Positions 1 through 64,000 of a stretch of DNA of 64,000 nucleotides are shown one piece after another. Source of the DNA: Krischvirus LF73P4; sequence record OZ035795.1. One strand, written 5' to 3'. Below the pieces are notes generated by a model. The model was not told the DNA's origin, did no database searches, and saw only the letters and a program-made list of their open reading frames with translations. The translations under genes were made by a program, and so were the position numbers. How positions within the stretch are numbered: position 1 is the stretch's first letter; each line of letters opens with the position of its first letter.

Positions 1-1
1 A

Positions 2-142
2 CAAGCTATCATCGATGATAATCGTGATGCGTATATCTACGCTATCGGAAAGTTACGTGATATCTACAAACAGCCACACACGCCAGAACTGCTTTCTGCT
101 ATGTGGATTAGTACACGGCAAACGGTATTAAGTATGCTGTAA
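2..142 (+). CDS. 3' end of unidentified upstream CDS (5' end outside window)
   Basis: Frame open from window edge to TAA at 140-142 (46 codons); hairpin terminator follows. Confidence 0.3.
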   Translation, partial: QAIIDDNRDAYIYAIGKLRDIYKQPHTPELLSAMWISTRQTVLSML

Positions 143-163
143 TGGCTTTATAAGGGAGACTCT

Positions 164-189
164 GAAAGGGGTTTCCCTTTTTATTTTTC
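164..189 (+). terminator. rho-independent terminator
   Basis: AAAGGG (165-170) / CCCTTT (175-180) hairpin followed by T-run 181-188. Confidence 0.5.
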
Positions 190-232
190 TGTGATATAGT
201 GAGAGCATCGAAAACGAAGAGAGGAAGAGACT

Positions 233-1258
233 ATGAAAATTTTGCTTTTAGGTGATCTGCATACTGGTATCGGTGGCGATGATCCGTGGGTGCATGAGTA
301 TATTCTTGATACCATCAAGAAAGCGGTTGAATACTCCAAAGAGCATAATATTAAGACATGGATTCAAACAGGGGATTGGTTTGATTGCCGAAAAGCAATT
401 ACCCATGAAACCATGAAATTTAACCGTACTAAGGTCATCCCGTTACTGGAAGAGGCTGATATTACTTGTTATATCACGGTCGGGAATCATGATATGTTTA
501 AACGAAACAAGATCCAGCCTAACGCACCGCGCGAAGTGTTAAGCCAGTATGATTGCATTAAGGTTATCGATAAACCGGAAACAGTTACCTTTGATGGTGT
601 ATCATTTGATCTGTTCCCGTGGTTTTGTGATGACAATAAATCAGAGGTTTTAGAGTTTATTCAAAACTCATTCAGCGAATATTGTGTAGGCCATTGGGAA
701 TTGTCCGGTTACTATTTCTATAAAGGGCTAAAATCCGAAGGTTATAGCTCGGACTTCCTCAAGAAATACCGTGAAGTGTTTTCGGGTCACTTTCATACTA
801 TCAGTGATGGCGGTAACGTAACGTATATTGGTACACCATACACACTAACGGCGGGTGACGAAAACGATCCGCGTGGTTTTTGGGTATTCGATACCGATAC
901 ACACAAAAAAGAGTTTATTCAGAATGACAAAACTTATCATGTGCGTATCACTTACCCGTCAGATGATAAAATCGATGTAGAACGCTTTAAAGGGCTTAGT
1001 GTGCGTCTTATCGCAACGGTCGCTGATAATGGATTAACTAAGTTAGAAAGCGCGTTAGAGGCCGTTGTACACAAGCTAAAAGTGGTCCATAAACTGGAGA
1101 GTAGCGCATCACAGGAAACAGGTGTTATTGAAGTTAAAAGCACTATTCAGATGGTCTATGAATATCTGGAAGAACAAAACCTAGAACCGGAAGAACTTGC
1201 GGCGGTCAAGCGTATTTCTGATGAACTTTTAGCCGAAGTAAATAACGCAAAAAGTTAG
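233..1258 (+). CDS. 47: recombination endonuclease subunit gp47 (Mre11/SbcD-like metallophosphoesterase)
   Basis: 341 aa; phosphoesterase motifs GDLH, GNHD, GHFH; lies upstream of gp46 as in T4. Confidence 0.9.
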   Translation: MKILLLGDLHTGIGGDDPWVHEYILDTIKKAVEYSKEHNIKTWIQTGDWFDCRKAITHETMKFNRTKVIPLLEEADITCYITVGNHDMFKRNKIQPNAPREVLSQYDCIKVIDKPETVTFDGVSFDLFPWFCDDNKSEVLEFIQNSFSEYCVGHWELSGYYFYKGLKSEGYSSDFLKKYREVFSGHFHTISDGGNVTYIGTPYTLTAGDENDPRGFWVFDTDTHKKEFIQNDKTYHVRITYPSDDKIDVERFKGLSVRLIATVADNGLTKLESALEAVVHKLKVVHKLESSASQETGVIEVKSTIQMVYEYLEEQNLEPEELAAVKRISDELLAEVNNAKS

Positions 1259-1287
1259 TTGACGCGGGGAGAAATCCCCGTTATACT
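1259..1287 (+). promoter_or_regulatory. sigma70-type early promoter candidate (TTGACG-17-TATACT) with CGGGGA/TCCCCG inverted repeat in spacer
   Basis: -35 at 1259-1264, -10 at 1282-1287; starts right after gp47 stop. Confidence 0.45.
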
Positions 1288-1312
1288 CTCTAAAAATTGA
1301 TTGGAGGTTGTT

Positions 1313-1564
1313 ATGATTACTAATGCACTGAAAGAAATCAACGAAGGTTTATCGAAATTCACTAAGATCCATGTATTTGAGGTTGTGCGAGATGGTCAGT
1401 ATATGCTATCATTTCGGTCTAACTATGGTTTGTGGACTCATGACGAAATCCCATTTGATCGTGAAAATATCACCAAAGAGGGGCTAACAAACATCGTATC
1501 TCGTAAGGTTGCTGATATTACCCAGAATGTTATTGCTCGTGGGTCTATGGGGTCTGTACGATGA
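1313..1564 (+). CDS. hypothetical protein
   Basis: ORF with GGAGG 5 nt upstream of ATG 1313. Confidence 0.5.
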   Translation: MITNALKEINEGLSKFTKIHVFEVVRDGQYMLSFRSNYGLWTHDEIPFDRENITKEGLTNIVSRKVADITQNVIARGSMGSVR

Positions 1565-1878
1565 AAACACTTGCACAAAAAGTAATGGAATTTAATGCCG
1601 CGTTGCCTATGTTTGCTCGACGCAAGGGGATCTCCGTTGATGTATGGTATTCCAAAGAGCATGAAGAAGTTCGGATGATGGTCGAAAAGCGACTCACCGA
1701 TACTACTGTTAAGTGTAAGATTCGCTCTATTCCTCGCGCGGAAATAGAATTTGATGAAAGCTATTACTTTACGCTACGTCATACACTGAAACAAGCAGTG
1801 GATGAACTTTTAGAAGACCTGAAACAATATGAAATTGAACGAGGAACATATTATGAATACGACTATGGTCGCGGCTGA
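1561..1878 (+). CDS. hypothetical protein
   Basis: 105-aa ORF overlapping neighbours by a few nt (coupled). Confidence 0.5.
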   Translation: MKTLAQKVMEFNAALPMFARRKGISVDVWYSKEHEEVRMMVEKRLTDTTVKCKIRSIPRAEIEFDESYYFTLRHTLKQAVDELLEDLKQYEIERGTYYEYDYGRG

Positions 1879-2425
1879 TCCTGATTCGATAGCAATGGAA
1901 TATTTTATTGAATTGGTGCACGCGTACACACTAAAACAATCATATTACAAGAATCCGATCTATGGTTATCTGAAAGCGCGTATTGCTAAAATGTGGGGTC
2001 AGCCAGTGGTTAAGCTGTGGTATGATGACGGCTACCGTCGTTACCTTAAAGTGATTCACCCACAAGAATTGATGGTGACTATGGGCATTGGCGACTTTGT
2101 AAAAGACAAAGTAGAATCCATTATTAAGAGTGTGGTTGGTGAATATAATCCGATTGTATATGGTGCTTTCGTCCAGTGGAAACAATCCAGCAAATATTAT
2201 TTTCCGAATACTCCATTGACGCTAACAGGTTGGATCTCTGTCATGCATAGTGGGGTATTCCTGGAAGCGTCAGAGACGATGTATAAAGGGTATATTCTCC
2301 CACATCGACTGGTGAAGTGTGATTATCGCTTGACTGTAGGTGAATTTCGCGATATTCTGGAACAACAAGCGGAAGACCTGCAAGGTGAAATTGAAGAATT
2401 TTTAGAGGAACATAAACTAAAATGA
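1853..2425 (+). CDS. hypothetical protein
   Basis: ORF; GAGGA 7 nt upstream of ATG 1853. Confidence 0.5.
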   Translation: MNTTMVAADPDSIAMEYFIELVHAYTLKQSYYKNPIYGYLKARIAKMWGQPVVKLWYDDGYRRYLKVIHPQELMVTMGIGDFVKDKVESIIKSVVGEYNPIVYGAFVQWKQSSKYYFPNTPLTLTGWISVMHSGVFLEASETMYKGYILPHRLVKCDYRLTVGEFRDILEQQAEDLQGEIEEFLEEHKLK

Positions 2426-2685
2426 TTCTATCGATGACCTACCTTAGACACAGGGTTATAGAAGGTCTTCGCGAATATCTGGCATTGAATAAAGGGATTT
2501 ATGTTGATCCCTTTATGACATATGATCCGGCGACACTGGATTATGTGATCATGTTGCCAGATCGCAGAGACACACTAGTTAAAGTGAAGGCGGCAAGTGT
2601 TTACAACATTGATGAAGATGTGTTAGCATTTAATATTATGGAATGTGTGATTGCGGAGTGGATTAATGGCAAAGTTAAATTTTAA
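2422..2685 (+). CDS. hypothetical protein
   Basis: 87-aa ORF, ATGA overlap with upstream ORF. Confidence 0.45.
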   Translation: MILSMTYLRHRVIEGLREYLALNKGIYVDPFMTYDPATLDYVIMLPDRRDTLVKVKAASVYNIDEDVLAFNIMECVIAEWINGKVKF

Positions 2686-4348
2686 AACCTTGCGCTATCA
2701 AAATATAATGAGCGTGGGTGCTGAACCTGTTGAGATTCAGCTAGACGGATTCAAAAAGACACTAATCACTGGTGTTAACGGTGCTGGTAAATCAACAATG
2801 ATCGAGGCGCTTTGCTTTGTGTTGTTCGGTAAACCGTTTCGTAGTATCAAGAAAGGCCAATTGATTAACAGCGTCAACAAAAAGAAACTGTTAGTCGAAG
2901 TCTGGTTTGAACTGGACGGGAAAGAGTTTTATATAAAACGTGGTCAAAAACCGGAAGTATTCGAAGTGCATCGCGACGGTCAAAAGATCGACGAGAGCGC
3001 AAGCACCAAAGACTTTCAGGAATATTTTGAAGGTATCATAGGCATGAACCTAGCCAGCTTCAAACAGATCGTTGTTTTAGGCACTGCTGGTTATGTTCCG
3101 TTTATGAGTCTTCCGGCAGCGGGTCGCCGTAAACTGGTCGAGGATTTGCTTGATATTGCTACGCTAGGCGAAATGGATAAACTGAATAAAGCGTATGTGC
3201 GCGAGATTACCCAGAATATCCAAATGCAGGAAATGAAAGCTAATCACGTTCAGCAACAAATCAACACTCATAAAAAGTACATAGAAGACGCTAGCAAGGC
3301 GAGTGCCGAGAATCTCCAGCGTTTACAGAATATGTATGATAAAGAGGTAGAATCGGCTAAAGCATTTAAAGCCGAAGAAACGCGCTTGACCGATGAGCTA
3401 TTGGCTGTTGTTATGCCGGAAGATCCTAGCGCGGTATTGGCTAAAATTAATACTGCTATCGCACAGATTGGTGCGCAGATCCAGAACTTTGACCGTGTTA
3501 TCCATATGCACGAGAAAGGCGGGATCTGTCCTACGTGCACACAACCGATCATTCAGGGTAATGATCAGACTGTACGCGAACAAAAAGCACAAGCGGAACA
3601 TAAACTGTTTCTGATTGACGAGAAACGCGTAGAATACGCCGAGAAAGCAAATTCTTTCCAGGCAGCACAAACTAAGGTCTTGGAAATTAAACGCGCTATA
3701 GAGTCACAGAGAGCGAATTTAACGGCATCTGTAGGTCGTGCTAAACAGATCCAGAAAGCAATGCAGGAATTGCAAAAAGAAAGGGTTGACAATTCCGAAG
3801 AACTTGCTAAACTGGAACACGAACTGGTAGAGATTACTAATGAAAAATCAAAGCTAGTTCTTGAAAAATATCACCGTGGATTTGTAACAGAAATGTTGAA
3901 GGATTCCGGTGTTAAGGCGTCTATCGTCAAGAAATATATTCCATATTTCAATGATCGGATTGCGTATTATCTTGATATTATGGAAGCGGATTATATCTTT
4001 ACGCTAGATGAAGAGTTTAACGAAACAATCAAATCACGGGGGCGTGAATCGTTTTCGTATACATCGTTCAGTCAAGGCGAAAAGGCACGTATTGACCTTG
4101 CGATGCTCTTTACATGGCGTGATGTTGCTGGTAAAGTATCTGGTACTAATATTTCTTTGTTGGTACTCGACGAAATTTATGATGGGGCTACGGACGTTCA
4201 GGGCGTAAAAGCACTTGATTCCATCATTGACAAGTTAGATGATAACGTGTATATTATCAGCCATCGTGACCATAACCCTGATGATTTTAGCCGTCATCTC
4301 AAGATGGTTAAACGTGGGCGATTCACTGAAATGAATGTTAACATTTGA
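2666..4348 (+). CDS. 46: recombination endonuclease subunit gp46 (Rad50/SbcC-like ATPase)
   Basis: 560 aa from ATG 2666 (GGAG upstream); Walker A GVNGAGKST; N-terminus resembles T4 gp46. Confidence 0.9.
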   Translation: MAKLNFKTLRYQNIMSVGAEPVEIQLDGFKKTLITGVNGAGKSTMIEALCFVLFGKPFRSIKKGQLINSVNKKKLLVEVWFELDGKEFYIKRGQKPEVFEVHRDGQKIDESASTKDFQEYFEGIIGMNLASFKQIVVLGTAGYVPFMSLPAAGRRKLVEDLLDIATLGEMDKLNKAYVREITQNIQMQEMKANHVQQQINTHKKYIEDASKASAENLQRLQNMYDKEVESAKAFKAEETRLTDELLAVVMPEDPSAVLAKINTAIAQIGAQIQNFDRVIHMHEKGGICPTCTQPIIQGNDQTVREQKAQAEHKLFLIDEKRVEYAEKANSFQAAQTKVLEIKRAIESQRANLTASVGRAKQIQKAMQELQKERVDNSEELAKLEHELVEITNEKSKLVLEKYHRGFVTEMLKDSGVKASIVKKYIPYFNDRIAYYLDIMEADYIFTLDEEFNETIKSRGRESFSYTSFSQGEKARIDLAMLFTWRDVAGKVSGTNISLLVLDEIYDGATDVQGVKALDSIIDKLDDNVYIISHRDHNPDDFSRHLKMVKRGRFTEMNVNI

Positions 4349-4565
4349 CAGAGTAACGCAGCCGGAGTTAGAATTGTATACCTTAATCAATCTATATTCC
4401 GGTGAAGAATATGTAGTTAGTATGGGGGACATGAAAAACAGCATATACAGCGATGCAGACATAACAAAAATGTTGTCTTGTCGTCATCATGAGTTTATGC
4501 TGGTCCCCAAATTTGATAAACTTGATTACCCTGATGCTGGGGTTGCAACAAACTTTAGAACGTGA
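4335..4565 (+). CDS. hypothetical protein (uncertain)
   Basis: 76-aa ORF overlapping gp46 stop; no strong RBS. Confidence 0.3.
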   Translation: MLTFDRVTQPELELYTLINLYSGEEYVVSMGDMKNSIYSDADITKMLSCRHHEFMLVPKFDKLDYPDAGVATNFRT

Positions 4566-4571
4566 TATACT
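4543..4571 (+). promoter_or_regulatory. promoter candidate TTGCAA-17-TATACT
   Basis: -35 at 4543-4548, -10 at 4566-4571, upstream of ATG 4596. Confidence 0.3.
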
Positions 4572-4595
4572 GATTTTATTTTGGAGATTAATATT

Positions 4596-4973
4596 ATGAC
4601 TACTTCCGCAAACCTGGCTAAAATTACTGTAGCAGACATTCAGAACAAGAAAACCAGCCTCGAATTTGACCGAGCAATGAACAAGATCCGTAAAGCGTGG
4701 GTACTGCAAATGCCGGAAAGCGAGAAAGCTAAAATGAAGGTTATCCCGCAGCAAGCACGCTTTGAACTGTACGCGCATATTGATGATATGGTGCAAAAAG
4801 AATGGATCGCTGCAATGCGCAAGTATTACGATGATTCAATTGCTAAAGGCGCTAAAACTATTCGAGGTAAAGATATTCTCGAAAAGGGTTATCAGATTGA
4901 CACTGATGAACTGCTGATTGAAGCCGCTAGCGTAGTAGTAACTCGTCTGATCGCAATTGCTGATGGGAAGTGA
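4596..4973 (+). CDS. hypothetical protein
   Basis: ORF with GGAG upstream of ATG 4596. Confidence 0.5.
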   Translation: MTTSANLAKITVADIQNKKTSLEFDRAMNKIRKAWVLQMPESEKAKMKVIPQQARFELYAHIDDMVQKEWIAAMRKYYDDSIAKGAKTIRGKDILEKGYQIDTDELLIEAASVVVTRLIAIADGK

Positions 4974-4977
4974 TAGA

Positions 4978-5355
4978 ATGAAACGTATGAGCTTAAAAGA
5001 ACAAATGCTATTCATCCTACAAAATAGTAAATTATGTCATATTCCGTTTGACTATATCAAAGATAATGATGTAATGAACTACCGTCACGGGATAGAGTGT
5101 ATTGAGTGGTATTTTGTCCTAGATAAATTTGTTGATGATGTGATTCGTCGTAAACTTGCGTTTGATGTTCGTGGTGATCTGGTATATCTCGACGGAAAAA
5201 AGACCGCAAAGAATCCTGTTACTGTCTATGCTCTGCAACAATACTTGACAGCTTACATTGGATTGAAGTATACTCACTCATCCGATAAGGAAGCCGAGAA
5301 AAAATTTATCGAAAGAATGCTAAAGATTCAAAATGAGCACGAAGTAAACCCGTAA
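4978..5355 (+). CDS. hypothetical protein (sits where T4 has rpbA, immediately upstream of gene 45)
   Basis: 125-aa ORF; position only, no motif recognised. Confidence 0.4.
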   Translation: MKRMSLKEQMLFILQNSKLCHIPFDYIKDNDVMNYRHGIECIEWYFVLDKFVDDVIRRKLAFDVRGDLVYLDGKKTAKNPVTVYALQQYLTAYIGLKYTHSSDKEAEKKFIERMLKIQNEHEVNP

Positions 5356-5385
5356 TTAATTGATTAACATGATAAAGGTGATTTG

Positions 5386-6072
5386 ATGAAACTGACTAAA
5401 GAAACCATTGCTACCCTGAAAAACTTTTCCGCTATTAACCCAGGTATCATCCTGAAAAAAGGAAACGTCCTAATCACCAAAAACATGACAAACGTTGTAT
5501 ATGGTGAAGCGACTCTGAATCAAGAACTGGAACACGAAATCGGGATCTATGATCTTAACTCTTTCCTGGGCATTCTGAATCTGGTGGGCGATGAAGCAGA
5601 TATTACGGTTGATAACCGCACCGGAAACATTCGTGTGTCTAATGATCGTCTGAAAATTAATTATCCTGGTGCTAGTGCTGCTGCTATCGTATCACCGAAA
5701 GGCCGAGTTACTCCACCTGCAAGCGATGTAGATTACGAACTGAGCAACGACGATCTGAAACAGCTTATGAAAATGAGCAATCAGCTTAAAGTGGATCGCC
5801 TTGAATTTCTACCGATTGATGGTCGTCTGATGATCAAAGGCTGGGAAGAGATTGACAAAAATAATCCTAATGAGATGTTTTGTCTTGATATGGGCGAATA
5901 TACCGGAACCGCAGACTTCCATTTCTTTATTCGTAAAGATAACATGAAACTGGTTGCTACTGACTTCGGCGATTACAAACTGAGCTTCACTCGCCGTAAG
6001 GCTGTATGGCTGGCAAGTGAAACCGTATCTTATATGATCGCGTGTGACCTTGACTCCAGCTACACCGACTAA
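5386..6072 (+). CDS. 45: sliding clamp gp45
   Basis: 228 aa, same length and clear similarity to T4 gp45 as recalled; followed by clamp loader genes. Confidence 0.9.
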   Translation: MKLTKETIATLKNFSAINPGIILKKGNVLITKNMTNVVYGEATLNQELEHEIGIYDLNSFLGILNLVGDEADITVDNRTGNIRVSNDRLKINYPGASAAAIVSPKGRVTPPASDVDYELSNDDLKQLMKMSNQLKVDRLEFLPIDGRLMIKGWEEIDKNNPNEMFCLDMGEYTGTADFHFFIRKDNMKLVATDFGDYKLSFTRRKAVWLASETVSYMIACDLDSSYTD

Positions 6073-6084
6073 TATAATGTTTGT

Positions 6085-6104
6085 GGGGAGTGTAAATACT
6101 CCCC
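6085..6104 (+). terminator. stem-loop GGGGAGT-GTAAAT-ACTCCCC followed by GTTTT (possible terminator or processing site)
   Basis: Perfect 7-bp inverted repeat just after gp45 stop. Confidence 0.35.
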
Positions 6105-6137
6105 GTTTTAATGATGTAATTTGTGAGAGGTGATTAT

Positions 6138-7112
6138 ATGCTGAGTGTTAATGAAAATGAGTTTCAGTGGGAACAGAAATACCGTCCGAAATCAATTTCT
6201 GAATGTATTCTGCCGGAAGCAGATAAAAAGATCTTCGCGCAGATTGTTAAGCAAGGCCGAATCCCTTCTATGATCCTGCATAGCCCATCGCCGGGTACTG
6301 GTAAAACAACCGTTGCTAAGGCGCTTTGCGAAGATGTGGGTGTTGATTATCTGTTTGTTAACGGCGCAGATTGTAAGATTGATTTTATCCGCGATGAGAT
6401 TACACGCTTTGCGCAGAGTGTATCACTCGATGAAGAAAAACGAGAAAAAGGCAAAGTTGTTATTATCGATGAGTATGACCGAGCGGGGTTGGCTGACGCT
6501 CAAAGACACTTGCGTAGTTTCTCTGAGGCATACTCAAACAACGTGACATTCATTATCACAGCAAACGATCTAGAAGGTATTATCCCAGCGTTACGATCTC
6601 GATTTGATCCCATCACGTTTGGATCTCCGACTAAAGATGATCAGCTTCGCATGATGAAAGAAATGATCGTCCGGTGTAAAGCAATTCTTGATAAAGAAGG
6701 TGTGCCAGTAGAAGAAATGCGCGTATTAGCGGAACTGGTTAAACAGAACTTCCCAGACTTCCGACGCGTAATGAAACTTTTGGACCGCTACGCTAAACAT
6801 GGTAAAATTGATGCTGGCGTATTGAGCATGGTTATCGAAAGTAGCAATACCGAAGTAACCGATGTGGTGGAAGCACTTAAAACTAAACAGTTTGCTAATG
6901 TGCGTAAACTTGCACCGCGATATACCAATACATACGCTCAATTTGTCAAGAAACTTTATAATGAGTTGTATACTCAAGTTAAGCCAGCTTCTATTATTCG
7001 TCTGACCGAGATTATCGGTGAAAATAATCAGATGTTTGCGCACGCGGCTGATAAAGAGATTCACATTGTCTTTTTGTTAATGCAATTAATGGTTGAATTG
7101 GAGTTCGTATAA
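6138..7112 (+). CDS. 44: clamp loader large subunit gp44 (AAA+ ATPase)
   Basis: Walker A SPGTGKTT; GAGAGG RBS before ATG 6138; synteny 45-44-62. Confidence 0.9.
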   Translation: MLSVNENEFQWEQKYRPKSISECILPEADKKIFAQIVKQGRIPSMILHSPSPGTGKTTVAKALCEDVGVDYLFVNGADCKIDFIRDEITRFAQSVSLDEEKREKGKVVIIDEYDRAGLADAQRHLRSFSEAYSNNVTFIITANDLEGIIPALRSRFDPITFGSPTKDDQLRMMKEMIVRCKAILDKEGVPVEEMRVLAELVKQNFPDFRRVMKLLDRYAKHGKIDAGVLSMVIESSNTEVTDVVEALKTKQFANVRKLAPRYTNTYAQFVKKLYNELYTQVKPASIIRLTEIIGENNQMFAHAADKEIHIVFLLMQLMVELEFV

Positions 7113-7690
7113 TGTTAGGTCAATTTTTCGGTGAAGATGATACACAATTAAACGAGCATGAAATTGCATGGCGCTCTCGTGATTGGGAAAAGGTGTCTGA
7201 ATTAGCTGACACATTCACCGAGAAAACCGACAATGCATTATTTGCTCTGATGGATCATATCACCTTAGATAAACAGCGCGTTAATGTTGGGAACAATTCT
7301 GCATATAACCAGAGATGGATTAATACCGCTCTTTCCCAGCACGCAGATTGCCTATATAGCGCGTATGTGATGAATTTAATCGGTCATGGCCTCCCAGATC
7401 AAATGCATTTTGATTATCTCTTACAGAGTATTTCTAAGGGGAAACGATACGGTAAATGGGCTAAACTAACAGAAGAATTGGACCAAAAATTGGTTTTAAT
7501 GGCAGTGGCGAAAGCATATTGTGTAAATATGGATGACGCCCGGTTTTATCTCGATTTGGCTAATGAAAAGGGATATATGGACAAGTTATTGAAGCACATT
7601 AAACCGTATGCGACCGATGAACTTTTGGCGGGTGTTACTAAGAATCAGACAGAAAGGAAACGACTTAAAAAGATTATAGAAAGGTGGTAA
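7112..7690 (+). CDS. 62: clamp loader small subunit gp62
   Basis: 192 aa, TAATG overlap with gp44, position between 44 and regA. Confidence 0.7.
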   Translation: MLGQFFGEDDTQLNEHEIAWRSRDWEKVSELADTFTEKTDNALFALMDHITLDKQRVNVGNNSAYNQRWINTALSQHADCLYSAYVMNLIGHGLPDQMHFDYLLQSISKGKRYGKWAKLTEELDQKLVLMAVAKAYCVNMDDARFYLDLANEKGYMDKLLKHIKPYATDELLAGVTKNQTERKRLKKIIERW

Positions 7691-7691
7691 A

Positions 7692-8054
7692 ATGATTGAA
7701 ATTAATTTGATTAGTCCTGAAAACTTCCTTAAAATTAAGGAGACTTTAACCCGCTGCGGCATTGCCAACAATCGAGACAAGACGCTGTATCAGTCTTGTC
7801 ATATTCTCCAGAAGAAAGGGCGCTATTACATCGTTCATTTCAAGGAGTTGTTGAAATTAGATGGTCGTAGTGTTAAAATGACGTGGGAAGATGAATTACG
7901 CCGTAATAACATTGCAAAACTTCTGGCGCAGTGGAATCTGTGTACCCTGATTGATAGTGATTTTGAAACTACCGAAGTTAATAATTTCCGTGTATTGTCT
8001 TTCAAACAGAAAGAAGAGTGGACGCTGATCGAGAAATATCAGATCGGACGATAA
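7692..8054 (+). CDS. regA: translational repressor RegA
   Basis: 120 aa; strong similarity to T4 RegA as recalled (e.g. LYQSCHILQKKG). Confidence 0.9.
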   Translation: MIEINLISPENFLKIKETLTRCGIANNRDKTLYQSCHILQKKGRYYIVHFKELLKLDGRSVKMTWEDELRRNNIAKLLAQWNLCTLIDSDFETTEVNNFRVLSFKQKEEWTLIEKYQIGR

Positions 8055-8075
8055 GATACTGATGGGATAGGGGTA

Positions 8076-8104
8076 TTGACAAACTAAGTCGATTCCCCTA
8101 TAAT
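8076..8104 (+). promoter_or_regulatory. sigma70-type promoter TTGACA-17-TATAAT upstream of gene 43
   Basis: -35 at 8076-8081, -10 at 8099-8104. Confidence 0.5.
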
Positions 8105-8136
8105 GAGTGTCTTTCGTAAGTGAAGGAGTTTATATT

Positions 8137-10815
8137 ATGTATTTTCTGTCATGTGAGCGAGTGGGTGATAAGATCTACGAGCGTTATATTGATGATGCTG
8201 GACAAGAACAAGAGCGTTACGTTGAATATACGCCAACTTTATTTCATCATGCCGCGCCCGGTATGGTTACGAATTATAAAGATATCTATGGCAAGCCTTG
8301 CATTGCTAAAAAATTCCCATCTATGAACGAGGCCAACAAATGGCGTAAAAAGATGGGAGAAATGGGGCAGGAGGCACTAGGGATGGATGATTTTATCATC
8401 TCCTATCTGTCCGATACATATAAAGGCGAGATTCGATATGACCGAAATAAAATCCGTGTAGCCTGGGTTGATATTGAGGTCACTGCACCGGAATTTCCTA
8501 AACCAGAAGAAGCGAAATATCCTATCGATGCTATTACGCATTATGATTCCGTACATGATCGTTTCTTTGTATTTGATTTGAAAGGAAAAAACGGTGAAAT
8601 CTGGGAAGCAAGCAAGTCTATTCTTCGACCTGATATTGTAGAGCGCGTTGTTTATAACGTCTATGACACAGAAGATGAATTGCTGTTAGAATACATCCGA
8701 TTCTTTGAGGAAAACCGACCCGTTGGTTTCACTGGCTGGAACACAGAAACATTCGATATTCCATATATCATTAAACGTATCAGTAATAAGTTCGGAAGTA
8801 GAACCGCTAACCGTCTAAGCCCATGCGGTAAGATTAAATCCCGAATCTCGCAGGATGATTTTGGCAACGAGCGTGAAGCATTTACGATCATGGGGATCGA
8901 AAGCCTTGATTATATTGACCTGTACAAGAAATTTAGCTTTACGACTCAACCAACATATGCATTAGATTATGTTGCTGAATATGAGACCGGAATCGGTAAG
9001 GTTGATTATGATGGTCCGTTAAAGAAATTGCGTGATGACAACCATCAACTTTACATCGATTATAACATCGGCGACGTTGATCGTGTGCTGGCGATTGATA
9101 AAAAGCGTGGATTTATCGATCTTGTGTATAGTCTATGTTTCTATGCAAAGATTAAATTTAACCATGTTTATAACCCGATGAAAGTATGGGATGCTATTAT
9201 CTTCGGATCTCTGAAAGCAGAGGGTAAAGTAGTACCGGAAAATAAGATACAGCCTAAGCAGACTTATCCTGGCGCATTCGTAAAAGAACCTGTACCGAAT
9301 GCTTACCGTTGGATGATGAGCTTTGACTTAACAAGTCTGTACCCATCTATTATTCGACAGGTTAATATTTCTCCTGAAACAATCGCTGGATCTTTTGATG
9401 CTGCACCGATGCACGAGTATATCAATAAAACTGCACCACGTCCGAGTGATGAGTATTCTTGCTCGCCTAACGGATGGATGTATAGAAAAGATATTCACGG
9501 TATCGTACCGATTGAGATTAAAAAGGTATTCGATCAGCGTAAGCAGTACAAAAACATGATGTTGGCATGTGATCGCAATGCTGAACTCTGTAAAGCGATT
9601 CTACACGATGAAAATCATGTTTATGGGGGAACCATTAGCTATAGCGTTGAAGTGCGTCACGACTTCGATGAAGCGTTTAAATCGATGCTTTCTGAATTGA
9701 GCAAAGATGCCTTAGAGAAATTGCTGGAAGAATGTAAAGACGAGTCGATCTTGTGCAATACAAACCAGCTTTCTCGAAAAGTTTTGATCAACTCCCTTTA
9801 TGGTGCGTTGGGGAATCCTAAATTCCGTTTTTATGATCTCCGTAACGCTAGTGCGATCACACTGTTCGGTCAGCTTGCAATTCAGTGGATTGAGCGTAAG
9901 ATTAACGAATACTTAAACGAGCTTTGCGGAACGACTGATTTTGCATATGTTCGTTATTGTGATACTGACTCCGTTTATGTGCTGGTTAACAATGTTATTG
10001 ATAAGGTTGGCGGGGAAGACCGTTTCGACGATACCGAAAAACTTGTTGACTTCCTTGATAATTTCGGTAAACATCGAATGGAACCTATTATCGACAAGGG
10101 ATATCGCGAGTTATGCGAGTACATGAACAACTATGAGCACTTGATGTTTATGGACCGTGAGGCAATTGCTGGTCCTCCGTTGAAATCTGCGGGTATCGGT
10201 GGATTCTGGACTGGTAAAAAGCGTTATGCTCTTAATGTTTGGGATATGGAAGGAACGCGCTTTGCTGAACCTAAGCTAAAAATCATGGGCTTGGAAACGC
10301 AACGTAGCTCCACCCCTAAAGCATGTCAGAAATCACTGAAAGAATGTATTCGCCGTATGTTGCAGGAAGGTGAAGAGTCATTGCAGGAATACTACGGTAT
10401 TTTTGAGCAAGAATTTAGAAAACTTGACTATCTTGATGTTGCTGCGGTATCATCTGCAAACAACCTACAGAAATACAGCGATTCAAACGGGTATCCGATT
10501 AAGGGTTGTCCGTATGCGGTTAAGAGTGTATTGTGTTATAATCGTAATGCTCGAAAATTCGGACTAGACCCGATTCGTGAGGGTGAGAAGGTTATGATTG
10601 TACCGCTTAAAGACCGAAATCCGTTTGGAGAAATCTGTTTTGGTTGGTTGTCTGGTACTCGTATTCCACCAGAAATTGAATCAGAGGTGTTGAAGTGGTT
10701 GGACTGGCCTTTGTTGTTTAATAAGACTTTCGTCAAACCACTGGAGAACATTACCACGGCTGCAAAGCTGCAATATGAAAAAGTTGCTTCACTGACTGAC
10801 CTGTTTGACATTTAA
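8137..10815 (+). CDS. 43: DNA polymerase gp43 (family B, with 3'-5' exonuclease)
   Basis: 892 aa from ATG 8137 (AAGGAG upstream); motifs DIEV, SLYPS, YCDTDS; collinear with T4 gp43. Confidence 0.95.
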   Translation: MYFLSCERVGDKIYERYIDDAGQEQERYVEYTPTLFHHAAPGMVTNYKDIYGKPCIAKKFPSMNEANKWRKKMGEMGQEALGMDDFIISYLSDTYKGEIRYDRNKIRVAWVDIEVTAPEFPKPEEAKYPIDAITHYDSVHDRFFVFDLKGKNGEIWEASKSILRPDIVERVVYNVYDTEDELLLEYIRFFEENRPVGFTGWNTETFDIPYIIKRISNKFGSRTANRLSPCGKIKSRISQDDFGNEREAFTIMGIESLDYIDLYKKFSFTTQPTYALDYVAEYETGIGKVDYDGPLKKLRDDNHQLYIDYNIGDVDRVLAIDKKRGFIDLVYSLCFYAKIKFNHVYNPMKVWDAIIFGSLKAEGKVVPENKIQPKQTYPGAFVKEPVPNAYRWMMSFDLTSLYPSIIRQVNISPETIAGSFDAAPMHEYINKTAPRPSDEYSCSPNGWMYRKDIHGIVPIEIKKVFDQRKQYKNMMLACDRNAELCKAILHDENHVYGGTISYSVEVRHDFDEAFKSMLSELSKDALEKLLEECKDESILCNTNQLSRKVLINSLYGALGNPKFRFYDLRNASAITLFGQLAIQWIERKINEYLNELCGTTDFAYVRYCDTDSVYVLVNNVIDKVGGEDRFDDTEKLVDFLDNFGKHRMEPIIDKGYRELCEYMNNYEHLMFMDREAIAGPPLKSAGIGGFWTGKKRYALNVWDMEGTRFAEPKLKIMGLETQRSSTPKACQKSLKECIRRMLQEGEESLQEYYGIFEQEFRKLDYLDVAAVSSANNLQKYSDSNGYPIKGCPYAVKSVLCYNRNARKFGLDPIREGEKVMIVPLKDRNPFGEICFGWLSGTRIPPEIESEVLKWLDWPLLFNKTFVKPLENITTAAKLQYEKVASLTDLFDI

Positions 10816-10832
10816 GATAAAGTGTGTATAAT
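10805..10832 (+). promoter_or_regulatory. sigma70-type promoter TTGACA-16-TATAAT overlapping end of gene 43
   Basis: -35 at 10805-10810, -10 at 10827-10832; GGCGGGT/ACCCGCC hairpin at 10833-10859 downstream. Confidence 0.45.
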
Positions 10833-10876
10833 GGCGGGTGTTGGGTGACGATACCCGCCAATGTGAGAAATATATT

Positions 10877-11065
10877 ATGAGAGACATTGAAAAGATTAAA
10901 CGTGAACGTGAGGAAGGCATAGAGCATTTCAAGAAAGTTCACGGAAATCACAGCAACGAAGTATTTGTGACGATCAATGTTGATGCGATGAAAAAGTTAA
11001 TTCAAGAGCACTACAAAGATCGAATAACAATGAAGCAATTAAAGTATTACGGATTAACTGAATAG
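10877..11065 (+). CDS. hypothetical protein
   Basis: 62-aa ORF between gene 43 and uvsX. Confidence 0.4.
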   Translation: MRDIEKIKREREEGIEHFKKVHGNHSNEVFVTINVDAMKKLIQEHYKDRITMKQLKYYGLTE

Positions 11066-11076
11066 AGGTATTAATA

Positions 11077-12147
11077 ATGTCTGTACTGGAAAAACTGAAA
11101 AAGAACTCTACCCTGAAAACTACTGCGGTACTGTCTAAATCCAGCTTCTTTAACGAAAAAACAAATACTCGCACTAAGATCCCGATGCTGAATATTGCGT
11201 TTTCAGGTGATCTTAAAAAGGGCTTTCAATCTGGTCTGATTTTCTTTGCTGGTCCGTCTAAGCACTTTAAATCAAACATGGGATTAACTTGTGTTAGTGC
11301 ATACATGAAACAGAATCCTGATGCGGCGTGTTTGTTCTTTGATTCTGAGTTCGGTATTACACCCGCTTATCTTGAATCTATGGGTGTAGATCCTGATCGC
11401 GTGGTGCATGTTCCAATCAAGAACATCGAAGAACTTAAATTTGAAATCATGAACCAGCTTGAGCAAATTACCCGTGAAGATAAAGTGATCATCTTTATTG
11501 ACTCAATCGGTAACTTAGCAAGTAAAAAAGAAGTTGAAGACGCGATTAATGAGAAATCCGCACAGGATATGACGCGAGCTAAAGCACTTAAAGGCTTGTT
11601 CCGTATGGTGACGCCATATCTGACTATGAATGATATCCCGTGCATCGCTATTAACCACACTTACGAAACGCAAGAAATGTTTAGTAAGACCGTTATGTCC
11701 GGCGGTACGGGCGCGATGTATTCAGCCAATGAAGTTTTCATTATTGGTCGTCGTCAGCAGAAAGAAGGAACCGAAATTACTGGTTATGATTTTATCCTGA
11801 ATGCGGAAAAATCACGAACCGTTAAAGAAAAATCTAAGTTCCCGATTAGCGTAACATTTAGCGGTGGTATCGATCCTTATTCCGGCTTGCTGGAATTGGC
11901 TGTAGAGTTAGGCTGGGTAGTGAAACCGTCAAACGGCTGGTATTCTCGTTCAATCCTAAATACCGAGACCGGAGAGATGGAAACCGAAGAACGCAAGTTC
12001 CGTGCTAAAGAAACCAATAGCATTGAGTTCTGGAAACCACTTCTGACAAACGATAAGTTTAACGAAGCAATCAACGATCATTATAAGCTGGGGCAAGTGA
12101 TCAGCGACGAAGCAGTTGACAAAGAAATCGAAGATATGTTAGCATAA
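11077..12147 (+). CDS. uvsX: RecA-like recombinase UvsX
   Basis: 356 aa; collinear similarity to T4 UvsX as recalled (e.g. KIPMLNIAFSG, IAINHTYETQEMFSKTVM). Confidence 0.9.
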   Translation: MSVLEKLKKNSTLKTTAVLSKSSFFNEKTNTRTKIPMLNIAFSGDLKKGFQSGLIFFAGPSKHFKSNMGLTCVSAYMKQNPDAACLFFDSEFGITPAYLESMGVDPDRVVHVPIKNIEELKFEIMNQLEQITREDKVIIFIDSIGNLASKKEVEDAINEKSAQDMTRAKALKGLFRMVTPYLTMNDIPCIAINHTYETQEMFSKTVMSGGTGAMYSANEVFIIGRRQQKEGTEITGYDFILNAEKSRTVKEKSKFPISVTFSGGIDPYSGLLELAVELGWVVKPSNGWYSRSILNTETGEMETEERKFRAKETNSIEFWKPLLTNDKFNEAINDHYKLGQVISDEAVDKEIEDMLA

Positions 12148-12158
12148 CAATGGTAGTA

Positions 12159-12181
12159 AAGGGGCTACGTGCCCCTTTTTC
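12159..12181 (+). terminator. rho-independent terminator
   Basis: AGGGGC-tacgt-GCCCCT hairpin followed by TTTTT. Confidence 0.55.
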
Positions 12182-12202
12182 ATATCTAGAGAGGATTATA
12201 TT

Positions 12203-12520
12203 ATGGATAAGAAACCAACAAGTTTAGAAGAAGCACACAGCTTGATTCAAGAAGCAATGAAGACAGTTATCCAGGAACTGATAATTGTTGATGAAGAGGG
12301 AGAACATCATATTGTCTATATTCATAATGTTGAATACGATCCAGACACTAAAGGTATTATGGTCGACTACTCCACGCCGTCAGATCGTGATGTGGTATAT
12401 CCACACGTCATTAAGGCGTTAACCGCGCAGATCAAAGAAGCAGAAGAAAAGTTGAAAAAAGAAACTTTCTGGTATAAACTCAAGACCTTTGTTATGCGTG
12501 TAGTTGGGGGCTATGTATGA
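12203..12520 (+). CDS. hypothetical protein (at position of T4 gene 40)
   Basis: 105-aa ORF between uvsX and gene 41; assignment by position only. Confidence 0.4.
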   Translation: MDKKPTSLEEAHSLIQEAMKTVIQELIIVDEEGEHHIVYIHNVEYDPDTKGIMVDYSTPSDRDVVYPHVIKALTAQIKEAEEKLKKETFWYKLKTFVMRVVGGYV

Positions 12521-13929
12521 TTAAAACTATCTTTTCACAGTTGATTTACAATGGCGCATTCTTTACGAATGTATGGCCTCACCTTAAAGCGGACTACTTC
12601 ACCGAAGACGAAGAAAAACTGATTTATAAGCTGATTAAAAAGCACGTAGACGAATATTCCAATATTCCTACGCCAACAGCATTACAGATTGCTTTAGACA
12701 AGGAGAGAGGCAATCAGACAACATATGAAGGGGCGAAAACTCTTCTTGATTCGCTTGAGAATACACCGGAAGACCTTGATTGGTTAATGAAGGAAACCGA
12801 AAAATTTATTCGTGACCGCGCTATGTATAATGCAATGTCACGGGCGCTAGAGATTCAGGCGAACGCACAACTACCAAAAGAGAAACAGAATAAGAAATTG
12901 CCTAGTGAGGGCGCTATTCCTGAAATTATGCAGGAAGCACTATCCATTACGTTTGATTCTGATGTAGGTCATGACTGGTTTAATGACTTTGAAAAACGAT
13001 TCTTGCTATATCAGACTAAGGCGAATAAGATCCCATTTAAGCTGCCGATGTTGAATAAAATCACGAAAGGAGGGGCGGAAAGAAAAACGCTAAATGTGTT
13101 GCTTGCTGGTGTAAACGTTGGTAAATCGCTTGGATTGTGTTCTCTTGCTGCGGATTATATGGAATGTGGTTATGATGTATTGTATATCTCAATGGAGATG
13201 GCAGAGCATGTCGTAGCCAAACGTATCGACGCAAACTTGCTTGACATTACATTAGATGAATTGGATAATGGTAATGTTTCTTTTGCGGAATATTCCGCAC
13301 GCATGAAGCGTGTTAAGAATAAGAAGATCGGGGATCGTCCGGTTGGAAAATTGATGATCAAGCAGTATCCGACTGGTGGCGCGAACTCCAATCACTTTGA
13401 GGCGTTAATGAATGAATTGCGACTCAAGAAACAGTTTAAACCTGATGTTGTGATTGTTGACTATCTTGGGATTTGCGCATCGTCTCGCTTGCGTGTATAC
13501 TCTGAAAATAGTTACACACTAGTTAAGGCGATTGCGGAAGAACTGCGAGGATTTTTTGTTAAGTGGGATGTTGTTGGTTGGACTGCGGCACAGACTACCC
13601 GCGCTGGTTGGGATGCTTCCGACCTTAACATGAGTGATACCGCTGAATCAGCAGGTCTTCCGGCTACAGCCGACTTTATGTTGGGTGTTATCGAAACCGA
13701 AGACCTGGCTAAAATGGGCGTCCAACTCATGAAGCAGATCAAGTCTCGTTACGGTGATAAGAACTATTATTCACGGTTTAACGTTGGTGTGAAGAAAGGC
13801 AATCAGCGTTGGTATGAAGTACCAAACCAGATCGCAGATCAGGAGAACGCACAAGTTAAACCACAAAGCGCACAGCAAGCCGAGAAACGCGAAAAACTCG
13901 ACGAGCTAGCAAATACCATGACTTTCTAA
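12517..13929 (+). CDS. 41: replicative DNA helicase gp41 (DnaB-like)
   Basis: 470 aa; Walker A GVNVGKS; collinear with T4 gp41 as recalled. Confidence 0.95.
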   Translation: MIKTIFSQLIYNGAFFTNVWPHLKADYFTEDEEKLIYKLIKKHVDEYSNIPTPTALQIALDKERGNQTTYEGAKTLLDSLENTPEDLDWLMKETEKFIRDRAMYNAMSRALEIQANAQLPKEKQNKKLPSEGAIPEIMQEALSITFDSDVGHDWFNDFEKRFLLYQTKANKIPFKLPMLNKITKGGAERKTLNVLLAGVNVGKSLGLCSLAADYMECGYDVLYISMEMAEHVVAKRIDANLLDITLDELDNGNVSFAEYSARMKRVKNKKIGDRPVGKLMIKQYPTGGANSNHFEALMNELRLKKQFKPDVVIVDYLGICASSRLRVYSENSYTLVKAIAEELRGFFVKWDVVGWTAAQTTRAGWDASDLNMSDTAESAGLPATADFMLGVIETEDLAKMGVQLMKQIKSRYGDKNYYSRFNVGVKKGNQRWYEVPNQIADQENAQVKPQSAQQAEKREKLDELANTMTF

Positions 13930-13935
13930 TAAAAT

Positions 13936-13951
13936 GCGCCCTACGGGGCGC
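13936..13951 (+). other. GC-rich stem-loop (GCGCCC-tac-GGGGCGC) without T-run
   Basis: Inverted repeat directly after gp41 stop. Confidence 0.3.
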
Positions 13952-13979
13952 TGGTGAATGATTTGATAGGAGATATAAC

Positions 13980-14615
13980 ATGATCGCTAATGCTTTACCG
14001 CCAAAATGGATCGTAAGTCGCTTTTATACTCTCAAGGAAGGTAACGCACCTGATGGTCGTCCGATCCGAGATCTGTTTCTGGAGATGACTACAGCCGAAG
14101 CACAGTTTTATAATGATCTGACAGACGATAAGCCATTTCTCGTAAATTCGGTGGACCTCGATGGCAATGTCACATCAATCATCACACATGGTGGGGGAGT
14201 GAAAAATATTACTTCTCTGCGTGATCACGGTTGGGAAATTGCTTGTGTATTTCCTGCGGATGTACGCGGATTCTTTGATGAGGTATCTGATATTAAAGTA
14301 AATGCACTGGAACCATATGACGAGATCCCACCACTGAAAGAAGAAAAAGAGTTGACACCGGAAGATGTAGATAGTACACTACACCCCGACCTATTTAAGA
14401 AGATTAGCGGTTTATGGACTGTTACCCTGTATCCAACCGCATTAGGTCTAGAATTGGGTATGCCAACTTATTCTGATATTGATAATTGGACTAAGCATAT
14501 TGATAAAGATGTTGAAAAACAGCGAAATAATGCTAAAATGCAACTTAAAGAGAAACGCAAAGATCTTGAACGACAACTGAAAGAAACAAAACGTTTGCTT
14601 TCTACATTCGCTTGA
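13980..14615 (+). CDS. hypothetical protein
   Basis: 211-aa ORF, lysine-rich C-terminus. Confidence 0.5.
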   Translation: MIANALPPKWIVSRFYTLKEGNAPDGRPIRDLFLEMTTAEAQFYNDLTDDKPFLVNSVDLDGNVTSIITHGGGVKNITSLRDHGWEIACVFPADVRGFFDEVSDIKVNALEPYDEIPPLKEEKELTPEDVDSTLHPDLFKKISGLWTVTLYPTALGLELGMPTYSDIDNWTKHIDKDVEKQRNNAKMQLKEKRKDLERQLKETKRLLSTFA

Positions 14616-14645
14616 TCTATAATGAAACTCTAAGGAGACTATATT

Positions 14646-15023
14646 ATGAAAAATATGATTACGCCGGAAGATGTAGCATTCAAAACCGCATTCAACGGAG
14701 ATATTCTTATTTTTATCGACGGTAAACACGCCGGAATGATTGAACAGGAAGGTCGCTGGGGTGTTGCTGAACTATATAACGTGGCGGGTGTAGAAGGTCA
14801 TAAAACAGCACTTGTTTTCTTGTCGGATAAAGATCAAATGCGTCGAAAAATTGCTGCGCTCTATAATGAAGCAGTATATTTCTACGAACCGTTTCATCGT
14901 ATTAAAACGATCTCCCGCGTGACTCGAAAAGATGTTAATGCTTGTGTTATCAAGATTGTAGAGAATCAGGATAAACTGACGAAAGACCAGATTGTTGACT
15001 TACTGAAAGAGATTATTCTATGA
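14646..15023 (+). CDS. hypothetical protein
   Basis: 125-aa ORF with AAGGAG upstream. Confidence 0.5.
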   Translation: MKNMITPEDVAFKTAFNGDILIFIDGKHAGMIEQEGRWGVAELYNVAGVEGHKTALVFLSDKDQMRRKIAALYNEAVYFYEPFHRIKTISRVTRKDVNACVIKIVENQDKLTKDQIVDLLKEIIL

Positions 15024-15196
15024 TTGGATTTAAACAGTTTGTTGAAGAAAATAAACTCAAAGAAGATATGACCGCTGGCGATGCTGGCGGCAATCCTGAG
15101 AAGATCGCAGCAGGTGAAACGAGCGGATCTATTACCAATCGTGGACCTAGTGTAGCGGGTAAAGAAAAACGCAAAAAGGAGAAAGACGGTGCTTAG
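15020..15196 (+). CDS. hypothetical small protein (58 aa)
   Basis: ATGA overlap with upstream stop; below ORF-track size cut-off. Confidence 0.3.
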   Translation: MIGFKQFVEENKLKEDMTAGDAGGNPEKIAAGETSGSITNRGPSVAGKEKRKKEKDGA

Positions 15197-15347
15197 TATC
15201 ATCATGTTTATCGTTGGCTTGCTGTCCGCTATTATCGGTGTTGTTATTTTCGGATTATCTGGACACAAAACAAAAACAGAAAAGTTATCCGAGATCACAA
15301 TGTATGTTGGTGTAGTTCTCATTCTGTTGTCGGTGGCGCTTAAATGA
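15189..15347 (+). CDS. small hydrophobic protein, two predicted membrane helices (GTG start)
   Basis: AAGGAG 7 nt upstream of GTG 15189; hydrophobic stretches; stop overlaps next ATG. Confidence 0.35.
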   Translation: MLSIIMFIVGLLSAIIGVVIFGLSGHKTKTEKLSEITMYVGVVLILLSVALK

Positions 15348-15547
15348 TTACGATGAAATGTCTTAAAAGCACATATGCACTTTTTGAAGCCGGAAAAGAA
15401 TATGAATTTACAGAACTTGACCCGGTAGGCCGTTTTCGTGTATTCTCTTACACATCGCCAGATGGTAGTGTCTACAAATTTGGATTAGATGAGAACGGAG
15501 AGAATGAAAATGAAAGTGTAGGAACTTTCATGAAATTTGAGCTATAA
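15344..15547 (+). CDS. hypothetical protein
   Basis: 67-aa ORF. Confidence 0.4.
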   Translation: MITMKCLKSTYALFEAGKEYEFTELDPVGRFRVFSYTSPDGSVYKFGLDENGENENESVGTFMKFEL

Positions 15548-15556
15548 GAGGTTATT

Positions 15557-16585
15557 ATGATTTACTACGCAGATTATGAAATAGCGGAAAAAGCCATATA
15601 CGGCGAACGAAATTTTAAACGGTTGCATACTAGCTCATTTACGCTGGTCTGTAGTTGTCCGATCTGCGGTGACTCAAAGAAAAATCATACTCAAGCGCGA
15701 TTCCGTATCTATACCTATAAGGATAGTTTGCGTTGTGGTTGTTTCAACTGTAACTACAATCAGCCGTTAGGTGAATTTCTCAAACAGTATAAACCGGACC
15801 TATTCAGGGAATGGCTTATGGAGAGACGGAAGGAACAAGGCGACCACAAGAACACCACGTTCAAGCCACTGAAAAAGGTAGAAAAGCCGGAGATTAAGAA
15901 AGTGCAAACATTGCCTTTCTGCGAGAGATTAGATACTCTTCCGGCTAATCATCCTATAATAAAGTATGTCAGTGATCGTTGCATCCCTCACGATAAATGG
16001 GATCTTCTGTATTTCACGAGAGAATGGCAAAAGGTAGCAAATCACATTAAGGCTGATACTTTCAAGAACCCACAACCTGAACCGCGTTTAGTGATTCCTA
16101 TCTTTAACCGCGAGAACAAGATAGAATCCATTCAGGGGCGAGCATTGAGAAAGGATTACGGAAAGACCAAATATATGACGATTAAAACTCATGAGTTAGC
16201 GAGTAAGGTCTATGGTCTTGAACGCGCCGATCCGAGTAAGCCAGTGTATTTCTTAGAAGGTCCGATCGATTCATTGTTTATTGATAACGGGTGTGCAATT
16301 ACTGGCGGTACTTTGGGATTAGATGAAATACCTTTCCCAGACCAGCGAGTGTTTGTACTTGATGCGGAACCACGGTCTGCCGATACAATGCACCGACTGG
16401 AAAAGTTTATCAATGCAGGGGAAAAGATTGTATTGTGGGACCGTTGCCCGTGGCATTCTAAAGACGTTAACGCCATGATTCAGGACGAGGGCGCTACACG
16501 CGACCAGATCATGGAATATATCAAAGAGAACACCGTACAAGGTCTGATGGCTAAAATGCGGTTTATGAAATATTGTAAATTTTAA
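15557..16585 (+). CDS. 61: DNA primase gp61
   Basis: 342 aa; zinc ribbon CPICGDS...CFNC; strong similarity to T4 gp61 as recalled. Confidence 0.9.
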   Translation: MIYYADYEIAEKAIYGERNFKRLHTSSFTLVCSCPICGDSKKNHTQARFRIYTYKDSLRCGCFNCNYNQPLGEFLKQYKPDLFREWLMERRKEQGDHKNTTFKPLKKVEKPEIKKVQTLPFCERLDTLPANHPIIKYVSDRCIPHDKWDLLYFTREWQKVANHIKADTFKNPQPEPRLVIPIFNRENKIESIQGRALRKDYGKTKYMTIKTHELASKVYGLERADPSKPVYFLEGPIDSLFIDNGCAITGGTLGLDEIPFPDQRVFVLDAEPRSADTMHRLEKFINAGEKIVLWDRCPWHSKDVNAMIQDEGATRDQIMEYIKENTVQGLMAKMRFMKYCKF

Positions 16586-16599
16586 TTAATGAGGTGAAT

Positions 16600-17118
16600 A
16601 TGTCAGAATTTAATTCTTGTGCTGGTCTGGTTAACGAAAAAGATATTAACGCGGCTATCGCCGCATATCATCACGCTATTGCAGAAGGTAAAGATCCGTT
16701 TCAGGTGATGCTCGAAATGCAAACTGGTTTGCAGGTTGCATTATCCGAAAAATTTGATTGGGTCCCAAATCCAACTAAGCTAGAGACTTGCGGTGAAATG
16801 CTGGATTGGATGCAACGGATGGATGACGCTATCGCAGACGAAACACGAGAGCTTTACACATCGCTGGGTGGAATGTCCAATGGTAAAGATGCAAGTGCAA
16901 TCTGGAAAATGTGGAAAAAGAACCACGGAGAAGCGCGAGCGCGTAAATTCTCTGAACTGTCACCGGAAGATCAGCTTGAAGTGAAATTTGAATTTGTGGA
17001 CGCGATCCACTTCATTCTGTCAAAGATGATCCCGCTGGGTATTGACGCTCAAGAACTCTTTATTCTGTACTATCTGAAAAATGCTGAAAACTTCGCCCGT
17101 CAAGAACGCGGCTACTAA
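16600..17118 (+). CDS. hypothetical protein; possible all-alpha NTP pyrophosphatase (MazG/gp56-like)
   Basis: 172 aa; acidic ExxE / ExxD helices; product call tentative. Confidence 0.35.
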   Translation: MSEFNSCAGLVNEKDINAAIAAYHHAIAEGKDPFQVMLEMQTGLQVALSEKFDWVPNPTKLETCGEMLDWMQRMDDAIADETRELYTSLGGMSNGKDASAIWKMWKKNHGEARARKFSELSPEDQLEVKFEFVDAIHFILSKMIPLGIDAQELFILYYLKNAENFARQERGY

Positions 17119-17125
17119 AAATTAG

Positions 17126-17154
17126 TTGACACTAATCTATAATGGTTTTATTAT
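17126..17154 (+). promoter_or_regulatory. promoter candidate TTGACA-17-TATTAT
   Basis: -35 at 17126-17131, -10 at 17149-17154; abuts terminator hairpin. Confidence 0.35.
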
Positions 17155-17184
17155 GCCTCCCGTCGAAAGATTGGAGGCTTTTTT
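17155..17184 (+). terminator. rho-independent terminator whose 3' arm contains the SD of the next gene
   Basis: GCCTCC (17155-17160) / GGAGGC (17173-17178) hairpin + TTTTTT; ATG at 17188. Confidence 0.55.
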
Positions 17185-17187
17185 ATT

Positions 17188-17691
17188 ATGCAATTTACAC
17201 CAGAAGAACTTAACATCATTGATGAAGTGATGAACTCTAAAGAAAATATCGATATGTCGATCCTTAATGGATTGATCGAAAAGACTGAGCGGTTAGTGCA
17301 TCATGAAGCCTTGTATCGCGGTGTGAGCAAAAGAGAAGGCCGTAAGCTGGATACCTTAATTGTAGGTGATTCTTTCGTTGTAGAGCGTCCTATGAGCTTT
17401 ACGCCACTGAAATCAACAGCAGAGGACTTTGCAACCGATGTTTATGCAACAGGAAAGATTATTGCAATAAAACCTACCAAGCCTTGCATGAATTATTACG
17501 AACATGCTATTGACCGAGTGGTGTCTAAAGAGTATGACAATCCGACTACTCGACTGTCTTTGTATGCTATGTTGGCAGATGAGCGCGAGTGCATATACAA
17601 GACAGGGACGACCATGATCCTTGATGAGATCGAGGAAGTTTACGCGTGTAATGGCGAGCTGATAGAGATTTACAAATTTTCTTTAATTTAA
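17188..17691 (+). CDS. hypothetical protein (possible Mod-like ADP-ribosyltransferase)
   Basis: 167 aa; YRG, ST and ERE elements in the order of R-S-E ADP-ribosyltransferases; weak. Confidence 0.5.
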   Translation: MQFTPEELNIIDEVMNSKENIDMSILNGLIEKTERLVHHEALYRGVSKREGRKLDTLIVGDSFVVERPMSFTPLKSTAEDFATDVYATGKIIAIKPTKPCMNYYEHAIDRVVSKEYDNPTTRLSLYAMLADERECIYKTGTTMILDEIEEVYACNGELIEIYKFSLI

Positions 17692-17694
17692 GTG

Positions 17695-17723
17695 TTGACA
17701 GCACAAACCAGATAGACAATAAT
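17695..17723 (+). promoter_or_regulatory. promoter candidate TTGACA-17-AATAAT
   Basis: -35 at 17695-17700. Confidence 0.35.
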
Positions 17724-17752
17724 ACACACATACCAACTAAGGAGAATCAATT

Positions 17753-18508
17753 ATGAAACTGTTTGCTTTTAAATCTAACGAAGAATTGGCGCTGGTTGTT
17801 TTCCGGCTGAACTCTATCATGGCTGGTGCTTCACGTCGCAACAAAGACTTCTCTATGAGCTTAGTCACTGTGCGTAACATTTACCGACAGACTCATTGCG
17901 CCTATTCCGGTGAGGCTTTCGGTGAAGGTGATGATGGACTCTCCTTAGAGCGCATTGATTGCAATCTAGGATATGTTGATGGCAATGTAATTCCGGTTAA
18001 ACTGAAATACAATTCTTTCCGTGGCAATCACACTATCGAATCTCTTAAAGAGATCCAGGAACTAGGAACTAACGGTAAACTTTCTGATGATGAAATTGCC
18101 CTACGTGCGAAGTACATCGAGTGGATCGAACTTAACGAGAATCGCATCAAAAATCAGGAACTGGCAATCGAAGAAAAGAAATTAGCAATCGAGCGCCACA
18201 AAAAGCACAACGAACCTGAGAAAGCAGAGGCAGTCGAGCGAGCTATTAAAAATACTCTCTTCCGTATGGAAGAACGTTATCAGAAAATTGCAGATCTCAA
18301 GCAAGCCCTTAGCGAAATCAACAAGAAAGAAGAAAAACTTAAGGCTATTGCAAACAATACCGAAGTCGTGCTAAAATATACCAGCGTTTTGATTGAATCT
18401 CTTTCTAAGTATGAGAACTTAACGCCAGCACAAAAAGAACGCGTGAAATACGGGCTTCCGATTGATGCGTCGTGGATTGAATTGATGAAAGCGAAGGTAG
18501 GTTTATAA
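17753..18508 (+). CDS. hypothetical protein with coiled-coil C-terminal half
   Basis: 251 aa; AAGGAG upstream. Confidence 0.55.
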   Translation: MKLFAFKSNEELALVVFRLNSIMAGASRRNKDFSMSLVTVRNIYRQTHCAYSGEAFGEGDDGLSLERIDCNLGYVDGNVIPVKLKYNSFRGNHTIESLKEIQELGTNGKLSDDEIALRAKYIEWIELNENRIKNQELAIEEKKLAIERHKKHNEPEKAEAVERAIKNTLFRMEERYQKIADLKQALSEINKKEEKLKAIANNTEVVLKYTSVLIESLSKYENLTPAQKERVKYGLPIDASWIELMKAKVGL

Positions 18509-18822
18509 TGCATGTATTTGCTGTATGTTATCGTGATAAAGACGGATTCTTTCAATACTCAGTGGACGCGAAGGGTCGCGTCCTAACTTGCGAAACACAT
18601 GATGCTGCGTTAGCGTCAATGTGTGATCAGATAGATTATTGTGAGAGTCTATTGGCAGGTGAACCGAAATACAAGGTTGTACCTAAACGAAAATTTGGCA
18701 TAATCCGGTCTTCTGAAATTGTTCGGGATGGTATCGAATATAAAATTCCTGAATATGAAAAAGAACGGGTACGGCGAGAACTCAATACTATCTGTGTTCG
18801 CAAGGTGAGGATTTTAGGATAA
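18508..18822 (+). CDS. hypothetical protein
   Basis: 104-aa ORF coupled to neighbours. Confidence 0.5.
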   Translation: MHVFAVCYRDKDGFFQYSVDAKGRVLTCETHDAALASMCDQIDYCESLLAGEPKYKVVPKRKFGIIRSSEIVRDGIEYKIPEYEKERVRRELNTICVRKVRILG

Positions 18823-20213
18823 TGAGCAGAGTATTAACTTTCGATATGTTAACAGACGGGCAAAAACATGCTTTTGATGTTCTAATGAAACGCATTGAAC
18901 AAAAGAAGCATACAACTGTCCGTGGTGCGGCGGGTACTGGTAAAACCGCAATGATGAAATTCATTGTTCAGGAAATGGTCCGCCGTGGTGTAACTGGTGT
19001 GGTTTTGGCAACGCCTACCCACCAGGCTAAAAAAGTTTTGAGTAAAGCGGTAGGTCGTCAAGCATTTACTTTACATGCACTACTGCGACTAAACCCGACC
19101 AACTATGAAGATACTCAAGTATTTGAGCAAAAAGATACTCCTAAGCTAGATGATGTTCAGATCATCATTGTTGATGAAGCGAGTATGGTCGATAAGAAAC
19201 TATTTGATATTCTCATGAAGAGTATCAACGGTCGAATTGTTGTTATTGCAGTTGGCGATCCGCACCAGTTACGACCAGTTGATCCGAGCGGTGCAACGTC
19301 GATCTCTCCTTTCTTCACGGATGAAAATTTTCAAAACGTGGAGTTGACAGAAATTAAACGATCTAATGCACCGATCATTGATGTGGCGACCGCTGTCCGT
19401 AATGGTAAATGGGTATTCGAAAAGCAGTGCGGCAACGAGGGTGTATTCCATAGCTCAACTCTGCCGGAGTTTATGAAGCATTATTTCGAAACCGTTAAAA
19501 CGCCGGAAGACCTGCTAGAAAACCGTATTCTGGCCTACACTAACAAGAGCGTCGAAAAACTCAATGAAATTGTGCGTAAGCGCGTTTATAACACCGATGA
19601 ACCAGTGATTGTAGATGAAATTCTGGTTACTCAGGAACCATTGATCGAATATCTGCGAGATGAACGCGGGAAGAAGATTCCCAATGTTATTTTTAACAAT
19701 GGTGAGATGATCCGAGTTAAAGAGGTCATCCCGCGCGAATTTACATTACGTTGCACGGGGGTAGATCCGCAACCAGTTTTAGGCTATACTCTGAAAGTGG
19801 AAAGCGTCGATGATGACGAAGACAAAGAAATCCTAAATCAGAAAGTCGGTTTAGATGCAGTCGGAATCACTACAGATAAACCAGATTTAGTAGAAATCAA
19901 CATTCTGACAGAACAACGTCAGAAGAACATTTTCTCTATCTATCTGAATACGGTCGCCGGACAATATCGCGAAATGAAGAAAGAGAATCCAAAATTTAAA
20001 CCAGATTGGGATTCCTTCTGGACGATGAAGCGTATGTTCTTGAATGTAAAAGCATTACCAGCTTGCACCATTCATAAGTCACAAGGGATCAGCGTAGACC
20101 GCGTGTTCCTGTATACTCCTTGCATGTGTACAGACAATGTTGACTTTGAATTGGCAATGCAGTTATTATATGTGGGTGTTACCCGTGCGCGGTATCGAGT
20201 AGACTATATTTGA
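18822..20213 (+). CDS. dda: DNA helicase Dda (SF1B)
   Basis: 463 aa; Walker A GAAGTGKT; collinear similarity to T4 Dda as recalled. Confidence 0.9.
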   Translation: MSRVLTFDMLTDGQKHAFDVLMKRIEQKKHTTVRGAAGTGKTAMMKFIVQEMVRRGVTGVVLATPTHQAKKVLSKAVGRQAFTLHALLRLNPTNYEDTQVFEQKDTPKLDDVQIIIVDEASMVDKKLFDILMKSINGRIVVIAVGDPHQLRPVDPSGATSISPFFTDENFQNVELTEIKRSNAPIIDVATAVRNGKWVFEKQCGNEGVFHSSTLPEFMKHYFETVKTPEDLLENRILAYTNKSVEKLNEIVRKRVYNTDEPVIVDEILVTQEPLIEYLRDERGKKIPNVIFNNGEMIRVKEVIPREFTLRCTGVDPQPVLGYTLKVESVDDDEDKEILNQKVGLDAVGITTDKPDLVEINILTEQRQKNIFSIYLNTVAGQYREMKKENPKFKPDWDSFWTMKRMFLNVKALPACTIHKSQGISVDRVFLYTPCMCTDNVDFELAMQLLYVGVTRARYRVDYI

Positions 20214-20223
20214 GGAAATTATT

Positions 20224-20391
20224 ATGATTATGCGAAGTATCCCAGAATTTAATGATGTGACGGTAAGCCGTCACAATGGAACTGTTACCATGTGCTTTAG
20301 ATGGGGTCTATACGGCTGGAACGTGTCCGGCGATAGTGAAGCTGCATGTATCAATAAAATGATCGAGCATTTCACTAAGCGAGGGTTTTGA
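20224..20391 (+). CDS. hypothetical small protein (55 aa)
   Basis: GAGGA upstream of ATG 20224. Confidence 0.35.
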   Translation: MIMRSIPEFNDVTVSRHNGTVTMCFRWGLYGWNVSGDSEAACINKMIEHFTKRGF

Positions 20392-20392
20392 T

Positions 20393-20635
20393 ATGGTTGT
20401 TATTAATAATGTGGCTAATGTAATACATCTACAATCAATTGTCGCGTGGAACCGTCAAAAGATTCATTGTGACTATGCACAACATGTAATGAATTTTAAC
20501 AACAAAGTACGCGCATACATGGCAACGGAACGACTGTTAACCGATAATTACGGTAACGGGATTATTGATTGTAGCGGTTTCATTCTGGATAAAAACGATC
20601 TGGAGTTGTTCCGGCATATCGCGGAGGATATTTAA
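20393..20635 (+). CDS. hypothetical protein
   Basis: 80-aa ORF. Confidence 0.4.
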   Translation: MVVINNVANVIHLQSIVAWNRQKIHCDYAQHVMNFNNKVRAYMATERLLTDNYGNGIIDCSGFILDKNDLELFRHIAEDI

Positions 20636-20636
20636 A

Positions 20637-21305
20637 ATGCTTCCAGTGGATTTAATGATTGACTTTGAAAGTTTAGGTTATCCGCCCGATGGGGCGGTTA
20701 TCAATATGGCGGCAATCGGATTTAAAGAAGATCCGCACAATCCACCTACATTTAAAGAACTGGTCGACAATTCCTTTCTGGTAAAATTTGATATTCCTTC
20801 CCAGAAAGGTGTAAGGGTGTTTGATCATGGTGTGGTTGAATGGTGGAAGAATACCGCCTCAGAAGGTATGAGAAAGCAATTAATCACAAATGGTACGGAA
20901 GTATCAACTAAAGAAGGTTTAGCGCGTTTTAACGCATTCTGTGAAGCCGTAGGGGTAGATCCGGTTAAATCCGTAATGTGGTCACGCGGTAATGCGTTTG
21001 ATATTCCGTTACTAGTTGATATGATCCGCCGTGCACACAATACACGAGAGACGTTCAGCCTTGAACCTGTGCGATTCTGGAATATCCGAGATGTTCGCAC
21101 CGCCATTGAGCGTACATTGATGCATCGCGGGATGTGTGAGTGTCCGTTACCAATGGGTACGCTAGATGGTTTTATCGCACATGATGCAATTCATGATTGC
21201 GCTCGCGATATTCTTATGCTAATCTATGCACAACGTTATGCTATGGGTCTGGAAGACCTACCAGAAAATCCAGATCCAAATTCAGTTAAGAAACAAAGGG
21301 GATAA
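20637..21305 (+). CDS. dexA: exonuclease A DexA (3'-5' exonuclease)
   Basis: 222 aa from ATG 20637 (GGAGGA upstream); collinear similarity to T4 DexA as recalled. Confidence 0.85.
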   Translation: MLPVDLMIDFESLGYPPDGAVINMAAIGFKEDPHNPPTFKELVDNSFLVKFDIPSQKGVRVFDHGVVEWWKNTASEGMRKQLITNGTEVSTKEGLARFNAFCEAVGVDPVKSVMWSRGNAFDIPLLVDMIRRAHNTRETFSLEPVRFWNIRDVRTAIERTLMHRGMCECPLPMGTLDGFIAHDAIHDCARDILMLIYAQRYAMGLEDLPENPDPNSVKKQRG

Positions 21306-21306
21306 T

Positions 21307-21480
21307 ATGCCATTATACGATTATTCTTGTGAAGAACACGGTCAATTTCAGAAAATCCGCAAAATTTCCGAGCGTGAAAAGGCAGAATGCCCTGAATGCG
21401 GTAAAGAATGCAAACAGGGATTGACTGCCCCGCGCGGGATTAATGGCGGGTACTATGATAAAAATGTGCGCGTGTCATGA
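21307..21480 (+). CDS. small zinc-ribbon protein
   Basis: 57 aa with CxxH...CPECG cysteine pairs; AAGGGG upstream. Confidence 0.45.
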   Translation: MPLYDYSCEEHGQFQKIRKISEREKAECPECGKECKQGLTAPRGINGGYYDKNVRVS

Positions 21481-21578
21481 GTCATATACTTGACAATCAC
21501 TCAATTTTAATATGATTGTTGCAGCCGTCTTTGTGGCGGTTGCAGTAAGTTATGGTTATGTTATGAAGAGGTTTAATA

Positions 21579-23402
21579 ATGAGTGAGTTTCGCATTTTAT
21601 CTGATCGTGAGCATGTCCTTAAGCGTGCAGGAATGTATATAGGATCAACAACTTACGAAGAACATCAACGTTTCCTGTTCGGTAAATGGACAAAAATTTC
21701 ATATGTTCCTGGACTGGTGAAAATCATTGATGAGATCATCGACAACTCTGTAGACGAGGCGATTCGCACTAATTTTGAATTTGCCAATGTGATTAGCGTC
21801 GATATCCAAAACAATATTGTTACGGTAACAGACAACGGTCGCGGTATTCCTCAACATATGGTTACTACCCCAGAGGGCACGCAGATTCCGCAACCTGTAG
21901 CCGCATGGACACGAACAAAAGCAGGGTCTAACTTTGATGATACCAATCGATTAACGCAAGGGATGAACGGTGTAGGGTCGTCGTTGTCAAATTTCTTTAG
22001 CGATTGGTTTACTGGTGTGACCTGTGACGGCGAAACAGAAATGACCGTTCAATGTACAAACGGTGCTGAAAATATCACATGGTCATCGAAACCATCAAAA
22101 TTGAAGGGAACAAAGGTTACATTTTGCCCAGACTTCGACCACTTCGAAGGTTATATGATGGACAACTCTGTTTTAGATATTGTTCATGATCGTCTGCAAT
22201 CATTGAGCGTAATATTTCCTAAGATCACGTTTAAGTTTAATGGTAAACGTATTGTTAGTAAGTTCAAGGATTATGCTAAACTATACAATGATGATCCGTT
22301 TGTCATTGAAGATAAAAACTTTTCACTTGCCCTAGTTCCTGCGGTCGAGGGAGAAGGTTTTAAATCAGTATCCTTTGCTAATGGTCTGTTTACCAAAAAC
22401 GGGGGAACACACGTAGACTACGTGACAGATGATCTTTGTGAAGAGATTGTAAAACGAATCAAGAAAGAATATAAGGTTGATGTTACTAAAGCTGCGGTTA
22501 AATCTGGATTGACCTGTATTCTTATTGTTCGTGAATTGCCTAACCTTCGTTTTGATTCACAGACAAAAGAACGATTGACTAATCCAACTGGTGATATCAA
22601 GCGTCATATTGATCTTGATTTTAAAAAGCTGGCTAAAGTCATTGCGAAGAAAGAAAACATTATCATGCCTATTATTGCTGTAGTCCTGGCACGCAAAGAG
22701 GCAGCAGATAAAGCGGCAGCGACTAAGGCAGCAAAGGCAGCGAAACGGGCTAAGGTAGCAAAACACGTTAAAGCTAACCTTATTGGAACTGACGCAGAAA
22801 CTACCCTGTTTTTGACGGAAGGTGATTCCGCGATCAACTATCTGATCTCTGTACGTGATCAAGATTTACATGGCGGTTTCCCGTTGCGAGGCAAAACTCT
22901 TACAACGTGGGAACAACCGGAGGCAAAGATCGTTAAGAACGCCGAAATTTTTAACATCATGGCGATCACTGGCTTGCAATTTGGTGTTGATGCATTGGAA
23001 GTTATGCAATACAAAAATATTGCGATTATGACAGACGCTGATACTGACGGGATCGGGTCTATTAAACCTAGTCTGATCTCTTTCTTTGCTCGTTGGCCTG
23101 AATTGTTCGAAGATGGACGAATCCGGTTTATCAAAACACCTATTATCATTGCGGAACCAAAGAAAGGTGATGATGTTCGATGGTATTATGACCTAGAAGA
23201 TTTTGAGAACGACCGAGATAATATCAAAGGTTACAACATTCGATATATCAAAGGTTTAGCATCGCTCACAGAATCAGACTATCATCGCGTGATCAACGAT
23301 CCTGTCATGGAGATCATCACGTTACCGGAAAACTATAAAGAGCTATTCGATTTGCTCTATAGTGAAGATTCAGACATGAGGAAGGCATGGATGGCGTCAT
23401 AA
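21579..23402 (+). CDS. 39: DNA topoisomerase II large subunit gp39 (unsplit; includes the part T4 encodes as gene 60)
   Basis: 607 aa; GyrB-like ATPase N-terminus; length matches unsplit T2/T6-type gp39. Confidence 0.9.
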   Translation: MSEFRILSDREHVLKRAGMYIGSTTYEEHQRFLFGKWTKISYVPGLVKIIDEIIDNSVDEAIRTNFEFANVISVDIQNNIVTVTDNGRGIPQHMVTTPEGTQIPQPVAAWTRTKAGSNFDDTNRLTQGMNGVGSSLSNFFSDWFTGVTCDGETEMTVQCTNGAENITWSSKPSKLKGTKVTFCPDFDHFEGYMMDNSVLDIVHDRLQSLSVIFPKITFKFNGKRIVSKFKDYAKLYNDDPFVIEDKNFSLALVPAVEGEGFKSVSFANGLFTKNGGTHVDYVTDDLCEEIVKRIKKEYKVDVTKAAVKSGLTCILIVRELPNLRFDSQTKERLTNPTGDIKRHIDLDFKKLAKVIAKKENIIMPIIAVVLARKEAADKAAATKAAKAAKRAKVAKHVKANLIGTDAETTLFLTEGDSAINYLISVRDQDLHGGFPLRGKTLTTWEQPEAKIVKNAEIFNIMAITGLQFGVDALEVMQYKNIAIMTDADTDGIGSIKPSLISFFARWPELFEDGRIRFIKTPIIIAEPKKGDDVRWYYDLEDFENDRDNIKGYNIRYIKGLASLTESDYHRVINDPVMEIITLPENYKELFDLLYSEDSDMRKAWMAS

Positions 23403-23403
23403 T

Positions 23404-23967
23404 ATGAAAAGTGCGAAATTTTGGAATACTGAAATTCAAGAGGAATTAAAACGAAGATTTGGACACACGGAAGGTGTTCTATATCACAAAACAAATAGTC
23501 CGTCTTTTAATGGTCTGCCAGAGGGATATTTCTACCAAGTCGGTGATAAAGTAAAAACAAAAAAGTTAAATTACGGTCATTTGGCAATAGATGTTTACAA
23601 TAAGGTTAAAAAGAGAACATCTACATATCTTGTACATAGAATTGTCTGGTTTCTTGAATATGGAACACAGGTTAAGGTAATAGACCACATAGACGGGAAT
23701 CCAGAAAACAACAATCCACCAAATTTACGGGAGGCAACACAACAACAAAACATGTACAATAAAAAGAAAATGGACGGGTGCACGAGCATATATAATGGTG
23801 TTACTCATCGCAAAGGATCTAGCAAAAGACCGTGGCAAGCACAAATAAGGATAAACGGATACAGAAAATACATAGGATCGTTTGCTACTCAGGAGGAAGC
23901 CGCTAGAGCATATGATGAATATGCAAAAATTCATCATGGGGAGTTTGCATCTTTAAATTTTAGTTGA
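23404..23967 (+). CDS. HNH homing endonuclease with AP2-type DNA-binding domain
   Basis: HRIVW...IDHIDGNPENN...NLR HNH motif and YRKYIGSFATQEEAARAYDEYA AP2-like segment. Confidence 0.8.
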   Translation: MKSAKFWNTEIQEELKRRFGHTEGVLYHKTNSPSFNGLPEGYFYQVGDKVKTKKLNYGHLAIDVYNKVKKRTSTYLVHRIVWFLEYGTQVKVIDHIDGNPENNNPPNLREATQQQNMYNKKKMDGCTSIYNGVTHRKGSSKRPWQAQIRINGYRKYIGSFATQEEAARAYDEYAKIHHGEFASLNFS

Positions 23968-23991
23968 CACACAAGGGAGATTCTCTATAAT
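23964..23991 (+). promoter_or_regulatory. sigma70-type promoter TTGACA-16-TATAAT with GGGAGA/TCTCCC inverted repeat
   Basis: -35 at 23964-23969, -10 at 23986-23991; T-run 24003-24011. Confidence 0.45.
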
Positions 23992-24025
23992 GGGAGTCTC
24001 CCTTTTCTTTTATGAGGATTTAACG

Positions 24026-24325
24026 ATGAGCAAAAAGAATAACATGATGATGAGTATGGCAAAGTTCATGGAAGCAGACCTGATCAAAAATACAGTACAG
24101 CATGAACGCCAGCGAGAAGCCGCAGTGATTGCAGAACAAGGTTTTCAGGTTATCCGCAATCCACCTAAAGATACGATTAAATCGAAATACAGAGACGATC
24201 TGAAAGACCATGAAGTACGGGAACTGGTTAATGATCTGCGTGACATTGCCATCAAATATCATGGTTATCAGTGCTTACGAGAACTGATCGCAGAGCGAGT
24301 AATGGATGCCCTGAAAAAAGATTAA
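24026..24325 (+). CDS. hypothetical protein
   Basis: 99 aa; GAGGA upstream. Confidence 0.45.
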   Translation: MSKKNNMMMSMAKFMEADLIKNTVQHERQREAAVIAEQGFQVIRNPPKDTIKSKYRDDLKDHEVRELVNDLRDIAIKYHGYQCLRELIAERVMDALKKD

Positions 24326-24332
24326 AAATCTG

Positions 24333-24361
24333 TTGACGCTGGATCGGGGATATATCATAAT
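24333..24361 (+). promoter_or_regulatory. promoter candidate TTGACG-17-CATAAT flanked by GGGGA/TCCCC
   Basis: -35 at 24333-24338, -10 at 24356-24361. Confidence 0.4.
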
Positions 24362-24391
24362 GTCCCCATCGAAAACAAAAGGTTGACTTAT

Positions 24392-24586
24392 ATGAAACCG
24401 TTTAAGAATGAAGAAACTCAAAAATTTTGTGAAAAAATTGCAGAAATCTACTTGACAGGGGAAAAGGAAAAAGCTAATATTATGTTCAAAGAGTCGGTTT
24501 CTATGATGAAAGTAGCACGCTGGGAACTGATCGCAATGCAAGACCAAATTCGTTATCTAGTAACAAAGGAGAATCAAAATGCGTAA
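24392..24586 (+). CDS. hypothetical protein
   Basis: 64-aa ORF. Confidence 0.4.
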   Translation: MKPFKNEETQKFCEKIAEIYLTGEKEKANIMFKESVSMMKVARWELIAMQDQIRYLVTKENQNA

Positions 24587-24773
24587 CCATTACATCGAAC
24601 TGGCAAGCCGTAAAGTTTCAGACCTGAAAGGCGTAATTGCTTACTATGAAGAAGTCCTGAAAAACGAAATTGCGGAGTGGGAACGTAAAGAATACAGCAA
24701 GTGCTTAGAGAAAAGCCGCGCTGAACTGGTTGACGCAGAAGCCCATCTGCAATGGGTGATTGAAAATGTATAA
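24579..24773 (+). CDS. hypothetical protein
   Basis: 64-aa ORF coupled to upstream ORF. Confidence 0.4.
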   Translation: MRNHYIELASRKVSDLKGVIAYYEEVLKNEIAEWERKEYSKCLEKSRAELVDAEAHLQWVIENV

Positions 24774-24783
24774 GGAGTAGAAA

Positions 24784-25041
24784 ATGAGTCGAAGTTTTGA
24801 TTTTCTGATCGCCAAGTGTCATCGAGAAAAGAAATCGATGGACCTGTTTATGAAATGTTTGAGGTATGAATATGCACACCTTCGTAAACACAAAATTGAT
24901 CCGCAAGTTTCCTACGAAAACATCAAGAAATATGCGAAAGAAGTGATTGACAACGATTGCACCGTGACATATAATGCGTTTATTGATTTATGGGCGTGGG
25001 ATGTAATCTACGCAGAGATGGACAAAGAAGATTTTAATTAA
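24784..25041 (+). CDS. hypothetical protein
   Basis: 85-aa ORF. Confidence 0.45.
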   Translation: MSRSFDFLIAKCHREKKSMDLFMKCLRYEYAHLRKHKIDPQVSYENIKKYAKEVIDNDCTVTYNAFIDLWAWDVIYAEMDKEDFN

Positions 25042-25055
25042 GTGAGGATTATATT

Positions 25056-27164
25056 ATGAAAATGCATATCGATAATGAAGAAGTATTTGGCAGTGACCTG
25101 AGCGGTGCGGTTGATTTTTCACTGAAAGCAAGTAGCAAGGCTTTTATGGTGCTTTCTAAGAACACTTATCAATATTGTGAGCGTGCTTGCGTCCGTGAGT
25201 ATTCGTGCAATGCTACCGACACTCACAAAGAAGCCGGAACCTTAGATCGTCCGTTTGATATTCATTTACCGACTGCAATCGAACCGTATTTTTCTGTGCG
25301 TGATTATGGTACGGGTATTCCGTCTAAGAAAGAATTAGAACAACTGTTTACGGTTTACTTTGAATCAACAAAAGACCAGACTAATGATTATATCGGATCT
25401 TTTGGTTTAGGTGCGAAGTCTGCTTATAGCTATACTGACACCTTTACAATCGTAAACTACTACAATGGTCGCGCTTATGGCTTTACTGCATTTGTGCAAA
25501 ACTCTATGCCGAAAATGGTGCAGATTTTCGACGAACCGACCTATGAAGACAACGGTCTGAAAATCACTATTCCGGTGAAAGAAAAAGACATTCAGACATG
25601 GCATCGAGAAGCACAATTTGTACTTCGTCATTTTGGGGAACACAAACCTAATATCAATGCAATCGAAATTAATTATTTCCCTAGCTTTGATAATTATTAT
25701 GTTTGCAATGGGCGTGATAACGATTCCTATGTAGTATATGCAATCATGGGTAAGATCCAGTATCCGATCCCGTATGAATATGTTCGCGGAACATGGTTAG
25801 AAGCTGTAAACCGCCAGCACCAGACCATTTACATTAATTTTGATTTGGGTGATCTGGACCTGATGCCATCGCGCGAAGAAGTTCACTTGTCAATCGAGAC
25901 TAAAGCGAACATCGAAAAACGTATTGCAGAAATCAATGAAATGATGTTGGAAAAGGTTAAAGAAAAGATCGCCAACATTAAAACAGAGCGTAAACTTGCG
26001 CAATTTATGAGCGAGTATTCATCGACTCAACGCAATATTATTAGCAAGATGGGTAAGATCGGGCAGTGGGATGATCCGGTAGCAATCTATAATAAGTTTG
26101 TGAATGCGGGTAAAGATTCGCCTAGTGACGTAGAAGGTCAGGTGTATACTCTGTATCGTACTCGTCACACAATCAGTAAATTGCGCCCTGCTTTCGTTAG
26201 CAGTCAATACAACATTACGCATTTTGTATGGATGCATAAAGAAGATATTCTGTGTGTAATTGATGATACCGATAAACCGAAACTGCGTGCACTGACTCTT
26301 AACGGCATGGTCCAGGAATACGGAATCAATAAAAAGGTACTGGTGTTCCGTCAGCGCAACGAAAAACATATGGAGACTTTCGAGTACATCAAACAGTATT
26401 ATGATGAATCTGAAATGACCGTGATTAAGGTATCAGAGGCCGATGATCTGCGTGCTAAAGCAGTTAAACCGGAAAAGACCGAGCGTACACAACGTGAAGC
26501 GACTCCCAAGCTGCCTAACGTGTATATCATGGAAAAGATTGGTGACAGTTGGCATAAAACCAGCCATCACATGAAAGCGGCAGAGATTCGCGAGTTATCA
26601 GGCTTGCACATGTTCCGCGTAGGTGATGCATTCGAAAGCCGTAGTCGTAAATCGATCTATAGTGAAAATACATTACACACGGCGCTTGACTACTTCGGGG
26701 TAACAAAGTATATTATTACTCGAAACGAGACACAAAAATATCTCGTTGACGAACAATTGGAATGTGCGCTAGAATTTGTTCGCGGTAAGCTGGCTGGTCT
26801 GGCTAAGAAGGTTAAGACCAATCATCTGGGGTATGGCGAATATCTGGGTGTGATCACTATGTTGTTTCATGACGATGAACTAGAACGCTGTGTTCCAGAA
26901 TTTATTGACAGACTGTACGGTCGTCATTATAATAAAGAGGTTTCCAAGTTACTCCTTCGTACTCGTTGGATTATGGACGAAGAAACTAAAAAGATCTGTG
27001 ATGAAAAATTCACGGCAGCAAACGAACGAATTAAAGCAGTTTGTGCGAAGTTTAAAGAGAATAGCCCGTTACTGTATGATATTGTAGATAACTGGTATCG
27101 TATTCTGCATAACGACAAACGCGCACAAGACTTTATGAAACTGGTTAAGAATGTTAAATTTTAA
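25056..27164 (+). CDS. rIIA: rIIA lysis-inhibition/membrane integrity protein
   Basis: 702 aa; GHKL-like boxes (REYSCNATD, RDYGTGI, GSFGLGAKSA); adjacent to rIIB. Confidence 0.8.
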   Translation: MKMHIDNEEVFGSDLSGAVDFSLKASSKAFMVLSKNTYQYCERACVREYSCNATDTHKEAGTLDRPFDIHLPTAIEPYFSVRDYGTGIPSKKELEQLFTVYFESTKDQTNDYIGSFGLGAKSAYSYTDTFTIVNYYNGRAYGFTAFVQNSMPKMVQIFDEPTYEDNGLKITIPVKEKDIQTWHREAQFVLRHFGEHKPNINAIEINYFPSFDNYYVCNGRDNDSYVVYAIMGKIQYPIPYEYVRGTWLEAVNRQHQTIYINFDLGDLDLMPSREEVHLSIETKANIEKRIAEINEMMLEKVKEKIANIKTERKLAQFMSEYSSTQRNIISKMGKIGQWDDPVAIYNKFVNAGKDSPSDVEGQVYTLYRTRHTISKLRPAFVSSQYNITHFVWMHKEDILCVIDDTDKPKLRALTLNGMVQEYGINKKVLVFRQRNEKHMETFEYIKQYYDESEMTVIKVSEADDLRAKAVKPEKTERTQREATPKLPNVYIMEKIGDSWHKTSHHMKAAEIRELSGLHMFRVGDAFESRSRKSIYSENTLHTALDYFGVTKYIITRNETQKYLVDEQLECALEFVRGKLAGLAKKVKTNHLGYGEYLGVITMLFHDDELERCVPEFIDRLYGRHYNKEVSKLLLRTRWIMDEETKKICDEKFTAANERIKAVCAKFKENSPLLYDIVDNWYRILHNDKRAQDFMKLVKNVKF

Positions 27165-27175
27165 GAGGTGATATT

Positions 27176-27307
27176 ATGACTAAACTGACCGCTATCCAGA
27201 AAGAAACCATCCGTAAACAATACGCTCGCGGCTTGACTAAAGGCGAACTGGCACGAATCTATAATGTATCAGACCGCACAATCCGCAAGGTTGTAGAAGC
27301 AAAATAA
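27176..27307 (+). CDS. small helix-turn-helix protein (43 aa), resembles an rIIB N-terminal module
   Basis: AAGAGGTGA RBS; GLTKGELARIYNVSDRTIRKVV HTH-like segment. Confidence 0.45.
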   Translation: MTKLTAIQKETIRKQYARGLTKGELARIYNVSDRTIRKVVEAK

Positions 27308-27319
27308 TTCTGGTATAAT
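27291..27319 (+). promoter_or_regulatory. promoter candidate with extended -10 (TGgTATAAT) and weak -35 TTGTAG
   Basis: -10 at 27314-27319; GGGCG/CGCCC hairpin 27330-27347 in the leader. Confidence 0.4.
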
Positions 27320-27369
27320 GATGTGAATCGGGCGGCGATAGTCGCCCAACTAATAGAGGAATGAATACT

Positions 27370-28362
27370 ATGACTAAAGCAAAAATCACCGTCTCTGACC
27401 GTAACGTTCAATGCCTGGATTCTGCGAAACAAATCAAACTGGCTAAACAGTGGGGCGAAGGTAAGTTTACTACCCGCGAAGCACTTGCGGCAGCATTTGG
27501 TGTATCTCGTCGCACTGCCTCCCGTGTATTACTGATTCAGAAAGACGCAGTAGCGGAAGGTCGCAAGGCACTAGAAAAACGTAAAGCACGCCGTAAAACC
27601 AGTAAAGGAAAAGGCGGTGAACGCGCAAAAAAGCCCGTGACTACTTCCTCAAAAATCGTAGCCATAGCCTCAACTAAGTTTATTACTATTACATGTGGTG
27701 ACATTGTTTATACTGCTGATCCATCACATGTTAACTTTAATGAAGCACTGGAAGCGATTAAACATAATGATTTCATCAAAGCTATTACGCTGATTGACAT
27801 TAAGAAAGCGGTTGAAGTATATTATCACGGCGCTTTCCGTATCGAAAATGGTATTGTGTATTATCATAATATTGTTCTTGATAATAATCTGACTCGTCGA
27901 GTTGTGGAGTCGATTAAAGAGAATAAGCCATATACGCACTATCTGAACTTCTTTGAGAAGTGCAAGAAAAACCCTAGCCGTAAGGCCGTAGATCGTCTAT
28001 TTGACTTCTTAGAGCACAACGACATTGAGATCGTGGAAGATGGTTGTTTCTATGCATGGAAACGTGTTGATGTTGATTATAAAGATTTCTTTACGCATAC
28101 GTTTGATAATAGCCCAGGTCGCACGGTTAAAATGAAGCGTAAAGACGTGGACCCAGATGATGATCGCACTTGCTCTAATGGCCTCCACGTTGCAGCGAAA
28201 CACTATATTCCGCACTATGGCGGTGGACGAGGCCGAATCATTAAATGTAAAGTTGATCCGCGTCACGTTGTAAGTATCCCGAAAGATTATGCGAATGCCA
28301 AAATGCGCTGTCATCGTTACTATGTGGTTGAAGATGTAACCGAAGGTTTTAGCCATTACTAA
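27370..28362 (+). CDS. rIIB: rIIB protein
   Basis: 330 aa from ATG 27370; conserved C-terminal core matching T4 rIIB as recalled (KAVDRLFDFL...YVVEDVTEGF). Confidence 0.85.
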   Translation: MTKAKITVSDRNVQCLDSAKQIKLAKQWGEGKFTTREALAAAFGVSRRTASRVLLIQKDAVAEGRKALEKRKARRKTSKGKGGERAKKPVTTSSKIVAIASTKFITITCGDIVYTADPSHVNFNEALEAIKHNDFIKAITLIDIKKAVEVYYHGAFRIENGIVYYHNIVLDNNLTRRVVESIKENKPYTHYLNFFEKCKKNPSRKAVDRLFDFLEHNDIEIVEDGCFYAWKRVDVDYKDFFTHTFDNSPGRTVKMKRKDVDPDDDRTCSNGLHVAAKHYIPHYGGGRGRIIKCKVDPRHVVSIPKDYANAKMRCHRYYVVEDVTEGFSHY

Positions 28363-28376
28363 CAGAGGAATTAATT

Positions 28377-28703
28377 ATGGTTGATATGAAAGTTACTTGC
28401 GAAAGTGCACATGTTGAAGTTGAAAGTAGCCAATATTCATTGCGTCCGTCCGGTCGTGTTACTGTGACTATGGATGATGTTGATTTGGTTAATAATGTTA
28501 GTGTTGAAGATATCGTTAATGAGTATGATCATAGCGAACTGCTAGACGCAATTCCTGAACATGTTGTTATCCAGCACGTAGTAAGCAATAATGATCCATC
28601 GACTTTCATTAAAGAATATGGCGCTGATGAAATGCTCGATGAAATTGGCGAAAAGATTGTTATTGCATGGCTTGAAAACAACGGTTATACTGTAGAACAA
28701 TAA
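28377..28703 (+). CDS. highly acidic small protein (candidate DNA mimic)
   Basis: 108 aa with 23 D/E versus 5 K/R by my count. Confidence 0.5.
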   Translation: MVDMKVTCESAHVEVESSQYSLRPSGRVTVTMDDVDLVNNVSVEDIVNEYDHSELLDAIPEHVVIQHVVSNNDPSTFIKEYGADEMLDEIGEKIVIAWLENNGYTVEQ

Positions 28704-28710
28704 TCAACAT

Positions 28711-28734
28711 AGGCCGCTTTGCGCGGCCTTTCTT
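28711..28734 (+). terminator. rho-independent terminator
   Basis: AGGCCGC-tttgc-GCGGCCT hairpin followed by TTCTT. Confidence 0.5.
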
Positions 28735-28748
28735 AGAGGGAATACATT

Positions 28749-29042
28749 ATGACAGTCACGGTTATTACCAAATACGACGACGAAAATGTGATTTACGGTG
28801 ATGTGGTTGTTGTTCACGGTCGTAGCATGAAAGTTACTGGCAATTGTAAAGATGGTGCTATTATTTGCGGTGAATTGGTGAGAACAGTCAATCCTATCAC
28901 CGACGAACAAAAGCGAGTCATTATCAGAAAACTTAAAGACAGTGGATATTGTAACGTCGTGGTGATTCAAGAAAAAATTGAAGTAGGCCAATTATACACA
29001 AATCAGAAAACAATTCCGGTATCAATGGTTAAAGGCGGTTAA
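28749..29042 (+). CDS. hypothetical protein
   Basis: 97-aa ORF. Confidence 0.45.
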   Translation: MTVTVITKYDDENVIYGDVVVVHGRSMKVTGNCKDGAIICGELVRTVNPITDEQKRVIIRKLKDSGYCNVVVIQEKIEVGQLYTNQKTIPVSMVKGG

Positions 29043-29044
29043 TA

Positions 29045-29407
29045 ATGCTAGGTCATTCTAAAATAGAAGATTGCTCATTCAGAGCAATGAAAGATGATTT
29101 TTCGGTCCTGTACGCGTCTATCCGAGAGTTGTTTGTAGATTTTAAGCAATTCAGAGAATACAAAGGAGTTAAGATGCGGGAGTGGGTATTCTGGCCTTTC
29201 TATATCATTACTCTGTTTTCTATGGTATTTTGTTTTGTCGGGATCACTATCGCTAGTTTTGTCACTTGCGTTTTCCTGATTATCAGGTGTATCATGTTTG
29301 CTTTGATTGCTGCCCCGTTTATTGTGTCAATCCTTCCGTTAAAATGGCTATTGGATTGGGCTGATAAATCTGATAAAGTAAAGAATGTGATTTGTAAGCG
29401 TGTATGA
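29045..29407 (+). CDS. hypothetical membrane protein
   Basis: 120 aa with long hydrophobic segments. Confidence 0.5.
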   Translation: MLGHSKIEDCSFRAMKDDFSVLYASIRELFVDFKQFREYKGVKMREWVFWPFYIITLFSMVFCFVGITIASFVTCVFLIIRCIMFALIAAPFIVSILPLKWLLDWADKSDKVKNVICKRV

Positions 29408-29414
29408 GGTGAAG

Positions 29415-30761
29415 ATGAATAAATCAGTTACTTACCGCAGCCTTGAAAGCATTGTACATAATGAAGCTAAGGAATATGCGATCTATTCTGCCGAGGAACG
29501 CGGGATTCCTCAATTAGTAGATGGGCTTAAACCAGTGCAACGCTTTGTTATGGAATGTGCTTTGCAAAAGAGTAAAGGCGACCGTAAGAAATTCCGTAAG
29601 ATGGCAGATATTGGATCTGGTGTTGCTGAGTTGGGTTATCACCACGGGGAAACTAATGCCGTAGAAGCCGGATCACTCATGGCGAATACATGGAGCAATA
29701 ATACTCCACTGCTTGACGGTCAAGGTAACTTCGGATCTCGTTTAGTCCAGAAAGCAGGTGCAGCACGTTATATCTTTGCTCGTGTGCATGAAAACTTCTT
29801 TAAAATCTATAAAGATATGAATTGCGCACCTAAGCACGAAGATCTGGAACACATCCCGCCAGCGTTCTACTTGCCAGTTGTGCCAATGGTATTGGCTAAT
29901 GGTATTAGTGGTATTGCTACAGGGTATAAAACTGACATTTTACCGCATTCACTGGAAAGCCTCATTGAATGCACAGAGCTAGCACTTGCCGGAAAACTGG
30001 ATAAAGAACCTAGTGTTCAATTCCCGAAATTCACGGGTAAAGTTATCCCGCGAGATGATCGCGATGGTGTGATTCTTGAGGGTACATATGAACTAAACGG
30101 CAAGACTAAACTGACAATATCAGAAGTTCCTTATAAGTTCGACCGTGAAGAATATGTAGCGGTACTGGATGCACTGGAAGAAAAAGATCTGATTGTATCG
30201 TATAATGACCGTTGCTCTAAGGACGGATTCAGATTTGAAGTAACACTGAAACGCGATTATTTCAAAAGCGAAGATGAATCCGCTCGACATGAGCAAATCA
30301 TGAAGGATTTTAAACTAACGCAGTTAGTAGCCCAGAATATCGTAGTGGTTAATGAACGTGGTTTAGTAGAAGTATTCGAGAAAGCGAGCGATCTGATCCG
30401 TCGATTCGTCGAAATCCGATTAGGGTATGTTGATAAACGCATTGAATTGATGCAAGCGGAAACGCTGGAAGCATACAATTATGCAATGGCTAAAGCCGAA
30501 TTTATCGATCGCGTAATTAAGGGCGAAATCGAGCTACAGGGCAAGAAAAAGGCCGAGGTAATGCAATCCATCAATGGACATGAAAAACTGCGTCCATACG
30601 CCGATAAGCTAGTTTCTATGCCATTGTATAGCGTTACTCAAGAAGAGTATGATCGACTGGTCAAAGATGCCAATAAACATCATAGTGAATATGAGTATTG
30701 GACAAAGACGACAGCAATGAAGGAATATAAGAAAGATCTTAAAGAACTTAAGAAGGGTTGA
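29415..30761 (+). CDS. 52: DNA topoisomerase II medium subunit gp52 (GyrA-like)
   Basis: 448 aa from ATG 29415; conserved blocks (GLKPVQRF, GYHHGE, LLDGQGNFGSR) as in T4 gp52. Confidence 0.9.
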   Translation: MNKSVTYRSLESIVHNEAKEYAIYSAEERGIPQLVDGLKPVQRFVMECALQKSKGDRKKFRKMADIGSGVAELGYHHGETNAVEAGSLMANTWSNNTPLLDGQGNFGSRLVQKAGAARYIFARVHENFFKIYKDMNCAPKHEDLEHIPPAFYLPVVPMVLANGISGIATGYKTDILPHSLESLIECTELALAGKLDKEPSVQFPKFTGKVIPRDDRDGVILEGTYELNGKTKLTISEVPYKFDREEYVAVLDALEEKDLIVSYNDRCSKDGFRFEVTLKRDYFKSEDESARHEQIMKDFKLTQLVAQNIVVVNERGLVEVFEKASDLIRRFVEIRLGYVDKRIELMQAETLEAYNYAMAKAEFIDRVIKGEIELQGKKKAEVMQSINGHEKLRPYADKLVSMPLYSVTQEEYDRLVKDANKHHSEYEYWTKTTAMKEYKKDLKELKKG

Positions 30762-30967
30762 TTATGAAAGAATATCCAGAAGGCGGTTATATTGCATTTG
30801 TGTACAACAATAAAAAGATTGTGCCAATGGTCGTTGAGACTATGGAAGAAGCCAACCGGATCACTATTGAATCTCTGAATAAGTTAGCAGAGATAACAAA
30901 CACACCAGAACACAGAGCAACGATAGACTATTTGATGAAAGAATTTTTGGAGGGAAAGTATGACTGA
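30758..30967 (+). CDS. hypothetical protein
   Basis: 69-aa ORF. Confidence 0.45.
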   Translation: MIMKEYPEGGYIAFVYNNKKIVPMVVETMEEANRITIESLNKLAEITNTPEHRATIDYLMKEFLEGKYD

Positions 30968-31352
30968 ACGACGCATCACTTCAAATGGTTTGGGTACTCA
31001 TCATGCCTGGATGGTTAATCCAGACAAAAATCCTTATAAACTTTACGATACAACGATTAAACCGTGGAATAATGACGTATGGAAATCATCACCATCAATT
31101 AATCCGATGACTGATCCGAGACCGATTAGCCCAATGGCGGACCCAGTACAGATCAAGCCGTTGCCTTACCAGATAACGACGAATAGCATAGCCAACAAAC
31201 AAGAAAATGATATTGATATGATCTACGAGATGATTAAACTTTGGCGTGATGTTTATCTGGGTGTTCTATGCAACACAGATAAAAGTGCACATGCGGCAGC
31301 GGTGCTGGCATCTCATGCAGTAGACGAAGCCAAAAAGAAATTTAGTAAGTAA
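30960..31352 (+). CDS. hypothetical protein
   Basis: 130-aa ORF. Confidence 0.5.
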   Translation: MTERRITSNGLGTHHAWMVNPDKNPYKLYDTTIKPWNNDVWKSSPSINPMTDPRPISPMADPVQIKPLPYQITTNSIANKQENDIDMIYEMIKLWRDVYLGVLCNTDKSAHAAAVLASHAVDEAKKKFSK

Positions 31353-31361
31353 CTGACTATT

Positions 31362-31388
31362 AAGCCGATCCTTGTGGTCGGCTTTTTT
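31362..31388 (+). terminator. rho-independent terminator
   Basis: AAGCCGATC / GGTCGGCTT hairpin followed by TTTTTT. Confidence 0.55.
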
Positions 31389-31402
31389 ATTTGAAAAGTT
31401 GT

Positions 31403-31431
31403 TTGACTTCCATAATCCAGCATTGCATAAT
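31403..31431 (+). promoter_or_regulatory. sigma70-type promoter TTGACT-17-CATAAT
   Basis: -35 at 31403-31408, -10 at 31426-31431. Confidence 0.45.
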
Positions 31432-31462
31432 ACACACAGTGAAACAAAAAGGAGATTCAAAA

Positions 31463-31669
31463 ATGAAAGTACGTTGCATTGAAACAGATCACATCAATTA
31501 TAGCTTTAGTGTTGGGTGTGATTATGATGTTGATGTATTCACGGACAATAGCGGAAACACATTTGATGTAGTTCATGGTGACTATATTTGGTTTTACTTT
31601 GACAAACAACAACTTACTGCAACCAAACGAAACGGTGATCCGGTAGCAAAATTTGAAATAATCGAATAA
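31463..31669 (+). CDS. hypothetical protein
   Basis: 68 aa; GGAG 8 nt upstream of ATG 31463. Confidence 0.45.
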   Translation: MKVRCIETDHINYSFSVGCDYDVDVFTDNSGNTFDVVHGDYIWFYFDKQQLTATKRNGDPVAKFEIIE

Positions 31670-31675
31670 AGTCTA

Positions 31676-31710
31676 TTGACACCAGAACAAGGGAGTAGTA
31701 ACATACTCCC
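31676..31710 (+). promoter_or_regulatory. repeated promoter + stem-loop cassette, copy 1 (TTGACA-17-TAACAT; GGGAGTA/TACTCCC)
   Basis: -35 at 31676-31681, -10 at 31699-31704, inverted repeat 31691-31710. Confidence 0.5.
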
Positions 31711-31735
31711 ATACCAAACAAAAGGAGAATCAAAG

Positions 31736-32008
31736 ATGAACAACGAAAACAGCAAGGTGTTAGCAATTGCCGATAAAGTAGGTTACTGGAAATGCTGGGA
31801 TGATATGGAGAAATTAGGCGGTCGCTATCTCGATAACTTAGAGTTGCATTATTGCCAAGCGCGTAATGCAGAAGTTGCGGGAGTAGCAATCGAAGATATT
31901 CCGTCTAAAGTCTTCGGATTCTCTAAAGATGATACTCTAGAATATGTTTTCAAGGCTGTTATGGATCAAGCATGGGAAGACGCAGAGACACGCGCTCTTG
32001 ATTGGTGA
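31736..32008 (+). CDS. hypothetical protein
   Basis: 90 aa; AGGAG upstream. Confidence 0.45.
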   Translation: MNNENSKVLAIADKVGYWKCWDDMEKLGGRYLDNLELHYCQARNAEVAGVAIEDIPSKVFGFSKDDTLEYVFKAVMDQAWEDAETRALDW

Positions 32009-32012
32009 TAAT

Positions 32013-32183
32013 ATGAACTGGTATAAAATTTGGAAAAATCAGGTGGAGGCTTATCTAGGGTATAAGCCCACCGACGAAGAATTACTTGAAGCAATGTACG
32101 AAGACGGAATAAATCCGAAAGTAGCCGCGCAAGAATACGCGGAATGGATGAAGGTCGAAGATAACATAAAGGGGAAACTATGA
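32013..32183 (+). CDS. hypothetical protein
   Basis: 56-aa ORF. Confidence 0.35.
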   Translation: MNWYKIWKNQVEAYLGYKPTDEELLEAMYEDGINPKVAAQEYAEWMKVEDNIKGKL

Positions 32184-32380
32184 AGAAAATGATTGCAATT
32201 GCTTTGCTGGCTAGTGCATGTACTGTAAATGCTAATACCGCAGCGATGGTCGCGGCTGTAACTGCCGCAAATGCTTCCGTTATGGCATCGCAAGAGGCAG
32301 CACGCCAGCAAGCACAACAAGAAGCCCAGCGAAAAGCGCATGAGGCGACGAAAAAATTTCACGAAAATAACAAAAATTAG
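32180..32380 (+). CDS. small exported protein (signal peptide; possible lipoprotein)
   Basis: MKKMIAIALLASAC N-terminus; Ala/Gln-rich helical remainder. Confidence 0.45.
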   Translation: MKKMIAIALLASACTVNANTAAMVAAVTAANASVMASQEAARQQAQQEAQRKAHEATKKFHENNKN

Positions 32381-32415
32381 TTGACTCCAAAGGTCATCGG
32401 TAGTATTATACTCCC
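32381..32415 (+). promoter_or_regulatory. repeated promoter + stem-loop cassette, degenerate copy 2 (TTGACT-17-TATTAT)
   Basis: -35 at 32381-32386, -10 at 32404-32409, imperfect repeat ending TACTCCC 32409-32415. Confidence 0.45.
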
Positions 32416-32442
32416 ATACCGAAACGAACTGGAGGAATTAAA

Positions 32443-32685
32443 ATGGTTAAAGTTAATGTTATCGAAGTTGCACTGTATGACGCTGGTATCTTCCTGAATG
32501 AAAAAGAAGCTGCCGTTCTCGATGAACTGAAAACTGTTTTTGTTCCTGTAGTAGAAGACGTAGAAGCAATCAAAATCGCTTCTCGTAAACTGTCCCGCGA
32601 AGCATTCGATATGATTGATCCGGTTTTCAAAGTTATGCACGAATGCGCGGTTATGATGACCGAAGAAGAAGCGAAAAATTTCTAA
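32443..32685 (+). CDS. hypothetical protein
   Basis: 80-aa ORF; GGAGGA upstream. Confidence 0.45.
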   Translation: MVKVNVIEVALYDAGIFLNEKEAAVLDELKTVFVPVVEDVEAIKIASRKLSREAFDMIDPVFKVMHECAVMMTEEEAKNF

Positions 32686-32692
32686 AAACTAG

Positions 32693-32727
32693 TTGACGTA
32701 AAGATAAGGGAGTAGTAACATACTCCC
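32693..32727 (+). promoter_or_regulatory. repeated promoter + stem-loop cassette, copy 3 (TTGACG-17-TAACAT)
   Basis: -35 at 32693-32698, -10 at 32716-32721, inverted repeat 32708-32727. Confidence 0.5.
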
Positions 32728-32750
32728 ATACCAAACGAAAGGAGAATCAC

Positions 32751-32963
32751 ATGAAATCTATCGAGCAAGTAGTAACAGAGTTTATGAGCTACGAAGGAAA
32801 CCGCATCTTTGGACGTTCTCAAGTTCGCGAGATCGTAGAAGAAGTTGCGGGAGAGTTTGCGGAATCTGGTCACGTTATCACGCAAGAACGTAAAGAAGAA
32901 GCAGTAAGCCAGATCATGGCTATGCAGAAAATGCGTATTAATGCACGAGCGGGTAAAAATTAA
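32751..32963 (+). CDS. hypothetical protein
   Basis: 70-aa ORF; GGAG upstream. Confidence 0.45.
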   Translation: MKSIEQVVTEFMSYEGNRIFGRSQVREIVEEVAGEFAESGHVITQERKEEAVSQIMAMQKMRINARAGKN

Positions 32964-32973
32964 AAAATAGTTG

Positions 32974-33008
32974 TTGACACAGGATTAAGGGAGTAGTAAG
33001 ATACTCCC
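32974..33008 (+). promoter_or_regulatory. repeated promoter + stem-loop cassette, copy 4 (TTGACA-17-TAAGAT)
   Basis: -35 at 32974-32979, -10 at 32997-33002, inverted repeat 32989-33008. Confidence 0.5.
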
Positions 33009-33036
33009 ATCAAGACAAAACATTGAGGAATATATT

Positions 33037-33795
33037 ATGAAAAACATTATCGCTGCTATCGTTCTTTCCGCTACTGCTTTCGGTGCTAATGCTGCGTCCT
33101 TTGATTGCGCTAAAGCTACTACCAAATCAGAGAAGTTTATTTGTGCTAATGAGTCTATCTCCGCACTGGACTCTAAACTTCATGAAGTGTATGTTAAGGC
33201 TGTTAAGATTGATCCGTCTCTGAAACAAGAGCAACGAAACTGGAATAAAACTGTTCGTGATACAATGATCAATATCGGGCAGATTCAGCCACTGGAGGCT
33301 GTATACAACGCTCAAATCCAAAACTTGATGAATGTATTACCTAAAGAAGAAACCGCGTCAGAAAGCGATTCAGAGACTTCTGCGAAGGTTGAAGAAGAAC
33401 AACCGAAACAGGAAGCAAAAGTGGTAGAAGAACCGAAGGTCGAAACTTTTACCTATCAATGCACCGTTCGTTATGAGTGGAGTATGAAAGATGGAATTTC
33501 CACAAAAATTAAAGAAGCGCCACTGTATGCCAAATATGGAAATCAACCAGGAGATCTTAAAGTAACCATTAAAAATGGGAAGATGGTTGATTTTGTATAC
33601 ATTGATGAATACAACGTACACAAAGCAAACGTACAAGAAACCGTTATGACTAAAGGCGGGTTTTATAAGAATGTTGGCAAGAAAGATCTATATGAATACT
33701 CCGTTTTCGAACCAAACGACGGAACTATTCGATTCGAAAAACGTCATCCTACATTCGGTGGCGCAATTGATGTAGATCAATACGTTTGCAAGTAA
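33037..33795 (+). CDS. exported protein with DUF1311/LprI-like N-terminal domain
   Basis: Signal peptide ending ANA; FDCAKATT..EKFIC..ESISALDSKL..Y motif; acidic/lysine linker. Confidence 0.55.
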   Translation: MKNIIAAIVLSATAFGANAASFDCAKATTKSEKFICANESISALDSKLHEVYVKAVKIDPSLKQEQRNWNKTVRDTMINIGQIQPLEAVYNAQIQNLMNVLPKEETASESDSETSAKVEEEQPKQEAKVVEEPKVETFTYQCTVRYEWSMKDGISTKIKEAPLYAKYGNQPGDLKVTIKNGKMVDFVYIDEYNVHKANVQETVMTKGGFYKNVGKKDLYEYSVFEPNDGTIRFEKRHPTFGGAIDVDQYVCK

Positions 33796-33806
33796 GAGGT
33801 TAAATT

Positions 33807-34094
33807 ATGAAATTCAATAACATGAAGATCACAAAAGATTGGTGGGATGCGATGCGAGATACTCCAGAAACCAAATTGAATGAGACCACAACAACAATAC
33901 AAGTTGATTACGAAGATCCGAAAGACATATACAGAGAGATTTTAATCAGAGATCTTATAAAAGCTGGAAACTATCAAACACCAGATGGCCTTATTGACAT
34001 GATGGTTAAAGGTCTGTATAGTGGTAAAAATACAGATATTTTACCGTGGTACGAGGGATATTTTAAAACATATCGTGACCACAACCGAAAATAA
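33807..34094 (+). CDS. hypothetical protein
   Basis: 95-aa ORF. Confidence 0.45.
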   Translation: MKFNNMKITKDWWDAMRDTPETKLNETTTTIQVDYEDPKDIYREILIRDLIKAGNYQTPDGLIDMMVKGLYSGKNTDILPWYEGYFKTYRDHNRK

Positions 34095-34117
34095 TTTGTT
34101 GACGTGAGGATTATATT

Positions 34118-34309
34118 ATGGTAATTTTTAATCGTGATGGTATTATAGTTCGACAGCATCCATTCCTTGAATACTATCAGGTTGAACAATGGGGATATGG
34201 AGATTGCAACCGCTCATACGGTCAAAGCTGGGGATACCGTACAGTTTTTGAATCAACTAATATTGACAAAGTACGACAGAAAGTTTTAGAACTTCTTAAC
34301 GATAAGTGA
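34118..34309 (+). CDS. hypothetical protein
   Basis: 63-aa ORF; GAGGA upstream. Confidence 0.4.
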   Translation: MVIFNRDGIIVRQHPFLEYYQVEQWGYGDCNRSYGQSWGYRTVFESTNIDKVRQKVLELLNDK

Positions 34310-34319
34310 GGATTACATC

Positions 34320-34688
34320 ATGGAAATTCAAAACAATTACGAAAAATGTGTTATTATCAATGATTTGCAACGTCAATTGCATCATTACGAAACCGATTAT
34401 AAAACAGCAACCAAAACCGGAAAGTTGAAAGTGTGGGAAGTATGGTATAACCGAAACTATCTGGGAAGTATCCACAAACTTGATCGCAGTGATGTTTATA
34501 CAATGCATGTAGGCGCTTGTGGTGAATCGGATGTAGCATCTAATTTCATGGAAGCACTTGCATTCTATGTAGAATATCTGGTAGACTATATCGAGTTGGA
34601 AGAGGAAGTGGTAGAATTGCTTCCTCCACCGGAAGAAGCGCCGGAAGCAACGATCCTGAAAGCATTAAAGAAAATCTTTGTTAAGTGA
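34320..34688 (+). CDS. hypothetical protein
   Basis: 122-aa ORF. Confidence 0.45.
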   Translation: MEIQNNYEKCVIINDLQRQLHHYETDYKTATKTGKLKVWEVWYNRNYLGSIHKLDRSDVYTMHVGACGESDVASNFMEALAFYVEYLVDYIELEEEVVELLPPPEEAPEATILKALKKIFVK

Positions 34689-34696
34689 GGTGAACT

Positions 34697-35029
34697 ATGA
34701 AAAATGTACTGATTGTGTGGGAACTGATTCCAGAAACTACTGAATTATACATGGTACAGGTTGATAATAAAGAATTTGAAATTCTGAAACGCGTCAACTG
34801 CAAATATATTAACATTGATGACATGACCCCAGAAATGGACTATGTAAACTATGCTCTCATGCAGCCTAGTTGGATTATGGATGAAACCAAAGCAGACGCC
34901 GAATCGCTGGGTGTACCGGAAGAAGTATTAGCGAAATGGCATCAATTCAAAGTTGAAATAAAAGAGGGCGAACCGTTTATTCCTAGCGGTATGATCGATG
35001 CGGTGATCGTAACAGGTTTTCATCTGTAA
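34697..35029 (+). CDS. hypothetical protein
   Basis: 110-aa ORF. Confidence 0.45.
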   Translation: MKNVLIVWELIPETTELYMVQVDNKEFEILKRVNCKYINIDDMTPEMDYVNYALMQPSWIMDETKADAESLGVPEEVLAKWHQFKVEIKEGEPFIPSGMIDAVIVTGFHL

Positions 35030-35041
35030 GGAGATTATACA

Positions 35042-35374
35042 ATGTTTAACTATGACAAATATGAATCATGGAAAGCGACCGAATTGAAAGAGGCAGCGCG
35101 GTTAATCACACCGCGTCTTTATCCGGTGTTGTTTAGCGCCGATAAAGTAACAAGGGAAGTAAACGAGGCGCTATCGGTTTTAGGCTATCTGATCGATAAA
35201 GTAGAGAAAACATCGGTATTCACAAATAGCGTAGAATATACCCGGTATCGAGTGTTTTTAGATTCCTTGCTCGTTGTCATTAAAGCACTAAATGATCATA
35301 ACTACACCATGAACATGACGAAAATAATCGACGAAGCAAGAATTATGACAGAGAATATTTTCGGTAAATTTTGA
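35042..35374 (+). CDS. hypothetical protein (paralog of 35489-35812)
   Basis: 110 aa; C-terminus ...DEARIMTENIFGKF matches neighbour's ...NDARKLAENVYGKF. Confidence 0.5.
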   Translation: MFNYDKYESWKATELKEAARLITPRLYPVLFSADKVTREVNEALSVLGYLIDKVEKTSVFTNSVEYTRYRVFLDSLLVVIKALNDHNYTMNMTKIIDEARIMTENIFGKF

Positions 35375-35488
35375 TTATGAAAGATGATGAATCATTGAAA
35401 ATTGCACTGGTTATGCTATTACAAGGTATAGAATTAGCAAACCACGAAAAAATGTTGACACAACAGCGTGAAATTATGAGAGGTGATT

Positions 35489-35812
35489 ATGATCGAGTTT
35501 GAAATTGACAACTTTCACGAAAAAGCAGAAGACTTAACCAAAATTTTGATTAGTCGAGGTGCATATAATACGAAAGATATTATAAAAGAAGTTAATGTAG
35601 CGATGGACGCGATCCAAAAGGAATTTAAACATATTTCAGCGATTGGAGAAAATGGTCATCTTGAAGATGTTGAGCTGGTAGCACTGCGACGCTATTACTT
35701 CTTTGTTGATTGCATCATTGATCTAGCTAAAAATTATAGTCATTACATGAAAGATATTGTAAACGATGCACGTAAGTTGGCAGAGAATGTTTACGGGAAG
35801 TTTCCAGAATGA
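35489..35812 (+). CDS. hypothetical protein (paralog of 35042-35374)
   Basis: 107 aa; GAGG upstream of ATG 35489. Confidence 0.5.
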   Translation: MIEFEIDNFHEKAEDLTKILISRGAYNTKDIIKEVNVAMDAIQKEFKHISAIGENGHLEDVELVALRRYYFFVDCIIDLAKNYSHYMKDIVNDARKLAENVYGKFPE

Positions 35813-36057
35813 AATTAGAACAAGCGATTGTATACTTTGAGATGGGCTATGATATTGCTCGTGTAGAGTGGGAAGATGGTGATTTTGTCCGATTGATTGA
35901 TCTTCCAGAAACAGCTATTGCACTGGTCAAAGTAGAAAACGGCATACAACGAAATTACGCGTTTTCTGACGAAGACAAACAAGCCGATGACTGGTACGCT
36001 ACATGTTTTCATCATACAGCGTCAAAATGCGATTCAGGCGCGTCTATGCGTCAATAA
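35809..36057 (+). CDS. hypothetical protein
   Basis: 82-aa ORF. Confidence 0.45.
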   Translation: MKLEQAIVYFEMGYDIARVEWEDGDFVRLIDLPETAIALVKVENGIQRNYAFSDEDKQADDWYATCFHHTASKCDSGASMRQ

Positions 36058-36069
36058 ATGCGTCAATAA
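36046..36069 (+). repeat. perfect 12-bp tandem duplication ATGCGTCAATAA x2
   Basis: Read directly; duplicates last three codons plus stop of ORF 35809-36057. Confidence 0.8.
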
Positions 36070-36103
36070 AAAAGAAGGGGAGGCCGAAAGGCTTCCCCTT
36101 TAA
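36068..36103. terminator. bidirectional terminator between convergent early block and holin t
   Basis: AAGGGGAGGCC-gaaa-GGCTTCCCCTT hairpin flanked by A-run (5') and T-rich (3'). Confidence 0.6.
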
Positions 36104-36104
36104 G

Positions 36105-36761
36105 TTATCTAATCCTTCCGAGGATTCTGGCAGATTGATTGCAAAGAGTATCTAAATTCTCAATGTCAATATCCGGTTTATTCTTCCATGCAATGGAGAT
36201 ACTACCAGAATAGACATTATCGAGATTGAATATAGGGCAAGAATACATAAACCCTATATCGATACTCTCTAATTTCTTTTCTCTTGATGGAATATACTGG
36301 AAATCTTTATCGGTAAAATATGATTTACCTAAAAGATGCCTACGATATTCTTCACTCGTTTTATTGATAGGGAATCCGCCTAAATTTTTTTCATCGATTG
36401 TATGCGGTAACTTTCCTTCATATGCCACCAAATCAACAAAATAGTTTAGGTTTTTCGGACGAAAACTAAAAACAGCAGAAAAATCGGCATCAGCCGACAC
36501 ATGAACTATCTGTAACTGCTCCTGTGCTGCATTATCAAAATTGCGGTCTTTCTCTACCTGGAGAACGTGAGCATAAGTCTCATAACGAGTCTCTTTATAA
36601 AGCGCAAATAACTCGTTTTTACTATAAACGACAAATGCTAATATAGACAACACGACGGCAGCAAAAACACGAAGTACGAGCAACTCCGTGCTTTTAGTTG
36701 TGAAAATAGCGCGCAGGACATTTGAGATAGCAAAGTCTTTCCCTTTTTCAGAAACTTGCAT
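36105..36761 (-). CDS. t: holin T (lysis protein t)
   Basis: 218 aa, same length and strong similarity to T4 holin as recalled (LQIVHVSADADFSAVFSFRPKNLNYFVD...). Confidence 0.9.
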   Translation of the reverse strand: MQVSEKGKDFAISNVLRAIFTTKSTELLVLRVFAAVVLSILAFVVYSKNELFALYKETRYETYAHVLQVEKDRNFDNAAQEQLQIVHVSADADFSAVFSFRPKNLNYFVDLVAYEGKLPHTIDEKNLGGFPINKTSEEYRRHLLGKSYFTDKDFQYIPSREKKLESIDIGFMYSCPIFNLDNVYSGSISIAWKNKPDIDIENLDTLCNQSARILGRIR

Positions 36762-36794
36762 ATAATGCCCTAAGATAACTATGACAGTGTACTC

Positions 36795-37034
36795 TTATTT
36801 AGGTAGTTGACTATCACTATTTTTATTTTGCTCGTTGCTATCTTCTGACTGATCTTTATTAAACTCCTTATAAAGTTCTTCCACAAAACGATCATCAATT
36901 GGCGTATTGGTATAAGCCGCAAGACGACGAGCGCAATAGAAGAAAATTTTAGTGAGCATCTTTTCACTAATTAACTTTGACAATAGTTTCATTCCGAAAT
37001 TAGACAAAGCACCAATGACGATATTATAGACCAT
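36795..37034 (-). CDS. hypothetical protein between adhesin and holin
   Basis: 79 aa; AAGGAG 8 nt upstream of ATG; hydrophobic N-terminus, acidic tail. Confidence 0.5.
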   Translation of the reverse strand: MVYNIVIGALSNFGMKLLSKLISEKMLTKIFFYCARRLAAYTNTPIDDRFVEELYKEFNKDQSEDSNEQNKNSDSQLPK

Positions 37035-37097
37035 AGCCGTTTCTCCTTAGTAGTTCCCTTCCGTGGGAGTTTTCCTTAATTCTTTTTATAATTGCGT

Positions 37098-37880
37098 CTA
37101 AACAGCCGGTCCGTAAATAGCTCCGCGATTTTGCCACGTTGGAGAAGACCCTATAACAGCATATCCAGAATCGCCGCCATTATATTCAGATCCTTGACCA
37201 CGAATATTACATCTACCTCCTGCGGCGCCTACCTCACCACCGCTTCCACCATTATAGATACCGTTCACGGACCCCGAACCGGGCGCATAAAGAGTACCAG
37301 CAGTTGCGCCTGATTGCATATCAATAGATCCGCCCGGCGCACCAAACGGACGCCCACCGCCACCGCCAAAGGTTAATCTCATTTGTGAAAAAGGAGAATA
37401 ATACCCGCCACCGCCACCGCCACCGCCACCTGCAATAGCTCCACCATTATTAATTCTTAGTCTCCCACCAATATCATTTTGAATACAATGCCCCCCGGCT
37501 GATCCAGGACCATTGCTACCGCCATTCCCGCCACGACCATACATCGTTACGCCATGTATATTCAACTGAACATATTCATTCGGTGTATCTCCGTACATAA
37601 AGAATAAAGGAACATCTTTAGAATATGATACTAAATCTCCAGTGATATTAAACACTATAGGTGTACTACCTGCTTCAAAGCATCTATCACGGAACCACTG
37701 ACCGTTGAAGTTATGGTCTGCACCAAGTGTATGAATAATTTCTCGCGAGCGACCTGCAAATTGACTCATCCAGCAAGGAACACCCAATCTTAATTGACCA
37801 GCCGCTTGACTCATCCATCGTTGTCCTGTTTCATTTGCGGCTGAACTTCCAATCCAACCAGGAACACCAACTACTGCCAT
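37098..37880 (-). CDS. 38: long tail fibre tip adhesin gp38 (T2-type, glycine-rich motifs)
   Basis: 260 aa; conserved N-terminal domain then poly-Gly runs separated by variable segments. Confidence 0.9.
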
Positions 37881-37893
37881 AATTTATACTCCA

Positions 37894-37912
37894 AAGGGGG
37901 CAACGCCCCCTT
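37894..37912 (-). other. tight stem-loop AAGGGGGC-aac-GCCCCCTT between gene 37 and gene 38
   Basis: Perfect 8-bp inverted repeat with 3-nt loop. Confidence 0.4.
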
Positions 37913-37916
37913 GTTG

Positions 37917-40697
37917 TTAGAATTTAAAATATTTACTAATTTTGCGAGCAATTTTAGTAAAGAAAGGAGTTTTCAATTCTTTAATTTCTTCACTCATTTC
38001 CTGAATAGCCTTAATTAAAAGAGCATTCACTGCCGAGTTAGAAATTGTCAGAACATCAGATCCATCAACTTCAACTTTAGATACAGCTTCCGGCAATTCT
38101 TTTTCAAGATCCTGAGCAATAATACCAGCTTCACGTTTAATCACACTACGATCTTTAATAGACTTAACTTTATCGTAAGTATAAACTTTCAGACGGCATA
38201 CTTTTTCAAGTGCTCCGTTTTCTAACTCTTCTTTATTAATCTTAAGACGGGAGTCAGAACGAATATACACATCGCTAAAGCTACCATTTCCTGGTGTATA
38301 AAAGAACCCATCATGATGGAATTCAAACACAGCTTGTGGGTGTCCAGCATCAGGAGAAGCCTCCGTGGATCCGACACGAATGATTGCTTGCCCCCACTGT
38401 GATGGAATACGACGCATACCAAAGTCAACAGCGGTGCTATATCCTTGATTGGTTATAACGCTTCTTGCTTTAAGAATAGGATAATAACTATCTTGACCAA
38501 CATAACCATGATCAACGAATAATGGAGCTTCTACTCGCCATTGGTTGCCCCAATCACCTGGTTGTCTGGCAACCCAACTTGCACCATTGATATACATACG
38601 ATCGCGGTTAACGTTAACCATTAAGGTATTTTGCGGGTTTAAAGATATCTCGCCAGAATTTGTAATATAAATTGCAGAATTACTAGCATAACTAAAAAAC
38701 CCTAATCCGTTATCAGCGCCTCCTTTCCCTATATACCAATTATTATTACCATCACAACTACCCAACAAATAAACCGAATCTCCAGATGACGGAGCATTCA
38801 AAACTATTGCGTCCGAACCACGATTAACAGTTATTTTATCGGAAGATTCTATTTGACCAAAGAATTTAGTTTTAATTGCACCAGTCGCTAAAGTACGTTC
38901 AGTGGAAAAATGAGCGCCTTTGCTATCTTCTAACTGAATAATGTTATCACGAGCGTTATTGCTATCACCCCAATGGTTAAATTTAAAATAATCTCGTGAT
39001 CCTAAACGTCCGGCGTCAAAAGTCATCAAGCCTTTCATGTTAATATCACCACCAAAAAATGCGGTGAGAGAATCACGTTTTAATTTTAAAACGTTAGCAC
39101 CACTAGTACCACCCAAAGTAACATCACCAGTTCTTAATTCATAACGGAAAGGTCTATTTGTATTAAAGTTTCCATCTTGATCATTTTCGTCGGTGGAAAG
39201 AATATAAAGACTCTCTCCATCATTACGTAAAAATGCACCAAATTTTCCGCCATACATACGGAATGCATTCAACGAGCGGAATTTAACTTCTGTTTTAAAT
39301 GTGGTAGTGTTATTAAGGTTAACAGTAGAGTTAAAGTTAACTGCGCCATTAAAATCTTGTTTAGCAGTCCAAGTATGTGATCCGTCTTCAAGAACAACAC
39401 GGCGAACTGTACAAGTTCTATTTCCCGGATTACCAGCAACACGAACGACAAAATAACGGTAGTTTGTCTGGGATACAGTACCACGCCAAACCTGAACAGT
39501 ACGCCCTGTGCCAGTGTGTTCGCTAGGACCGACAGAAAACATAACCAAGTTTCCGTCAATCGCACCCCAATCCATATTTGCTGGCATGTTCTTTATTTTG
39601 TTCAAAGGAACACTAAACATACTACCAGGGACAAAATCAAAGGTTTGCCAGTCTAGCTCCGCTAATTGAGATTTAACACCACCCATACCCAGAGTGATCG
39701 GCATAGAATAGGACGTATATACTTCGTACCAATTTCCCCAGATGTTATTTGTCATCGCACGTTCAAACACGCGAGATCGCGTAGTTGCACCCGTTCCTGC
39801 GGTAGTGAAACGTTGGAAAATAGCGGCACCGGAAGCACGCTGTTTAACCTCAAGCAATCCGGTCATCTCAACCGGAACACCTTCTGCAACTGGACGGTTA
39901 ATAACGGCATCAGTCCCTAAAATGTTATACAAGCCAGGAGAACGAAAATTATTAAGATCCCCGTCATAGAATGTGTTTGGAGTAACCATACCTACTTGTT
40001 GCCACGGTCCCCAATTCGGAGCTTCTGGATCCCATGCACCAGCAAGACAACGAACATATACAACACCCATTCGGGTAGTATAACGTTGCGTGCGAGAATA
40101 GTTACCACCTTCATAAATTTCTAAAAGACCTTGCGCGAGACCACCTTCTTCTGGGTAATTTCGAGAAAATGATGCAATGGAACTTAAACTATTTCGCCAT
40201 AACCCAAAATGAGAAGCATCACCTAAAGTATTCAAGTCTAGTGTAGTTGATAGTGGACGTGTGCCAGTTTGAATATTGCGCCACGGACCCCATGGACCAT
40301 CTACGCCATTCCATTTAGCAGACAAAGAACGGATATAAACGTTACCAGACCGAACAGTATAACGCTGAGTGCCAGCAAATTGACCAGCCACAAATACTTC
40401 TAATACACCTACAGCATTCTCTTCTGGGAATTTATTTGCTGGCTGCGCATTTGTTGAAGTTGATTTAGACCAAACGCCAGTAAATTTACCAGTAGGTCCA
40501 TAATTATCTAAATTTGCATCAGATGGCAACTCACCGCGAAAGTGTCCCAAAGTAATTACATTATTGCTGTCATCTTTTGTATATAGTTCTCGATCCGCTA
40601 GGTTAATAGCAAGTTCACCCGGAGTTAGAATATTCGCATCCGGCTTGCGACCTGCCGTACTTGTTCTTTTAAATTGGATTCTCTGTAAATCTGCCAT
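37917..40697 (-). CDS. 37: long tail fibre distal subunit gp37, with C-terminal intramolecular-chaperone-like segment
   Basis: 926 aa; N-terminus QRIQFKRTSTAG...GELAINL like T4 gp37; SDSRLK motif about 113 aa from C-terminus. Confidence 0.9.
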   Translation of the reverse strand: MADLQRIQFKRTSTAGRKPDANILTPGELAINLADRELYTKDDSNNVITLGHFRGELPSDANLDNYGPTGKFTGVWSKSTSTNAQPANKFPEENAVGVLEVFVAGQFAGTQRYTVRSGNVYIRSLSAKWNGVDGPWGPWRNIQTGTRPLSTTLDLNTLGDASHFGLWRNSLSSIASFSRNYPEEGGLAQGLLEIYEGGNYSRTQRYTTRMGVVYVRCLAGAWDPEAPNWGPWQQVGMVTPNTFYDGDLNNFRSPGLYNILGTDAVINRPVAEGVPVEMTGLLEVKQRASGAAIFQRFTTAGTGATTRSRVFERAMTNNIWGNWYEVYTSYSMPITLGMGGVKSQLAELDWQTFDFVPGSMFSVPLNKIKNMPANMDWGAIDGNLVMFSVGPSEHTGTGRTVQVWRGTVSQTNYRYFVVRVAGNPGNRTCTVRRVVLEDGSHTWTAKQDFNGAVNFNSTVNLNNTTTFKTEVKFRSLNAFRMYGGKFGAFLRNDGESLYILSTDENDQDGNFNTNRPFRYELRTGDVTLGGTSGANVLKLKRDSLTAFFGGDINMKGLMTFDAGRLGSRDYFKFNHWGDSNNARDNIIQLEDSKGAHFSTERTLATGAIKTKFFGQIESSDKITVNRGSDAIVLNAPSSGDSVYLLGSCDGNNNWYIGKGGADNGLGFFSYASNSAIYITNSGEISLNPQNTLMVNVNRDRMYINGASWVARQPGDWGNQWRVEAPLFVDHGYVGQDSYYPILKARSVITNQGYSTAVDFGMRRIPSQWGQAIIRVGSTEASPDAGHPQAVFEFHHDGFFYTPGNGSFSDVYIRSDSRLKINKEELENGALEKVCRLKVYTYDKVKSIKDRSVIKREAGIIAQDLEKELPEAVSKVEVDGSDVLTISNSAVNALLIKAIQEMSEEIKELKTPFFTKIARKISKYFKF

Positions 40698-40741
40698 TTT
40701 ATAAAATCCTTAACGGTTGTTAGAATAATATTATTTAGAAA

Positions 40742-40760
40742 AGCGGGGATTATCCCCGCT
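40742..40760 (-). terminator. stem-loop AGCGGGGA-tta-TCCCCGCT, partial terminator/attenuator between gp36-like gene and gene 37
   Basis: 8-bp perfect inverted repeat; short U-run follows on - strand. Confidence 0.4.
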
Positions 40761-40764
40761 AGAA

Positions 40765-42255
40765 TTAGAAAGTACCAAAATCAATTACCGCATTAAGCGG
40801 AACAGCGCCAACATCATCAGGAGTTGGTTTGTGTCCTTCGTGGTATAATTCAAATGTATCGGTGTCCTGAGTATTGTTGCGTGATTTAACGAAAATAATT
40901 TTAGAATCATGTGTGATGCCTAGTTTCTCGTGCGCTTTAATATCACTAACACGATGAATCATTGCTGTGCCATCTAAGCTATTAAGTCCAGCGTAGCAAT
41001 TATCACCATTATAGTTAGCTTTTGCGGTACGAACGCCGTTTGCAGCGGGAACTGTCAAAGCACCTCTCATGGTATCGCCAGTCACATTAACATAGCGAGC
41101 ATCAGCCAATTTACGGTGATCTACATAGTTCCATGCGGTCCATGATTCATTAGAACAAGAACGCCAGCACATCGGATGATCAATAGATTCAGGATAGTAT
41201 ACCTGAACAATTCGACGAGTACCGACCGCATCTTCTGGGCGATATACCATCAAAACGCCGTTATAATAGCTATCAGACGGTTTATTAGTACCTGATCCAG
41301 CATTTTCCACACGATAGATACCGCGATTAATAAGAGTGTTCCAATCAACGTTTCCAATGATTGTTGGATTTGCTACCATTGATTTTTTCTCAAAGTAGCT
41401 CAAACGAACCAATTCATTAGGACCAGCAGGATCGTTTGTCGCCAACATTCTAGGCGCTTGCAAGTTACCTTCCATAATATCACCAGCACGTTTAACCTGT
41501 GCATCATTGGTGACATTACCTAGTCCAACATCGGCTTTAGTCGGTTTATTGTTGGTGTGGTAGAATCTACCTGCCTTGCCATTAACAGAAATTGTCGGCT
41601 CGTTTTTGCTACTGAATGCCAAAGTATCAAGACTATTTCCAAAATAAATGGCATTAGAATCGAAAGCAATGAAACCACGATCCCGCGCAAGTATTTTCGA
41701 ATTAACATCAAGTTTAAATGTAGCCGTGTTTAAATTATACGTTCCCGTGAGAGTATCACCGCGACGAGACACCAAATCCAAATCATTGTTTGTCGGCTTA
41801 TTAACAGGACTATAGACGCGTTGACCAGTGTCTTTAATGGTTGTCCCTTCGATGGTCCCTTTAGTTTTAAAATCACCTGTGGTAGTGTCAATATAAGCCA
41901 TGATAACATCATCACGAGCATTAACAAAACCAATAGATTTCCACGAATGCAAACCCCAACTTACACCATCAAAGTTAGCCGCATCGCTCTTTCCTTTAAA
42001 GATCCCGTTCTTTTTGGTTTCTCCACCGGATGCGCTACCTACGCTTAAACCTTCCTCAAAATGGACCAGTTTCTGAAATGTACCACCCTCAGATGCACTA
42101 ACAGCATCAAAATCGGCAGCCGAAGGTTTATCAAAAGCGGTATAGATTTTATGACCTTTATAGAAAAGCTGATCACCCGCTGGCTGGATCGTCAAGTTTC
42201 CTTGCGTCCAAATGGGAGATCCGCCTACAGTAGATCCATGTTTCAAATCTGCCAT
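40765..42255 (-). CDS. 36: long tail fibre hinge/connector protein, gp36-like (enlarged)
   Basis: 496 aa; N-terminus MADLKHGSTVGGSPIWTQGN...PAGD resembles T4 gp36; directly upstream of gene 37. Confidence 0.6.
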   Translation of the reverse strand: MADLKHGSTVGGSPIWTQGNLTIQPAGDQLFYKGHKIYTAFDKPSAADFDAVSASEGGTFQKLVHFEEGLSVGSASGGETKKNGIFKGKSDAANFDGVSWGLHSWKSIGFVNARDDVIMAYIDTTTGDFKTKGTIEGTTIKDTGQRVYSPVNKPTNNDLDLVSRRGDTLTGTYNLNTATFKLDVNSKILARDRGFIAFDSNAIYFGNSLDTLAFSSKNEPTISVNGKAGRFYHTNNKPTKADVGLGNVTNDAQVKRAGDIMEGNLQAPRMLATNDPAGPNELVRLSYFEKKSMVANPTIIGNVDWNTLINRGIYRVENAGSGTNKPSDSYYNGVLMVYRPEDAVGTRRIVQVYYPESIDHPMCWRSCSNESWTAWNYVDHRKLADARYVNVTGDTMRGALTVPAANGVRTAKANYNGDNCYAGLNSLDGTAMIHRVSDIKAHEKLGITHDSKIIFVKSRNNTQDTDTFELYHEGHKPTPDDVGAVPLNAVIDFGTF

Positions 42256-42288
42256 AAAGTAACCTCAAAAATTAGTTATAGTTCCGAG

Positions 42289-42296
42289 TATTTATA
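42289..42296 (-). promoter_or_regulatory. T4-type late promoter box TATAAATA
   Basis: Exact TATAAATA on - strand, 33 nt upstream of gp36-like ATG. Confidence 0.55.
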
Positions 42297-42465
42297 GAAT
42301 GTTAACAAAATATCGCTTCGCGACGTGCCGTAGGCACTGACTACTTTTTAACCGAAACAAATTTTCTATTATTCTAAAGATCTTTCTTCGTTTTGGTTAT
42401 GTTTTAACCAATAACTATATTTTTATACAGTAATAAATAAAACGGGTACTATACGAGGACTTCTT

Positions 42466-42720
42466 ATGACAGAAGACATTTTGTTAAAACTCTATGATCG
42501 TCTGGATAACGAATTAGCAACATTGCGGGGTGAAGTTCTCTATTTGTCTAAATGCAATACAGATCTGCTTAAGCAGATTGCAGAAAGGGATGATCAAATA
42601 AAATCCCTTTCAGGTGCATTACGTGATCGCGACAAGGCATTAGAGATTTTACAGCGTGTTACCAATAAGGAAGAATTAAAAGACTTCTTACATGGTTATG
42701 CTCATGCCATCGATCTATAA
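42466..42720 (+). CDS. hypothetical coiled-coil protein
   Basis: 84 aa; GAGGA 6 nt upstream of ATG. Confidence 0.45.
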   Translation: MTEDILLKLYDRLDNELATLRGEVLYLSKCNTDLLKQIAERDDQIKSLSGALRDRDKALEILQRVTNKEELKDFLHGYAHAIDL

Positions 42721-42746
42721 TAAAAAAGCCCGTCAATGACGGGCTT
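42721..42746 (-). terminator. rho-independent terminator ending the gene 4 - gene 2 transcript
   Basis: AAGCCCGTC-aat-GACGGGCTT hairpin; on - strand followed by TTTTTTA. Confidence 0.6.
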
Positions 42747-42750
42747 AATG

Positions 42751-43572
42751 TTATGCATCCTTCCAAACTTTCCTTGCGTCGTATTTCTTGCCTTTTGACA
42801 TAAACTGATATGTAGGCATATAGATAATATTGCTCCAGTCTTTCGGGCTAATCTCAACAAGTTTTGTTTTAATGTGTCCCGGTAGATATGCTTTGATCAT
42901 GTGATCACTTCCACGCATACCTTTTACATCGCTCCATTTGATTTTTAAGCGTGTTTTATTGCTCAAGGTAGGAGTAGATGCATATTGCTTTAAAAGTGCC
43001 TCTAAAAACTGCTGACGGGCTTTAGGCGTTACATAGTGTAAGTTAAGACCCAGCATTACAGTATTACCCGCCTTTGTCTTAGAATCACCCAGACAAATGA
43101 TCAGCGGGAAAACATCCCAATATGGTAAAGTGTCTTTATACTTCGCATCATACATAAAGGTATAGATTCGCCCTACTTGCGGTTTTACAATCTGGTGTCC
43201 CTTTATTCCCGCTTTTATTGTTTTAGTAAACCACTCCTGTGATTTTTCTTTAGGACGACTCTTTGATACAGCACGCATAGACGCACGAAAATCATTAATC
43301 ATCATCATTGCGCGTTGCTGCTTATTGAGACCCTTTGCACCTTTCCCTTTTAGTTTTTCAACTTCTATTGCTGTTTTAATTTCGCTGGCATAACGAGACA
43401 TACTTTTAGTGAAAGTCGCATAGGCTATTCCCTTAGAATCTGCAAATGCTTTAGCTGTCATGCCTTTGGCTTTTGCTTTCGCAAATTCTACACCCAATTC
43501 GACCCACTGTTTAGACTTTCTTTTTTGGGGAGACGGCTTTTCGTCTTCTGTGATTATTTCAAATACGCTCAT
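42751..43572 (-). CDS. 2: DNA end protector protein gp2
   Basis: 273 aa, basic; size and position next to gene 4 as in T4. Confidence 0.65.
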   Translation of the reverse strand: MSVFEIITEDEKPSPQKRKSKQWVELGVEFAKAKAKGMTAKAFADSKGIAYATFTKSMSRYASEIKTAIEVEKLKGKGAKGLNKQQRAMMMINDFRASMRAVSKSRPKEKSQEWFTKTIKAGIKGHQIVKPQVGRIYTFMYDAKYKDTLPYWDVFPLIICLGDSKTKAGNTVMLGLNLHYVTPKARQQFLEALLKQYASTPTLSNKTRLKIKWSDVKGMRGSDHMIKAYLPGHIKTKLVEISPKDWSNIIYMPTYQFMSKGKKYDARKVWKDA

Positions 43573-43583
43573 AATATTATCCT

Positions 43584-44057
43584 CTATTTGTTAAGCCCTT
43601 TAAAGCCAAACACTTTCTTTAATGCATGTTCGGTGATGATCTTAAACTCCATGTTATGCTTTTGGCATAATTTCACGGCAGCTAACCATTTTTCAGTATT
43701 TTTTGTGTATGTCCATACTTCATGCATATATCGTTGCTTTGTCTTCGCGGTCATTCTTTTTGGCTTTTCCGGTGGCCTTGTCTCTTTAGCTGGTTTAACT
43801 TCCCATAAATGCTCCTTGCCATCATCAAACTTAACGTAAAAATCCATAAAGTATCTGTGTCTTTTTCCGTCTGTTGATGACTCATAAGGAATTACTACGG
43901 TCTCAGATCCCCATTTTGCAACTCTAGGATTGCGGTCTAGCCACTGCATGATCCATCTTTCCCAGCTTGAACGGTATGTGATCTTACGTATATCCCCTTT
44001 ATACTTTTCCTTATTCTCAGGAACATACTTGCCCTTATAAGTGTTAGATCCTCCCAT
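43584..44057 (-). CDS. 4: head completion protein gp4
   Basis: 157 aa; divergent from gene 53 as in T4. Confidence 0.65.
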   Translation of the reverse strand: MGGSNTYKGKYVPENKEKYKGDIRKITYRSSWERWIMQWLDRNPRVAKWGSETVVIPYESSTDGKRHRYFMDFYVKFDDGKEHLWEVKPAKETRPPEKPKRMTAKTKQRYMHEVWTYTKNTEKWLAAVKLCQKHNMEFKIITEHALKKVFGFKGLNK

Positions 44058-44072
44058 TTTAGCACCCTTTAT

Positions 44073-44080
44073 TATAAATA
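44073..44080 (+). promoter_or_regulatory. T4-type late promoter box TATAAATA for gene 53 operon
   Basis: Exact TATAAATA, 32 nt upstream of ATG 44113. Confidence 0.6.
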
Positions 44081-44088
44081 CATAATAC

Positions 44089-44096
44089 TATTTATC
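44089..44096 (-). promoter_or_regulatory. possible late promoter variant GATAAATA for gene 4
   Basis: 7/8 match on - strand, 31 nt upstream of gp4 ATG. Confidence 0.3.
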
Positions 44097-44112
44097 AATT
44101 GAGGGTGCTAAA

Positions 44113-44667
44113 ATGCTCTTTTCTTTCTTCCCTGCCATTGAATACAATGGCAAGATGATTACTGACATTGTGCGCAATTACCGCGCATATTTCAACGCAA
44201 TAATTTCTGATTATAACATACAAACATATTACATTCAAGGTAGTCCACGACCGGAACAAGTTGCATATGAAGTATACGGAAACCAGCAACTTTATTGGAT
44301 CTTGCTGATGCTTAATGACGTATACGATCCGTTTCATGACTGGATCACTGATCAAGAGACAGCATATGAATCAGCCGAACAGCGATATGCAAATGTAGGA
44401 GGAAATCAAGTATTATACCACGTTGATATTGACGGAAACAAGTATTGGAATCTTACCGAATATCCGAAAGGATCAAGCAATTGGTATGATAAAGGGGATA
44501 TTCATCACCGTTATTTGCAGTTTCAGGGTGCATTATCGGCAGTAGACACACTGGAAGATGCGATCCTCCGTAATGAGGAACGACGCAAGATCAAGATCAT
44601 AGATCCTACACAAATTAAACAATTTATTAACGCATTCATTCGAGAAATGGAAAAGGCTGATGTGTAA
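44113..44667 (+). CDS. 53: baseplate wedge protein gp53
   Basis: 184 aa; first gene of late operon, upstream of gp5. Confidence 0.7.
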   Translation: MLFSFFPAIEYNGKMITDIVRNYRAYFNAIISDYNIQTYYIQGSPRPEQVAYEVYGNQQLYWILLMLNDVYDPFHDWITDQETAYESAEQRYANVGGNQVLYHVDIDGNKYWNLTEYPKGSSNWYDKGDIHHRYLQFQGALSAVDTLEDAILRNEERRKIKIIDPTQIKQFINAFIREMEKADV

Positions 44668-44678
44668 GGTGATTAATT

Positions 44679-46478
44679 ATGCTAATGTTTAATAACTCCG
44701 TTAAATGGTTTACCGGAATTGTAGAAAACAGGGAAGATCCATTAATGTTAGGCCGAGTTCAGGTTAGGATTCATGGTATACATCCCTCGCTATCCGCACA
44801 CGGTGACATTCAAGGTCTTCCAACCGAAGATCTACTATGGATTACGCCAGTACAAGATATTACAAGCGCGGCGATCTCCGGTATAGGTCAAAGCCCTACT
44901 GGTATTGTTGAAGGTTCAATGGTATTTGGTTTGGCTTTAGATGAACGTTATTTAAACTGCGTTATTCTTGGTACTATTGCCGGACAATATACAGAGAAAC
45001 CACTCACTACAGAAGGTTTTTGCGACCCTTCTGGTGCATATCCTCGTTATATTGGTAATGATGTTAATATTCTTGCTCGTGGCGGTATTAACCCAGAAAC
45101 CGGGCAAACAACAAAACCTGATAGTGTCTATATTCGAGATGAAAACACTGGAGTTGCAGTAAATCCAGACGACGAGCCATTAGATCAAATTCCGGTTGAT
45201 GATAATCCTGATTTTACAATAGAAAAAATGCTGCGTGGCGATGAGGGGTATCGCGAGAAATGGTATCTTGATTCAGAAGGATATCCGACAATAGGCATCG
45301 GGCATCTGATCATTTATAAGAAAACCAGTGATCTTGGTATTATCAATAATGAACTTTCTAAGCTGGTAGGGCGTGAAGTTACAAACGGAAGACTTACTGC
45401 CGAAGAAGTTAGTAAAGTATTTGCTGACGATATAGAAAAGACTCGTCGTGATATGCGCAAACATCCACGAATTGCACCTGTCTATAATAAATGTAATGCC
45501 TCACGTCGTATGGCATTAGAAAATATGGCGTTTCAAATGGGTGTTGGTGGATTGGGTAAATTTAAGAATAGTCTTGCTGCGATGTTAGCGGAAGAATGGA
45601 AACAAGCCTATGATGGATTACGTCAATCTGTATGGGCTAACCAAACTCCAGGACGATCCAGCCGTGTTTCTAAAATTATTTTAACTGGTAACTTAGAATC
45701 ATATGGCGTAATTGCTCCAAAGAAAGAGGAATCAATTTCGGATGATCCGCGAGCACGTTTAAGAAATGCCCGTATTGCTGCCTATAAGACGCAGAGAGCA
45801 GAAGAAGACCCAGAAGCACCGTTTACCCCACAAGACACACGAATCATGTTTAAAGAGCCTAAGAGTTCGTATTCTGCAAGGTATCCTTATAACCATGTGT
45901 ACGAGTCAGAGAGCGGTCATATTATCGAGATTGATGATACTCCTTCTCATGAGCGATATCATCGTAAACATCCTTCTGGTACATTTGAAGAAACCAGACC
46001 GGACGGAACGAGGGTAGAAAAGATTGAAGGTGATGACTATTTGATCGTTAAGCAAGGCCGCAAAGTCAACGTTAAAGGCAATCTGCAAGTTGTTGTTGAA
46101 GGTGACGCGCAAGTTTATTATATGGGTAATGTAATGCAAACCGTTGATGGTAACGTCACGGAATTTATTCGTGGCAATGTTAATCAGACCGTTGAGGGTA
46201 CAGCTAATATGCATGTTGTAGGTGATGTTACCGCACAGCTTGACGCTAATTTGACGGCTAACGTCAAGGGTAATGCTGAATTAATGATCGAGGGTAACAC
46301 TACCGAAACAATTAAAGGTAACTATGATTTAACCGTTGAGGGTAATTTTAATATGACCGTCAATGGCACTAAATCAGATCAGGTTAATGGTGACTGGTCC
46401 CGTAATTGTGGTGCAAGCGTTAAAGATATTGCATCTGGTACAGTTAAAATTGATGGTAGCCGTATTGATCTTGGGTGA
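44679..46478 (+). CDS. 5: baseplate hub / tail lysozyme gp5
   Basis: 599 aa; lysozyme motif EGYPTIGIGHL; C-terminal VxGxxxxT beta-helix repeats. Confidence 0.9.
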   Translation: MLMFNNSVKWFTGIVENREDPLMLGRVQVRIHGIHPSLSAHGDIQGLPTEDLLWITPVQDITSAAISGIGQSPTGIVEGSMVFGLALDERYLNCVILGTIAGQYTEKPLTTEGFCDPSGAYPRYIGNDVNILARGGINPETGQTTKPDSVYIRDENTGVAVNPDDEPLDQIPVDDNPDFTIEKMLRGDEGYREKWYLDSEGYPTIGIGHLIIYKKTSDLGIINNELSKLVGREVTNGRLTAEEVSKVFADDIEKTRRDMRKHPRIAPVYNKCNASRRMALENMAFQMGVGGLGKFKNSLAAMLAEEWKQAYDGLRQSVWANQTPGRSSRVSKIILTGNLESYGVIAPKKEESISDDPRARLRNARIAAYKTQRAEEDPEAPFTPQDTRIMFKEPKSSYSARYPYNHVYESESGHIIEIDDTPSHERYHRKHPSGTFEETRPDGTRVEKIEGDDYLIVKQGRKVNVKGNLQVVVEGDAQVYYMGNVMQTVDGNVTEFIRGNVNQTVEGTANMHVVGDVTAQLDANLTANVKGNAELMIEGNTTETIKGNYDLTVEGNFNMTVNGTKSDQVNGDWSRNCGASVKDIASGTVKIDGSRIDLG

Positions 46479-46486
46479 GGTAACTA

Positions 46487-47053
46487 ATGGTTGAAATTCT
46501 TCCGATGAGTTCAAAATTGGAGGATATCAGCGAGCGAGAAATCTTTGAGGTGGTGTTCTCTTATAAAGCAACGCCACCGGATGCAAATACCACATACACG
46601 ATTAAAGAGTTTAAGATCAGCGAGTATCGCCCTAATAAGGGCGTTACCGTTGAAGAAACTAAAATATCTGGTGAGTATCGGGATAGTTTTTCGCTTGGCG
46701 CGGATTCTCTTAAATATATAACGAAAGATAGAATTAAAAAATCTGCCGGAAGTTTTGATGATTTACCAGATCCAACTACCGCAGATCTATATTATTTTAA
46801 CGCTCCTACACGTCTACAGGAGGTTTATACTTATAAAGTAACCCTAACCTATATCCAATCTGTTTCAGAGTCTTCTGGTGGTTCTGATGAAGGAAATAGT
46901 GGTGGTTCCAATAGCCGAGAGGGTGCTGGTGAAACTAATCCGCCTCCGGTAGTAACCGAGCACACAATAGAGAAAGTTTATACTCAAACCGTTTTTGGAA
47001 ATTGGGATGTGTGGGCGCAGCAACTAAGAGATTATGTACATAGGGGTGTTTAA
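46487..47053 (+). CDS. hypothetical protein (position of T4 5.1)
   Basis: 188-aa ORF between gp5 and PAAR protein. Confidence 0.5.
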
Positions 47054-47346
47054 TGGCTGGATTATCCTACGATAAAGCTAAAACTACAGGGCACGGAAAC
47101 TACCCACCTACGGTAATTAATGCAACTCAATCTAAGGTATTTGTTGAGGGTATCCCTGTATTAGTCGAAGGAGACCCAATTACACCACATACAAAAACAA
47201 CAAAGCCTTATGATACACACGGGGGAACTACGGTCGCCAGTACCCCGAAAGTATTTGTTACCGGAAAGAAAGCAATTCAAATGGCAGATCGTATTAGCTG
47301 TGGCGATACCGTCGCTATGGCATCACCGAAGGTATTCATAAAATGA
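47053..47346 (+). CDS. 5.4: PAAR-type spike tip protein gp5.4
   Basis: 97 aa, same size and position as T4 gp5.4. Confidence 0.7.
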
Positions 47347-49247
47347 CAAAGCAAAAGATTACACAAATTCCTGATATTTTTAATGCTGCTACGTTTGATG
47401 AAATTAAAAGCGCATTAACAGACTGGATGAGAAACCAGGAAGAATTTAAAGATTTTGATTTTAATGGTGCTGGCATTAACGTATTGATGGACTTGCTCGC
47501 ATATAACACTCTGTATATTCAGCAATTCGCTAACGCCGCGCTATATGAATCTTTTATCAGAACGGCAATTAAGCGTAGTTCAGTTGTTCAAGCCGCGCAA
47601 GATTTAGGATATTTGCCAGCAAGTAAAACTAGTGCATCGACCACAATTATGTTGCACGTATCACATCCGCGAAATCCGGCAAGTATTCGAATCCCACGAG
47701 GAACTAAATTTATTGCAAGTGTGGATCGCCAGACTTCTTACCCATTTGTTACTACAGAGGACGTCGTAAGCGTTTTAGGTTCAAATGGTTTATATACGCC
47801 TATGCTTAAAGTCGCACAAGGTCGTATTGTTCGTACAGAAATGTTATTTGATCCGAAGAAACAAATTCTGATCCGTGATCCTGATATTGACCGCGCTCAG
47901 GTTAAGTTGTGGGTAGATGGTGCTGAATGGAAAGACTGGACGCGAGAAAGTATTGTTAATGCAACTGGCGCTAGTAATATTTTCTATATGCGTGAAACCG
48001 TAGACGGACATACTGAAATTTTCTTTGGTGAGGGTGAATCAACTTTATCTGCCGCTGGCGGTGCACTGGAAGCAAATTATATTGGTGGACTTAAGCCGTC
48101 AACTGGTGCTAATATTGTTATCGAATATATCAGCACTAAAGGCGCGGAAGCAAACGGTTCAGTTAATTTCACATACGCGGATACATTGGCATCAATTTCT
48201 ATTGTTAAAATTATTGAGAATCCGACAAATGATCGTGATTATGTCGGTGCAGATGGTGGTGGTGATCCTGAATCAATCGAACGTATCCGTGAACTTGCTC
48301 CGGTAATGCGTGAATCTCAGCGTCGTTGTGTGACTGCTTCCGACTATGAGGCTTTTGTGTCTAGCCGTTTTGGTAGTATTGTTCAGGCGGTACAATGTTT
48401 CACCGACCGAGAAAAACCGGGTTATGCTTTTGTTGCTGTTAAGCCTAAATCTGGCTTGCGCTTGACAACCGTTCAAAAAGAAGATATGCGGGATTATCTG
48501 GCAAAATATAACCTTGCCCCTATCACGCCGAGCATCATTGACCCTAACTATCTGTATATTAAACAGAATATTAAAGTTTCCTATTCAATCAACGACTTGT
48601 CAGAATCAGAGCAGTGGTTGCGCGGTGCGGTTATTGATCAGATTGATGCATATTATACCGACGAAGTGGAAATTTTTAACCAGACATTTAGTAAGTCTAA
48701 AATGCTTGCTCGTATTGACAAAGCTGATGTATCTGTGATAGGTTCTAGTGCAGAAATCGAGATGGTGCGAGAGATCGACAACTTCTATAAAGCACCGATG
48801 GCGGGAATCAAGTTTTTAAACCAGTATAAGAGCGGAATCAAGTCTAGTTCATTCAACTTCGAAAAGGACGACAAGCAATATCCGATCCATTATGTAAGTA
48901 CAGAAATGAACAAAGAATCCGGTTTAGCTAAATTGCTGGTTGGACCTTTCCCTGTTGATTCTACAATCGCTTTACCGCACTATTCCGGCACTGATTTTGA
49001 TAAAGAGATTATCGACGGTGCGGACCTATACTTTGAGGTTGGAGAGGTTCAGCATTATGAAGACCTTATTTCATGGGATCTGGGTAAACTGAATATCAAT
49101 AGCGATCGCTTTACTGGTTCATATATTGAGTTGACAGCTAAACCGATTGCTGATAACATTTTTACTAAAGACGGTTCTTTGATCGTGTTTGAAAACGATC
49201 TCCGTCCTCAGTACACAACTATTAGTCTGGAGGCAATTGCTCAATGA
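47343..49247 (+). CDS. 6: baseplate wedge protein gp6
   Basis: 634 aa; size and order match T4. Confidence 0.8.
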
Positions 49248-52200
49248 TTAAAGCGCCTAGTGTAACTAGCTTGACAATAGAAAAATTGTCTGCTAATCAG
49301 GCGTATATCACATGGGATGACGTAGGCGAAAACTTCTTTTATTTTGTGGAGTTAGCCGAAACCAGAACACGAGACGGGGAGATCATCCCCGTCGATGAGT
49401 TAAGCTGGGTAAACCTGGGATATACTGCCGACCAAAACTGGTTTGAGGATAAAAACCTTTTTCCAGAATATTATTACAAGTTTCGTGTAGCAGTAGCCGC
49501 AGAAGGATTTGAACAAAGTAAATGGGTTGAAACAGAAGAGTTTCAGACATTTAAAACAAACGCATATAATTTTTCTATGATGCGAGAGTTCAACCTTGCA
49601 AACGAGTTTATAAAGGAAAAATTTACATACGATAATCGAGAGTATGTCAAGTTTAATACTGACCTGATTCAAGCATCATTAATGAAGGAAGATTTTGTCT
49701 TTAGTCCTGAATATGCAAACATGACAAATATCTCAAACTACATTGTAGTGGATGAGAACTTTCATGAAATACAGGATCACATAGAAAAAGTTTGTACTGA
49801 TATAAACCGCACTATGTTAGCGGAAATGAACGGTGTTTTGTACCTTTTCGAACGGTTCCAGCCGATCGTGAAAGTGTCAAATGATAAAGGCCAATCATGG
49901 AAAGCATACAAGGCTTTTAATGACCGTGTAGGGAATCCGGTTTCCCGTACATGCGTTTATCAGTCTAAAACCACTACTTACGTTTTAGGATATGACCGAA
50001 TCTTTTACGGACGACAAGCGAGCGATACTCGATGGAGCGCGGACGATGTTCGATTTAGTGATGATACGATCACTTTTGCAAAGGTCGGTGACGAAAACGA
50101 TTTAGGCTTTGACGTTGAGGTCTTTGGTGTATTTTCCAGATTAACAGGTGATACCACAAAATACGCCGAAGCTATGGCGTGTAGTGATGACTATTTGTGG
50201 GTTGGTGCTAAAGATGTTATTCGCAGGATTCGTCTTAAGAATACTCCTGTTGATACCGTACAGGGTTCGCCTACGTTTGGAGAAAAAATATTCGATCCTG
50301 ATGTTATCCGAGTAACAGGAAATGATAAAGCTGTCATTCAGAAAATGGATGTGATCGACGGTAAATTGCTTGTATTTGTTACGGGTGAAGTTAAACAGCG
50401 TTATCAAGATCCAACTAAACCAGAAAACGTTGTTCCGTCAGATGATGCGGGTGTATACTTAATAGGGAGTGATGGTCTGTCTTTTCAGAGAGTATTTGGC
50501 AACACTCCGCAGGAAAGGGAATATATTCAGCATGGGTTCAGTAATATGTCAACCAATGGTGATGAGGTGTTCATAAGCCATTATAATCATCACTTCGAAA
50601 GCATTTTACCTGATCCAGAAACTGCCGAGAAATATGAATTGGGCGAAGCTGTAAAATATTCTCAGGAGCCAACTTATCTAACTGATAAGAAAATACATCA
50701 AACTACTTTCAGAGCAAGTTATGATGATTTGCGTATTTGGGAGTTAGGACCGCAAGCGTATTATAACGAGGCTGATTATACATGGATGCGTCGAAACGGT
50801 GTCCGTGTGTGGATCACAAATGATAATCGCCCGTTGGTTGTTTATCCAGAAGTTGTCTATACGCAGGAAGTTGATACTTCCGGCATTCTTGATAAAAACA
50901 GAATTAACCGTGAAGTTTATGATAAAGGGACCGTGACCTGTTATCTTAACAATGTTAAATTTGAAGGATTCAAACAATATGCATCCGGTGTAATGTTCCA
51001 TAAAAACACGGGAGAGATCATAGGATTCTATCAATTTAACTATCGCGTTCGTGATCAGGTTGGTGTATATTGGAAACCTACAAATGTAGCATTTGTTGCT
51101 GAATTGCAAAATCAGGTTCGAGAGGTTCCCTGGGTTCCGGTTCACTACGATCGAGAACAAGACCCAGATTTGCGACCTTTACTGAATAAGATGACACCGG
51201 ATAGCTTTTTACTTGAGAACGAAAATTTCAGAAAATTCTCTGAATATTATCTGCAATTCTTAAGTGATGGTTCTGGAACATATTATAATAAACTAAAAAA
51301 TCTGATTAAAAACAAATATCCACGCGAGCAAGATGCATATGAGTATCTTTGGTCAGAGATGAACAAACGAAACATCTATGCAGATAAAAACAAGCGAGAT
51401 GCGGTCGTAAGATTCTTTGAATCCCGCAAATCAGATTTTTATTCCACTAAGGGCGTGGAGGCTTCTTATAAGTTCTTGTTTAAGTTACTTTATAATGAAG
51501 ATGTGGAAATTGAGGTTGAATCACAAGCCGGACTAGAGTATGATATTGTTGTTAGTTCAACGAACATTGACGAGGATATCGTAGGTCGCACGATTTATAC
51601 CCCGACCGGACGGGCTAACGTGACTTATCTTGAAAGGGAATATGAAGGTGGACGTCTACGCTGGCGAGTAACCATTCATAACCTGATCGGGCGGTTCGAA
51701 GAAGGTCAAGTGATCAAATCAGAGAAAACAGCGTTTGAAGGGATGATCCTTGTTGGTGTACGTGGTAAAGAGTTGCTGAGTAGTTCAATCGACTATATCA
51801 ACCGATCACGAAGCCAATACACCATGAAGATTAAAAGTGCATTGCCAGTTTCGCGCTATGCAAATGATGTAATGCGATTCGTTCATCCTGTCGGCTTTGG
51901 GTTTATCGGTGTTACCCTGCTTACGATGTTCATTAACAGCGGGTTGAGCATGAAGCACACCGAGACTATAATTCAATCTCTGAAAAATTATAAGTTTGAC
52001 AGCGGATTGCCTAGCGTGTATCCTGATCGGGTGGCAGACCTTGATGTTGATGGAAATATTAAGATTGACCCACTAACAGGGAAACCATTATACTTAACGT
52101 CACCGACAATTGGCGAAGAGTTCCCTGTTCCTCCTGAATATGATCAGGAGAACAGCGAATTGTTCCACGGACTTAAAGCAAGCGAACGAAGATTTGCAAT

Positions 52201-52330
52201 GAGTCCACTGTTTGACCAGTCGGCGGTAACATTCTCTATGTTCCGTGAACTTGTAGATAAAAGGTTGAAGGATAATATAGGGAATCCACGCGATCCGAAG
52301 AATCCGACACAGAGGAAAATTAATGGCTAA
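49244..52330 (+). CDS. 7: baseplate wedge initiator gp7
   Basis: 1028 aa; size and order match T4. Confidence 0.8.
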   Translation: MIKAPSVTSLTIEKLSANQAYITWDDVGENFFYFVELAETRTRDGEIIPVDELSWVNLGYTADQNWFEDKNLFPEYYYKFRVAVAAEGFEQSKWVETEEFQTFKTNAYNFSMMREFNLANEFIKEKFTYDNREYVKFNTDLIQASLMKEDFVFSPEYANMTNISNYIVVDENFHEIQDHIEKVCTDINRTMLAEMNGVLYLFERFQPIVKVSNDKGQSWKAYKAFNDRVGNPVSRTCVYQSKTTTYVLGYDRIFYGRQASDTRWSADDVRFSDDTITFAKVGDENDLGFDVEVFGVFSRLTGDTTKYAEAMACSDDYLWVGAKDVIRRIRLKNTPVDTVQGSPTFGEKIFDPDVIRVTGNDKAVIQKMDVIDGKLLVFVTGEVKQRYQDPTKPENVVPSDDAGVYLIGSDGLSFQRVFGNTPQEREYIQHGFSNMSTNGDEVFISHYNHHFESILPDPETAEKYELGEAVKYSQEPTYLTDKKIHQTTFRASYDDLRIWELGPQAYYNEADYTWMRRNGVRVWITNDNRPLVVYPEVVYTQEVDTSGILDKNRINREVYDKGTVTCYLNNVKFEGFKQYASGVMFHKNTGEIIGFYQFNYRVRDQVGVYWKPTNVAFVAELQNQVREVPWVPVHYDREQDPDLRPLLNKMTPDSFLLENENFRKFSEYYLQFLSDGSGTYYNKLKNLIKNKYPREQDAYEYLWSEMNKRNIYADKNKRDAVVRFFESRKSDFYSTKGVEASYKFLFKLLYNEDVEIEVESQAGLEYDIVVSSTNIDEDIVGRTIYTPTGRANVTYLEREYEGGRLRWRVTIHNLIGRFEEGQVIKSEKTAFEGMILVGVRGKELLSSSIDYINRSRSQYTMKIKSALPVSRYANDVMRFVHPVGFGFIGVTLLTMFINSGLSMKHTETIIQSLKNYKFDSGLPSVYPDRVADLDVDGNIKIDPLTGKPLYLTSPTIGEEFPVPPEYDQENSELFHGLKASERRFAMSPLFDQSAVTFSMFRELVDKRLKDNIGNPRDPKNPTQRKING

Positions 52331-53318
52331 TGAAAATAGTGTGATCTATCGCTCAATCATTACTAGCAAATTCAGAACAGAAAAACTTCTGAACTTCTAT
52401 AATTCTGTAGGCGATGGAGCAAATCAAATTACAATTTATGGAACGTTTGGACGTTCGGAGCCGTGGTCAGAAAACGAAAAAGAGGTGGGCTTTGCCCCAC
52501 CTTATCCGACCGATTCAACGGCTGGTGTTGTTGACATGTGGACCCATATGATGGGGGCGGTTAAGATTAACAAATCACTTCTTGATGCGGTTATCCCTCG
52601 TAAAGATTGGGGTGATACCGGACAGGATAACCCGCGCACGTTCTTTATCAATGACATTGTTGTCGTAAACTCAGCACCATATAACCGTACAGATGTTGGT
52701 AGCGGCTGGATGGTTTACCGTGTAACTGATGTTCCTGATCGCGGTTACTGCTCGATTTCAAGCATTGACGCTAAAGTAGAGTGTTTGAAGTTGGGCGGAA
52801 AGTGGACACCTACCCATGAATCAATTGCGCCACCTGTAGGAAAGGGCGATTCTATTGATATGGGTGATGGGTATCGTTGGGAATATCTGTACACAATTCC
52901 GCCTGATGCGGCGATCAACCGTTGCACCAATGAACATATTGTTGTACCGTTCCCCGATGAACTGCGACAAGATCCGGCGCGTTGGGGCTATGACAATGTG
53001 ATCACCTGGTATAATGACTATAATCTGCTTTATCGGCTGAAAGTAGTAACTTTGCGTTTTCAGGCTTATATGGACTCTGCGCAATTCCCAACTACCGCGT
53101 TAGTGGGTAATACTGGTTTCCGTCAGTTAAGCATTATCCTTAACCCATTGGAAAAGAAAGCACGCCCTAGCGATCCAGACGTTAAAGCGGTTAAATATAA
53201 GTACCGACCGCAAGACTTAGAGCCACACTCAGGAGAAATGATCTACATGGAAAACCGACAACCTATCGTTCGGTCATTAGATCAAACAGAACTTGTTTCT
53301 GTATTGTTTGAGTTCTAA
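52323..53318 (+). CDS. 8: baseplate wedge protein gp8
   Basis: 331 aa; size and order match T4. Confidence 0.8.
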   Translation: MANENSVIYRSIITSKFRTEKLLNFYNSVGDGANQITIYGTFGRSEPWSENEKEVGFAPPYPTDSTAGVVDMWTHMMGAVKINKSLLDAVIPRKDWGDTGQDNPRTFFINDIVVVNSAPYNRTDVGSGWMVYRVTDVPDRGYCSISSIDAKVECLKLGGKWTPTHESIAPPVGKGDSIDMGDGYRWEYLYTIPPDAAINRCTNEHIVVPFPDELRQDPARWGYDNVITWYNDYNLLYRLKVVTLRFQAYMDSAQFPTTALVGNTGFRQLSIILNPLEKKARPSDPDVKAVKYKYRPQDLEPHSGEMIYMENRQPIVRSLDQTELVSVLFEF

Positions 53319-53331
53319 GTGTATGATTTTA

Positions 53332-53366
53332 AAAGCCAATTCGAGAGAGTTGGCTTTTTCCATTTT
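53332..53366 (+). terminator. rho-independent terminator after gene 8
   Basis: AAAGCCAA / TTGGCTTT hairpin followed by TTTTT. Confidence 0.55.
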
Positions 53367-53371
53367 TGGTG

Positions 53372-53399
53372 TTGACAATATTATTTGGTAAGGTATAAT
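53372..53399 (+). promoter_or_regulatory. near-consensus sigma70-type promoter TTGACA-16-TATAAT
   Basis: -35 at 53372-53377, -10 at 53394-53399, 30 nt upstream of ATG 53429. Confidence 0.55.
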
Positions 53400-53428
53400 G
53401 CTCACATCTAAACAACGGAGGATAAATT

Positions 53429-53686
53429 ATGGCACGTCGTAAATTTACAGATAATTGTGAAGCAATTCAGGTATCCCCTTGCGGTTGGTATGTGATCGCG
53501 AACGGTGAAAAGATCGGAGAGATCATCGATCATACTCATTCATCACTAGCCGATTACACCGATGAACTATGGGAGGGTATCAACTTCATGAATGACACTA
53601 AACGATTCAAGACTATCGACGAAGCTATCTATTTTGTGTATAATCCAACTTTCGGTATGTGGGGAACTAGAAAATGGCACGCGTAA
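53429..53686 (+). CDS. hypothetical protein (cassette gene 1)
   Basis: 85 aa; GGAGGA 6 nt upstream. Confidence 0.5.
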   Translation: MARRKFTDNCEAIQVSPCGWYVIANGEKIGEIIDHTHSSLADYTDELWEGINFMNDTKRFKTIDEAIYFVYNPTFGMWGTRKWHA

Positions 53687-54003
53687 ATATTAAACTGCAT
53701 TATACAATGGGTAAACCAAAACATCCAATGCATAAAGTGTTTTGGGGCTTGCATCTTCAAGAAAAATGGCATGATAACTATTGGTTTTGTGACCATGATA
53801 AGAAGTGGCATTCTCAAGATGAAGTTAATGCGATGATGGAACATGGTATAAAATTTAATTACTCTAATTATGACCATAGCATTACTTGTATTCGAAAATT
53901 GAAACGGTTTATTCGAAAGAATCCGCAATTTAAAAACTTTGTGTTCTTTATGTCTCATGTTTATTTGGGGCATAGCGTTACCGTAACAGCAAAGGTTAAA
54001 TAA
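53674..54003 (+). CDS. hypothetical His/Trp-rich protein (cassette gene 2)
   Basis: 109 aa; start overlaps upstream ORF. Confidence 0.5.
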   Translation: MARVNIKLHYTMGKPKHPMHKVFWGLHLQEKWHDNYWFCDHDKKWHSQDEVNAMMEHGIKFNYSNYDHSITCIRKLKRFIRKNPQFKNFVFFMSHVYLGHSVTVTAKVK

Positions 54004-54842
54004 TGGCACGACTTTCTAAACAAGAGCAAAAATTACACGATCGGGCGATGGAGCTAATCAATTCAGATCGCCCATTGACCTATGAAGAAAAAGAATTTTG
54101 CTATAACAACTATCATGGCGATGGGCTAGGTGGTTCCGGTGCATTCTTTACCCCAGAAGGGCTTGCCTGGGATTTTACCATTGATGCACACTGCACCGGA
54201 AAAGTATTGGACCTTTGTGCTGGGATCGGTCGTTTATCTTTTTGTATGTTGCATCGCTGTAAGCCAGAAAAGATCGTATGCGTCGAACTCAATCCAGAAT
54301 TTGCGAGGATTGGCAAGCGACTATTACCGGAGGCAGAATGGATCACCAGCGATGTATTCGAATTTGAGTCAAACGAGAAATTCGATGTTGTAATTAGCAA
54401 TCCACCTTTCGGGAAAATCAATACAACCGACACAAAGGATGTATTTGAGTACACTGGCGGCGAATTTGAATTTAAGGTTATGACATTAGGCCAGAAGTTT
54501 GCCGATGTAGGTTATTTTATTGTTCCTACTGGTTCCGCTGGTTTTGCCTATTCCGGTAGACCTTATTATGATGGATCAGTGAAGTCTAATAAATATCTAA
54601 AATGGAGCAAACAAACTGGTTTGGTGACTTATGCCGGATGTGGGATCGATACATCAATCTATCGCGATGAATGGCACAGTACCAACGTTTTAACAGAAGT
54701 GGTTGAGGTTCGGTATTACGAGAAAGAAGCCGTAGAAGCGCCTAAATCGCGTCCTAACGAACAAATAGAAGAAAGTAAGGAGATTACCTTACCGGAACAA
54801 GAAACAGCGTCTGGGACGCTCTCAGACTTGTTTGACATTTAA
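54003..54842 (+). CDS. gamma-class N6-adenine-type DNA methyltransferase (cassette gene 3)
   Basis: 279 aa; motif X GAFFTPEGLA, motif I VLDLCAGIGRL, motif IV VISNPPFG. Confidence 0.75.
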   Translation: MARLSKQEQKLHDRAMELINSDRPLTYEEKEFCYNNYHGDGLGGSGAFFTPEGLAWDFTIDAHCTGKVLDLCAGIGRLSFCMLHRCKPEKIVCVELNPEFARIGKRLLPEAEWITSDVFEFESNEKFDVVISNPPFGKINTTDTKDVFEYTGGEFEFKVMTLGQKFADVGYFIVPTGSAGFAYSGRPYYDGSVKSNKYLKWSKQTGLVTYAGCGIDTSIYRDEWHSTNVLTEVVEVRYYEKEAVEAPKSRPNEQIEESKEITLPEQETASGTLSDLFDI

Positions 54843-54846
54843 TTAT

Positions 54847-54872
54847 AAGCCGTCCTCCTGGGCGGCTTTTTT
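54847..54872 (+). terminator. rho-independent terminator after methyltransferase
   Basis: AAGCCG...CGGCTT hairpin followed by TTTTTT. Confidence 0.6.
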
Positions 54873-54882
54873 GTATGTATTT

Positions 54883-54890
54883 TATAAATA
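54883..54890 (+). promoter_or_regulatory. T4-type late promoter box TATAAATA for gene 9
   Basis: Exact TATAAATA, 27 nt upstream of ATG 54918. Confidence 0.6.
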
Positions 54891-54917
54891 ATACATCATA
54901 ACATGAGGAATTAAACA

Positions 54918-55772
54918 ATGGCACAAGTTCCAAAGAAAAGAATAGACACAGGTACGGTCGGCAATCCATCGACTGGCGATATCTTATATGATGGCGGTAA
55001 TAAAATTAACGATAACTTTGATTCAATATATGACGCATTTGCTGATCAACGTCTAAAAGAGATTGATCATGGTGCTGGTCGAATGGTTATTCATGCCACG
55101 GGATACTATCAGAAACACCCACGACAAAGCTATGCAGGATCGGCGGTAGAGATTGGTAGCTTACATGATATTGACACAACTCAAGGCGCATTAATAGCAA
55201 TTCTTCCTAAAGCTAAAGTTGGTGAGGGTGTTGTGTTCATAAATAGTAACGGTAGCTTTTCGGCAACAACACCACTAAACATTAGAACTCAAGCAGGAGA
55301 TTCTATTAGCGGGTATTCCGGTGACGCGGTAATAACTCAACCTTTCTCAAAAGTCACCGTCTGGTGTACTGCCGTCGAAGGTAGTAGAGTTACCTGGCGG
55401 CTGGGCATCGAAAGTATGTTTACCGACACAACCACACCACTAGATAGGACAGTTAATGTAACTGGAGTTGCAACCAACGTTGCTATTGCAGCAAAAACAG
55501 AATATGTATCAATTAAACTATTAACAACCGCTAGCAATACGACGGGTTCAAAAATGCGCTCAAGCGAAACTCTATTGATGATTGATGCCAGAGCCGGAAA
55601 AGTTTACGCGACAGAATATGCGGTTTTACAGAAAACAGAAGACGAATTATACACGGTTCGTTATTTCATTGGTTCCGGCGATAAAGTATATGCAGAGTAT
55701 AAGGCTACTGGCGAAAATATTCGTTTAGCAGTTAAAGCCACAGACACTATTAAAATCGGGGTTGCTACATGA
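54918..55772 (+). CDS. 9: baseplate wedge / long tail fibre socket protein gp9
   Basis: 284 aa; size and order match T4. Confidence 0.8.
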   Translation: MAQVPKKRIDTGTVGNPSTGDILYDGGNKINDNFDSIYDAFADQRLKEIDHGAGRMVIHATGYYQKHPRQSYAGSAVEIGSLHDIDTTQGALIAILPKAKVGEGVVFINSNGSFSATTPLNIRTQAGDSISGYSGDAVITQPFSKVTVWCTAVEGSRVTWRLGIESMFTDTTTPLDRTVNVTGVATNVAIAAKTEYVSIKLLTTASNTTGSKMRSSETLLMIDARAGKVYATEYAVLQKTEDELYTVRYFIGSGDKVYAEYKATGENIRLAVKATDTIKIGVAT

Positions 55773-57571
55773 AACAATTAATTAATATCGGTAACGTTGT
55801 AGATGACGGTACTGGTGATTATCTAAGAAAAGGCGGTCAAAAGATCAACGACAACTTTTCTGAACTTTATACTAAGCTGGGGGACGGCGATACCCCCCAC
55901 GCATCCGGTGCATGGAAAACGCATACAGCGCCATTATTAAAGCCTAATTTTGGTGATGCGTGGGCTATCAATACAACAAACAACGCGGTGTCGGTAGAGC
56001 TTCCTAAAGGTGGAGTTGGTGATTATAACAAGACAATTAAACTTCGTGATGTTTGGCGCTCGTGGGCGTCTCATAACGTAACACTTAAGCCAGCACAAGG
56101 CGATACAATTAAAGGATCACCAATTGACCGAGAATTGTATAAAGATTTTATGGATGTTGAACTGGTTTATTGTGCGCCTGGGCGCTGGGAATATATCGAA
56201 AACAAGCGAGTTGACACGATCACCACGTCTGACCTAAGCACAGTAGCTAAGGAAGTTTATATTGCCACAGAAGGGCAAACAGATTTCCCTAATGTATTTG
56301 GTTCTAACACATATAACACTCGAAATGTTGAAGTATATTATCGAGGAAACCTTTTATATTATGGTAAGTCTTTTAGTAATGACTCTAACTACGGTTCAAT
56401 TGGTGAGGATGGATCACTTGTTGAACTTGATGGCAAAAGCATAAAACTTCGTTTTCCTTGTTCGGCTGGGGACACCGTTCAAATTATTACATACATGGAC
56501 GGAATTGCATCATTCCGATCTAGTTATATCACACACACAATTAGAGTGTATGATACCGGAATGACAGCACTAGAAACTATTCCGGGTGAAGTGTGGGTAG
56601 GTGATTTATCGACGAAAAAAGAATTTACCAATGCTGATTTGGGAGTTAGTAAACGTGATATAATTAACCCAAATTCATTTGAGTTATTAATAAATGGTAC
56701 TCAAATGATTAAAGCTGGTGATGCTGATCTTCCTTCGTTTGTCTGTGAAGGTGCTGACGGAGAAACCGAAGAGAGTTGCGCACTTGCTGGCGGTCAGTGG
56801 GTACAGTCTGGAGAAGATTATTCACTGGTATTTGATGAGAATAGCATTGTAACAGGGATTAAATTAGCTAAAGCGTTGGACAATAGAGATACTATAACAA
56901 TTCGTTGGTTTAATAACGATATCGGAACTCTATTAGAATGGGATGGTGTCGGCGGAATTAAAGAAAAAGCAGACAAGATTTATCTCAATAACGAAGACGA
57001 AGTTAATTTAACAAAACAAATTGAATATACAGACTTCCAGAATCCTAGTCAGAAAAACACTCGTCCGGCAGAAGAGTATTCAGGTCGAATTATGGATATA
57101 TATTCACTGTTTGATATTTTTCATCCGGTCGGCACGATATACGAAAACGCACATAACCCAGCTAACCCAGCGACCTATATGGGGTTTGGTATCTGGGTTC
57201 GGTATGCGGAAGGAGAATTTCTTGCTGGTTGGTCTTCCGATGCCAGCGACCAGAATTTTGCATTAAACAATAACGATCTTGATATTCATGGACAACCTAC
57301 ACACACCGCTGGTGGTACTGGTGGTGAAGTTGCCTATCAAATCAAGAAAGATATGATTCCTGAATTACAATCCAGCGATCGTGTTTTGGTGAAAGACGAT
57401 ACAGGGTCAATTATCATTGGTGGCTGTCAAGTTGATCCTGATGCGGCAGGTCCAGCGTTTACGAAATATAGAGAGGATATCGTAAAAGTTAATTCTGGAA
57501 ATGCTGATCCATCAATGATGGGTATTCTTCCTCCATATCGCACCGTTCATCGCTGGTTAAGGGTAGGTTAA
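55769..57571 (+). CDS. 10: baseplate wedge / tail pin protein gp10
   Basis: 600 aa; size and order match T4. Confidence 0.8.
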   Translation: MKQLINIGNVVDDGTGDYLRKGGQKINDNFSELYTKLGDGDTPHASGAWKTHTAPLLKPNFGDAWAINTTNNAVSVELPKGGVGDYNKTIKLRDVWRSWASHNVTLKPAQGDTIKGSPIDRELYKDFMDVELVYCAPGRWEYIENKRVDTITTSDLSTVAKEVYIATEGQTDFPNVFGSNTYNTRNVEVYYRGNLLYYGKSFSNDSNYGSIGEDGSLVELDGKSIKLRFPCSAGDTVQIITYMDGIASFRSSYITHTIRVYDTGMTALETIPGEVWVGDLSTKKEFTNADLGVSKRDIINPNSFELLINGTQMIKAGDADLPSFVCEGADGETEESCALAGGQWVQSGEDYSLVFDENSIVTGIKLAKALDNRDTITIRWFNNDIGTLLEWDGVGGIKEKADKIYLNNEDEVNLTKQIEYTDFQNPSQKNTRPAEEYSGRIMDIYSLFDIFHPVGTIYENAHNPANPATYMGFGIWVRYAEGEFLAGWSSDASDQNFALNNNDLDIHGQPTHTAGGTGGEVAYQIKKDMIPELQSSDRVLVKDDTGSIIIGGCQVDPDAAGPAFTKYREDIVKVNSGNADPSMMGILPPYRTVHRWLRVG

Positions 57572-57572
57572 T

Positions 57573-58217
57573 ATGATTTCTAAAACACGTTCTAAAGCAA
57601 GCGTATTTTCTAGCGACGCAGCATTCATTTCATACGATCCGGGGTCGAAAGACCCCATTATTGGTGACATTCGCCCAATTGGTGGATTAAACGTAGACCA
57701 ATCTCGCAAAGGTTCTTTTATTAACAACGTACAATCAGCCATTGATGATTTGTATAGCATTTCTATGCTTAATGTCGGTGATGTATTGGTAACTACAAAT
57801 TCAACTCCACCGGAAGCGGCGGGACAAATAGAAACTCTTTCTTTCACTGGAACGGTAACAAATAAACACGATCCAGCCGCGACAAAAGTTGTAATTGAAG
57901 TTTTGGGTTATCCATTTGTTGTTAATGTTGGAACATCGAATGTTGCATTATGCGAAATGGTCACAACAAAATTTACTGAATTGAAAGACAAAAGTATCTT
58001 ATTCTCTAGAGTTGAGAGGAAAGGTACTGGCAACGATAAAATAGAGATTCAGTATATTGATTCAAATGCACACGAAGCAACGGTCGTAGAAAAATATGGT
58101 ATTAGCGTTCGTGGGGAAATAAATTCCCCTGCTCGTTATGGTTATGGTGCATGGTCCAGAATGGGAACGGAAGAAAAATTTGGTTCAACACTATTTTATT
58201 TTAAGCGTATTGCGTAA
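57573..58217 (+). CDS. 11: baseplate wedge / tail pin protein gp11
   Basis: 214 aa; size and order match T4. Confidence 0.8.
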   Translation: MISKTRSKASVFSSDAAFISYDPGSKDPIIGDIRPIGGLNVDQSRKGSFINNVQSAIDDLYSISMLNVGDVLVTTNSTPPEAAGQIETLSFTGTVTNKHDPAATKVVIEVLGYPFVVNVGTSNVALCEMVTTKFTELKDKSILFSRVERKGTGNDKIEIQYIDSNAHEATVVEKYGISVRGEINSPARYGYGAWSRMGTEEKFGSTLFYFKRIA

Positions 58218-58227
58218 GGTGTAAATT

Positions 58228-59631
58228 ATGAATAACACTATTAATCACGTAAAAGACGATGCACAGTATGTTAAGTTTGACCCTACCGGAAATTGGCCTA
58301 GCAATATAAAAAACGTACAAGCGGCATTAGCCGCTATTCAGGGGTTTGCTATTGCAGGTCTTCCAACGGCAACCGAAGAAACAGCGGGTATTGCTGAAAT
58401 TGCTACTCAAAAAGAAGTAGATGATGGGTTGGATGGAACTAAAATTGTTACCCCAAAAACATTGGCTGTTAAGCTGTCAAGACCGGACGCAACAAAACTT
58501 GTCAAAGGGATCACTCGCTATGCTAATAACGATGAAGCTATGGGCGATACTCCAAATATTGCAATTGGTCCTGATACATTAACCCATGTATTCGAGAAGA
58601 AGAAGGCAACGGAAACCGTACAGGGTACAATTAAAATCTGTTCTATGGATGCGGCAAAAATCGGTAGTGATGACACTATGGCGGTTACGCCTAAAAAGAT
58701 GCACGCTGCTATTGCTCAGATTGTTCCTGGATTGATCCCAGAGCAAAATACCGCTTCCGAATCCCGTGAGGGTCTAGTTAGGCTGGCAACAAGCCAACAA
58801 ACGCTTGCTGGTACTATCAGAGAAGGATTTGCCGTTAGCCCATATGCATTTTCCAACGCAAGAGCCAATGAAAATCAGGCGGGTACTGTTAAAATTGCGT
58901 CATCCCAACAAATGATTGACGGTAATGACAACACAGTAGTAGTATCAGCACAAAAATTTGCGAACACTAAAGCAACCACTGGACAATTCGGTGTTGTTAA
59001 GCTAACAGATAATCCCGGTTCCGGTGAAGCAAATGCTGCGTTATCTGCAAATGCTCGTGTATTGCCTCTAAGCGGTGGTGTCGTTACTGGTGATGTGTAT
59101 CGTCATAGTGGAGGTGACGGAAACCAGTTTACCACTAAAAACGAAATGGATGCATGGTGTATGCCAATTGGTGCAATTATTCTAACTGCATTCAACAGCA
59201 ATGATCATGGCGCATTTAAAATTTGTAACGGGCAATGGTTGAATAAACACCAATATCCTACGCTATTTGCTCGCATCGGATTTACATATGGTGGTGACGG
59301 TGGAGATCATTTCGCTGTTCCAGATATGCGCGGTCTTGTTGCTCGTGGGTGCGATTGGGGAAGAGGTTTAGACCCAGGTCGTGGATTTGGTACTTATCAA
59401 GACGACACCATGCAACATATGACAGGTAACTTCCCTGTAGCTAACCGTTGGCGCGGTTGGACTGGTGGTGCATTTGCCATCACAGGTGGTCAATGGAGCA
59501 CGAACTATAAAAACGGTGGTGGTGATGATTGGGGTAGTATTGTTAACTTTGACAGCGCAAGACAGGTTAGAACGTCTGGCGAAACTCGCGTTAAAAGCCT
59601 TGCATTAAACTACGTTATAAGGGTACAATAA
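58228..59631 (+). CDS. 12: short tail fibre gp12
   Basis: 467 aa; N-terminus YVKFDPTG and C-terminal AVPDMRGLVARG resemble T4 gp12. Confidence 0.85.
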   Translation: MNNTINHVKDDAQYVKFDPTGNWPSNIKNVQAALAAIQGFAIAGLPTATEETAGIAEIATQKEVDDGLDGTKIVTPKTLAVKLSRPDATKLVKGITRYANNDEAMGDTPNIAIGPDTLTHVFEKKKATETVQGTIKICSMDAAKIGSDDTMAVTPKKMHAAIAQIVPGLIPEQNTASESREGLVRLATSQQTLAGTIREGFAVSPYAFSNARANENQAGTVKIASSQQMIDGNDNTVVVSAQKFANTKATTGQFGVVKLTDNPGSGEANAALSANARVLPLSGGVVTGDVYRHSGGDGNQFTTKNEMDAWCMPIGAIILTAFNSNDHGAFKICNGQWLNKHQYPTLFARIGFTYGGDGGDHFAVPDMRGLVARGCDWGRGLDPGRGFGTYQDDTMQHMTGNFPVANRWRGWTGGAFAITGGQWSTNYKNGGGDDWGSIVNFDSARQVRTSGETRVKSLALNYVIRVQ

Positions 59632-61400
59632 TGATCGAACAATTAAACATTCGAAAGATCCCTAACGTCGATGGTGTCCCTGGAGAGGGACAACATTCTA
59701 TTAGCTGGATTAAAAATGGTGAATGTCTAAGCGCAGCAACCACAGAAACAGGACACGAGGGGACGCTTAACCGCGCCCCTTATGCGATTCAAGAAAATAT
59801 TGTTCGTTTGGATGAAAATTCTAAGACAACGGTAACAAAAGTTAACGAAGTTGTTACAGCAGTTAATGATATTAAAACTACTTTAGGCGCGGTTGCTGAT
59901 GGTAGTATTATTGATATTGTCAATCAAACTATTGCAAAGGTTGAGTCTGTAGAAGAAAATTTAGGAGAAACTTCAAGGACATTACAAACCACAGTAGATG
60001 AACTGGCGGAGACAGGAAAGAAAATTGGTGTTCGTCCGGCAGCAGATCCGAGTACACGAACAATATATGATGATATTTCTTTCATCAAACAAGAATTGGG
60101 CGCTTTCCCTAACTTCAATATCAACGGTTATCCAGATCCAGGTAGTTCCGGTTCCGGTATCAAATATAGAGTTATCCAGAATACGGAAGCATTAAACAAC
60201 CACGGTCAGCGAATCCGCCAACTAGAAAACGACTGGCAAGATTCTGACGTTGGAGAGCTAACAGAACAAGTTAACAAAATGCGAAGCGAGCTAGGAGACA
60301 CATCACTAGCAACACAGGACAATGTTTATCTTCGTCTTCGCACAAACACTCGCAATATCGCTAGTATATCAAACGAAGTTCAGGAAGTAAAGAAAGCGAT
60401 TCTATTTGAATCAATTCCCGATATCGGGACTAAAGTAACTAAGCTACAATCTGATTATACACAGCTTAATGATGAAGTCAACGGCTTTGACGCTGGTATC
60501 CGTCCTCGTTTAACTCTTCTGGAAAATAAGATCGGCAATCCTCAAGCCGCTGGAAGTATTGATTATCGATTGACCAATCAAGAACTGGAATTTGTAGATC
60601 TTAAATCTATTGTCGGTGTCAGTGGTGCTGATGGCCTACGTGGTGAGGTTGCACGAATCTCTAACACAGTTGGTACTGACAGTGAGCGTCATACTATCGC
60701 AGGTCGTCTAAAAATTGTAGAAAACACACAGGGACGACTAGAAGCTAGCGTACAGGATATCGAGCAAATGATCGGCGATCGAGATTCCGGTCTAACCGCC
60801 GGGGTTATTAAGCTGTCAAGCGACATGTACGGCAATCCAGAAGGAAGCACGCAGCTTGAACAAGATGGGATCGTGAAAACTGTTAAGGCATTGAGCACAT
60901 CAAATGCAAGCAAGGTAACAGACGTTCCTGATGATGGTTTCCATTATCTACGTAAGCACGGGGAATGGGTTCAGGTCGCATGGGCGGCTGGTGCATTTAA
61001 AAACACCGCTCAGATTGATATTACTCTCGACGGACAAGATCAATACAAAGGAATCCCGCTAAACGATATGACCGAAGAAGTTCCTGCGCGTGGAATGGTT
61101 AAGAGCGAATCTCTTGTTACGGTTAACGACAAAGGCTTATTCCGTTGTGTTTTCCGTTGTTCTGTAAATGCGGCACATAACGCTACTTTCGTAGTCGGTA
61201 TTGCTAAAAATGGTCAGATTGTACATGAGGTACGAAATGGTCATTATGGAACTGATGATTTAATTAGCTATTCTACCAGTGCTTTCCTAAATATTGAAAA
61301 GGGCGACCGGATCGATATTCGCATTAAGGGCGTATCCGAAGAAGCATTAGCGCAACAGCTACAAATTAAAGAGTTCCTCTTTGGAATTTCTCCGGTATAA
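59631..61400 (+). CDS. wac: fibritin (whisker) Wac with extra C-terminal domain
   Basis: 589 aa; N-terminus like T4 fibritin (EGQHSISWIKNGE); internal foldon-like PDDGFHYLRKHGEWV. Confidence 0.8.
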   Translation: MIEQLNIRKIPNVDGVPGEGQHSISWIKNGECLSAATTETGHEGTLNRAPYAIQENIVRLDENSKTTVTKVNEVVTAVNDIKTTLGAVADGSIIDIVNQTIAKVESVEENLGETSRTLQTTVDELAETGKKIGVRPAADPSTRTIYDDISFIKQELGAFPNFNINGYPDPGSSGSGIKYRVIQNTEALNNHGQRIRQLENDWQDSDVGELTEQVNKMRSELGDTSLATQDNVYLRLRTNTRNIASISNEVQEVKKAILFESIPDIGTKVTKLQSDYTQLNDEVNGFDAGIRPRLTLLENKIGNPQAAGSIDYRLTNQELEFVDLKSIVGVSGADGLRGEVARISNTVGTDSERHTIAGRLKIVENTQGRLEASVQDIEQMIGDRDSGLTAGVIKLSSDMYGNPEGSTQLEQDGIVKTVKALSTSNASKVTDVPDDGFHYLRKHGEWVQVAWAAGAFKNTAQIDITLDGQDQYKGIPLNDMTEEVPARGMVKSESLVTVNDKGLFRCVFRCSVNAAHNATFVVGIAKNGQIVHEVRNGHYGTDDLISYSTSAFLNIEKGDRIDIRIKGVSEEALAQQLQIKEFLFGISPV

Positions 61401-61407
61401 GAAATTA

Positions 61408-61428
61408 AAGGGGCGTTAAGCCCCTTTT
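61408..61428 (+). terminator. rho-independent terminator after wac
   Basis: AAGGGGC-gttaa-GCCCCTT hairpin followed by TTTT. Confidence 0.5.
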
Positions 61429-61446
61429 CCGTTTATAGGTGATATT

Positions 61447-62379
61447 ATGTCAGGATATGTAACCAATAACCCAAGAGAATTAAAAGACGCTATTCTGCGT
61501 CGTTTAGGCGCACCAGTAATTAACGTAGAAGTCACAGAAGACCAGATTTACGATTGTATTCAGAGAGCACTAGAACTCTATGGGGAATATCATTTCGATG
61601 GTGTGAATAAAGGATATAAAGTATTTCGTGTTAGTGCAGAGCAAGCGCAACACGGGGTATTTGATTTAAGCGATTCTGGAGTATTCGCAGTAACTAAAAT
61701 AATTCGAACAAACGTAGGTAGCGCGGCTACGATGGATGGCACTGCCGTTTATCCGTGGTTTACTGACTTTCTGTTGGGTTTAGCGGGTGTAAATGGCGGT
61801 TTAGGATCTGGCTGTAGTAAATTTTATGGTCCAAATGCAATGGGTGGTGATCTAGGATATTTCGAACAGCTTATGAGCTATCGAGCCACTATGCAAAATA
61901 TGCTTAATCCACTGCCAGACTATTGGTATAATAGCGCAAACGGACAACTTAAGATTACAGGAAACTTCCGAGAAGGTGATCTCATTGTTGTTGAATTATA
62001 TGTTAAAAGCTATGTAGACGTTCCTGATATGATCGGCGCGGTTGCTGGTTATGCTCATGCAGGAGGATGTTCTACCGCTGGTGGGATTAGTGCCGTTTAT
62101 GATAACCCAACCGCAGGATTGAGCGGTATTGTTGCTGGTATGGGACCGATCCGTGATAACAAGCAGGGCGCATATAATAACCGTTGGGTTAAAGACATGG
62201 CAACCGCTTTCACTAAGGAGGTGTGGGGGTCCATCATGGCTAAACATCAAGGTCTGCAATTACCCGGCGGTGTCACTGTTGATGGTATACGAATCATTGA
62301 AGAAGCACGCGCCGACATTGAGAAATTGCGACAAGAACTAGAATTATTAGATCCTCCGTTCGGCATCCTCATGATTTGA
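61447..62379 (+). CDS. 13: neck protein gp13
   Basis: 310 aa; size and order match T4. Confidence 0.8.
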
Positions 62380-62384
62380 TTTAT

Positions 62385-62402
62385 TGGGGGAGTATTCCCC
62401 CA
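62385..62402 (+). other. stem-loop TGGGGGA-gtat-TCCCCCA between genes 13 and 14
   Basis: 7-bp perfect inverted repeat followed by TTT and the gene 14 SD. Confidence 0.4.
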
Positions 62403-62415
62403 TTTGGAGTAACAT

Positions 62416-63156
62416 ATGTTTAACAACACTCTTTTTGCTCGCCTTGAATCGCAAAAGGATTATGAGAATACACGACAAACAGAGATTCTTAATCCTTATG
62501 TGAACTTTCACAAATATACAAATACTCAGACGTTAGCCGACGTTATGGTCGCCGAAGCTATTCAGATGCGAGGTGTAGAATTATATTACATCCCTCGTGA
62601 ATTTGTCAAACCAGATATGATCTTTGGTGAGGATGTTCAAAGCAAATTTACTAAAGCATGGAAATTTGCGGCTTATGTTAACTCATTTGATGGGTATGAA
62701 GGAGCGGGTAATTTCTTCTCTAGTTTCGGGTATCAAGCTAATGATGAACTAACTTTTACGGTTAACCCCAACCTATTCAAGCATCAAGTAGATGATCAAG
62801 AGCCAAAATCAGGTGACTTAATTTATATTCCAATGAGTAATGATCTCTTTGAAATTAATTACGTCGAGCCATATCAGCCGTTTTTTCAGGCTGGCAAAAA
62901 TGCCATGCGTAAAATTATTGCAGAGAAATTCGTGTATAGCGGTGAGGAATTGCGACCAGAATTACAACGCAATGAGGGAATTAATGTTGATGAGTTTGCG
63001 GATCTGGATCTTGCACCGATCACTAATCTGGACGGGTTAACAGATATCAACTTAGATCAGTACAAAGAAGATAAGCAATTCAGAAGCGAAGGACAAGATT
63101 TTATTGATCCGTTTGATCCTATTAATGGCAAGGGTTCACCTTTCGCCGATTTTTGA
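62416..63156 (+). CDS. 14: neck protein gp14
   Basis: 246 aa; size and order match T4. Confidence 0.8.
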
Positions 63157-63182
63157 TAAATACTCATAAACAAGGGGGTCAA

Positions 63183-64000
63183 ATGTTCGGTTGGCACTAT
63201 AATTCGTCAATTAGAAGGTATATTGTATTGCTGGGTAATTTATTCTCCGGCGTACAAATTAAAAGGGTGCGTAGTGACGGTGAGCGTTTTATTAAAGTTC
63301 CTATCACCTACGCAAAGAAAGAAAAATTCATGATGAGTCTGGACAAATATAACAATATCTTAAGCGAGGAAGACGTAGCAAAGGTAGAAACTATTTTACC
63401 TCGTATGTGTCTTTCTTTGATTGATATGACATACGCCCAGAACTTTAAAACCAATATTGCAAATAAGACAGTACCAAAATATACAGCGGATGGAATCAGG
63501 AGCGTAACACAATATAATCCTGTACCATATAAGTTTACTTTCGAGTTAGGGATTTATACGCGTAACGAAGATGATATGTTTCAGATAATTGAACAGATTC
63601 TTCCTTACTTCCAGCCTCATTTTAACTGTAAGATTAAAGAACTACACGGTAATGATGTATGGATTGATCGAGATATTCAGGTCACAATTAGTTCTATTAC
63701 TCCAGATGAACAGGTAGGCGAAGATAAGTTTTCTCGTCGTCGTCTTGAGTGGACCATTATGTTTGAGTTCATCGGGTTTATCTATCCTCCAGCTACCGAC
63801 GTTAAGGGGGAAATCAGAACGATTTATCTTGATTTTCATGCTAATTCTCGTGAATTAAATCCTAGCGGTAATTTTGAATCAGTGGACCATGAAGTTGTTA
63901 AACGTGACGTCGAGCAAGAAGAATGGGATGGAACTGTCAAAGAATCATATTCTAGTGATATTCCAATACCAGTTGCACCGACTCCACCGGGTCCACGTAT
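63183..64000 (+). CDS. 15: tail sheath stabiliser/completion protein gp15 (3' end outside window)
   Basis: Collinear similarity to T4 gp15 as recalled (ETILPR, ILPYFQPHFN, PPGPR); runs to window edge. Confidence 0.85.
   Translation, partial: MFGWHYNSSIRRYIVLLGNLFSGVQIKRVRSDGERFIKVPITYAKKEKFMMSLDKYNNILSEEDVAKVETILPRMCLSLIDMTYAQNFKTNIANKTVPKYTADGIRSVTQYNPVPYKFTFELGIYTRNEDDMFQIIEQILPYFQPHFNCKIKELHGNDVWIDRDIQVTISSITPDEQVGEDKFSRRRLEWTIMFEFIGFIYPPATDVKGEIRTIYLDFHANSRELNPSGNFESVDHEVVKRDVEQEEWDGTVKESYSSDIPIPVAPTPPGPR

Follow-up and report, generated by a model that had tools for sequence, protein, structure and literature searches.

The LprI protein of Mycobacterium tuberculosis (Rv1541c; Sethi et al. 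2016) has an MliC domain in addition to its DUF1311 (LprI) domain, and the MliC domain is sufficient for lysozyme resistance (PMC7933661). ScwA of Salmonella is a periplasmic DUF1311 protein that gives no protection against lysozyme; it controls the levels of MltD and causes lysis when overproduced, and it is a different, all-helical protein with the LprI domain at its C-terminal end (PMC7933661). Four conserved cysteines have been reported for DUF1311 members of the ScwA type, and the authors of that work point out that the Pfam name LprI is without experimental support for the domain itself (PMC7933661). In Pantoea, Salmonella Dublin and EHEC, genes for proteins made up of a signal peptide and an LprI domain lie just behind those of T6SS effectors that hydrolyse peptidoglycan. 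The effectors are lysozyme-like, of the LysM/transglycosylase kind or of the pesticin type, and the LprI proteins are their real or predicted immunity partners. Orphan immunity genes of this kind also occur, and the DUF1311 protein Etsi4 of EHEC rescues from the periplasmic toxicity of Etse4. Among the small inhibitor barrels, a disulfide between strands beta1 and beta8 is a preserved feature of MliC, PliC, ACP and PhiA (PMC5507604; PMC8334348). ACP inhibits lysozyme although it lacks both the SxSGAxY and the YxxxTKG motif (PMC5507604), and PhiA, which is without these motifs too, did not inhibit its proposed target in vitro (PMC8334348). [quoted passage not shown] 2010, PMC2839356).

The gene that we compare with these systems lies in a window of 64,000 nucleotides, by which we mean the whole stretch of DNA that was analysed, from the RB49-like Krischvirus LF73P4 (OZ035795.1), and the window is 97-98% identical to many isolates. 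The gene is RB49p262 (ORF262), annotated as "hypothetical protein", and no rival long ORF lies over it on either strand. It is kept in 58 Krischvirus records, and this conservation, together with the dN/dS values given below, tells us that the gene is real and under selection. The coordinates of its features are collected in Table 1.

Table 1. Features of the window gene and its two distant phage homologues (nucleotide positions are those of the window; a slash marks the predicted cleavage site).
Feature	Position	Strand	Residues or size	Remarks
Early promoter, sigma-70-type	32974..33002	+		TTGACA, 17-nt spacer, TAAGAT; 10/12 consensus matches; part of PeSL cassette
PeSL stem-loop GGGAGTAGTAAGATACTCCC	32989..33008	+		Perfect 7-bp stem; loop contains the -10 hexamer
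Shine-Dalgarno GAGGA	33025..33029	+		ATG 7 nt downstream; read from sequence
ORF	33037..33795	+	252 aa	ATG start; stop codon included
Predicted Sec (SPase I) signal peptide MKNIIAAIVLSATAFGANA/AS	33037..33093	+	aa 1-19	ANA/AS motif
LprI/DUF1311-like helical domain	33094..33336	+	aa 20-100	C24/C36 pair; almost unchanged in all copies
Disordered acidic/Lys/Pro-rich linker	33337..33444	+	aa 101-136	From composition and AF2
Polymorphic 8-9-stranded beta-barrel, RB49 allele class	33445..33795	+	aa 137-252	Cys142 in first strand, Cys251 in last strand
Homologue in Klebsiella Marfavirus VAC36			250 aa	Near genes 41, sp and 61
Homologue in lambdoid phage ev099			232 aa	Between ea22-like and xis

The promoter in front of the gene, already called early in the first-pass annotation, is indeed of the sigma-70 type, and it overlaps a stem-loop, GGGAGTAGTAAGATACTCCC, of which the window contains three copies (31691, 32708 and 32989) where none would be expected. 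The neighbouring ORFs at 31676 and 32693 have the same promoter and stem-loop arrangement upstream. A strong sigma-70-like promoter with a stem-loop, repeated in a hyperplastic region, fits the PeSL cassettes described for RB49 and phi1 (PMC2839356). The phage neighbours of the gene are small ORFans, and no hydrolase or effector gene adjoins it, so that the adjacency typical of T6SS effector-immunity pairs is absent. Two kb downstream, in the same early block, there is a gene whose product has a Tad2-like anti-Thoeris domain (27.9 bits against a cut-off of 25), from which it follows that the block carries genes for conflict.

The N-terminus has a lysine at position 2, a hydrophobic core over residues 4-16 (mean Kyte-Doolittle 2.3) and an A-N-A/A-S cleavage motif, which is what one expects of a protein exported through the Sec pathway. 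There is no cysteine at +1 in the cleavage region FGANA/ASF and hence no lipobox for a lipid anchor of the LprI type, and no hydrophobic segment follows the signal peptide in the remainder of the 252-aa protein. The predicted mature protein has 233 aa, a mass of 26.5 kDa and a pI of 5.6. An AxA/ASFDC junction is seen also in the distant homologues of Klebsiella phage VAC36 and lambdoid phage ev099.

Residues 24-76 score 25.8 bits (E 1.4e-5) against the Pfam LprI family PF07007, whose gathering cut-off is 22, and the alignment covers positions 1-71 of the 106 in the model, i.e. two thirds, with positions 72-106 unaligned. The homologues score between 23.3 and 26.4 bits against the same model, and the distant homologues match the family independently. 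Cysteines 24 and 36 (C-x11-C, the first cysteine pair of the domain) are invariant in all 13 aligned homologues and are present in VAC36 and ev099 as well, whereas the second pair of the LprI domain is absent, the cysteines of the whole protein being 24, 36, 142 and 251. In the full-length AF2 model, made from an alignment of 13 sequences, this part forms four helices between residues 30 and 98, with a pLDDT of only 63-81. The protein is thus a partial Pfam LprI member that lacks the second cysteine pair. The DUF1311 annotation is not new as such, as it is already in public databases: UniProt Q7Y3G7 (RB49) carries the label "LprI-like N-terminal domain", and the RefSeq name for the E. coli copies is "lysozyme inhibitor LprI family protein". 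In PHROGs the whole protein belongs to phrog_14799 and its N-terminal half to phrog_4675, both families without annotated function. No candidates came up when the N-terminal domain by itself was used in a word-index search, and a profile built from four N-domain sequences led to just 28 small DUF1311 proteins, all of a single domain and with uninformative names. An N-domain profile run against PDB sequences had no match at E values up to 10. The NCBIfam search gave nothing above the cut-off, and PADLOC gave only a weak match to PDC-S13 (E 0.004-0.012).

The linker that follows contains 12 D/E, 5 K/R, 3 P and 6 S/T residues in aa 101-136, and residues 104-131 are predicted to be disordered (pLDDT below 50 in AF2). 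In all these points, the export signal, the DUF1311 match, the acidic and lysine-rich linker and the second domain behind it, the reading of the first-pass annotation has been borne out. What tells us most about the protein is found beyond that annotation, namely the fold of the second domain, its extreme allelic polymorphism and the copies in prophages.

The C-terminal domain (aa 137-252) is all-beta in the full-length AF2 model, with a pLDDT of 85-92, and when modelled alone it has a pLDDT of 88, a pTM of 0.80 and eight long strands together with one short strand. It is thus confidently modelled as a small up-and-down beta-barrel, and the predicted model has the eight antiparallel strands of the MliC/PliC barrels. 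In the numbering of the isolated domain Cys6 is located in the predicted strand 2-15 and Cys115 in the predicted strand 108-115, and these two cysteines of the first and the last strand are invariant across every allele class, even those that are otherwise unalignable. The barrel would accordingly share both its fold class and a terminal cysteine pair, probably forming a disulfide, with the lysozyme inhibitors MliC, PliC and ACP, and it is this cysteine pattern that lifts the likeness above a generic match of folds. By sequence the barrel is not a member of MliC/PliC. A Pfam search with the domain alone found no family at E values up to 10, MliC (PF09864) included, and the PDB sequence search with the protein had no match at E values up to 10 either. 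The inhibitory motifs of MliC, SxSGAxY in loop 4 and YxxxTKG in strand 6, are absent from the barrel, and so is SGxxY; a TKG occurs in the RB49 allele only (VMTKGG), without the tyrosine, and is not kept by the other alleles. Against 1.84 billion representative proteins, the C-domain profile found only its own family and two giant repeat proteins, which we regard as spurious matches. P0021 was read as a PKD-like repeat protein that has a short W-x-x-x-DG motif in common with the domain, and it was rejected. Foldseek against the PDB gave weak matches to the NHBA, fHbp and TbpB barrels and to lipocalins, all with E values above 1e-3. The best match of the inhibitor type to the C-domain model was PhiA, and values of 2.4-2.9 Å are among the lowest rmsd in the list of structural matches.

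The alignment of the 13 homologues divides the protein into two parts with very different histories. Residues 1 to about 120 are nearly invariant, and the remainder is hypervariable except for C142, G153 and C251. At the DNA level the window gene is 92-100% identical to Phi1, JSE and two chromosomal copies in E. coli from the ATG to about nucleotide 400 of the gene (33437); past this point it is down to 30-55% across the barrel and the greater part of the following ORF, and it recovers at about 34092. The recombination boundary is thus found at about 33437, inside the linker. When synonymous and nonsynonymous divergence were calculated according to Nei-Gojobori, the first 120 codons had a dS of 0.07-0.22 and a dN/dS of 0.03-0.13 in the pairs with the window gene and in the pairs Phi1/P0013 and JSE/EcE275, and of up to 0.27 in other pairs. 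For the barrel, dS was 0.41 in the closest pair and from 1 to saturated in the others, with a dN/dS of 0.16-0.39. The gap in synonymous divergence between the two parts of one and the same gene is roughly ten-fold. High dS combined with such dN/dS values indicates that the barrels are old and functionally constrained alleles and not fast-evolving copies, and the N-terminal module is much younger, or else continually homogenised by recombination.

Pairwise comparison divides the barrels into at least eight classes. Krischviruses have the RB49, Phi1, P0005/P0007 and JSE types, prophages have the H2, P0013 and E275 types, and P0020 is a further class; each prophage class is nearest to a different Krischvirus class, with only 43-56% identity. 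When barrels of type A and type B were compared with hhalign, only the first strand was aligned, with a probability of 4.7%, and we infer their common ancestry only from the shared terminal pattern of cysteine and tyrosine. The barrel allele does not covary with the type of the downstream ORF, since Phi1 and JSE have similar downstream ORFs and different barrels, nor does it covary with the tip of the tail fibre. The proteins of the window and of RB49 are 99.6% identical, despite a distal tail-fibre region (37088-40592) in the window that has no megablast similarity to RB49, and the allele is therefore not linked to receptor specificity. Ancient C-domain alleles on a recently shared N-terminal module are the pattern that is expected of a locus for recognition or immunity. 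Whatever the function may be, the evolutionary pattern holds: a half-gene mosaic is common to virulent and temperate phages, and the gene shows clearly how modules within one gene are exchanged between phages of different lifestyles.

The temperate side of this exchange can be seen in the chromosomes of E. coli, where 26 of 5426 complete genomes have one copy each, with the first 371-408 nucleotides 94-97% identical to the window; the species representatives of GTDB have none. At the three loci that we examined the copy is the last gene of a prophage of about 35 kb inserted in hicB, directly before the truncated hicB, and its neighbours are the hicB attachment site and one hypothetical gene with a product that, going by its translation, resembles a small terminase subunit. 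IMG/VR contributes nine prophage contigs of 23-36 kb, in each of which the gene comes right at the end, and two further contigs with the gene are T4-like. Sites that resemble a promoter and a terminator, going by consensus matches only, flank the prophage copy, which may thus be a moron-like unit of promoter, gene and terminator at the end of the prophage. The extreme end of a prophage is the usual place for genes that protect the lysogen. Downstream of the H2 copy, 25 codons (MKFNSMKITKDWWDAM...) are left over from the ORF that follows the gene in Krischviruses, which argues that at least the H2 allele has moved from a Krischvirus-like phage into a temperate phage. The GC content gives no direction of transfer, as the prophage arm too has about 40% GC.

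The N-terminal module reaches further than this gene. A signal peptide and an ASFDC-LprI domain of about 40% identity head two-domain proteins in other phages, VAC36 and ev099 (Table 1), where the C-terminal domains are unrelated, and the N-terminal LprI region, taken by itself, has matches in further Klebsiella records and in T4-like phages of Aeromonas. An LprI module joined to a variable C-terminal domain thus recurs in the phages that we examined.

A weaker part of the first-pass annotation was the step from the DUF1311 match to inhibition of lysozyme. Taken by itself that step is not supported, because in LprI the MliC domain suffices for resistance and ScwA gives no protection (PMC7933661), and the name DUF1311 alone is weak evidence for such a function. 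Our own reading, which we hold tentatively and with somewhat less than even confidence, is that the protein is a periplasmic binder and inhibitor of peptidoglycan hydrolases that are delivered from outside, with the polymorphic barrel as the determinant of specificity, and that it serves in superinfection exclusion or immunity. Early in infection the product would be exported by the Sec pathway and cut after Ala19, and the mature 26.5-kDa protein would remain soluble in the periplasm, its LprI/DUF1311 domain and its barrel each probably held by one disulfide and joined by the flexible acidic linker. There it could bind peptidoglycan hydrolases stoichiometrically and inhibit them, the candidate targets being lysozymes in the tails of superinfecting phages, T6SS effectors of the muramidase type, and bacteriocins. 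The infected cell, or the lysogen in the case of the prophage copies, would be protected from lysis from without in a Spackle-like manner. The invariant N-terminal domain may bind a constant feature, while the barrel would give target specificity, with old alleles recombining onto the constant module.

Several lines of evidence lead to this reading of an inhibitor of hydrolases. There is an export signal and no membrane anchor; the protein belongs to LprI, and LprI proteins are found downstream of T6SS peptidoglycan-hydrolase effectors; the barrel model has invariant cysteines in its first and last strands, as in MliC, PliC, ACP and PhiA; the order of DUF1311 and then barrel mirrors that of LprI in M. 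tuberculosis; there are at least eight ancient alleles; the gene has been captured at a prophage end; and a Tad2-like gene lies in the same block. Spackle enters here as well. When T4 Spackle (Sp) was compared by tblastn with the window and the complete genome of RB49, the best E value was 0.049, within gene 41, and RB49 thus has no Spackle homologue. A further 927 phage records do contain Spackle, and among T4-like phages of E. coli the LprI-barrel gene is limited to Krischvirus. This absence, the place of LprI proteins as real or predicted T6SS immunity partners, and the fold class and terminal cysteine pair of the barrel give circumstantial support to a Spackle-like protector against tail lysozymes, which we find plausible. 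On the other side are the missing Pfam MliC match and the missing MliC motifs, the negative results for PhiA and ScwA, the partial LprI match without a second cysteine pair and the lack of an adjacent hydrolase gene. The Klebsiella Marfaviruses have a Spackle-like gene and an LprI-fusion gene together, and the two can therefore not be simple alternatives.

The protein could instead be a modulator in the manner of ScwA, with the DUF1311 domain binding or stabilising lytic transglycosylases or other murein enzymes of the host and thereby tuning the remodelling of the envelope, the timing of lysis or lysis inhibition. ScwA, with its LprI domain, occurs free in the periplasm, sets the level of MltD and is lytic in excess, an invariant N-terminal domain is what one would expect if a conserved host protein is bound, and the t holin gene is about 2.3 kb away from our gene. 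We nevertheless judge this to be distinctly improbable, since host enzymes are conserved and the many ancient alleles of the C-terminal domain would have no explanation, lysis in RB49 is already controlled by rI, t and rIIA/B, and the LprI domain of ScwA is C-terminal in a different, all-helical protein.

Polymorphism could also follow polymorphic envelope proteins, in which case the barrel would attach to an outer-membrane receptor at its periplasmic face, or to a component of the injection channel, with no enzyme being inhibited. The T5 Llp and Cor proteins block superinfection through binding to receptor or envelope, and they are lipid-anchored. A predicted exported and early protein, copies at the prophage end, and structural neighbours that in some cases are protein-binding barrels of surface lipoproteins (fHbp, TbpB and NHBA) would agree with such a blocker. 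Yet allele and receptor specificity are not coupled, since the proteins of the window and of RB49 are 99.6% identical and the distal tail-fibre regions differ, and the protein lacks the lipid anchor of Llp and Cor, so that we have little faith in this explanation. That the barrel is calycin-like and holds a periplasmic small molecule or lipid, e.g. an isoprenoid, a lipid or a signalling nucleotide, is very unlikely in our view, as the pocket should then be conserved, type A and type B barrels are without profile similarity past the first strand, and the diversity of alleles suits protein targets better.

Returning to the inhibition of incoming hydrolases, it can be taken one step further, although we think it unlikely that this stronger version holds in full. 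The gene would then be a specificity-determining immunity locus common to virulent T4-like and temperate phages of E. coli, with at least eight ancient barrel alleles kept under balancing selection on a homogenised LprI module and each of them neutralising a different set of invading hydrolases, such as the tail lysozymes of competing phages or the muramidases of T6SS and bacteriocins; it would replace Spackle in Krischviruses, and would be the first phage-borne, cassette-swapping inhibitor of the DUF1311-plus-MliC-like kind. If the proposal of an inhibitor of incoming hydrolases is right, Krischviruses meet the problem of superinfection and lysis from without with a protein that is unrelated to Spackle, phages too make use of the DUF1311-plus-barrel architecture of the mycobacterial LprI, the swapping of alleles sets which competitors an infected cell or a lysogen can withstand, and a widespread family of "unknown" phage proteins (PHROGs 14799 and 4675) would have a function assigned to it. 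What we regard as new is the prediction of a barrel with a pair of cysteines in its two end strands, the parallel to the architecture of LprI, the intragenic cassette polymorphism and the N-terminal module that is common to virulent and temperate phages.

Compared with T4 Spackle (gp61.3), the protein is likewise a small, predicted exported and early protein of a T4-like phage. Spackle neutralises the tail lysozyme in the periplasm, which gives superinfection exclusion and resistance to lysis from without, and the role proposed for the Krischvirus protein is the same one; Spackle is however a single domain of 97 aa with a different sequence, it is not polymorphic cassette-wise, and there is no homology between the two. 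The DUF1311 immunity proteins of T6SS (Etsi4, the predicted Psi15 and orphans of Pantoea, and SED_RS06230 of Salmonella Dublin) share the signal peptide and the DUF1311 domain. They are periplasmic antagonists of cell-wall effectors, and their genes are often orphan and move horizontally, but they are single-domain proteins of about 120-150 aa encoded beside an effector, while the phage protein is a two-domain fusion with no adjacent effector. Etsi4 of EHEC (ECs_0213) was considered as a homologue and rejected, as its LprI match is below threshold (18.8 bits) and it has no significant similarity to the phage protein. The barrel differs from MliC, PliC, ACP and PhiA in having no sequence similarity to them, one extra short strand and a fusion to DUF1311. 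The LprI of M. tuberculosis is exported and has an N-terminal DUF1311/LprI domain followed by a small C-terminal domain, MliC in its case, and in this it is like the phage protein. It is however a lipoprotein, whereas the phage protein lacks a lipobox and has a site for SPase I, and the latter also differs in its long acidic linker and in a highly polymorphic barrel with neither the MliC motifs nor a Pfam MliC match. The PHROG 4675-type proteins of VAC36 and ev099 have the same order of signal peptide, LprI N-domain, charged linker and C-terminal domain, and are found in virulent T4-like as well as temperate phages, with C-terminal domains that are unrelated in sequence to the Krischvirus barrel. 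With the PeSL-flanked ORFan cassettes of RB49 and phi1 the gene shares its location in a hyperplastic region and the PeSL in front of it. The point of exchange, on the other hand, lies here within the coding sequence, in the linker at about nucleotide 400, and not at the PeSL; the PeSL cassettes move a whole ORFan, while in this gene it is half a gene that is swapped.

The LprI-barrel gene, coding for an exported LprI/DUF1311 protein with a polymorphic C-terminal β-barrel, is preceded by one copy of a specific PeSL stem-loop (the promoter-early stem-loop cassette of RB49 and phi1), GGGAGTAGTAA(C/G)ATACTCCC, which occurs three times in the window. All three copies have a -10 hexamer within the loop and a TTGAC(A/G) -35 placed 17 nt upstream. 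The ORF that follows the gene (95 aa) is a mosaic too: the Krischvirus phages RB49, Phi1 and JSE have kept its first 17 codons (MKFNNMKITKDWWDAM), the rest is swapped from phage to phage, and a 25-codon remnant of it sits after the copy of the LprI gene in the E. coli H2 prophage. It has neither a signal peptide nor a Pfam match, nor does its type co-vary with the barrel allele.

Features in the window and in the compared loci
Feature	Position	Strand	Remark
PeSL stem-loop copies	31691-31710, 32708-32727, 32989-33008
66-aa ORF, start MKKMIAIALLASACTVNANTAAM	32180-32380	+	signal-peptide-like start
95-aa ORF	33807-34094	+	directly 3' of LprI-barrel gene; mosaic
82-aa ORF, Tad2-like	35809-36057	+	Pfam PF11195; just upstream of t holin gene
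hicB insertion by LprI-barrel prophage, E. coli chromosomes	L002 13013-13324; L003 12988-13296
Klebsiella phage VAC36 genes, Spackle-annotated and 250-aa LprI-fusion	L011 1607-1921 and 4001-4753

The 66-aa ORF may add one more small exported protein to the early block that holds the LprI-barrel gene. Its start looks like a signal peptide, with ASAC as a possible lipobox-like motif, and is followed by an Ala/Gln-rich tail; the ORF has no Pfam match. Against the Tad2-like (Thoeris anti-defence 2) domain, the 82-aa ORF scores 27.9 bits (E 3.4e-6; the cut-off is 25 bits), and its product is possibly an anti-Thoeris sponge.

Megablast shows no similarity to RB49 in the distal long-tail-fibre and adhesin region (37088-40592, minus strand), between flanks that are 97% identical to that phage; this suggests a swap of the receptor-binding module. 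Window positions 27165-42411 are a reverse match to RB49 164018 down to 150000, and 42302-64000 matches RB49 62775-84460 forward. About 110 bp (42302-42411) are common to both matches and look like an inverted repeat. This junction is not present contiguously in any of 58 Krischvirus GenBank records; it marks either a segment of about 87 kb inverted with respect to RB49 or a chimeric assembly at the repeat.

In two E. coli chromosomes, the prophage of about 35 kb with the LprI-barrel gene sits in the 3' end of hicB, an antitoxin gene that is thereby truncated, and hicA is left intact. In the Marfavirus VAC36, a gene annotated as Spackle, the exported inhibitor of the tail lysozyme in T4, and an LprI-fusion gene lie within 2.4 kb of each other in the gene 41-61 region, and both predicted functions are therefore present together in some T4-like phages.

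Follow-up and report, generated by a model that had tools for sequence, protein, structure and literature searches.

In sequence alignments, the 64,000-nt stretch of Krischvirus LF73P4 analysed here (sequence record OZ035795.1; hereafter the window) spans one endpoint of an inversion of ~86 kb relative to every other sequenced Krischvirus, the difference being the orientation of this ~86-kb block, with its breakpoint in a conserved inverted repeat, and not the position of a gene module. The fibre, holin and head-completion genes at this end are themselves ordinary. An assembly artefact is somewhat more likely than a true variant of the phage.

Genes and signals at 36.1–44.1 kb

The leftmost gene of the region is holin t (36105–36761, minus strand), which matches PF11031 (Phage_holin_T, E 8e-61) and is annotated as a holin in KMB43. 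It is followed by a 79-aa ORF (36795–37034, minus strand) in the interval between genes 38 and t, which is conserved in Krischvirus and also annotated in KMB43; a local Pfam scan of this ORF returned no match, and a precomputed match to PF26925 is recorded on a 100%-identical Logan contig. The tail-fibre adhesin gp38 (37098–37880, minus strand) is identified by PF05268 (E 4e-71) and PF21721, while gp37, the distal long-tail-fibre subunit of 926 aa (37917–40697, minus strand), contains PF21446 (Gp34_trimer) and PF13884 (Peptidase_S74). Window positions 37128–40535 share ~85% nucleotide identity with genes 37/38 of T6. The gp36-like fibre protein of 496 aa (40765–42255, minus strand) matches PF03903 weakly (22.4 bits against a cut-off of 26), is identical to gp36 of KMB43 and corresponds to the gene named 36 in RB49 and Phi1.

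Gene 36 is preceded by the late-promoter motif TATAAATA (42289–42296, minus strand), which lies outside the repeat on the gene-36 side. Only three TATAAATA motifs occur in the window, all of them just 5' of a late gene. The repeat core of 99 nt, which contains the breakpoint, occupies 42313–42411 as delimited by alignments of the repeat and its flanks, and is followed by the region upstream of ORF84 (42412–42465, plus strand), in which a 7/8 match, AATAAATA (42432–42439), is a putative late promoter. ORF84 (42466–42720, plus strand) encodes a conserved hypothetical protein, matches the RB49 gene RB49p130 and gave no match in a Pfam scan. A GC-rich hairpin terminator (42726–42746) separates the convergent ORF84 and gene 2; the strong terminator that the sequence-only reading had placed after gene 2 is indeed present as a hairpin of 9 bp, six of them GC, with a T-run (42746–42726 on the minus strand).

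The DNA end protector gp2 (42751–43572, minus strand) is recognised by a precomputed PF26869 match on the exact protein, which is present in 370 blocks of the collection searched, and the head completion protein gp4 (43584–44057, minus strand) by PF08722 (E 4e-21), both in agreement with the RB49 annotation. Another TATAAATA late promoter, found by motif scan (44073–44080, plus strand), is followed by gp53 (44113–44667, plus strand; profile scan), the first of the baseplate gene block. An exact-protein look-up of gp6 returned no record, though its flanking DNA is in Logan contig_1, and this is probably an index gap.

Every ORF was thus found where the sequence-only reading had put it, in the minus-strand series of gene 4, gene 2, terminator, (ORF84 on the plus strand), TATAAATA, 36, 37, 38, the 79-aa ORF and t. 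Its statement that genes 34, 35, 3 and 1 are missing from the window also holds in blastn comparison with KMB43.

Comparison with other Krischvirus genomes

The window belongs to Krischvirus (RB49-like Straboviridae), as it shares high identity and collinearity with the reference genomes RB49 (NC_005066), Phi1 (NC_009821) and KMB43 (OR525698). Its identity to the closest genome, KMB43, is 97.4–98.6% over four blastn blocks covering nearly the whole window, and the right-hand block is 98–99% identical to 58 GenBank Krischvirus records. Each gene, promoter motif and terminator of 36.1–44.1 kb has a counterpart in RB49, Phi1 and KMB43, with 97–99% nucleotide identity.

The arrangement is different. 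RB49, Phi1 and KMB43 have the orders 57B-57A-1-3 | ORF84 | 2-4 | 53-5 and 34-35-36-37-38-t, as in T4: genes 34-35 precede gene 36, genes 57A-1-3 precede ORF84/gene 2, and the two sites are ~86 kb apart, whereas in the window both are fused via the repeat. The window therefore departs from the canonical T4-type order (34-35-36-37-38-t, with 57A-1-3-(ORF84)-2-4 contiguous), as gene 36 abuts ORF84/gene 2. Window positions 1–42411 are the reverse complement of a KMB43 block running from early genes through t-38-37-36, while positions 42302–63999 correspond to the KMB43 block from ORF84-2-4-53-5 onward, which is ~86 kb off in that genome. Throughout the left 42 kb the fibre genes remain collinear with their usual right-hand neighbours, first t and then an early region of ~36 kb that reaches gene 43 and continues past it. 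KMB43 positions 27186–63318 (57A, 1, 3) and 85020–149217 (34, 35) have no blastn counterpart in the window. The terminator after gene 2 is native to the canonical layout, because RB49 and KMB43 match the window unbroken from ~42302 rightward, and it lies with ORF84 outside the anomaly, since both natively adjoin gene 2 in RB49, Phi1 and KMB43.

The refuting condition set in the sequence-only reading, an order that is normal among close relatives, came out negative. The novel junction is spanned by none of the 58 GenBank Krischvirus records, and none of 39 repeat copies from fetched loci (31 of copy B and 8 of copy A, as defined below) has non-canonical flanks; the reading from gene 36 through the repeat into ORF84 occurs in the window only, against 39 canonical copies. 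Three exact-protein look-ups (NCBI and ENA, in which a few assemblies recur) gave 29 places where a contig passes ORF84, canonically in each case, and one IMG/VR contig is canonical as well. A literature search for an inversion in Krischvirus found nothing relevant, nor did one for the accession of run ERR12949693.

The inverted repeat at the junction

The two BLAST blocks of the window share 110 nt (42302–42411), and this segment belongs to a repeat of ~100 nt which occurs in every relative examined as an inverted pair, one copy at each parental site. Copy A has the terminator of gene 35 on one side and the late promoter of gene 36, whose TATAAATA motif is kept in every copy-A left flank, on the other; copy B lies in the interval from the late promoter of gene 3 to ORF84, and its right flank is identical to that of the window in 31 of 31 copy-B loci. 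In KMB43 the copies are at 149218–149327 and 63319–63428 on opposite strands, and both copies were confirmed in seven genomes. Three-way alignment revealed that the window repeat is a hybrid, with the left end and flank of copy A and the right flank of copy B; the breakpoint is inside the repeat, where no bases have been gained or lost, and every gene retains its own promoter and terminator across the exchange. The sequence-only reading had offered two interpretations. One, a junction due to assembly or recombination, is supported, and its position is now narrowed to the repeat at 42313–42411. The other, a distal fibre module moved beside the head-completion genes, has the geometry wrong, as t and ~36 kb of early genes stay collinear with the fibre genes.

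Such a junction would arise by homologous exchange through the inverted repeat pair, with the reciprocal junction 35-repeat-3 expected elsewhere in the 163-kb source genome. The source sequence is 163,088 bp, a normal genome length, which fits a balanced rearrangement. Within the 99-nt core, alignment of copies A and B shows alleles in common at columns 7, 19, 32, 54 and 88, a sign that ectopic exchange or gene conversion between them continues in nature. Insertions of homing-endonuclease genes immediately next to copy B vary from locus to locus.

Logan contigs of run ERR12949693 match the window at 100% on both sides and end at the repeat, at 42361 (= 42331 + 30) and 42382 (= 42412 − 30). These contigs, which are built with k = 31 and carry no linkage information, stop at both edges of an 80-nt core, and their ends suggest that the exact repeat here is 80 nt long (42332–42411), a stretch which both copies in LF73P4 would have in common. 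The exact stretch common to both copies in seven relatives is 33–49 nt. An IMG/VR contig of 164,706 bp begins within the repeat and a Logan contig of another run (L051) ends in it, so that Logan contigs of two runs break there.

Predicted folds of the repeat consist of small hairpins only and are of limited stability (z of −1.8 for the plus and −2.8 for the minus strand), and its copies vary too little for covariation to show. An Rfam scan of 41.5–43.5 kb (E ≤ 1) returned no match in 42302–42411 and only sub-threshold matches for the gene-2 terminator. No sigma-70-like site was found in 42302–42411 on either strand, and the repeat was thus rejected as a PeSL (promoter-early stem-loop) element; a role as MotA-type middle promoter or replication origin was likewise set aside, as matches to the MotA box and −10 element were poor by eye. 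An exact 34-mer of the repeat core was not found in JGI metagenomes or GTDB genomes, and in IMG/VR it occurs in only two contigs, the longer of which is canonical.

Origin of the junction

We give slightly better than even credence to an exchange that arose in assembly or finishing, the phage itself being canonical. Where a circular assembly graph contains a pair of inverted repeats, both traversals are open to the assembler, and the phage itself would then be canonical in order; the junction falls in a repeat whose predicted 80-nt exact stretch is long enough to collapse in the graph, and other assemblies, namely the IMG/VR contig and the Logan contigs of the two runs, break at the same place. 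The canonical state of the 58 GenBank records, the 29 look-up places and the further IMG/VR contig points in the same direction. A value of k = 77 is a common largest k-mer for 150-nt reads, and the predicted exact stretch of 80 nt just exceeds it, compared with 33–49 nt in the seven relatives, which would explain why only LF73P4 is affected. However, paired-end assemblers nowadays usually thread an 80-nt repeat with reads of at least 150 nt, and a mis-join therefore takes reads that are short, assembly by overlap or contigs joined by hand. An origin in assembly is further weakened by the five allele sites common to copies A and B, which show recombination in vivo, by the intact state of all transcription units, with which the inverted genome should be viable, and by the 80-nt perfect homology, a better substrate for T4-type recombination than 33–49 nt. 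Recombination in T4 is said, from work by Singer et al. in 1982, to need roughly 50 bp or more. The hybrid repeat without indel, the alleles common to both copies at five core columns and the unusually long perfect homology favour a genuine isomer, in which recombination between the two inverted repeats turned round the ~86-kb stretch reaching from ORF84 to gene 35, in the isolate or in a substantial fraction of the stock; this is a tenable but less probable account. Both flanks are 100% identical within one run (ERR12949693), the homing-endonuclease genes beside copy B could supply double-strand breaks, and each gene retains its own late promoter and terminator, for which reason the phage would be viable. 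Repeat-mediated recombination also has a precedent in the PeSL elements of RB49/Phi1 (PMC2839356). Such an isomer would nevertheless be unique among roughly 60–90 independent Krischvirus assemblies, and if it were neutral, both orientations should be common, since the copies recombine. As the copies exchange alleles in nature, yet no inverted isolate is found, the inverted isomer is probably selected against and expected to be rare among isolates.

The remaining explanations are far less probable. A chimeric contig, in which two co-assembled Krischvirus strains are joined at their common repeat, is very unlikely: immediately left of the junction the window is 100% identical to KMB43, while the best matches on the right are FL15 and GoldenSnicker (98.7%), but mosaic similarity of this kind is normal for Krischvirus, both sides are 100% identical in contigs of the single run ERR12949693, the 163,088 bp amount to one genome's worth, and two canonical strains so joined would still need a flip of orientation. 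Still less weight is due to a 36-37-38-t module that reached genes 2/4 by transposition or horizontal transplantation. Fibres of the T6 type, from another genus, share ~85% identity with the C-terminal part of gp37 and with gp38, and this cassette therefore moves between phages; the module, however, keeps its canonical right-hand neighbours for ~36 kb, and its breakpoint is one homologous switch within a repeat that both parental sites possess natively, without duplicated target sites, a recombinase or foreign flanks, and its transposition was rejected as contradicted by the collinear left 42 kb. The absence of genes 34, 35, 3 and 1 from the window could also be read as a deletion fusing gene 36 to ORF84 in a defective genome, which hardly merits belief and was rejected on the strand relationship of the two blocks, as they are oppositely oriented relative to the reference, which is impossible by deletion, and the source sequence is of full genome length (163,088 bp). 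Invertase-driven switching of the Gin/Cin type was rejected too, as the segment is ~86 kb and no recombinase domain was found in ten ORFs scanned (35.8 to 44.7 kb) or annotated nearby in KMB43.

Relation to known systems

In RB49/Phi1, modules are shuffled through homologous recombination mediated by PeSL cassettes (Arbiol et al. 2010, PMC2839356; Comeau et al. 2014, PMC4122927). Like the window repeat, these cassettes are brief non-coding motifs that recur in genomes of this phage group and act as substrates of homologous recombination and rearrangement. In PeSLs, however, a stem-loop accompanies a sigma-70 early promoter; they flank ORFans in hyperplastic regions and as direct repeats give excisions or mini-circles, whereas the window repeat has no sigma-70-like site, is located among core late genes and forms an inverted pair that would give an inversion.

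The G segment of Mu (Gin) and the C segment of P1 (Cin) are 3–4 kb long, are flipped at sites of ~30 bp by a serine invertase encoded alongside, and swap the C-termini of fibre proteins. The likeness to the window is an inversion bounded by inverted repeats beside tail-fibre genes; the window differs in its ~86-kb segment and its untouched coding sequences, no recombinase gene was found, and no host-range switch is expected. In herpesvirus L/S segments and plastid inverted repeats, exchange between kilobase repeats gives two isomers which are about equimolar and ambiguous to assemblers unless reads span the repeat. The window repeat is of 0.1 kb only, and all other assemblies contain one orientation.

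Cyanophage T4-likes are set apart from their non-cyanophage counterparts by a large inversion (Sullivan et al. 2010, PMC3037559), a precedent for T4-type genomes tolerating a large inversion with their modules intact. That inversion is ancient and fixed in its clade, whereas the window represents a single genome in an otherwise uniform genus.

Implications

Whichever origin the junction has, it implies neither a new function nor a host-range mechanism. Should it be an artefact, about half of the genome in the public record is wrongly oriented, and the ~100-nt inverted repeat is a trap for Krischvirus assembly, worth flagging because assemblies demonstrably break there. It is possible, if doubtful, that the junction is physically real, an ~86-kb inversion of about half the genome via genus-wide ~100-nt inverted repeats which exchange alleles. 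LF73P4 would then be the first Krischvirus with a large inversion, and the rigid T4-type synteny would be kept up by selection and not by missing opportunity, as every member of the genus possesses a substrate for inversion at which recombination takes place. T4-type genomes would then contain an inherent flip-flop substrate, the inverted isomer of which can live yet is normally selected against, and would offer a natural system for studying the strict conservation of T4-type gene order and orientation.

Gene order around the junction

The window belongs to Krischvirus (RB49-like Straboviridae), as assigned by megablast. The ORF map and Pfam scans bear out the gene list of the sequence-only reading, placing on the minus strand gp4 (43584–44057), gp2 (42751–43572), a gp36-like protein (40765–42255), gp37 (37917–40697), gp38 (37098–37880) and holin t (36105–36761), while a 79-aa ORF (36795–37034, minus strand) and ORF84, the plus-strand 84-aa ORF between gene 2 and gene 36 (42466–42720), were located by the ORF map. 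A strong hairpin with a T-run lies 3' of gene 2 (42746–42726), and TATAAATA (42289–42296, minus strand) is directly 5' of gene 36, being one of three copies in the window, all preceding late genes. GC skew in the window is negative at 36–44 kb only, which agrees with the minus-strand block.

Local blastn was run against KMB43 (OR525698), the closest GenBank genome. Window 1–42411 is the reverse complement of KMB43 27185 to 1 and 164476 to 149218, and contains early genes near gene 43, rIIA/rIIB, topoisomerase and then t-38-37-36, while window 42302–63999 corresponds to KMB43 63319 to 85019 in forward orientation (ORF84, 2, 4, 53, 5, 6, 7 and onward). KMB43, RB49 and Phi1 possess the T4-like orders 57B-57A-1-3/ORF84/2-4/53-5 and 34-35-36-37-38-t, so the canonical order given in the sequence-only reading is valid for the genus. 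The window departs from it at a single point, the only other differences from the KMB43 layout being homing-endonuclease indels. An HNH_3/AP2 ORF at window 23404–23967 (plus strand) is absent from KMB43, while the KMB43 HNH gene at 11059–11622 is absent from the window (around 15548–15557); in relatives, HNH or CapR-like ORFs are variably present in the interval separating gene 3 from the repeat, in that separating ORF84 from gene 2, and behind gene 4.

The C-terminal part of gp37 together with gp38 (window 37128–40535) shares about 85% DNA identity with genes 37/38 of T6-type Tequatrovirus, while the match to RB49 and Phi1 covers only about 40% of the fibre module; these similarities point to a putative adhesin cassette exchanged between genera and variable within Krischvirus. 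Facing the holin gene in convergent orientation is an ORF of 82 aa (35809–36057, plus strand) that matches the Pfam Tad2-like domain (Thoeris anti-defence 2; 27.9 bits, cut-off 25). A 279-aa SAM-dependent methyltransferase-like ORF (MTS, Methyltransf_25, Eco57I; 54003–54842, plus strand) is located in the baseplate gene block, flanked by gp8 and gp9, and is also kept in KMB43.

The inverted repeat at the junction

The two blocks overlap at window 42302–42411, a sequence of about 110 nt that is present twice in KMB43 on opposite strands. Copy A (KMB43 149218–149327) is flanked by the terminator of gene 35 and the late promoter of gene 36, and copy B (KMB43 63319–63428) by the promoter region of gene 3 and ORF84. 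In a three-way alignment, the window follows copy A through the repeat, including its flank and diagnostic bases, and past the repeat enters the right flank of copy B without an indel. The junction thus very probably marks one boundary of an inversion that arose by homologous exchange in the inverted repeat; the inverted segment is the approximately 86 kb spanning ORF84 to gene 35 or, in equivalent terms, the complementary 79 kb or so. Transposition of the module was rejected, as the fibre genes retain their normal neighbours over 36 kb, and so was deletion, as the blocks are oppositely oriented and the source contig, which encodes the window's gp37 and wac, is 163,088 bp long. The observation that the tail-fibre/holin module adjoins genes 2 and 4, as it does not in T4, is therefore correct and non-random; of the two explanations offered with it, the transplanted module falls away, while the junction stands, now read more precisely as the breakpoint of an inversion within a conserved inverted repeat.

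When 8 copy-A and 31 copy-B loci, drawn from GenBank, ENA, IMG/VR and NCBI assemblies, are aligned, a 99-nt core (TCGCTTYGCG...TTAACCAA) is seen to be kept at both sites across the genus. The repeat contains no sigma-70 site and has no Rfam match; its identification as PeSL, the promoter-early stem-loop cassette of RB49/Phi1, was rejected for want of the sigma-70 site. It belongs to a family of non-coding elements of about 100 nt common across Krischvirus, with two inverted copies about 97% identical (window 42313–42411; KMB43 63329–63426 and 149218–149316) and two that have diverged, both located in the intergenic stretch that follows gene 24 downstream (KMB43 98127–98184 and 98208–98333). 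At three of its sites the element separates an upstream terminator from the next gene in the leftward direction. The diverged copy retains a small hairpin, though with changed sequence (GTGCC-GTA-GGCAC versus CTCC-TAC-GGAG), and in one copy-B sequence the hairpin loop is flipped from GTA to TAC.

Variable columns 7, 19, 32, 54 and 88 of the core display the same alternative alleles in copies A and B across genomes: the A-type base at column 32 occurs in RB49 copy B, a B-type right end in KMB43 copy A, and the A-type C at column 7 in three copy-B sequences. Gene conversion or exchange between the two inverted copies is the best explanation of this allele mosaic. Variable insertion of homing-endonuclease genes is seen directly beside copy B, and these genes could be a source of breaks there. 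Repeat-mediated homologous recombination has been documented for the PeSL elements of RB49 and Phi1 (PMC2839356).

Origin of the junction

Flank typing identified gene 3 (or an HNH insert)-repeat-ORF84 in all 31 copy-B loci and gene 36-repeat-gene 35 in all 8 copy-A loci, while gene 36-repeat-ORF84 was found in the window only. Even at blastn sensitivity, no match runs across the junction in any of the 58 Krischvirus records of the phage collection. Exact-protein look-ups with ORF84, gp2 and gp5 returned 30 places, 29 of which run past ORF84 in canonical order and one of which ends at the repeat; one IMG/VR contig is also canonical. The arrangement is thus not the norm among relatives but unique to this genome.

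Logan contigs of sequencing run ERR12949693 match the window at 100% on both sides of the junction, both of which thus come from one sample, although the k=31 graph gives no linkage across the repeat. Contig_5 corresponds to window 34765–42361, and the fetched part of contig_1 (52,078 bp) to window 49631–64000, its end falling at 42382 by coordinate arithmetic. These ends (42361 = 42331+30; 42382 = 42412−30) fit a k=31 graph if the two copies in this phage are identical over 42332–42411 (80 nt), the implied differences being last at 42331, which is T/G polymorphic in relatives, and again from 42412. Among the seven relatives for which both copies were available, the copies are identical over no more than 33–49 consecutive nt. 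The exact gp6 product (window 47343–49247, plus strand) has no gene-position record, though contig_1 should cover it by arithmetic, probably an index gap.

An assembly or finishing artefact is somewhat favoured as the origin of the junction: assembly would break at the repeat, and the contigs would then be joined by their overlapping repeat ends, blind to orientation. Assemblies do break here, as an IMG/VR contig of 164,706 bp begins inside the repeat and a Logan contig of another run stops 95 nt upstream of ORF84. A common maximum k in assembly is 77, which the 80-nt exact repeat just exceeds and the repeats of relatives do not, and this threshold may explain why only one record is affected. 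A genuine inversion, fixed or in a large sub-population, is a less probable but substantial possibility, as the exchange is a clean one, the copies can be shown to interact, 80 nt of perfect homology is a good T4-type substrate, and paired-end assemblers usually resolve a repeat of this kind correctly; however, the arrangement is unique among roughly 60–90 independent assemblies, and with recombining copies both orientations should be common if neutral. A strain chimera, transposition, deletion or an unconsidered cause is unlikely even when all are taken together.

Relation to known systems and expected viability of the inverted isomer

PeSL shuffling in the same phages, one of the closest biological parallels, follows the same recombination logic, but involves a different element whose repeats are direct, not inverted. 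The other closest parallels are the flip-flop isomers that inverted repeats generate in other genomes and the clade-level inversion in T4-like cyanophages (PMC3037559). The likeness to fibre-segment inversion in Mu G and P1 C is superficial only, as neither an invertase nor alternative fibre exons are involved here and the segment measures 86 kb, against 3–4 kb in those systems. On the gene-proximal side of the repeat are the gene-36 promoter and the promoter region of gene 3; on the opposite side are the terminator of gene 35, which is annotated in Makalu_002, and the region upstream of ORF84. Exchange within the repeat would therefore leave each gene its own promoter and terminator, and the inverted isomer should be viable. 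Since the copies recombine, yet both orientations are not common, the inversion would be selected against and is expected to be rare among isolates, which also weighs towards an artefact.

Follow-up and report, generated by a model that had tools for sequence, protein, structure and literature searches.

What does the small gene between the adhesin gene 38 and the holin gene t of Krischvirus LF73P4 do? The gene (ORF79, product MVYNIVIGALSNFGMKLLSKLISEKMLTKIFFYCARRLAAYTNTPIDDRFVEELYKEFNKDQSEDSNEQNKNSDSQLPK) was found in a 64,000-nt stretch of phage DNA (OZ035795.1), which is called the window here. The initial annotation listed it as an unassigned 79-aa gene and suggested a role in fibre assembly or in lysis control, for example as an antiholin-like modulator. 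Comparison with other phages points elsewhere within lysis: ORF79 probably encodes a small P18-family protein that is made late, together with the holin, and assists in lysis.

The features of the locus are collected in Table 1. ORF79 is a real gene, as had been claimed from its ribosome binding site: AAGGAG is found exactly 8 nt before the ATG, the gene is conserved in relatives and its divergence indicates purifying selection. The neighbours had also been named correctly; Pfam matches (GP38 and Phage_holin_T) identify the gp38 adhesin upstream and holin t downstream, and t starts 33 nt past the ORF79 stop. TATAAATA is the sole exact late-promoter match upstream of the gene block and, because of this, is the presumed promoter for 36-37-38-ORF79-t. 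The terminator after t would close this late fibre-lysis transcription unit. With TATAAATA before the gp36-like gene and the terminator after t, ORF79 is, judging from position alone, the putative fourth gene of the unit.

Table 1. Features of the fibre-holin region of the window
Feature	Position	Strand	Details
ORF79, 79-aa P18/gp l-family CDS	36795..37034	minus	ATG 37034-37032, stop 36797-36795; orthologue of RB49 RB49p252/Dc5
Shine-Dalgarno AAGGAG	37043..37048	minus	8 nt 5' of ORF79 ATG; read directly from sequence
Holin t, class III, T4 T family	36105..36761	minus	Phage_holin_T 8e-61
gp38 adhesin (T2/T6/S16 type)	37098..37880	minus	Pfam GP38 4e-71, Gp38_N
gp37 distal long-tail-fibre subunit with C-terminal, self-cleaving Peptidase_S74 chaperone domain	37917..40697	minus	
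gp36-like tail-fibre protein, first gene of unit	40765..42255	minus	
T4-type late promoter box TATAAATA	42289..42296	minus	33 nt 5' of gp36-like ATG
Intrinsic terminator directly 3' of t	36065..36100	minus	hairpin 36100-36075 (-16.8 kcal/mol), then U-run

Other elements are visible around the gene. The spacer between gp38 and ORF79 (63 nt; 37051-37097, minus strand) contains a TATAAAAA box at the gp38 stop, with one mismatch to the late-promoter consensus, and a small CUCCC...GGGA hairpin right before the ORF79 Shine-Dalgarno sequence. On the plus strand, an 82-aa ORF (35809-36057) is convergent with t and has the terminator region in common with it. This ORF matches Pfam PF11195 'Tad2-like' (Thoeris anti-defence 2-like domain; 27.9 bits, cut-off 25, E=3e-6), which is also marked in relatives.

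The window belongs to Krischvirus (RB49/JSE-like), and T4 is the wrong reference for it. The remark that T4 has no gene at this position was accurate: the T4 38-t gap is only 20 nt long and holds no gene. 'Unassigned' is correct relative to T4 only; in RB49 the gene has been annotated since the genome paper (RB49p252/Dc5). The orthologues of RB49, JSE, KMB43 and ECD7 are 95-100% identical, occupy the same place upstream of t and are called 'hypothetical protein'. That of RB49 (L010:5700-5939, which is RB49 154699-154938) differs from ORF79 in its GTG start and in being annotated twice, as RB49p252 (79 codons) and as 'dc5' (RB49p253), which is shorter and begins at the internal Met15. The GTG start probably explains the second, shorter 'Dc5' CDS. 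Conservation indicates that the long start of ORF79 is the correct one, because both F13, which is almost invariant, and the conserved helix 1 lie before Met15. A phage-collection paper draws 'the Dc5 ORF' in the fibre locus of pseudo-T-even phages (PMC6832132).

A survey of presence or absence across relatives had been proposed as a check, and its outcome favours a functional gene. By tblastn, 58 phage records contain ORF79 with at least 90% identity, and 59 records match the adjacent baseplate block; the gene therefore appears to be near-universal in the genus. The 2-kb block around it is 96-99% identical to Krischvirus genomes, among them KMB43, FL04, MIZ4/5 and FL15, and the portion with ORF79 and t shows 97% identity to JSE and further members of this group. 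Orthologues in metagenomic T4-like contigs are 58-75% identical, with dN/dS values (0.14-0.23) that indicate purifying selection. Changes among these diverged orthologues fall mostly in the tail and at the extreme N-terminus.

The gp38 adhesin upstream of ORF79 is a variable cassette. It is found here in about 11 relatives (8 with matches over 80% or more of the 2-kb block and 3 with matches over 76% of it) and is absent from this position in RB49 and JSE; in these two phages and most others, gp37 is directly followed by the Dc5 ORF. Homology to JSE picks up again approximately 10 nt past the gp38 stop codon.

Colinearity of the window with published Krischvirus genomes breaks down at a junction (~42300). 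From ~42302 it matches a head-completion/baseplate block (DNA end protector, head completion protein, baseplate hub and wedge genes), which in phage FL15 is located ~70 kb away from the fibre/holin block. No match to the RB49 gp34, gp35, nrd and pseT region was found anywhere in the window. The junction is either a genuine rearrangement/deletion or an assembly join. In addition, segments of 50-67 nt at ~24325-24374, 31676-31739, 32957-33018 and 53368-53431 resemble intergenic stretches from the early region of RB49 (84-89% identity); these may be repeated promoter/terminator (PeSL-like) motifs.

ORF79 belongs to the family of gp l of Pseudoalteromonas phage PM2, which is P18 (gene XVIII); PM2 gp k is P17. 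Profile comparisons support this assignment well, and they describe a remote relationship. ORF79 matches PHROG 402 (function unknown) with E=5e-20, and PM2 gp l matches the same PHROG with E=8e-14. Orthologues at 58-95% identity all carry PF26925, named 'Phage_PM2_Gpl'; this label comes via precomputed annotation of the orthologues, not via scoring of the window protein. PM2 gp l has 51 aa (MFSTLAKYLAVKLLTETFIKRVCLATAKHLANKSENTLDNELIDALEDALN); its gene closes the late operon and overlaps gene k. When a family HMM built from 219 family sequences and the window ORF was compared with 1841 ORFs, it matched PM2 gp l at 34.5 bits (E=1.4e-9) and otherwise, at E<=10, nothing but genes of the family itself in the window and the loci. 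Aligning the family alignment to gp l with hhalign gave 93% probability and E=3e-7 over 43 columns. Pairwise BLASTP of the window ORF against gp l was not significant (E=0.58), and tblastn with gp l gave weak matches to the family member in phage ECO319P1 and to ORFs of cyanomyoviruses. Searches of Pfam-A (in a copy without PF26925), NCBIfam and PDB sequences with ORF79 returned noise only; across the Pfam, PHROGs and NCBIfam scans, the matches were limited to PHROG 402 and a further two families without known function. ORF79 has the features of a family member: a profile match that includes the founding member, the stand-alone size, the helical core and turn motif, and a place in a putative late unit with a lysis gene.

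The relationship to PM2 has been noted in the literature. Homologues of P18 were stated for 'PaP3, Felix 01, and RB49' and for the cyanophages P-SSM4, S-PM2 and P-SSM2 (PMC1950889). The RB49 homologue meant there is almost certainly the orthologue of ORF79, because ORF79 is the sole match to the family HMM within the window and RB49 112-159 kb. The gene, its conservation and its likeness to PM2 P18 are on record, the likeness since 2007, and a Pfam family exists. An exhaustive search with the family profile yielded 364 cluster representatives; nearly all of the best 150 of these are stand-alone proteins of 50-90 aa. One match, the 4303-aa P0151, was discarded as a false positive, being a repetitive surface protein with a repeated 'TADPTDDEF' peptide.

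The product of ORF79 has a net charge of 0. Its N-terminus had been described as hydrophobic or amphipathic; it is amphipathic, and its hydrophobicity is moderate, with a best 19-residue Kyte-Doolittle mean of 1.31. This is under the usual transmembrane-helix threshold (a mean of 1.6 over 19 residues), and the transmembrane prediction proposed as a check consequently gives no membrane crossing for the window protein. Across the family, helix 1 is a borderline candidate for a membrane-inserting segment: its mean is at least 1.6 in 99 of 218 members, and the window protein lies below this value. The C-terminus is acidic, as described (net charge -3 over the last 19 residues), and such a tail is present in Krischviruses only. 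The protein has no signal peptide and no lipobox; its sole Cys, C34, is inside helix 2.

An AlphaFold model of ORF79 based on a 141-sequence alignment has a pLDDT of 79, with predicted helices at residues 2-21, 24-41 and 45-73; the acidic tail is modelled with low confidence (pLDDT ~55). An earlier model from 37 sequences was poor (pLDDT 62) and was set aside. In those 37 sequences, F13, E24, F31, F32, A35, T42, T44, D47, D48 and F50 are invariant or nearly invariant, and T42, D47 and D48 reach at least 90% in the 141 sequences. The conserved motif E..FF..A..TxTxxDD.F is located at the turn between helices 2 and 3, with E24 at the junction of helices 1 and 2. The conserved residues could be an aromatic core together with helix-capping residues. 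Foldseek found nothing significant in the PDB; in BFVD it found the ECD7 orthologue, and beyond this only small proteins of cyanophages and Vibrio phages that fell short of significance. The TxTxxDD motif may resemble N-terminal segments of some MscS-type channels, a likeness that has no part in the reading given here.

To our knowledge, PM2 P18 is the only member of the family ever studied. P18 and the ORF79 protein are both small and helical and have no signal peptide. They have a common core that consists of a hydrophobic helix, a conserved Glu, an amphipathic helix, a polar turn with acidic residues and an acidic helix. Both are encoded at the end of a late operon beside a holin gene; in PM2 l comes after the holin gene k, whereas ORF79 comes before t. 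P18 differs in being shorter, without ~8 N-terminal residues and the acidic tail, and in having SxNxxDN in place of TxTxxDD. PM2 has neither spanins nor a tail, whereas Krischviruses have both. Two papers (PMC6356626, PMC9502842) state that P17 permeabilises the cytoplasmic membrane of the host, that degradation of the wall is probably due to host enzymes or P5, and that P18, a lysis factor defined genetically, is then needed for disruption of the outer membrane; the source cited there for the roles of P17 and P18 is Krupovic et al. 2007, Mol Microbiol 64:1635.

Across phages the family is strongly associated with holin and endolysin genes. In every T4-like contig, the P18-like gene is directly upstream of a Phage_holin_T gene. 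The gene before it varies: it may be an S74-type gp37, a gp38 adhesin, a Gp10_C-type fibre or three 100-aa ORFs. In Felix O1-like phages and Erwinia Kolesnikvirus phages, the P18-like gene comes after the tail fibre, and it abuts or overlaps by one base the gene for a 111-124-aa protein with one N-terminal transmembrane domain (TMD) and a coiled coil. This neighbour corresponds to phrog_4038 and is called 'holin' in the record of phage Mordin (Center for Phage Technology); for phage Mushroom, the same center gives 'class-III holin, N-in, C-out' (PMC4392139). The P18 gene of PM2 overlaps the P17 gene. In IMG/VR contigs, P18-like genes abut a GH108 endolysin (L004, L045), a GH24 lysozyme (L051, L053) or an M15 peptidase (L054). 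Small genes encoding a TMD and a coiled coil overlap or abut the P18-like gene in L052 and L055, and one lies ~100 nt upstream of it in L053. The exception is Grimontviridae, where the P18-like gene is found between capsid-associated and tail(-tubular) genes, with no recognisable lysis genes beside it.

The idea of a conserved two-gene module was rejected. Comparison of the Felix-type 'holin' and the L052, L053 and L055 neighbours with PM2 P17 or T by hhalign gave probabilities of at most 1%; the one-TMD neighbours appear to have only their architecture in common with PM2 P17 and T. Three of the one-TMD coiled-coil neighbours (L003:4187-4558, L006:3701-4036 and L052:2720-2992) have weak matches to 'Rz-like spanin' phrog_739 (E=0.009 and 0.002), and one protein among them is annotated 'holin' in phage Mordin; they may be class III holins or i-spanin-like proteins.

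Two variants in IMG/VR (L053:1780-2013 and L054:1015-1284) have an extra glycine-rich N-terminal transmembrane helix before the P18 domain. Their genes have that of a small TMD protein on one side and an endolysin gene (GH24 or M15) on the other, which gives a compact order holin / P18-like / endolysin. Since positive charges follow the extra TMD, the positive-inside rule suggests that the P18 domain of these variants faces the cytoplasm.

Homology to P18 implicates ORF79 in the same stage of lysis as the spanins (lambda Rz/Rz1; T4 PseT.3/PseT.2). This stage, disruption of the outer membrane, is most important where that membrane is stabilised by divalent cations. In several phages, the spanin slot beside the endolysin is occupied by the P18-like gene. 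The ORF79 protein is nevertheless unlike spanins: it has neither the N-terminal TMD and periplasmic coiled coil of an i-spanin nor the lipobox of o- and u-spanins, and it lacks an export signal. Kongari et al. 2018 list PM2, PaP3, P-SSM2, P-SSM4 and S-PM2 among 'spanin-less' phages; they assign RB49, JSE and Phi1 to the T4 spanin family and Felix O1 to the JH2 spanin group (PMC6139136). By that classification, four of the six tailed phages stated to have P18 homologues in PMC1950889 (PaP3, P-SSM2, P-SSM4 and S-PM2) are spanin-less, in addition to PM2. A scan for lipoboxes, in which RB49 PseT.2 was detected as a control, found no o-spanin or u-spanin candidate in the flanks (~1-4 kb each side) of most P18-like cassettes. 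In RB49, the P18-like gene coexists with true spanins, and the RB49 record annotates pseT.2 and pseT.3 as such. Spanin genes were looked for within the window and are absent; this is explained by the loss of colinearity with RB49 beyond ~42.3 kb.

How might the protein contribute to lysis? Having no signal peptide or lipobox, it would collect either in the cytoplasm or on the inner side of the cytoplasmic membrane. Once the T holin opens the membrane, the protein would reach the periplasm, and it would help in the last step of envelope destruction beside the PseT.3/PseT.2 spanins of Krischviruses. We infer both its route to the outer membrane and the damage there. Its mode of action on the membrane is speculation: helices that are amphipathic might be responsible, or the DD motif and the acidic tail might bind cations. 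As Krischviruses have spanins as well, the protein may contribute only under certain conditions, such as high divalent-cation concentrations.

Several observations weigh against an accessory lysis protein. The link to PM2 P18 is remote and the motif is degenerate in PM2. RB49, JSE and Phi1 have complete two-component spanins, so that an outer-membrane role would be redundant or conditional in Krischvirus LF73P4; the Felix O1 group also has complete two-component spanins. The Grimontviridae gene has no recognisable lysis neighbours, and structural analogues offer no mechanistic hint. The ORF79 protein also has no predicted membrane crossing, signal peptide or lipobox, and with a net charge of 0 it is not a cationic membrane-active peptide. 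In its charge it differs from the 'disruptin' gp28 of phage phiKT, a small, amphipathic, spanin-independent protein which is strongly cationic, resembles antimicrobial peptides and is implicated in disrupting the outer membrane after the holin and endolysin have acted; the ORF79 protein, with its acidic tail, can be likened to gp28 by description only.

Action at the level of the holin is the main rival to an accessory lysis protein. The ORF79 protein would then be a regulator or co-factor on the cytoplasmic side, either an antiholin like T4 RIII or a partner that tunes triggering; we consider this rather unlikely, and an antiholin role is possible but not favoured. The T4 antiholins RIII and RI are small and functionally tied to the T holin, and RIII is cytoplasmic and similar in size to the ORF79 protein. 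The RB49 record has no gene annotated rIII between 30 and 31. P18-like genes are joined to three kinds of one-TMD neighbour without mutual similarity (T, PM2 P17 and the Felix-type phrog_4038), whose holin status comes from Pfam for T, from the literature for P17 and from one record for phrog_4038. Frequent overlap with these neighbour genes suggests coupled synthesis. The window protein has no export signal, which makes the cytoplasm its likely primary location, and the charge pattern of L053 and L054 suggests the same side for their P18 domain. Spanins are already present in Krischviruses; a different job for the protein is hence plausible. However, a conserved binding interface is hard to see among one-TMD neighbours that have no mutual homology, and in L004, L045 and L051 the gene adjoins an endolysin, with no holin directly adjacent. 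ORF79 also resembles no antiholin family described in Pfam, PHROGs or NCBIfam. The sole phenotype reported for the family (PMC6356626, PMC9502842) is an outer-membrane defect, not a change in lysis timing. The suggested role in lysis is supported, in broad terms, by membership of the PM2 P18 family and by the position beside holins and endolysins; the antiholin-like modulator finds no support in these comparisons.

The initial annotation also offered fibre assembly. On this view the product, encoded where the fibre operon ends, would be an assembly factor for the tail fibre or the virion, or a minor component of the virion. ORF79 is the last but one gene of the Krischvirus fibre operon, its relatives follow tail-fibre genes in Felix O1-like phages, and the Grimontviridae gene is between capsid-associated and tail-tubular genes. 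Such a role is very unlikely nonetheless. The place before t is kept whatever fibre gene is upstream, and ORF79 is unchanged behind all four fibre arrangements (S74-type gp37, gp37 with gp38, Gp10_C-type, three 100-aa ORFs). The family is present in PM2, which is tail-less, and elsewhere it adjoins endolysins with no fibre gene nearby. Scans of Pfam, PHROGs and NCBIfam revealed no likeness to gp38, gp57A or Tfa-type chaperones. Position alone is no argument, since the holin gene itself ends the fibre operon in T4-like and Felix-like phages. A membrane-associated protein unrelated to lysis, for example one for superinfection exclusion or modification of the host envelope, is highly improbable. 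ORF79 does encode a small protein with a hydrophobic N-terminus, and proteins of this kind are often encoded near receptor-binding genes. Unlike receptor-specific exclusion proteins, however, the family keeps its core across unrelated receptors and hosts (Escherichia, Salmonella, Erwinia, Vibrio, Pseudoalteromonas); in addition, it is tied to lysis genes and here lies in a late operon. Small size is all that would point to a chance or non-functional ORF, an explanation that is practically excluded for a gene with a Shine-Dalgarno sequence, dN/dS of 0.14-0.23, ~58 Krischvirus-like records and 364 family representatives.

An accessory lysis protein of the P18 family consequently remains the preferred reading of ORF79, and 'P18/gp l-family putative lysis accessory protein' is a suitable label for annotation. 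This labelling covers ~58 Krischvirus genomes and several hundred genomes of Felix O1-like, Erwinia, Vibrio and other phages. More tentatively, P18-type proteins, with their 364 sequence clusters, could form a widespread class of tailed-phage lysis proteins, which act as disruptors where spanins are lacking and have a distinct, holin-coupled job where spanins are present. If this is true, PM2, PaP3 and cyanomyoviruses would be the spanin-less users of a P18-type outer-membrane disruptor. In RB49 and Felix O1, the job would be, for example, lysis at high divalent-cation concentrations or control of class III holin triggering. A knockout in a Krischvirus would then have a conditional lysis phenotype, which T4, without the gene, cannot show. 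The puzzle is that spanin-bearing phages keep a P18-like gene glued to the holin gene. Krischviruses of E. coli and Felix O1-like phages would offer genetically tractable systems for a spanin-independent lysis factor.

Follow-up and report, generated by a model that had tools for sequence, protein, structure and literature searches.

The gp38 adhesins have a modular architecture of glycine-rich motifs (GRMs) and hypervariable segments (HVSs), with a universally conserved C-terminal motif (Trojet et al. 2011, PMC3157838), and nearly all of those that recognise Tsx have the same four HVSs (Trojet et al., PMC3157838). The same study reported that T6 fails to adsorb when its g38 carries an amber mutation, that no viable recombinants were recovered with the tested deletions of HVS1-3 or GRM2-4, and that the adhesin of phage PST, which also uses OmpA and recognises Yersinia, differs from that of T6 by three residues, Q167R, M168I and G208I (PMC3157838). 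Lutz et al. 2025 (PMC12032242) found that receptor use is predicted by Gp38 phylogeny across Tequatrovirus, Mosigvirus and Krischvirus and that phages FL04, FL15, FL23 and FL44 use Tsx; in their spot assays on MG1655 deletion mutants, that is, in terms of phage plating, FL04 and FL15 depended on tsx, and FL04 lost its plating on the tsx mutant while keeping it on the ompA, ompF, ompC and fadL mutants (PMC12032242). For KarlGJung (Bas37) and Paracelsus (Bas36), the BASEL supplementary table gives Tsx as the primary receptor and the LPS deep core as the terminal receptor (PMC8594841); KarlGJung is not mentioned in the main text of that paper.

The locus described here lies in a 64,000-nucleotide stretch of DNA from Krischvirus LF73P4 (OZ035795.1; hereafter the window), in which the gene order is gp36, gp37 (with an S74 domain), gp38, a 79-aa ORF and holin t. 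Its main features are:

37098..37880, minus strand: gene 38, encoding the 260-aa long-tail-fibre tip adhesin, with its stop codon at 37098-37100 (from the ORF, Pfam, PHROG 2056 and identity to FL04)
37881..37916, minus strand: gp37-gp38 intergenic region of 36 nt, with a GC hairpin, AAGGGGGCGUUGCCCCCUU, followed by a Shine-Dalgarno sequence, GGAG, located 8 nt ahead of the ATG
37917..40697, minus strand: gene 37, encoding the 926-aa distal long-tail-fibre subunit bearing gp38 at its tip (PHROG 1699 'long tail fiber distal subunit', E=1.7e-184; Pfam Gp34_trimer and Peptidase_S74)
38082..38258, minus strand: Peptidase_S74 intramolecular chaperone domain of gp37, aa 814-872 (PF13884, E=1.3e-11)
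37108..40535, minus strand: T6-like (Tequatrovirus-type) cassette of distal gp37 and gp38 (over 3.4 kb, 84.5-84.6% identical in nucleotides to T6 and KarlGJung)

Positions 37098-37880 correspond to exactly one minus-strand ORF of 260 codons plus a stop; the initial annotation had named no strand. Its product (Gp38) matched PF05268 (GP38) over aa 47-259 (E=4.4e-71, 239.6 bits) and PF21721 (Gp38_N) over aa 1-42 (E=6.3e-20, 71.3 bits), in both cases above the curated Pfam cut-off of 25 bits, and PHROG 2056 ('tail fiber protein; host specificity') over its full length (E=6.6e-111). A sequence search of the PDB returned only two entries, both of them gp38 adhesins: 9V85 (7e-77), the sfGFP-fused receptor-binding domain of PP01 gp38, and chain D of 6F45 (3e-47), the gp38 of S16. 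Glycine accounts for 63 of the 260 residues, and for 48 of the 131 in aa 114-244; both glycine strings quoted in the initial annotation are present, the first, made up of nine glycines and then YYSP, at aa 151-163 and the second at aa 172-184. By its sequence, gene 38 is a real gene of the known GP38 adhesin family, and its glycine runs are no chance feature. No second gp38-like gene was found in the window, since a tblastn search with ten gp38 proteins gave 37101-37880 as the sole match.

The direct neighbour of gene 38 on its upstream side is gp37, which carries an intramolecular chaperone domain in its C-terminal part and can be aligned at its C-terminus with the S16 gp37 fragment from the crystal structure with gp38 (6F45_A); on its downstream side gene 38 is followed by the 79-aa ORF, a homologue of RB49p252/Dc5 (PHROG 402). 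The intergenic hairpin folds at -17.2 kcal/mol (z=-2.1), and because this is only modestly better than shuffles we claim no function for it. A promoter and terminator consensus scan of 36000-41000 gave counts below the shuffled expectation and nothing usable.

A tblastn search of 50,697 phage records placed Gp38 among its relatives. All 260 residues of the protein are the same as in the Escherichia phage FL04 adhesin (PP358550.1, WWP71647.1), and the gene is 99.6% identical at the nucleotide level to those of FL04 and of vB-Eco-KMB43 (KMB43); the differences from FL04, three in 783 nt, are all synonymous, and the KMB43 protein carries one substitution, S39I. Amino acid identity was 98% to FL15, 95.8% to KarlGJung and 89% to T6; it was 77% to PP01, over the N-terminal 144 aa only, and ~45-50% to T2, S16 and RB49, over the N-terminal part only. 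Like the window, FL04 has a Krischvirus backbone and the order gp36, gp37, gp38, 79-aa ORF and holin, but its gp37 is 932 aa long instead of 926 and only ~70-75% identical in nucleotides over 40320-39721.

The variable segments were delimited, along the lines that the initial annotation had suggested, by alignment of Gp38 with the gp38 of FL04, KMB43, FL15, KarlGJung, T6, PP01, T2, S16 and RB49, in which four HVSs were resolved. Column entropy was computed over a second set of 115 full-length homologues from the protein database, and invariant columns were taken from a 73-sequence alignment. Across the 115 homologues the protein consists of five GRMs in fixed order, the four HVSs between them and a conserved C-terminal tail, which follow an N-terminal domain and body. 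From the N-terminus, the segments are:

37755..37880, minus strand: N-terminal gp37-attachment domain, aa 1-42 (PF21721; 42/42 residues as in KarlGJung, 40/42 as in T6, 27/42 as in T2)
37542..37754, minus strand: conserved body before the glycine-rich domain (beta-helix part), aa 43-113 (mean entropy 0.79 bits; pLDDT >90 from ~aa 50; aligns with the 9V85 receptor-binding domain)
37518..37541, minus strand: GRM1, YGRGGNGG, aa 114-121 (0.41 bits; G115, R116, G117, G118 and G120 invariant in the 73 sequences)
37431..37517, minus strand: HVS1, aa 122-150 (28/29 identical to T6, 15/29 to T2)
37404..37430, minus strand: GRM2, nine consecutive glycines, aa 151-159 (0.43 bits; G152-G156 invariant)
37368..37403, minus strand: HVS2, aa 160-171 (2.23 bits, the highest of all segments; 12/12 residues as in FL04, FL15 and KarlGJung, 11/12 as in T6, 0/12 as in PP01, T2 and S16)
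37329..37367, minus strand: GRM3, aa 172-184 (0.46 bits; G172-G176, P178, G180 and G183 invariant)
37251..37328, minus strand: HVS3, aa 185-210 (1.56 bits; 26/26 residues as in FL04, 24/26 as in KarlGJung, 21/26 as in T6, 8/26 as in T2)
37215..37250, minus strand: GRM4, aa 211-222 (0.96 bits; G218 invariant; G212, G214, G215 and G221 >=90% conserved)
37179..37214, minus strand: HVS4, aa 223-234 (2.04 bits; 12/12 residues as in FL04, FL15 and KarlGJung, 11/12 as in T6, 1/12 as in T2)
37149..37178, minus strand: GRM5, aa 235-244 (0.78 bits; G236, G239, A241, V242 and G244 >=90% conserved)
37101..37148, minus strand: conserved C-terminal tail, aa 245-260 (P247, W249, G253, I255, Y256 and G257 >=90% conserved)

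Mean column entropy was 0.41-0.96 bits in the five GRMs versus 2.23 bits in HVS2, 2.04 in HVS4, 1.56 in HVS3 and 1.46 in the core of HVS1, and the invariant columns are mostly GRM glycines; the claim that short variable stretches separate the glycine runs is confirmed quantitatively by this contrast. HVS1 is truly variable only in that core, aa 122-131 (nt 37488-37517), its other 19 residues being conserved (0.58 bits). The N-terminal gp37-attachment domain, which had also been proposed, is borne out by the PF21721 match at aa 1-42, and within it W9, G11, S13, G19, M23, A26 and M38 are invariant in the 73 sequences.

The HVSs of Gp38 are 100% identical to those of FL04 in all four segments, and HVS1 to HVS4 match those of T6 at 28/29, 11/12, 21/26 and 11/12 positions, respectively. 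T6 Gp38 (MH550421, AXN58309.1), the classical Tsx adhesin, has the same HVS set and an identical GRM order; it comes from a Tequatrovirus, has one extra Gly before GRM1, differs in GRM4, in GRM5, where it has A-A in place of D237 and S238, and in the C-terminus, and departs from the window in HVS3 at five positions, D187N, A194G and L197-Y198-A199 (I-S-S in T6). KarlGJung and Paracelsus have a Tequatrovirus backbone, unlike the Krischvirus backbone of the window; the KarlGJung adhesin agrees with Gp38 in HVS1 (28/29), HVS2 (12/12) and HVS4 (12/12), but differs at L197-Y198 of HVS3 (I-S in KarlGJung) and at residues of GRM4, GRM5 and the C-terminus. The adhesins of the S16 tip complex (6F45) and the PP01 receptor-binding domain (9V85) are of the same family with conserved GRMs, but S16 and PP01 are OmpC binders whose HVSs are unrelated to those of the window (HVS2 0/12, HVS4 1-3/12). 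T2 Gp38 (AP018813, BBF63406.1; FadL/OmpF) likewise belongs to the same modular class with conserved GRMs, but is just 49.6% identical over the N-terminal 114-115 aa. The g38 product of RB49 (RB49p079), the type phage of the window's genus, is a 258-aa GRM/HVS adhesin that shares 8/12 residues in HVS4 and 14/26 in HVS3, with ~50% identity to Gp38 overall.

Judged from these segments, the Gp38 allele is of the T6/Tsx specificity subtype, and the T2-proper (FadL/OmpF) subtype was rejected, with identities to T2 of 0/12 in HVS2, 1/12 in HVS4 and 8/26 in HVS3. The label 'T2-type' used in the initial annotation holds as a class name, denoting an adhesin and not a T4-type chaperone, but does not fit the specificity segments, which are T6-type (HVS2 11/12 with T6 versus 0/12 with T2; HVS4 11/12 versus 1/12).

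Because Gp38 is 100% identical to the FL04 adhesin and FL04 depends on Tsx, the receptor is effectively known, and it is highly likely that this phage uses Tsx as FL04 does. It had been regarded as an open question, a view that the identity to the adhesin of a Tsx-dependent phage does not support; that the variable segments are identical to those of a characterised adhesin with a known receptor removes the novelty of the allele, not its identification. A different or additional protein receptor, be it OmpA as in the PST, M1, K3 and Ox2 types or FadL/OmpF as in T2, with a phage that is not Tsx-dependent, appears very unlikely. It is suggested by the comparison of PST with T6, in which a change of a few residues in HVS2/HVS3 can be enough for a T6-like adhesin to recognise OmpA and Yersinia as well, by the 5 of 26 HVS3 positions at which the window differs from T6, and by the ~92% nucleotide-identical genes in many Yersinia and Shigella phages. 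Against it, FL04, with an identical Gp38, loses plating on tsx but not on ompA, ompF, ompC or fadL mutants, and there is no change at all relative to FL04; the PST-like substitutions that would extend recognition to OmpA and Yersinia are absent, the window retaining the T6 residues at all three positions (Q166, M167 and G207 in the numbering of the window), and HVS2 and HVS4, of 12 residues each, agree with T2 at only 0-1 positions and with PP01 and S16 at 0-3.

The initial annotation took the HVSs to be the likely host-range determinants. They do determine the receptor, but they set only part of the host range, since O-antigen, capsules and defence systems also limit host range in the wider sense. 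As the gp37 of the window differs from that of FL04, gp37 or LPS may contribute to host range as well.

The AlphaFold2 model of Gp38, built on the homologue alignment, had a mean pLDDT of 86.7 and a pTM of 0.79. Low confidence was confined to the N-terminal ~40 residues, with pLDDT <50 at aa 1-20 of the isolated chain, which is expected, as this segment packs on the gp37 trimer in the S16 complex. A Foldseek search of the PDB gave three significant matches (E<1e-3), the two chains of 9V85 and S16 gp38: the model matched PP01 gp38 (9V85) with E=3.7e-27, TMt 0.89 and an rmsd of 2.3 A, and S16 gp38 (6F45_D) with E=2.8e-21 and TMt 0.77. No other fold was matched, every remaining Foldseek hit in the PDB having E>2. 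The predicted fold of Gp38 is that of the solved gp38 adhesins, a beta-helix body with a polyglycine-rich sandwich.

Several database records label homologues of Gp38 as 'distal long tail fiber assembly catalyst', and PHROG 1121 matches aa 1-87, as would suit a T4-type gp38, a non-structural assembly chaperone of gp37 that is absent from the virion and leaves receptor recognition to the gp37 tip. We consider this function extremely unlikely for Gp38 and rejected it because the GRM/HVS domain is complete, PHROG 1121 covering the N-terminal 87 residues only, and because the fold matches that of the adhesins, with the model superposing on the solved structures; moreover, gp37 already contains an intramolecular chaperone in the form of its Peptidase_S74 domain, and the same is true of the S16 gp37-gp38 tip complex (6F45).

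In the reading that we favour, the phage is an RB49-like Krischvirus in whose long tail fibres the trimeric gp37 tip is very probably capped by Gp38, a monomeric adhesin that binds Tsx. The N-terminal ~42 residues of Gp38 would dock on the gp37 tip. Peptidase_S74 domains are self-cleaving in related fibres, and self-cleavage at the S74 domain of gp37 would take place either ahead of Gp38 attachment or in the course of it. The five GRMs are predicted to pack into a polyglycine-II sandwich core from which the four HVSs would be exposed as distal loops, contacting the extracellular loops of Tsx, the beta-barrel nucleoside channel of E. coli. Reversible binding of Gp38 to Tsx would be the first step of adsorption, after which the baseplate would be triggered and the short tail fibres would bind irreversibly to the LPS core.

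The surrounding DNA has a different affiliation from the fibre tip. Over 28000-42411 the window is 97.3% identical in nucleotides to KMB43, the closest genome, 94.8% to FL04 and ~95% to RB49 where aligned, and by these identities its backbone is that of an RB49-like Krischvirus. Homology to RB49 is 97.7% over 33000-37088, ending just beyond the gp38 stop codon; it is absent across the cassette, the body of RB49 gp37 giving only two short, weak matches to the gp37 of the window at the DNA level, and returns, at 86%, only in gp36 and the initial ~40 codons of gp37, which lie upstream of 40570. RB49 has no gp38 beside gp37, its g38 (RB49p079) lying among early genes at 45.4-46.1 kb, and the same displacement is found in FL37 and FL38 (Lutz et al., PMC12032242). 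Like FL04, FL15 and KMB43, the window, as sequence comparison has it, carries a T6-type cassette of distal gp37 and gp38 in a Krischvirus.

That gene 38 should be a decaying or non-functional copy, with the functional adhesin encoded elsewhere as in RB49, where g38 is far from gp37 and its equivalent region falls outside the window by coordinate mapping, is scarcely credible, given that the ORF is intact and preceded by a Shine-Dalgarno sequence, that all three nucleotide differences from FL04 are synonymous, and that FL04, with the identical protein and one gp38-like place in its genome, is viable and Tsx-dependent.

The Tsx-binding adhesin that we propose is joined to a gp37 gene of composite ancestry. 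When nucleotide identities of the fibre region were binned against six comparators, the window was 96-98% identical to T6 over 39360-39001, but 71-95% identical to KMB43, the nearest Krischvirus, and over 38880-38641 its identity to each of the six was 58-70%. T-even fibre genes are well known to be mosaic, and the gp37 patchwork is not new in itself. The pattern agrees with the remark in the initial annotation on natural host-range switching, and the gp37 mosaic may reflect an exchange of fibre-tip DNA that has recurred between Tequatrovirus and Krischvirus and still goes on.

A separate observation concerns the far side of the fibre locus, where a 110-bp repeat (42302-42411) connects gp36 to a baseplate block. 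Beyond 42411 the window is no longer homologous to any Krischvirus fibre locus, gp34 and gp35 are absent from it, and from 42302 on it matches the RB49p130-gp2-gp4-gp53-gp5 baseplate block in opposite orientation. The 110-bp overlap is an inverted repeat that RB49 and KMB43 each have in two copies (93.6% identity for RB49, 94.5% for KMB43), one between gp35 and gp36 and the other between gp3 and p130, and the switch in the window falls inside a ~64-bp stretch that is identical in both KMB43 copies. None of the 50,697 phage records spans the junction, an exact-pattern scan of IMG/VR for the gp36/p130 junction gave 0 matches, and ten long metagenomic contigs with an identical p130 homologue all have the standard gp3 neighbour, none of them containing the junction. 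Two Logan contigs with an identical gp38 both break off within the repeat; one of these matches window 32707-42361 at 100% identity. Because the Logan contigs break in the repeat and the ten contigs show the gp3 neighbour, the junction is unsupported elsewhere. We consider an assembly misjoin at the repeat more likely than an inversion. A real inversion of ~87 kb, by recombination between the two inverted copies of the 110-bp repeat, is improbable; if it were true, the long-tail-fibre operon would be split, with gp36-gp37-gp38 beside baseplate genes and gp34-gp35 far away.

To summarize, the initial annotation was right in both observation and interpretation, but the adhesin allele of this phage is already known: its sequence, its division into GRMs and HVSs and, by experiment in FL04 and close relatives, its link to Tsx have all been established before. 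The practical value of the finding lies in annotation, in that the phage is predicted with high confidence to need Tsx. Loss of tsx is therefore predicted to be the main route to resistance, and in a cocktail the phage would be redundant with other Tsx-dependent T-even phages. The locus also illustrates the known principle that whole fibre-tip cassettes of distal gp37 and gp38 move between genera of the Straboviridae, and therefore the genus-level backbone is not predictive of the receptor, whereas Gp38 phylogeny is.

By sequence comparison, the distal part of gp37, the subunit of the distal long tail fibre, together with gp38, the adhesin at its tip, constitutes a T6-like cassette of Tequatrovirus type set within a Krischvirus backbone. 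The region 37108-40535, covering distal gp37 and gp38, was 84.5% identical in nucleotide sequence to T6 and KarlGJung, and homology to the Krischvirus type phage RB49 ended at 40570 and restarted at 37088, directly past the gp38 stop codon. In RB49 itself, by contrast, g38 is found at 45.4-46.1 kb, ~100 kb distant. Within gp37, identity varied on a fine scale:

38641-39480: fine-scale mosaic of gp37 (amino acids ~406-686).

Across 39360-39001 the window was 96-98% identical to T6 and only 71-95% identical to KMB43, the closest genome. Segment 38880-38641 matched all six comparators at merely 58-70%, and therefore originated from a source outside this set.

The spacer separating the two fibre genes contains a potential structure:

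37881-37916, minus strand: GC-rich hairpin AAGGGGGCGUUGCCCCCUU, between the gp37 stop codon and the gp38 Shine-Dalgarno sequence.

The hairpin folds at -17.2 kcal/mol (z=-2.1), and a TATAAATT motif directly adjoins the gp38 ATG.

Upstream of gp36, the window contains a junction located at a 110-bp repeat:

42302-42411: junction (110-bp repeat) joining gp36 to the baseplate block.
40765-42255, minus strand: gp36, left flank of the junction.
42466-52330: right flank, comprising the RB49p130 homologue (p130), gp2, gp4, gp53, gp5 and more baseplate genes.

In RB49 and KMB43 this 110-bp sequence forms an inverted repeat, with copies at gp35/gp36 and gp3/p130; here it links gp36 straight to the baseplate block, in opposed orientations. 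Since the repeat joins the two in this manner, and since gp34 and gp35 were not found within the window, the arrangement implies either an inversion of ~87 kb or a misassembly. The junction had no match among 50,697 phage records, in a pattern scan of IMG/VR contigs, or in ten long metagenomic contigs carrying a p130 homologue. Two Logan contigs encoding an identical gp38 end inside the repeat, one of them being 100% identical to the window over 32707-42361.

Two small open reading frames (ORFs) lie near holin t:

36795-37034, minus strand: 79-aa ORF, between gp38 and holin t.
35809-36057, plus strand: 82-aa ORF, just past holin t and on the strand opposite to it.

The former, a homologue of RB49p252/Dc5 matching PHROG 402 (unknown function), is part of the Krischvirus backbone, outside the T6-like cassette; its identical neighbours carry a precomputed Pfam match to PF26925 (Phage_PM2_Gpl). 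Homologues of the latter, in FL04 and Logan contigs, have a weak precomputed match to PF11195 (Tad2-like), and this ORF possibly encodes an anti-defence protein.
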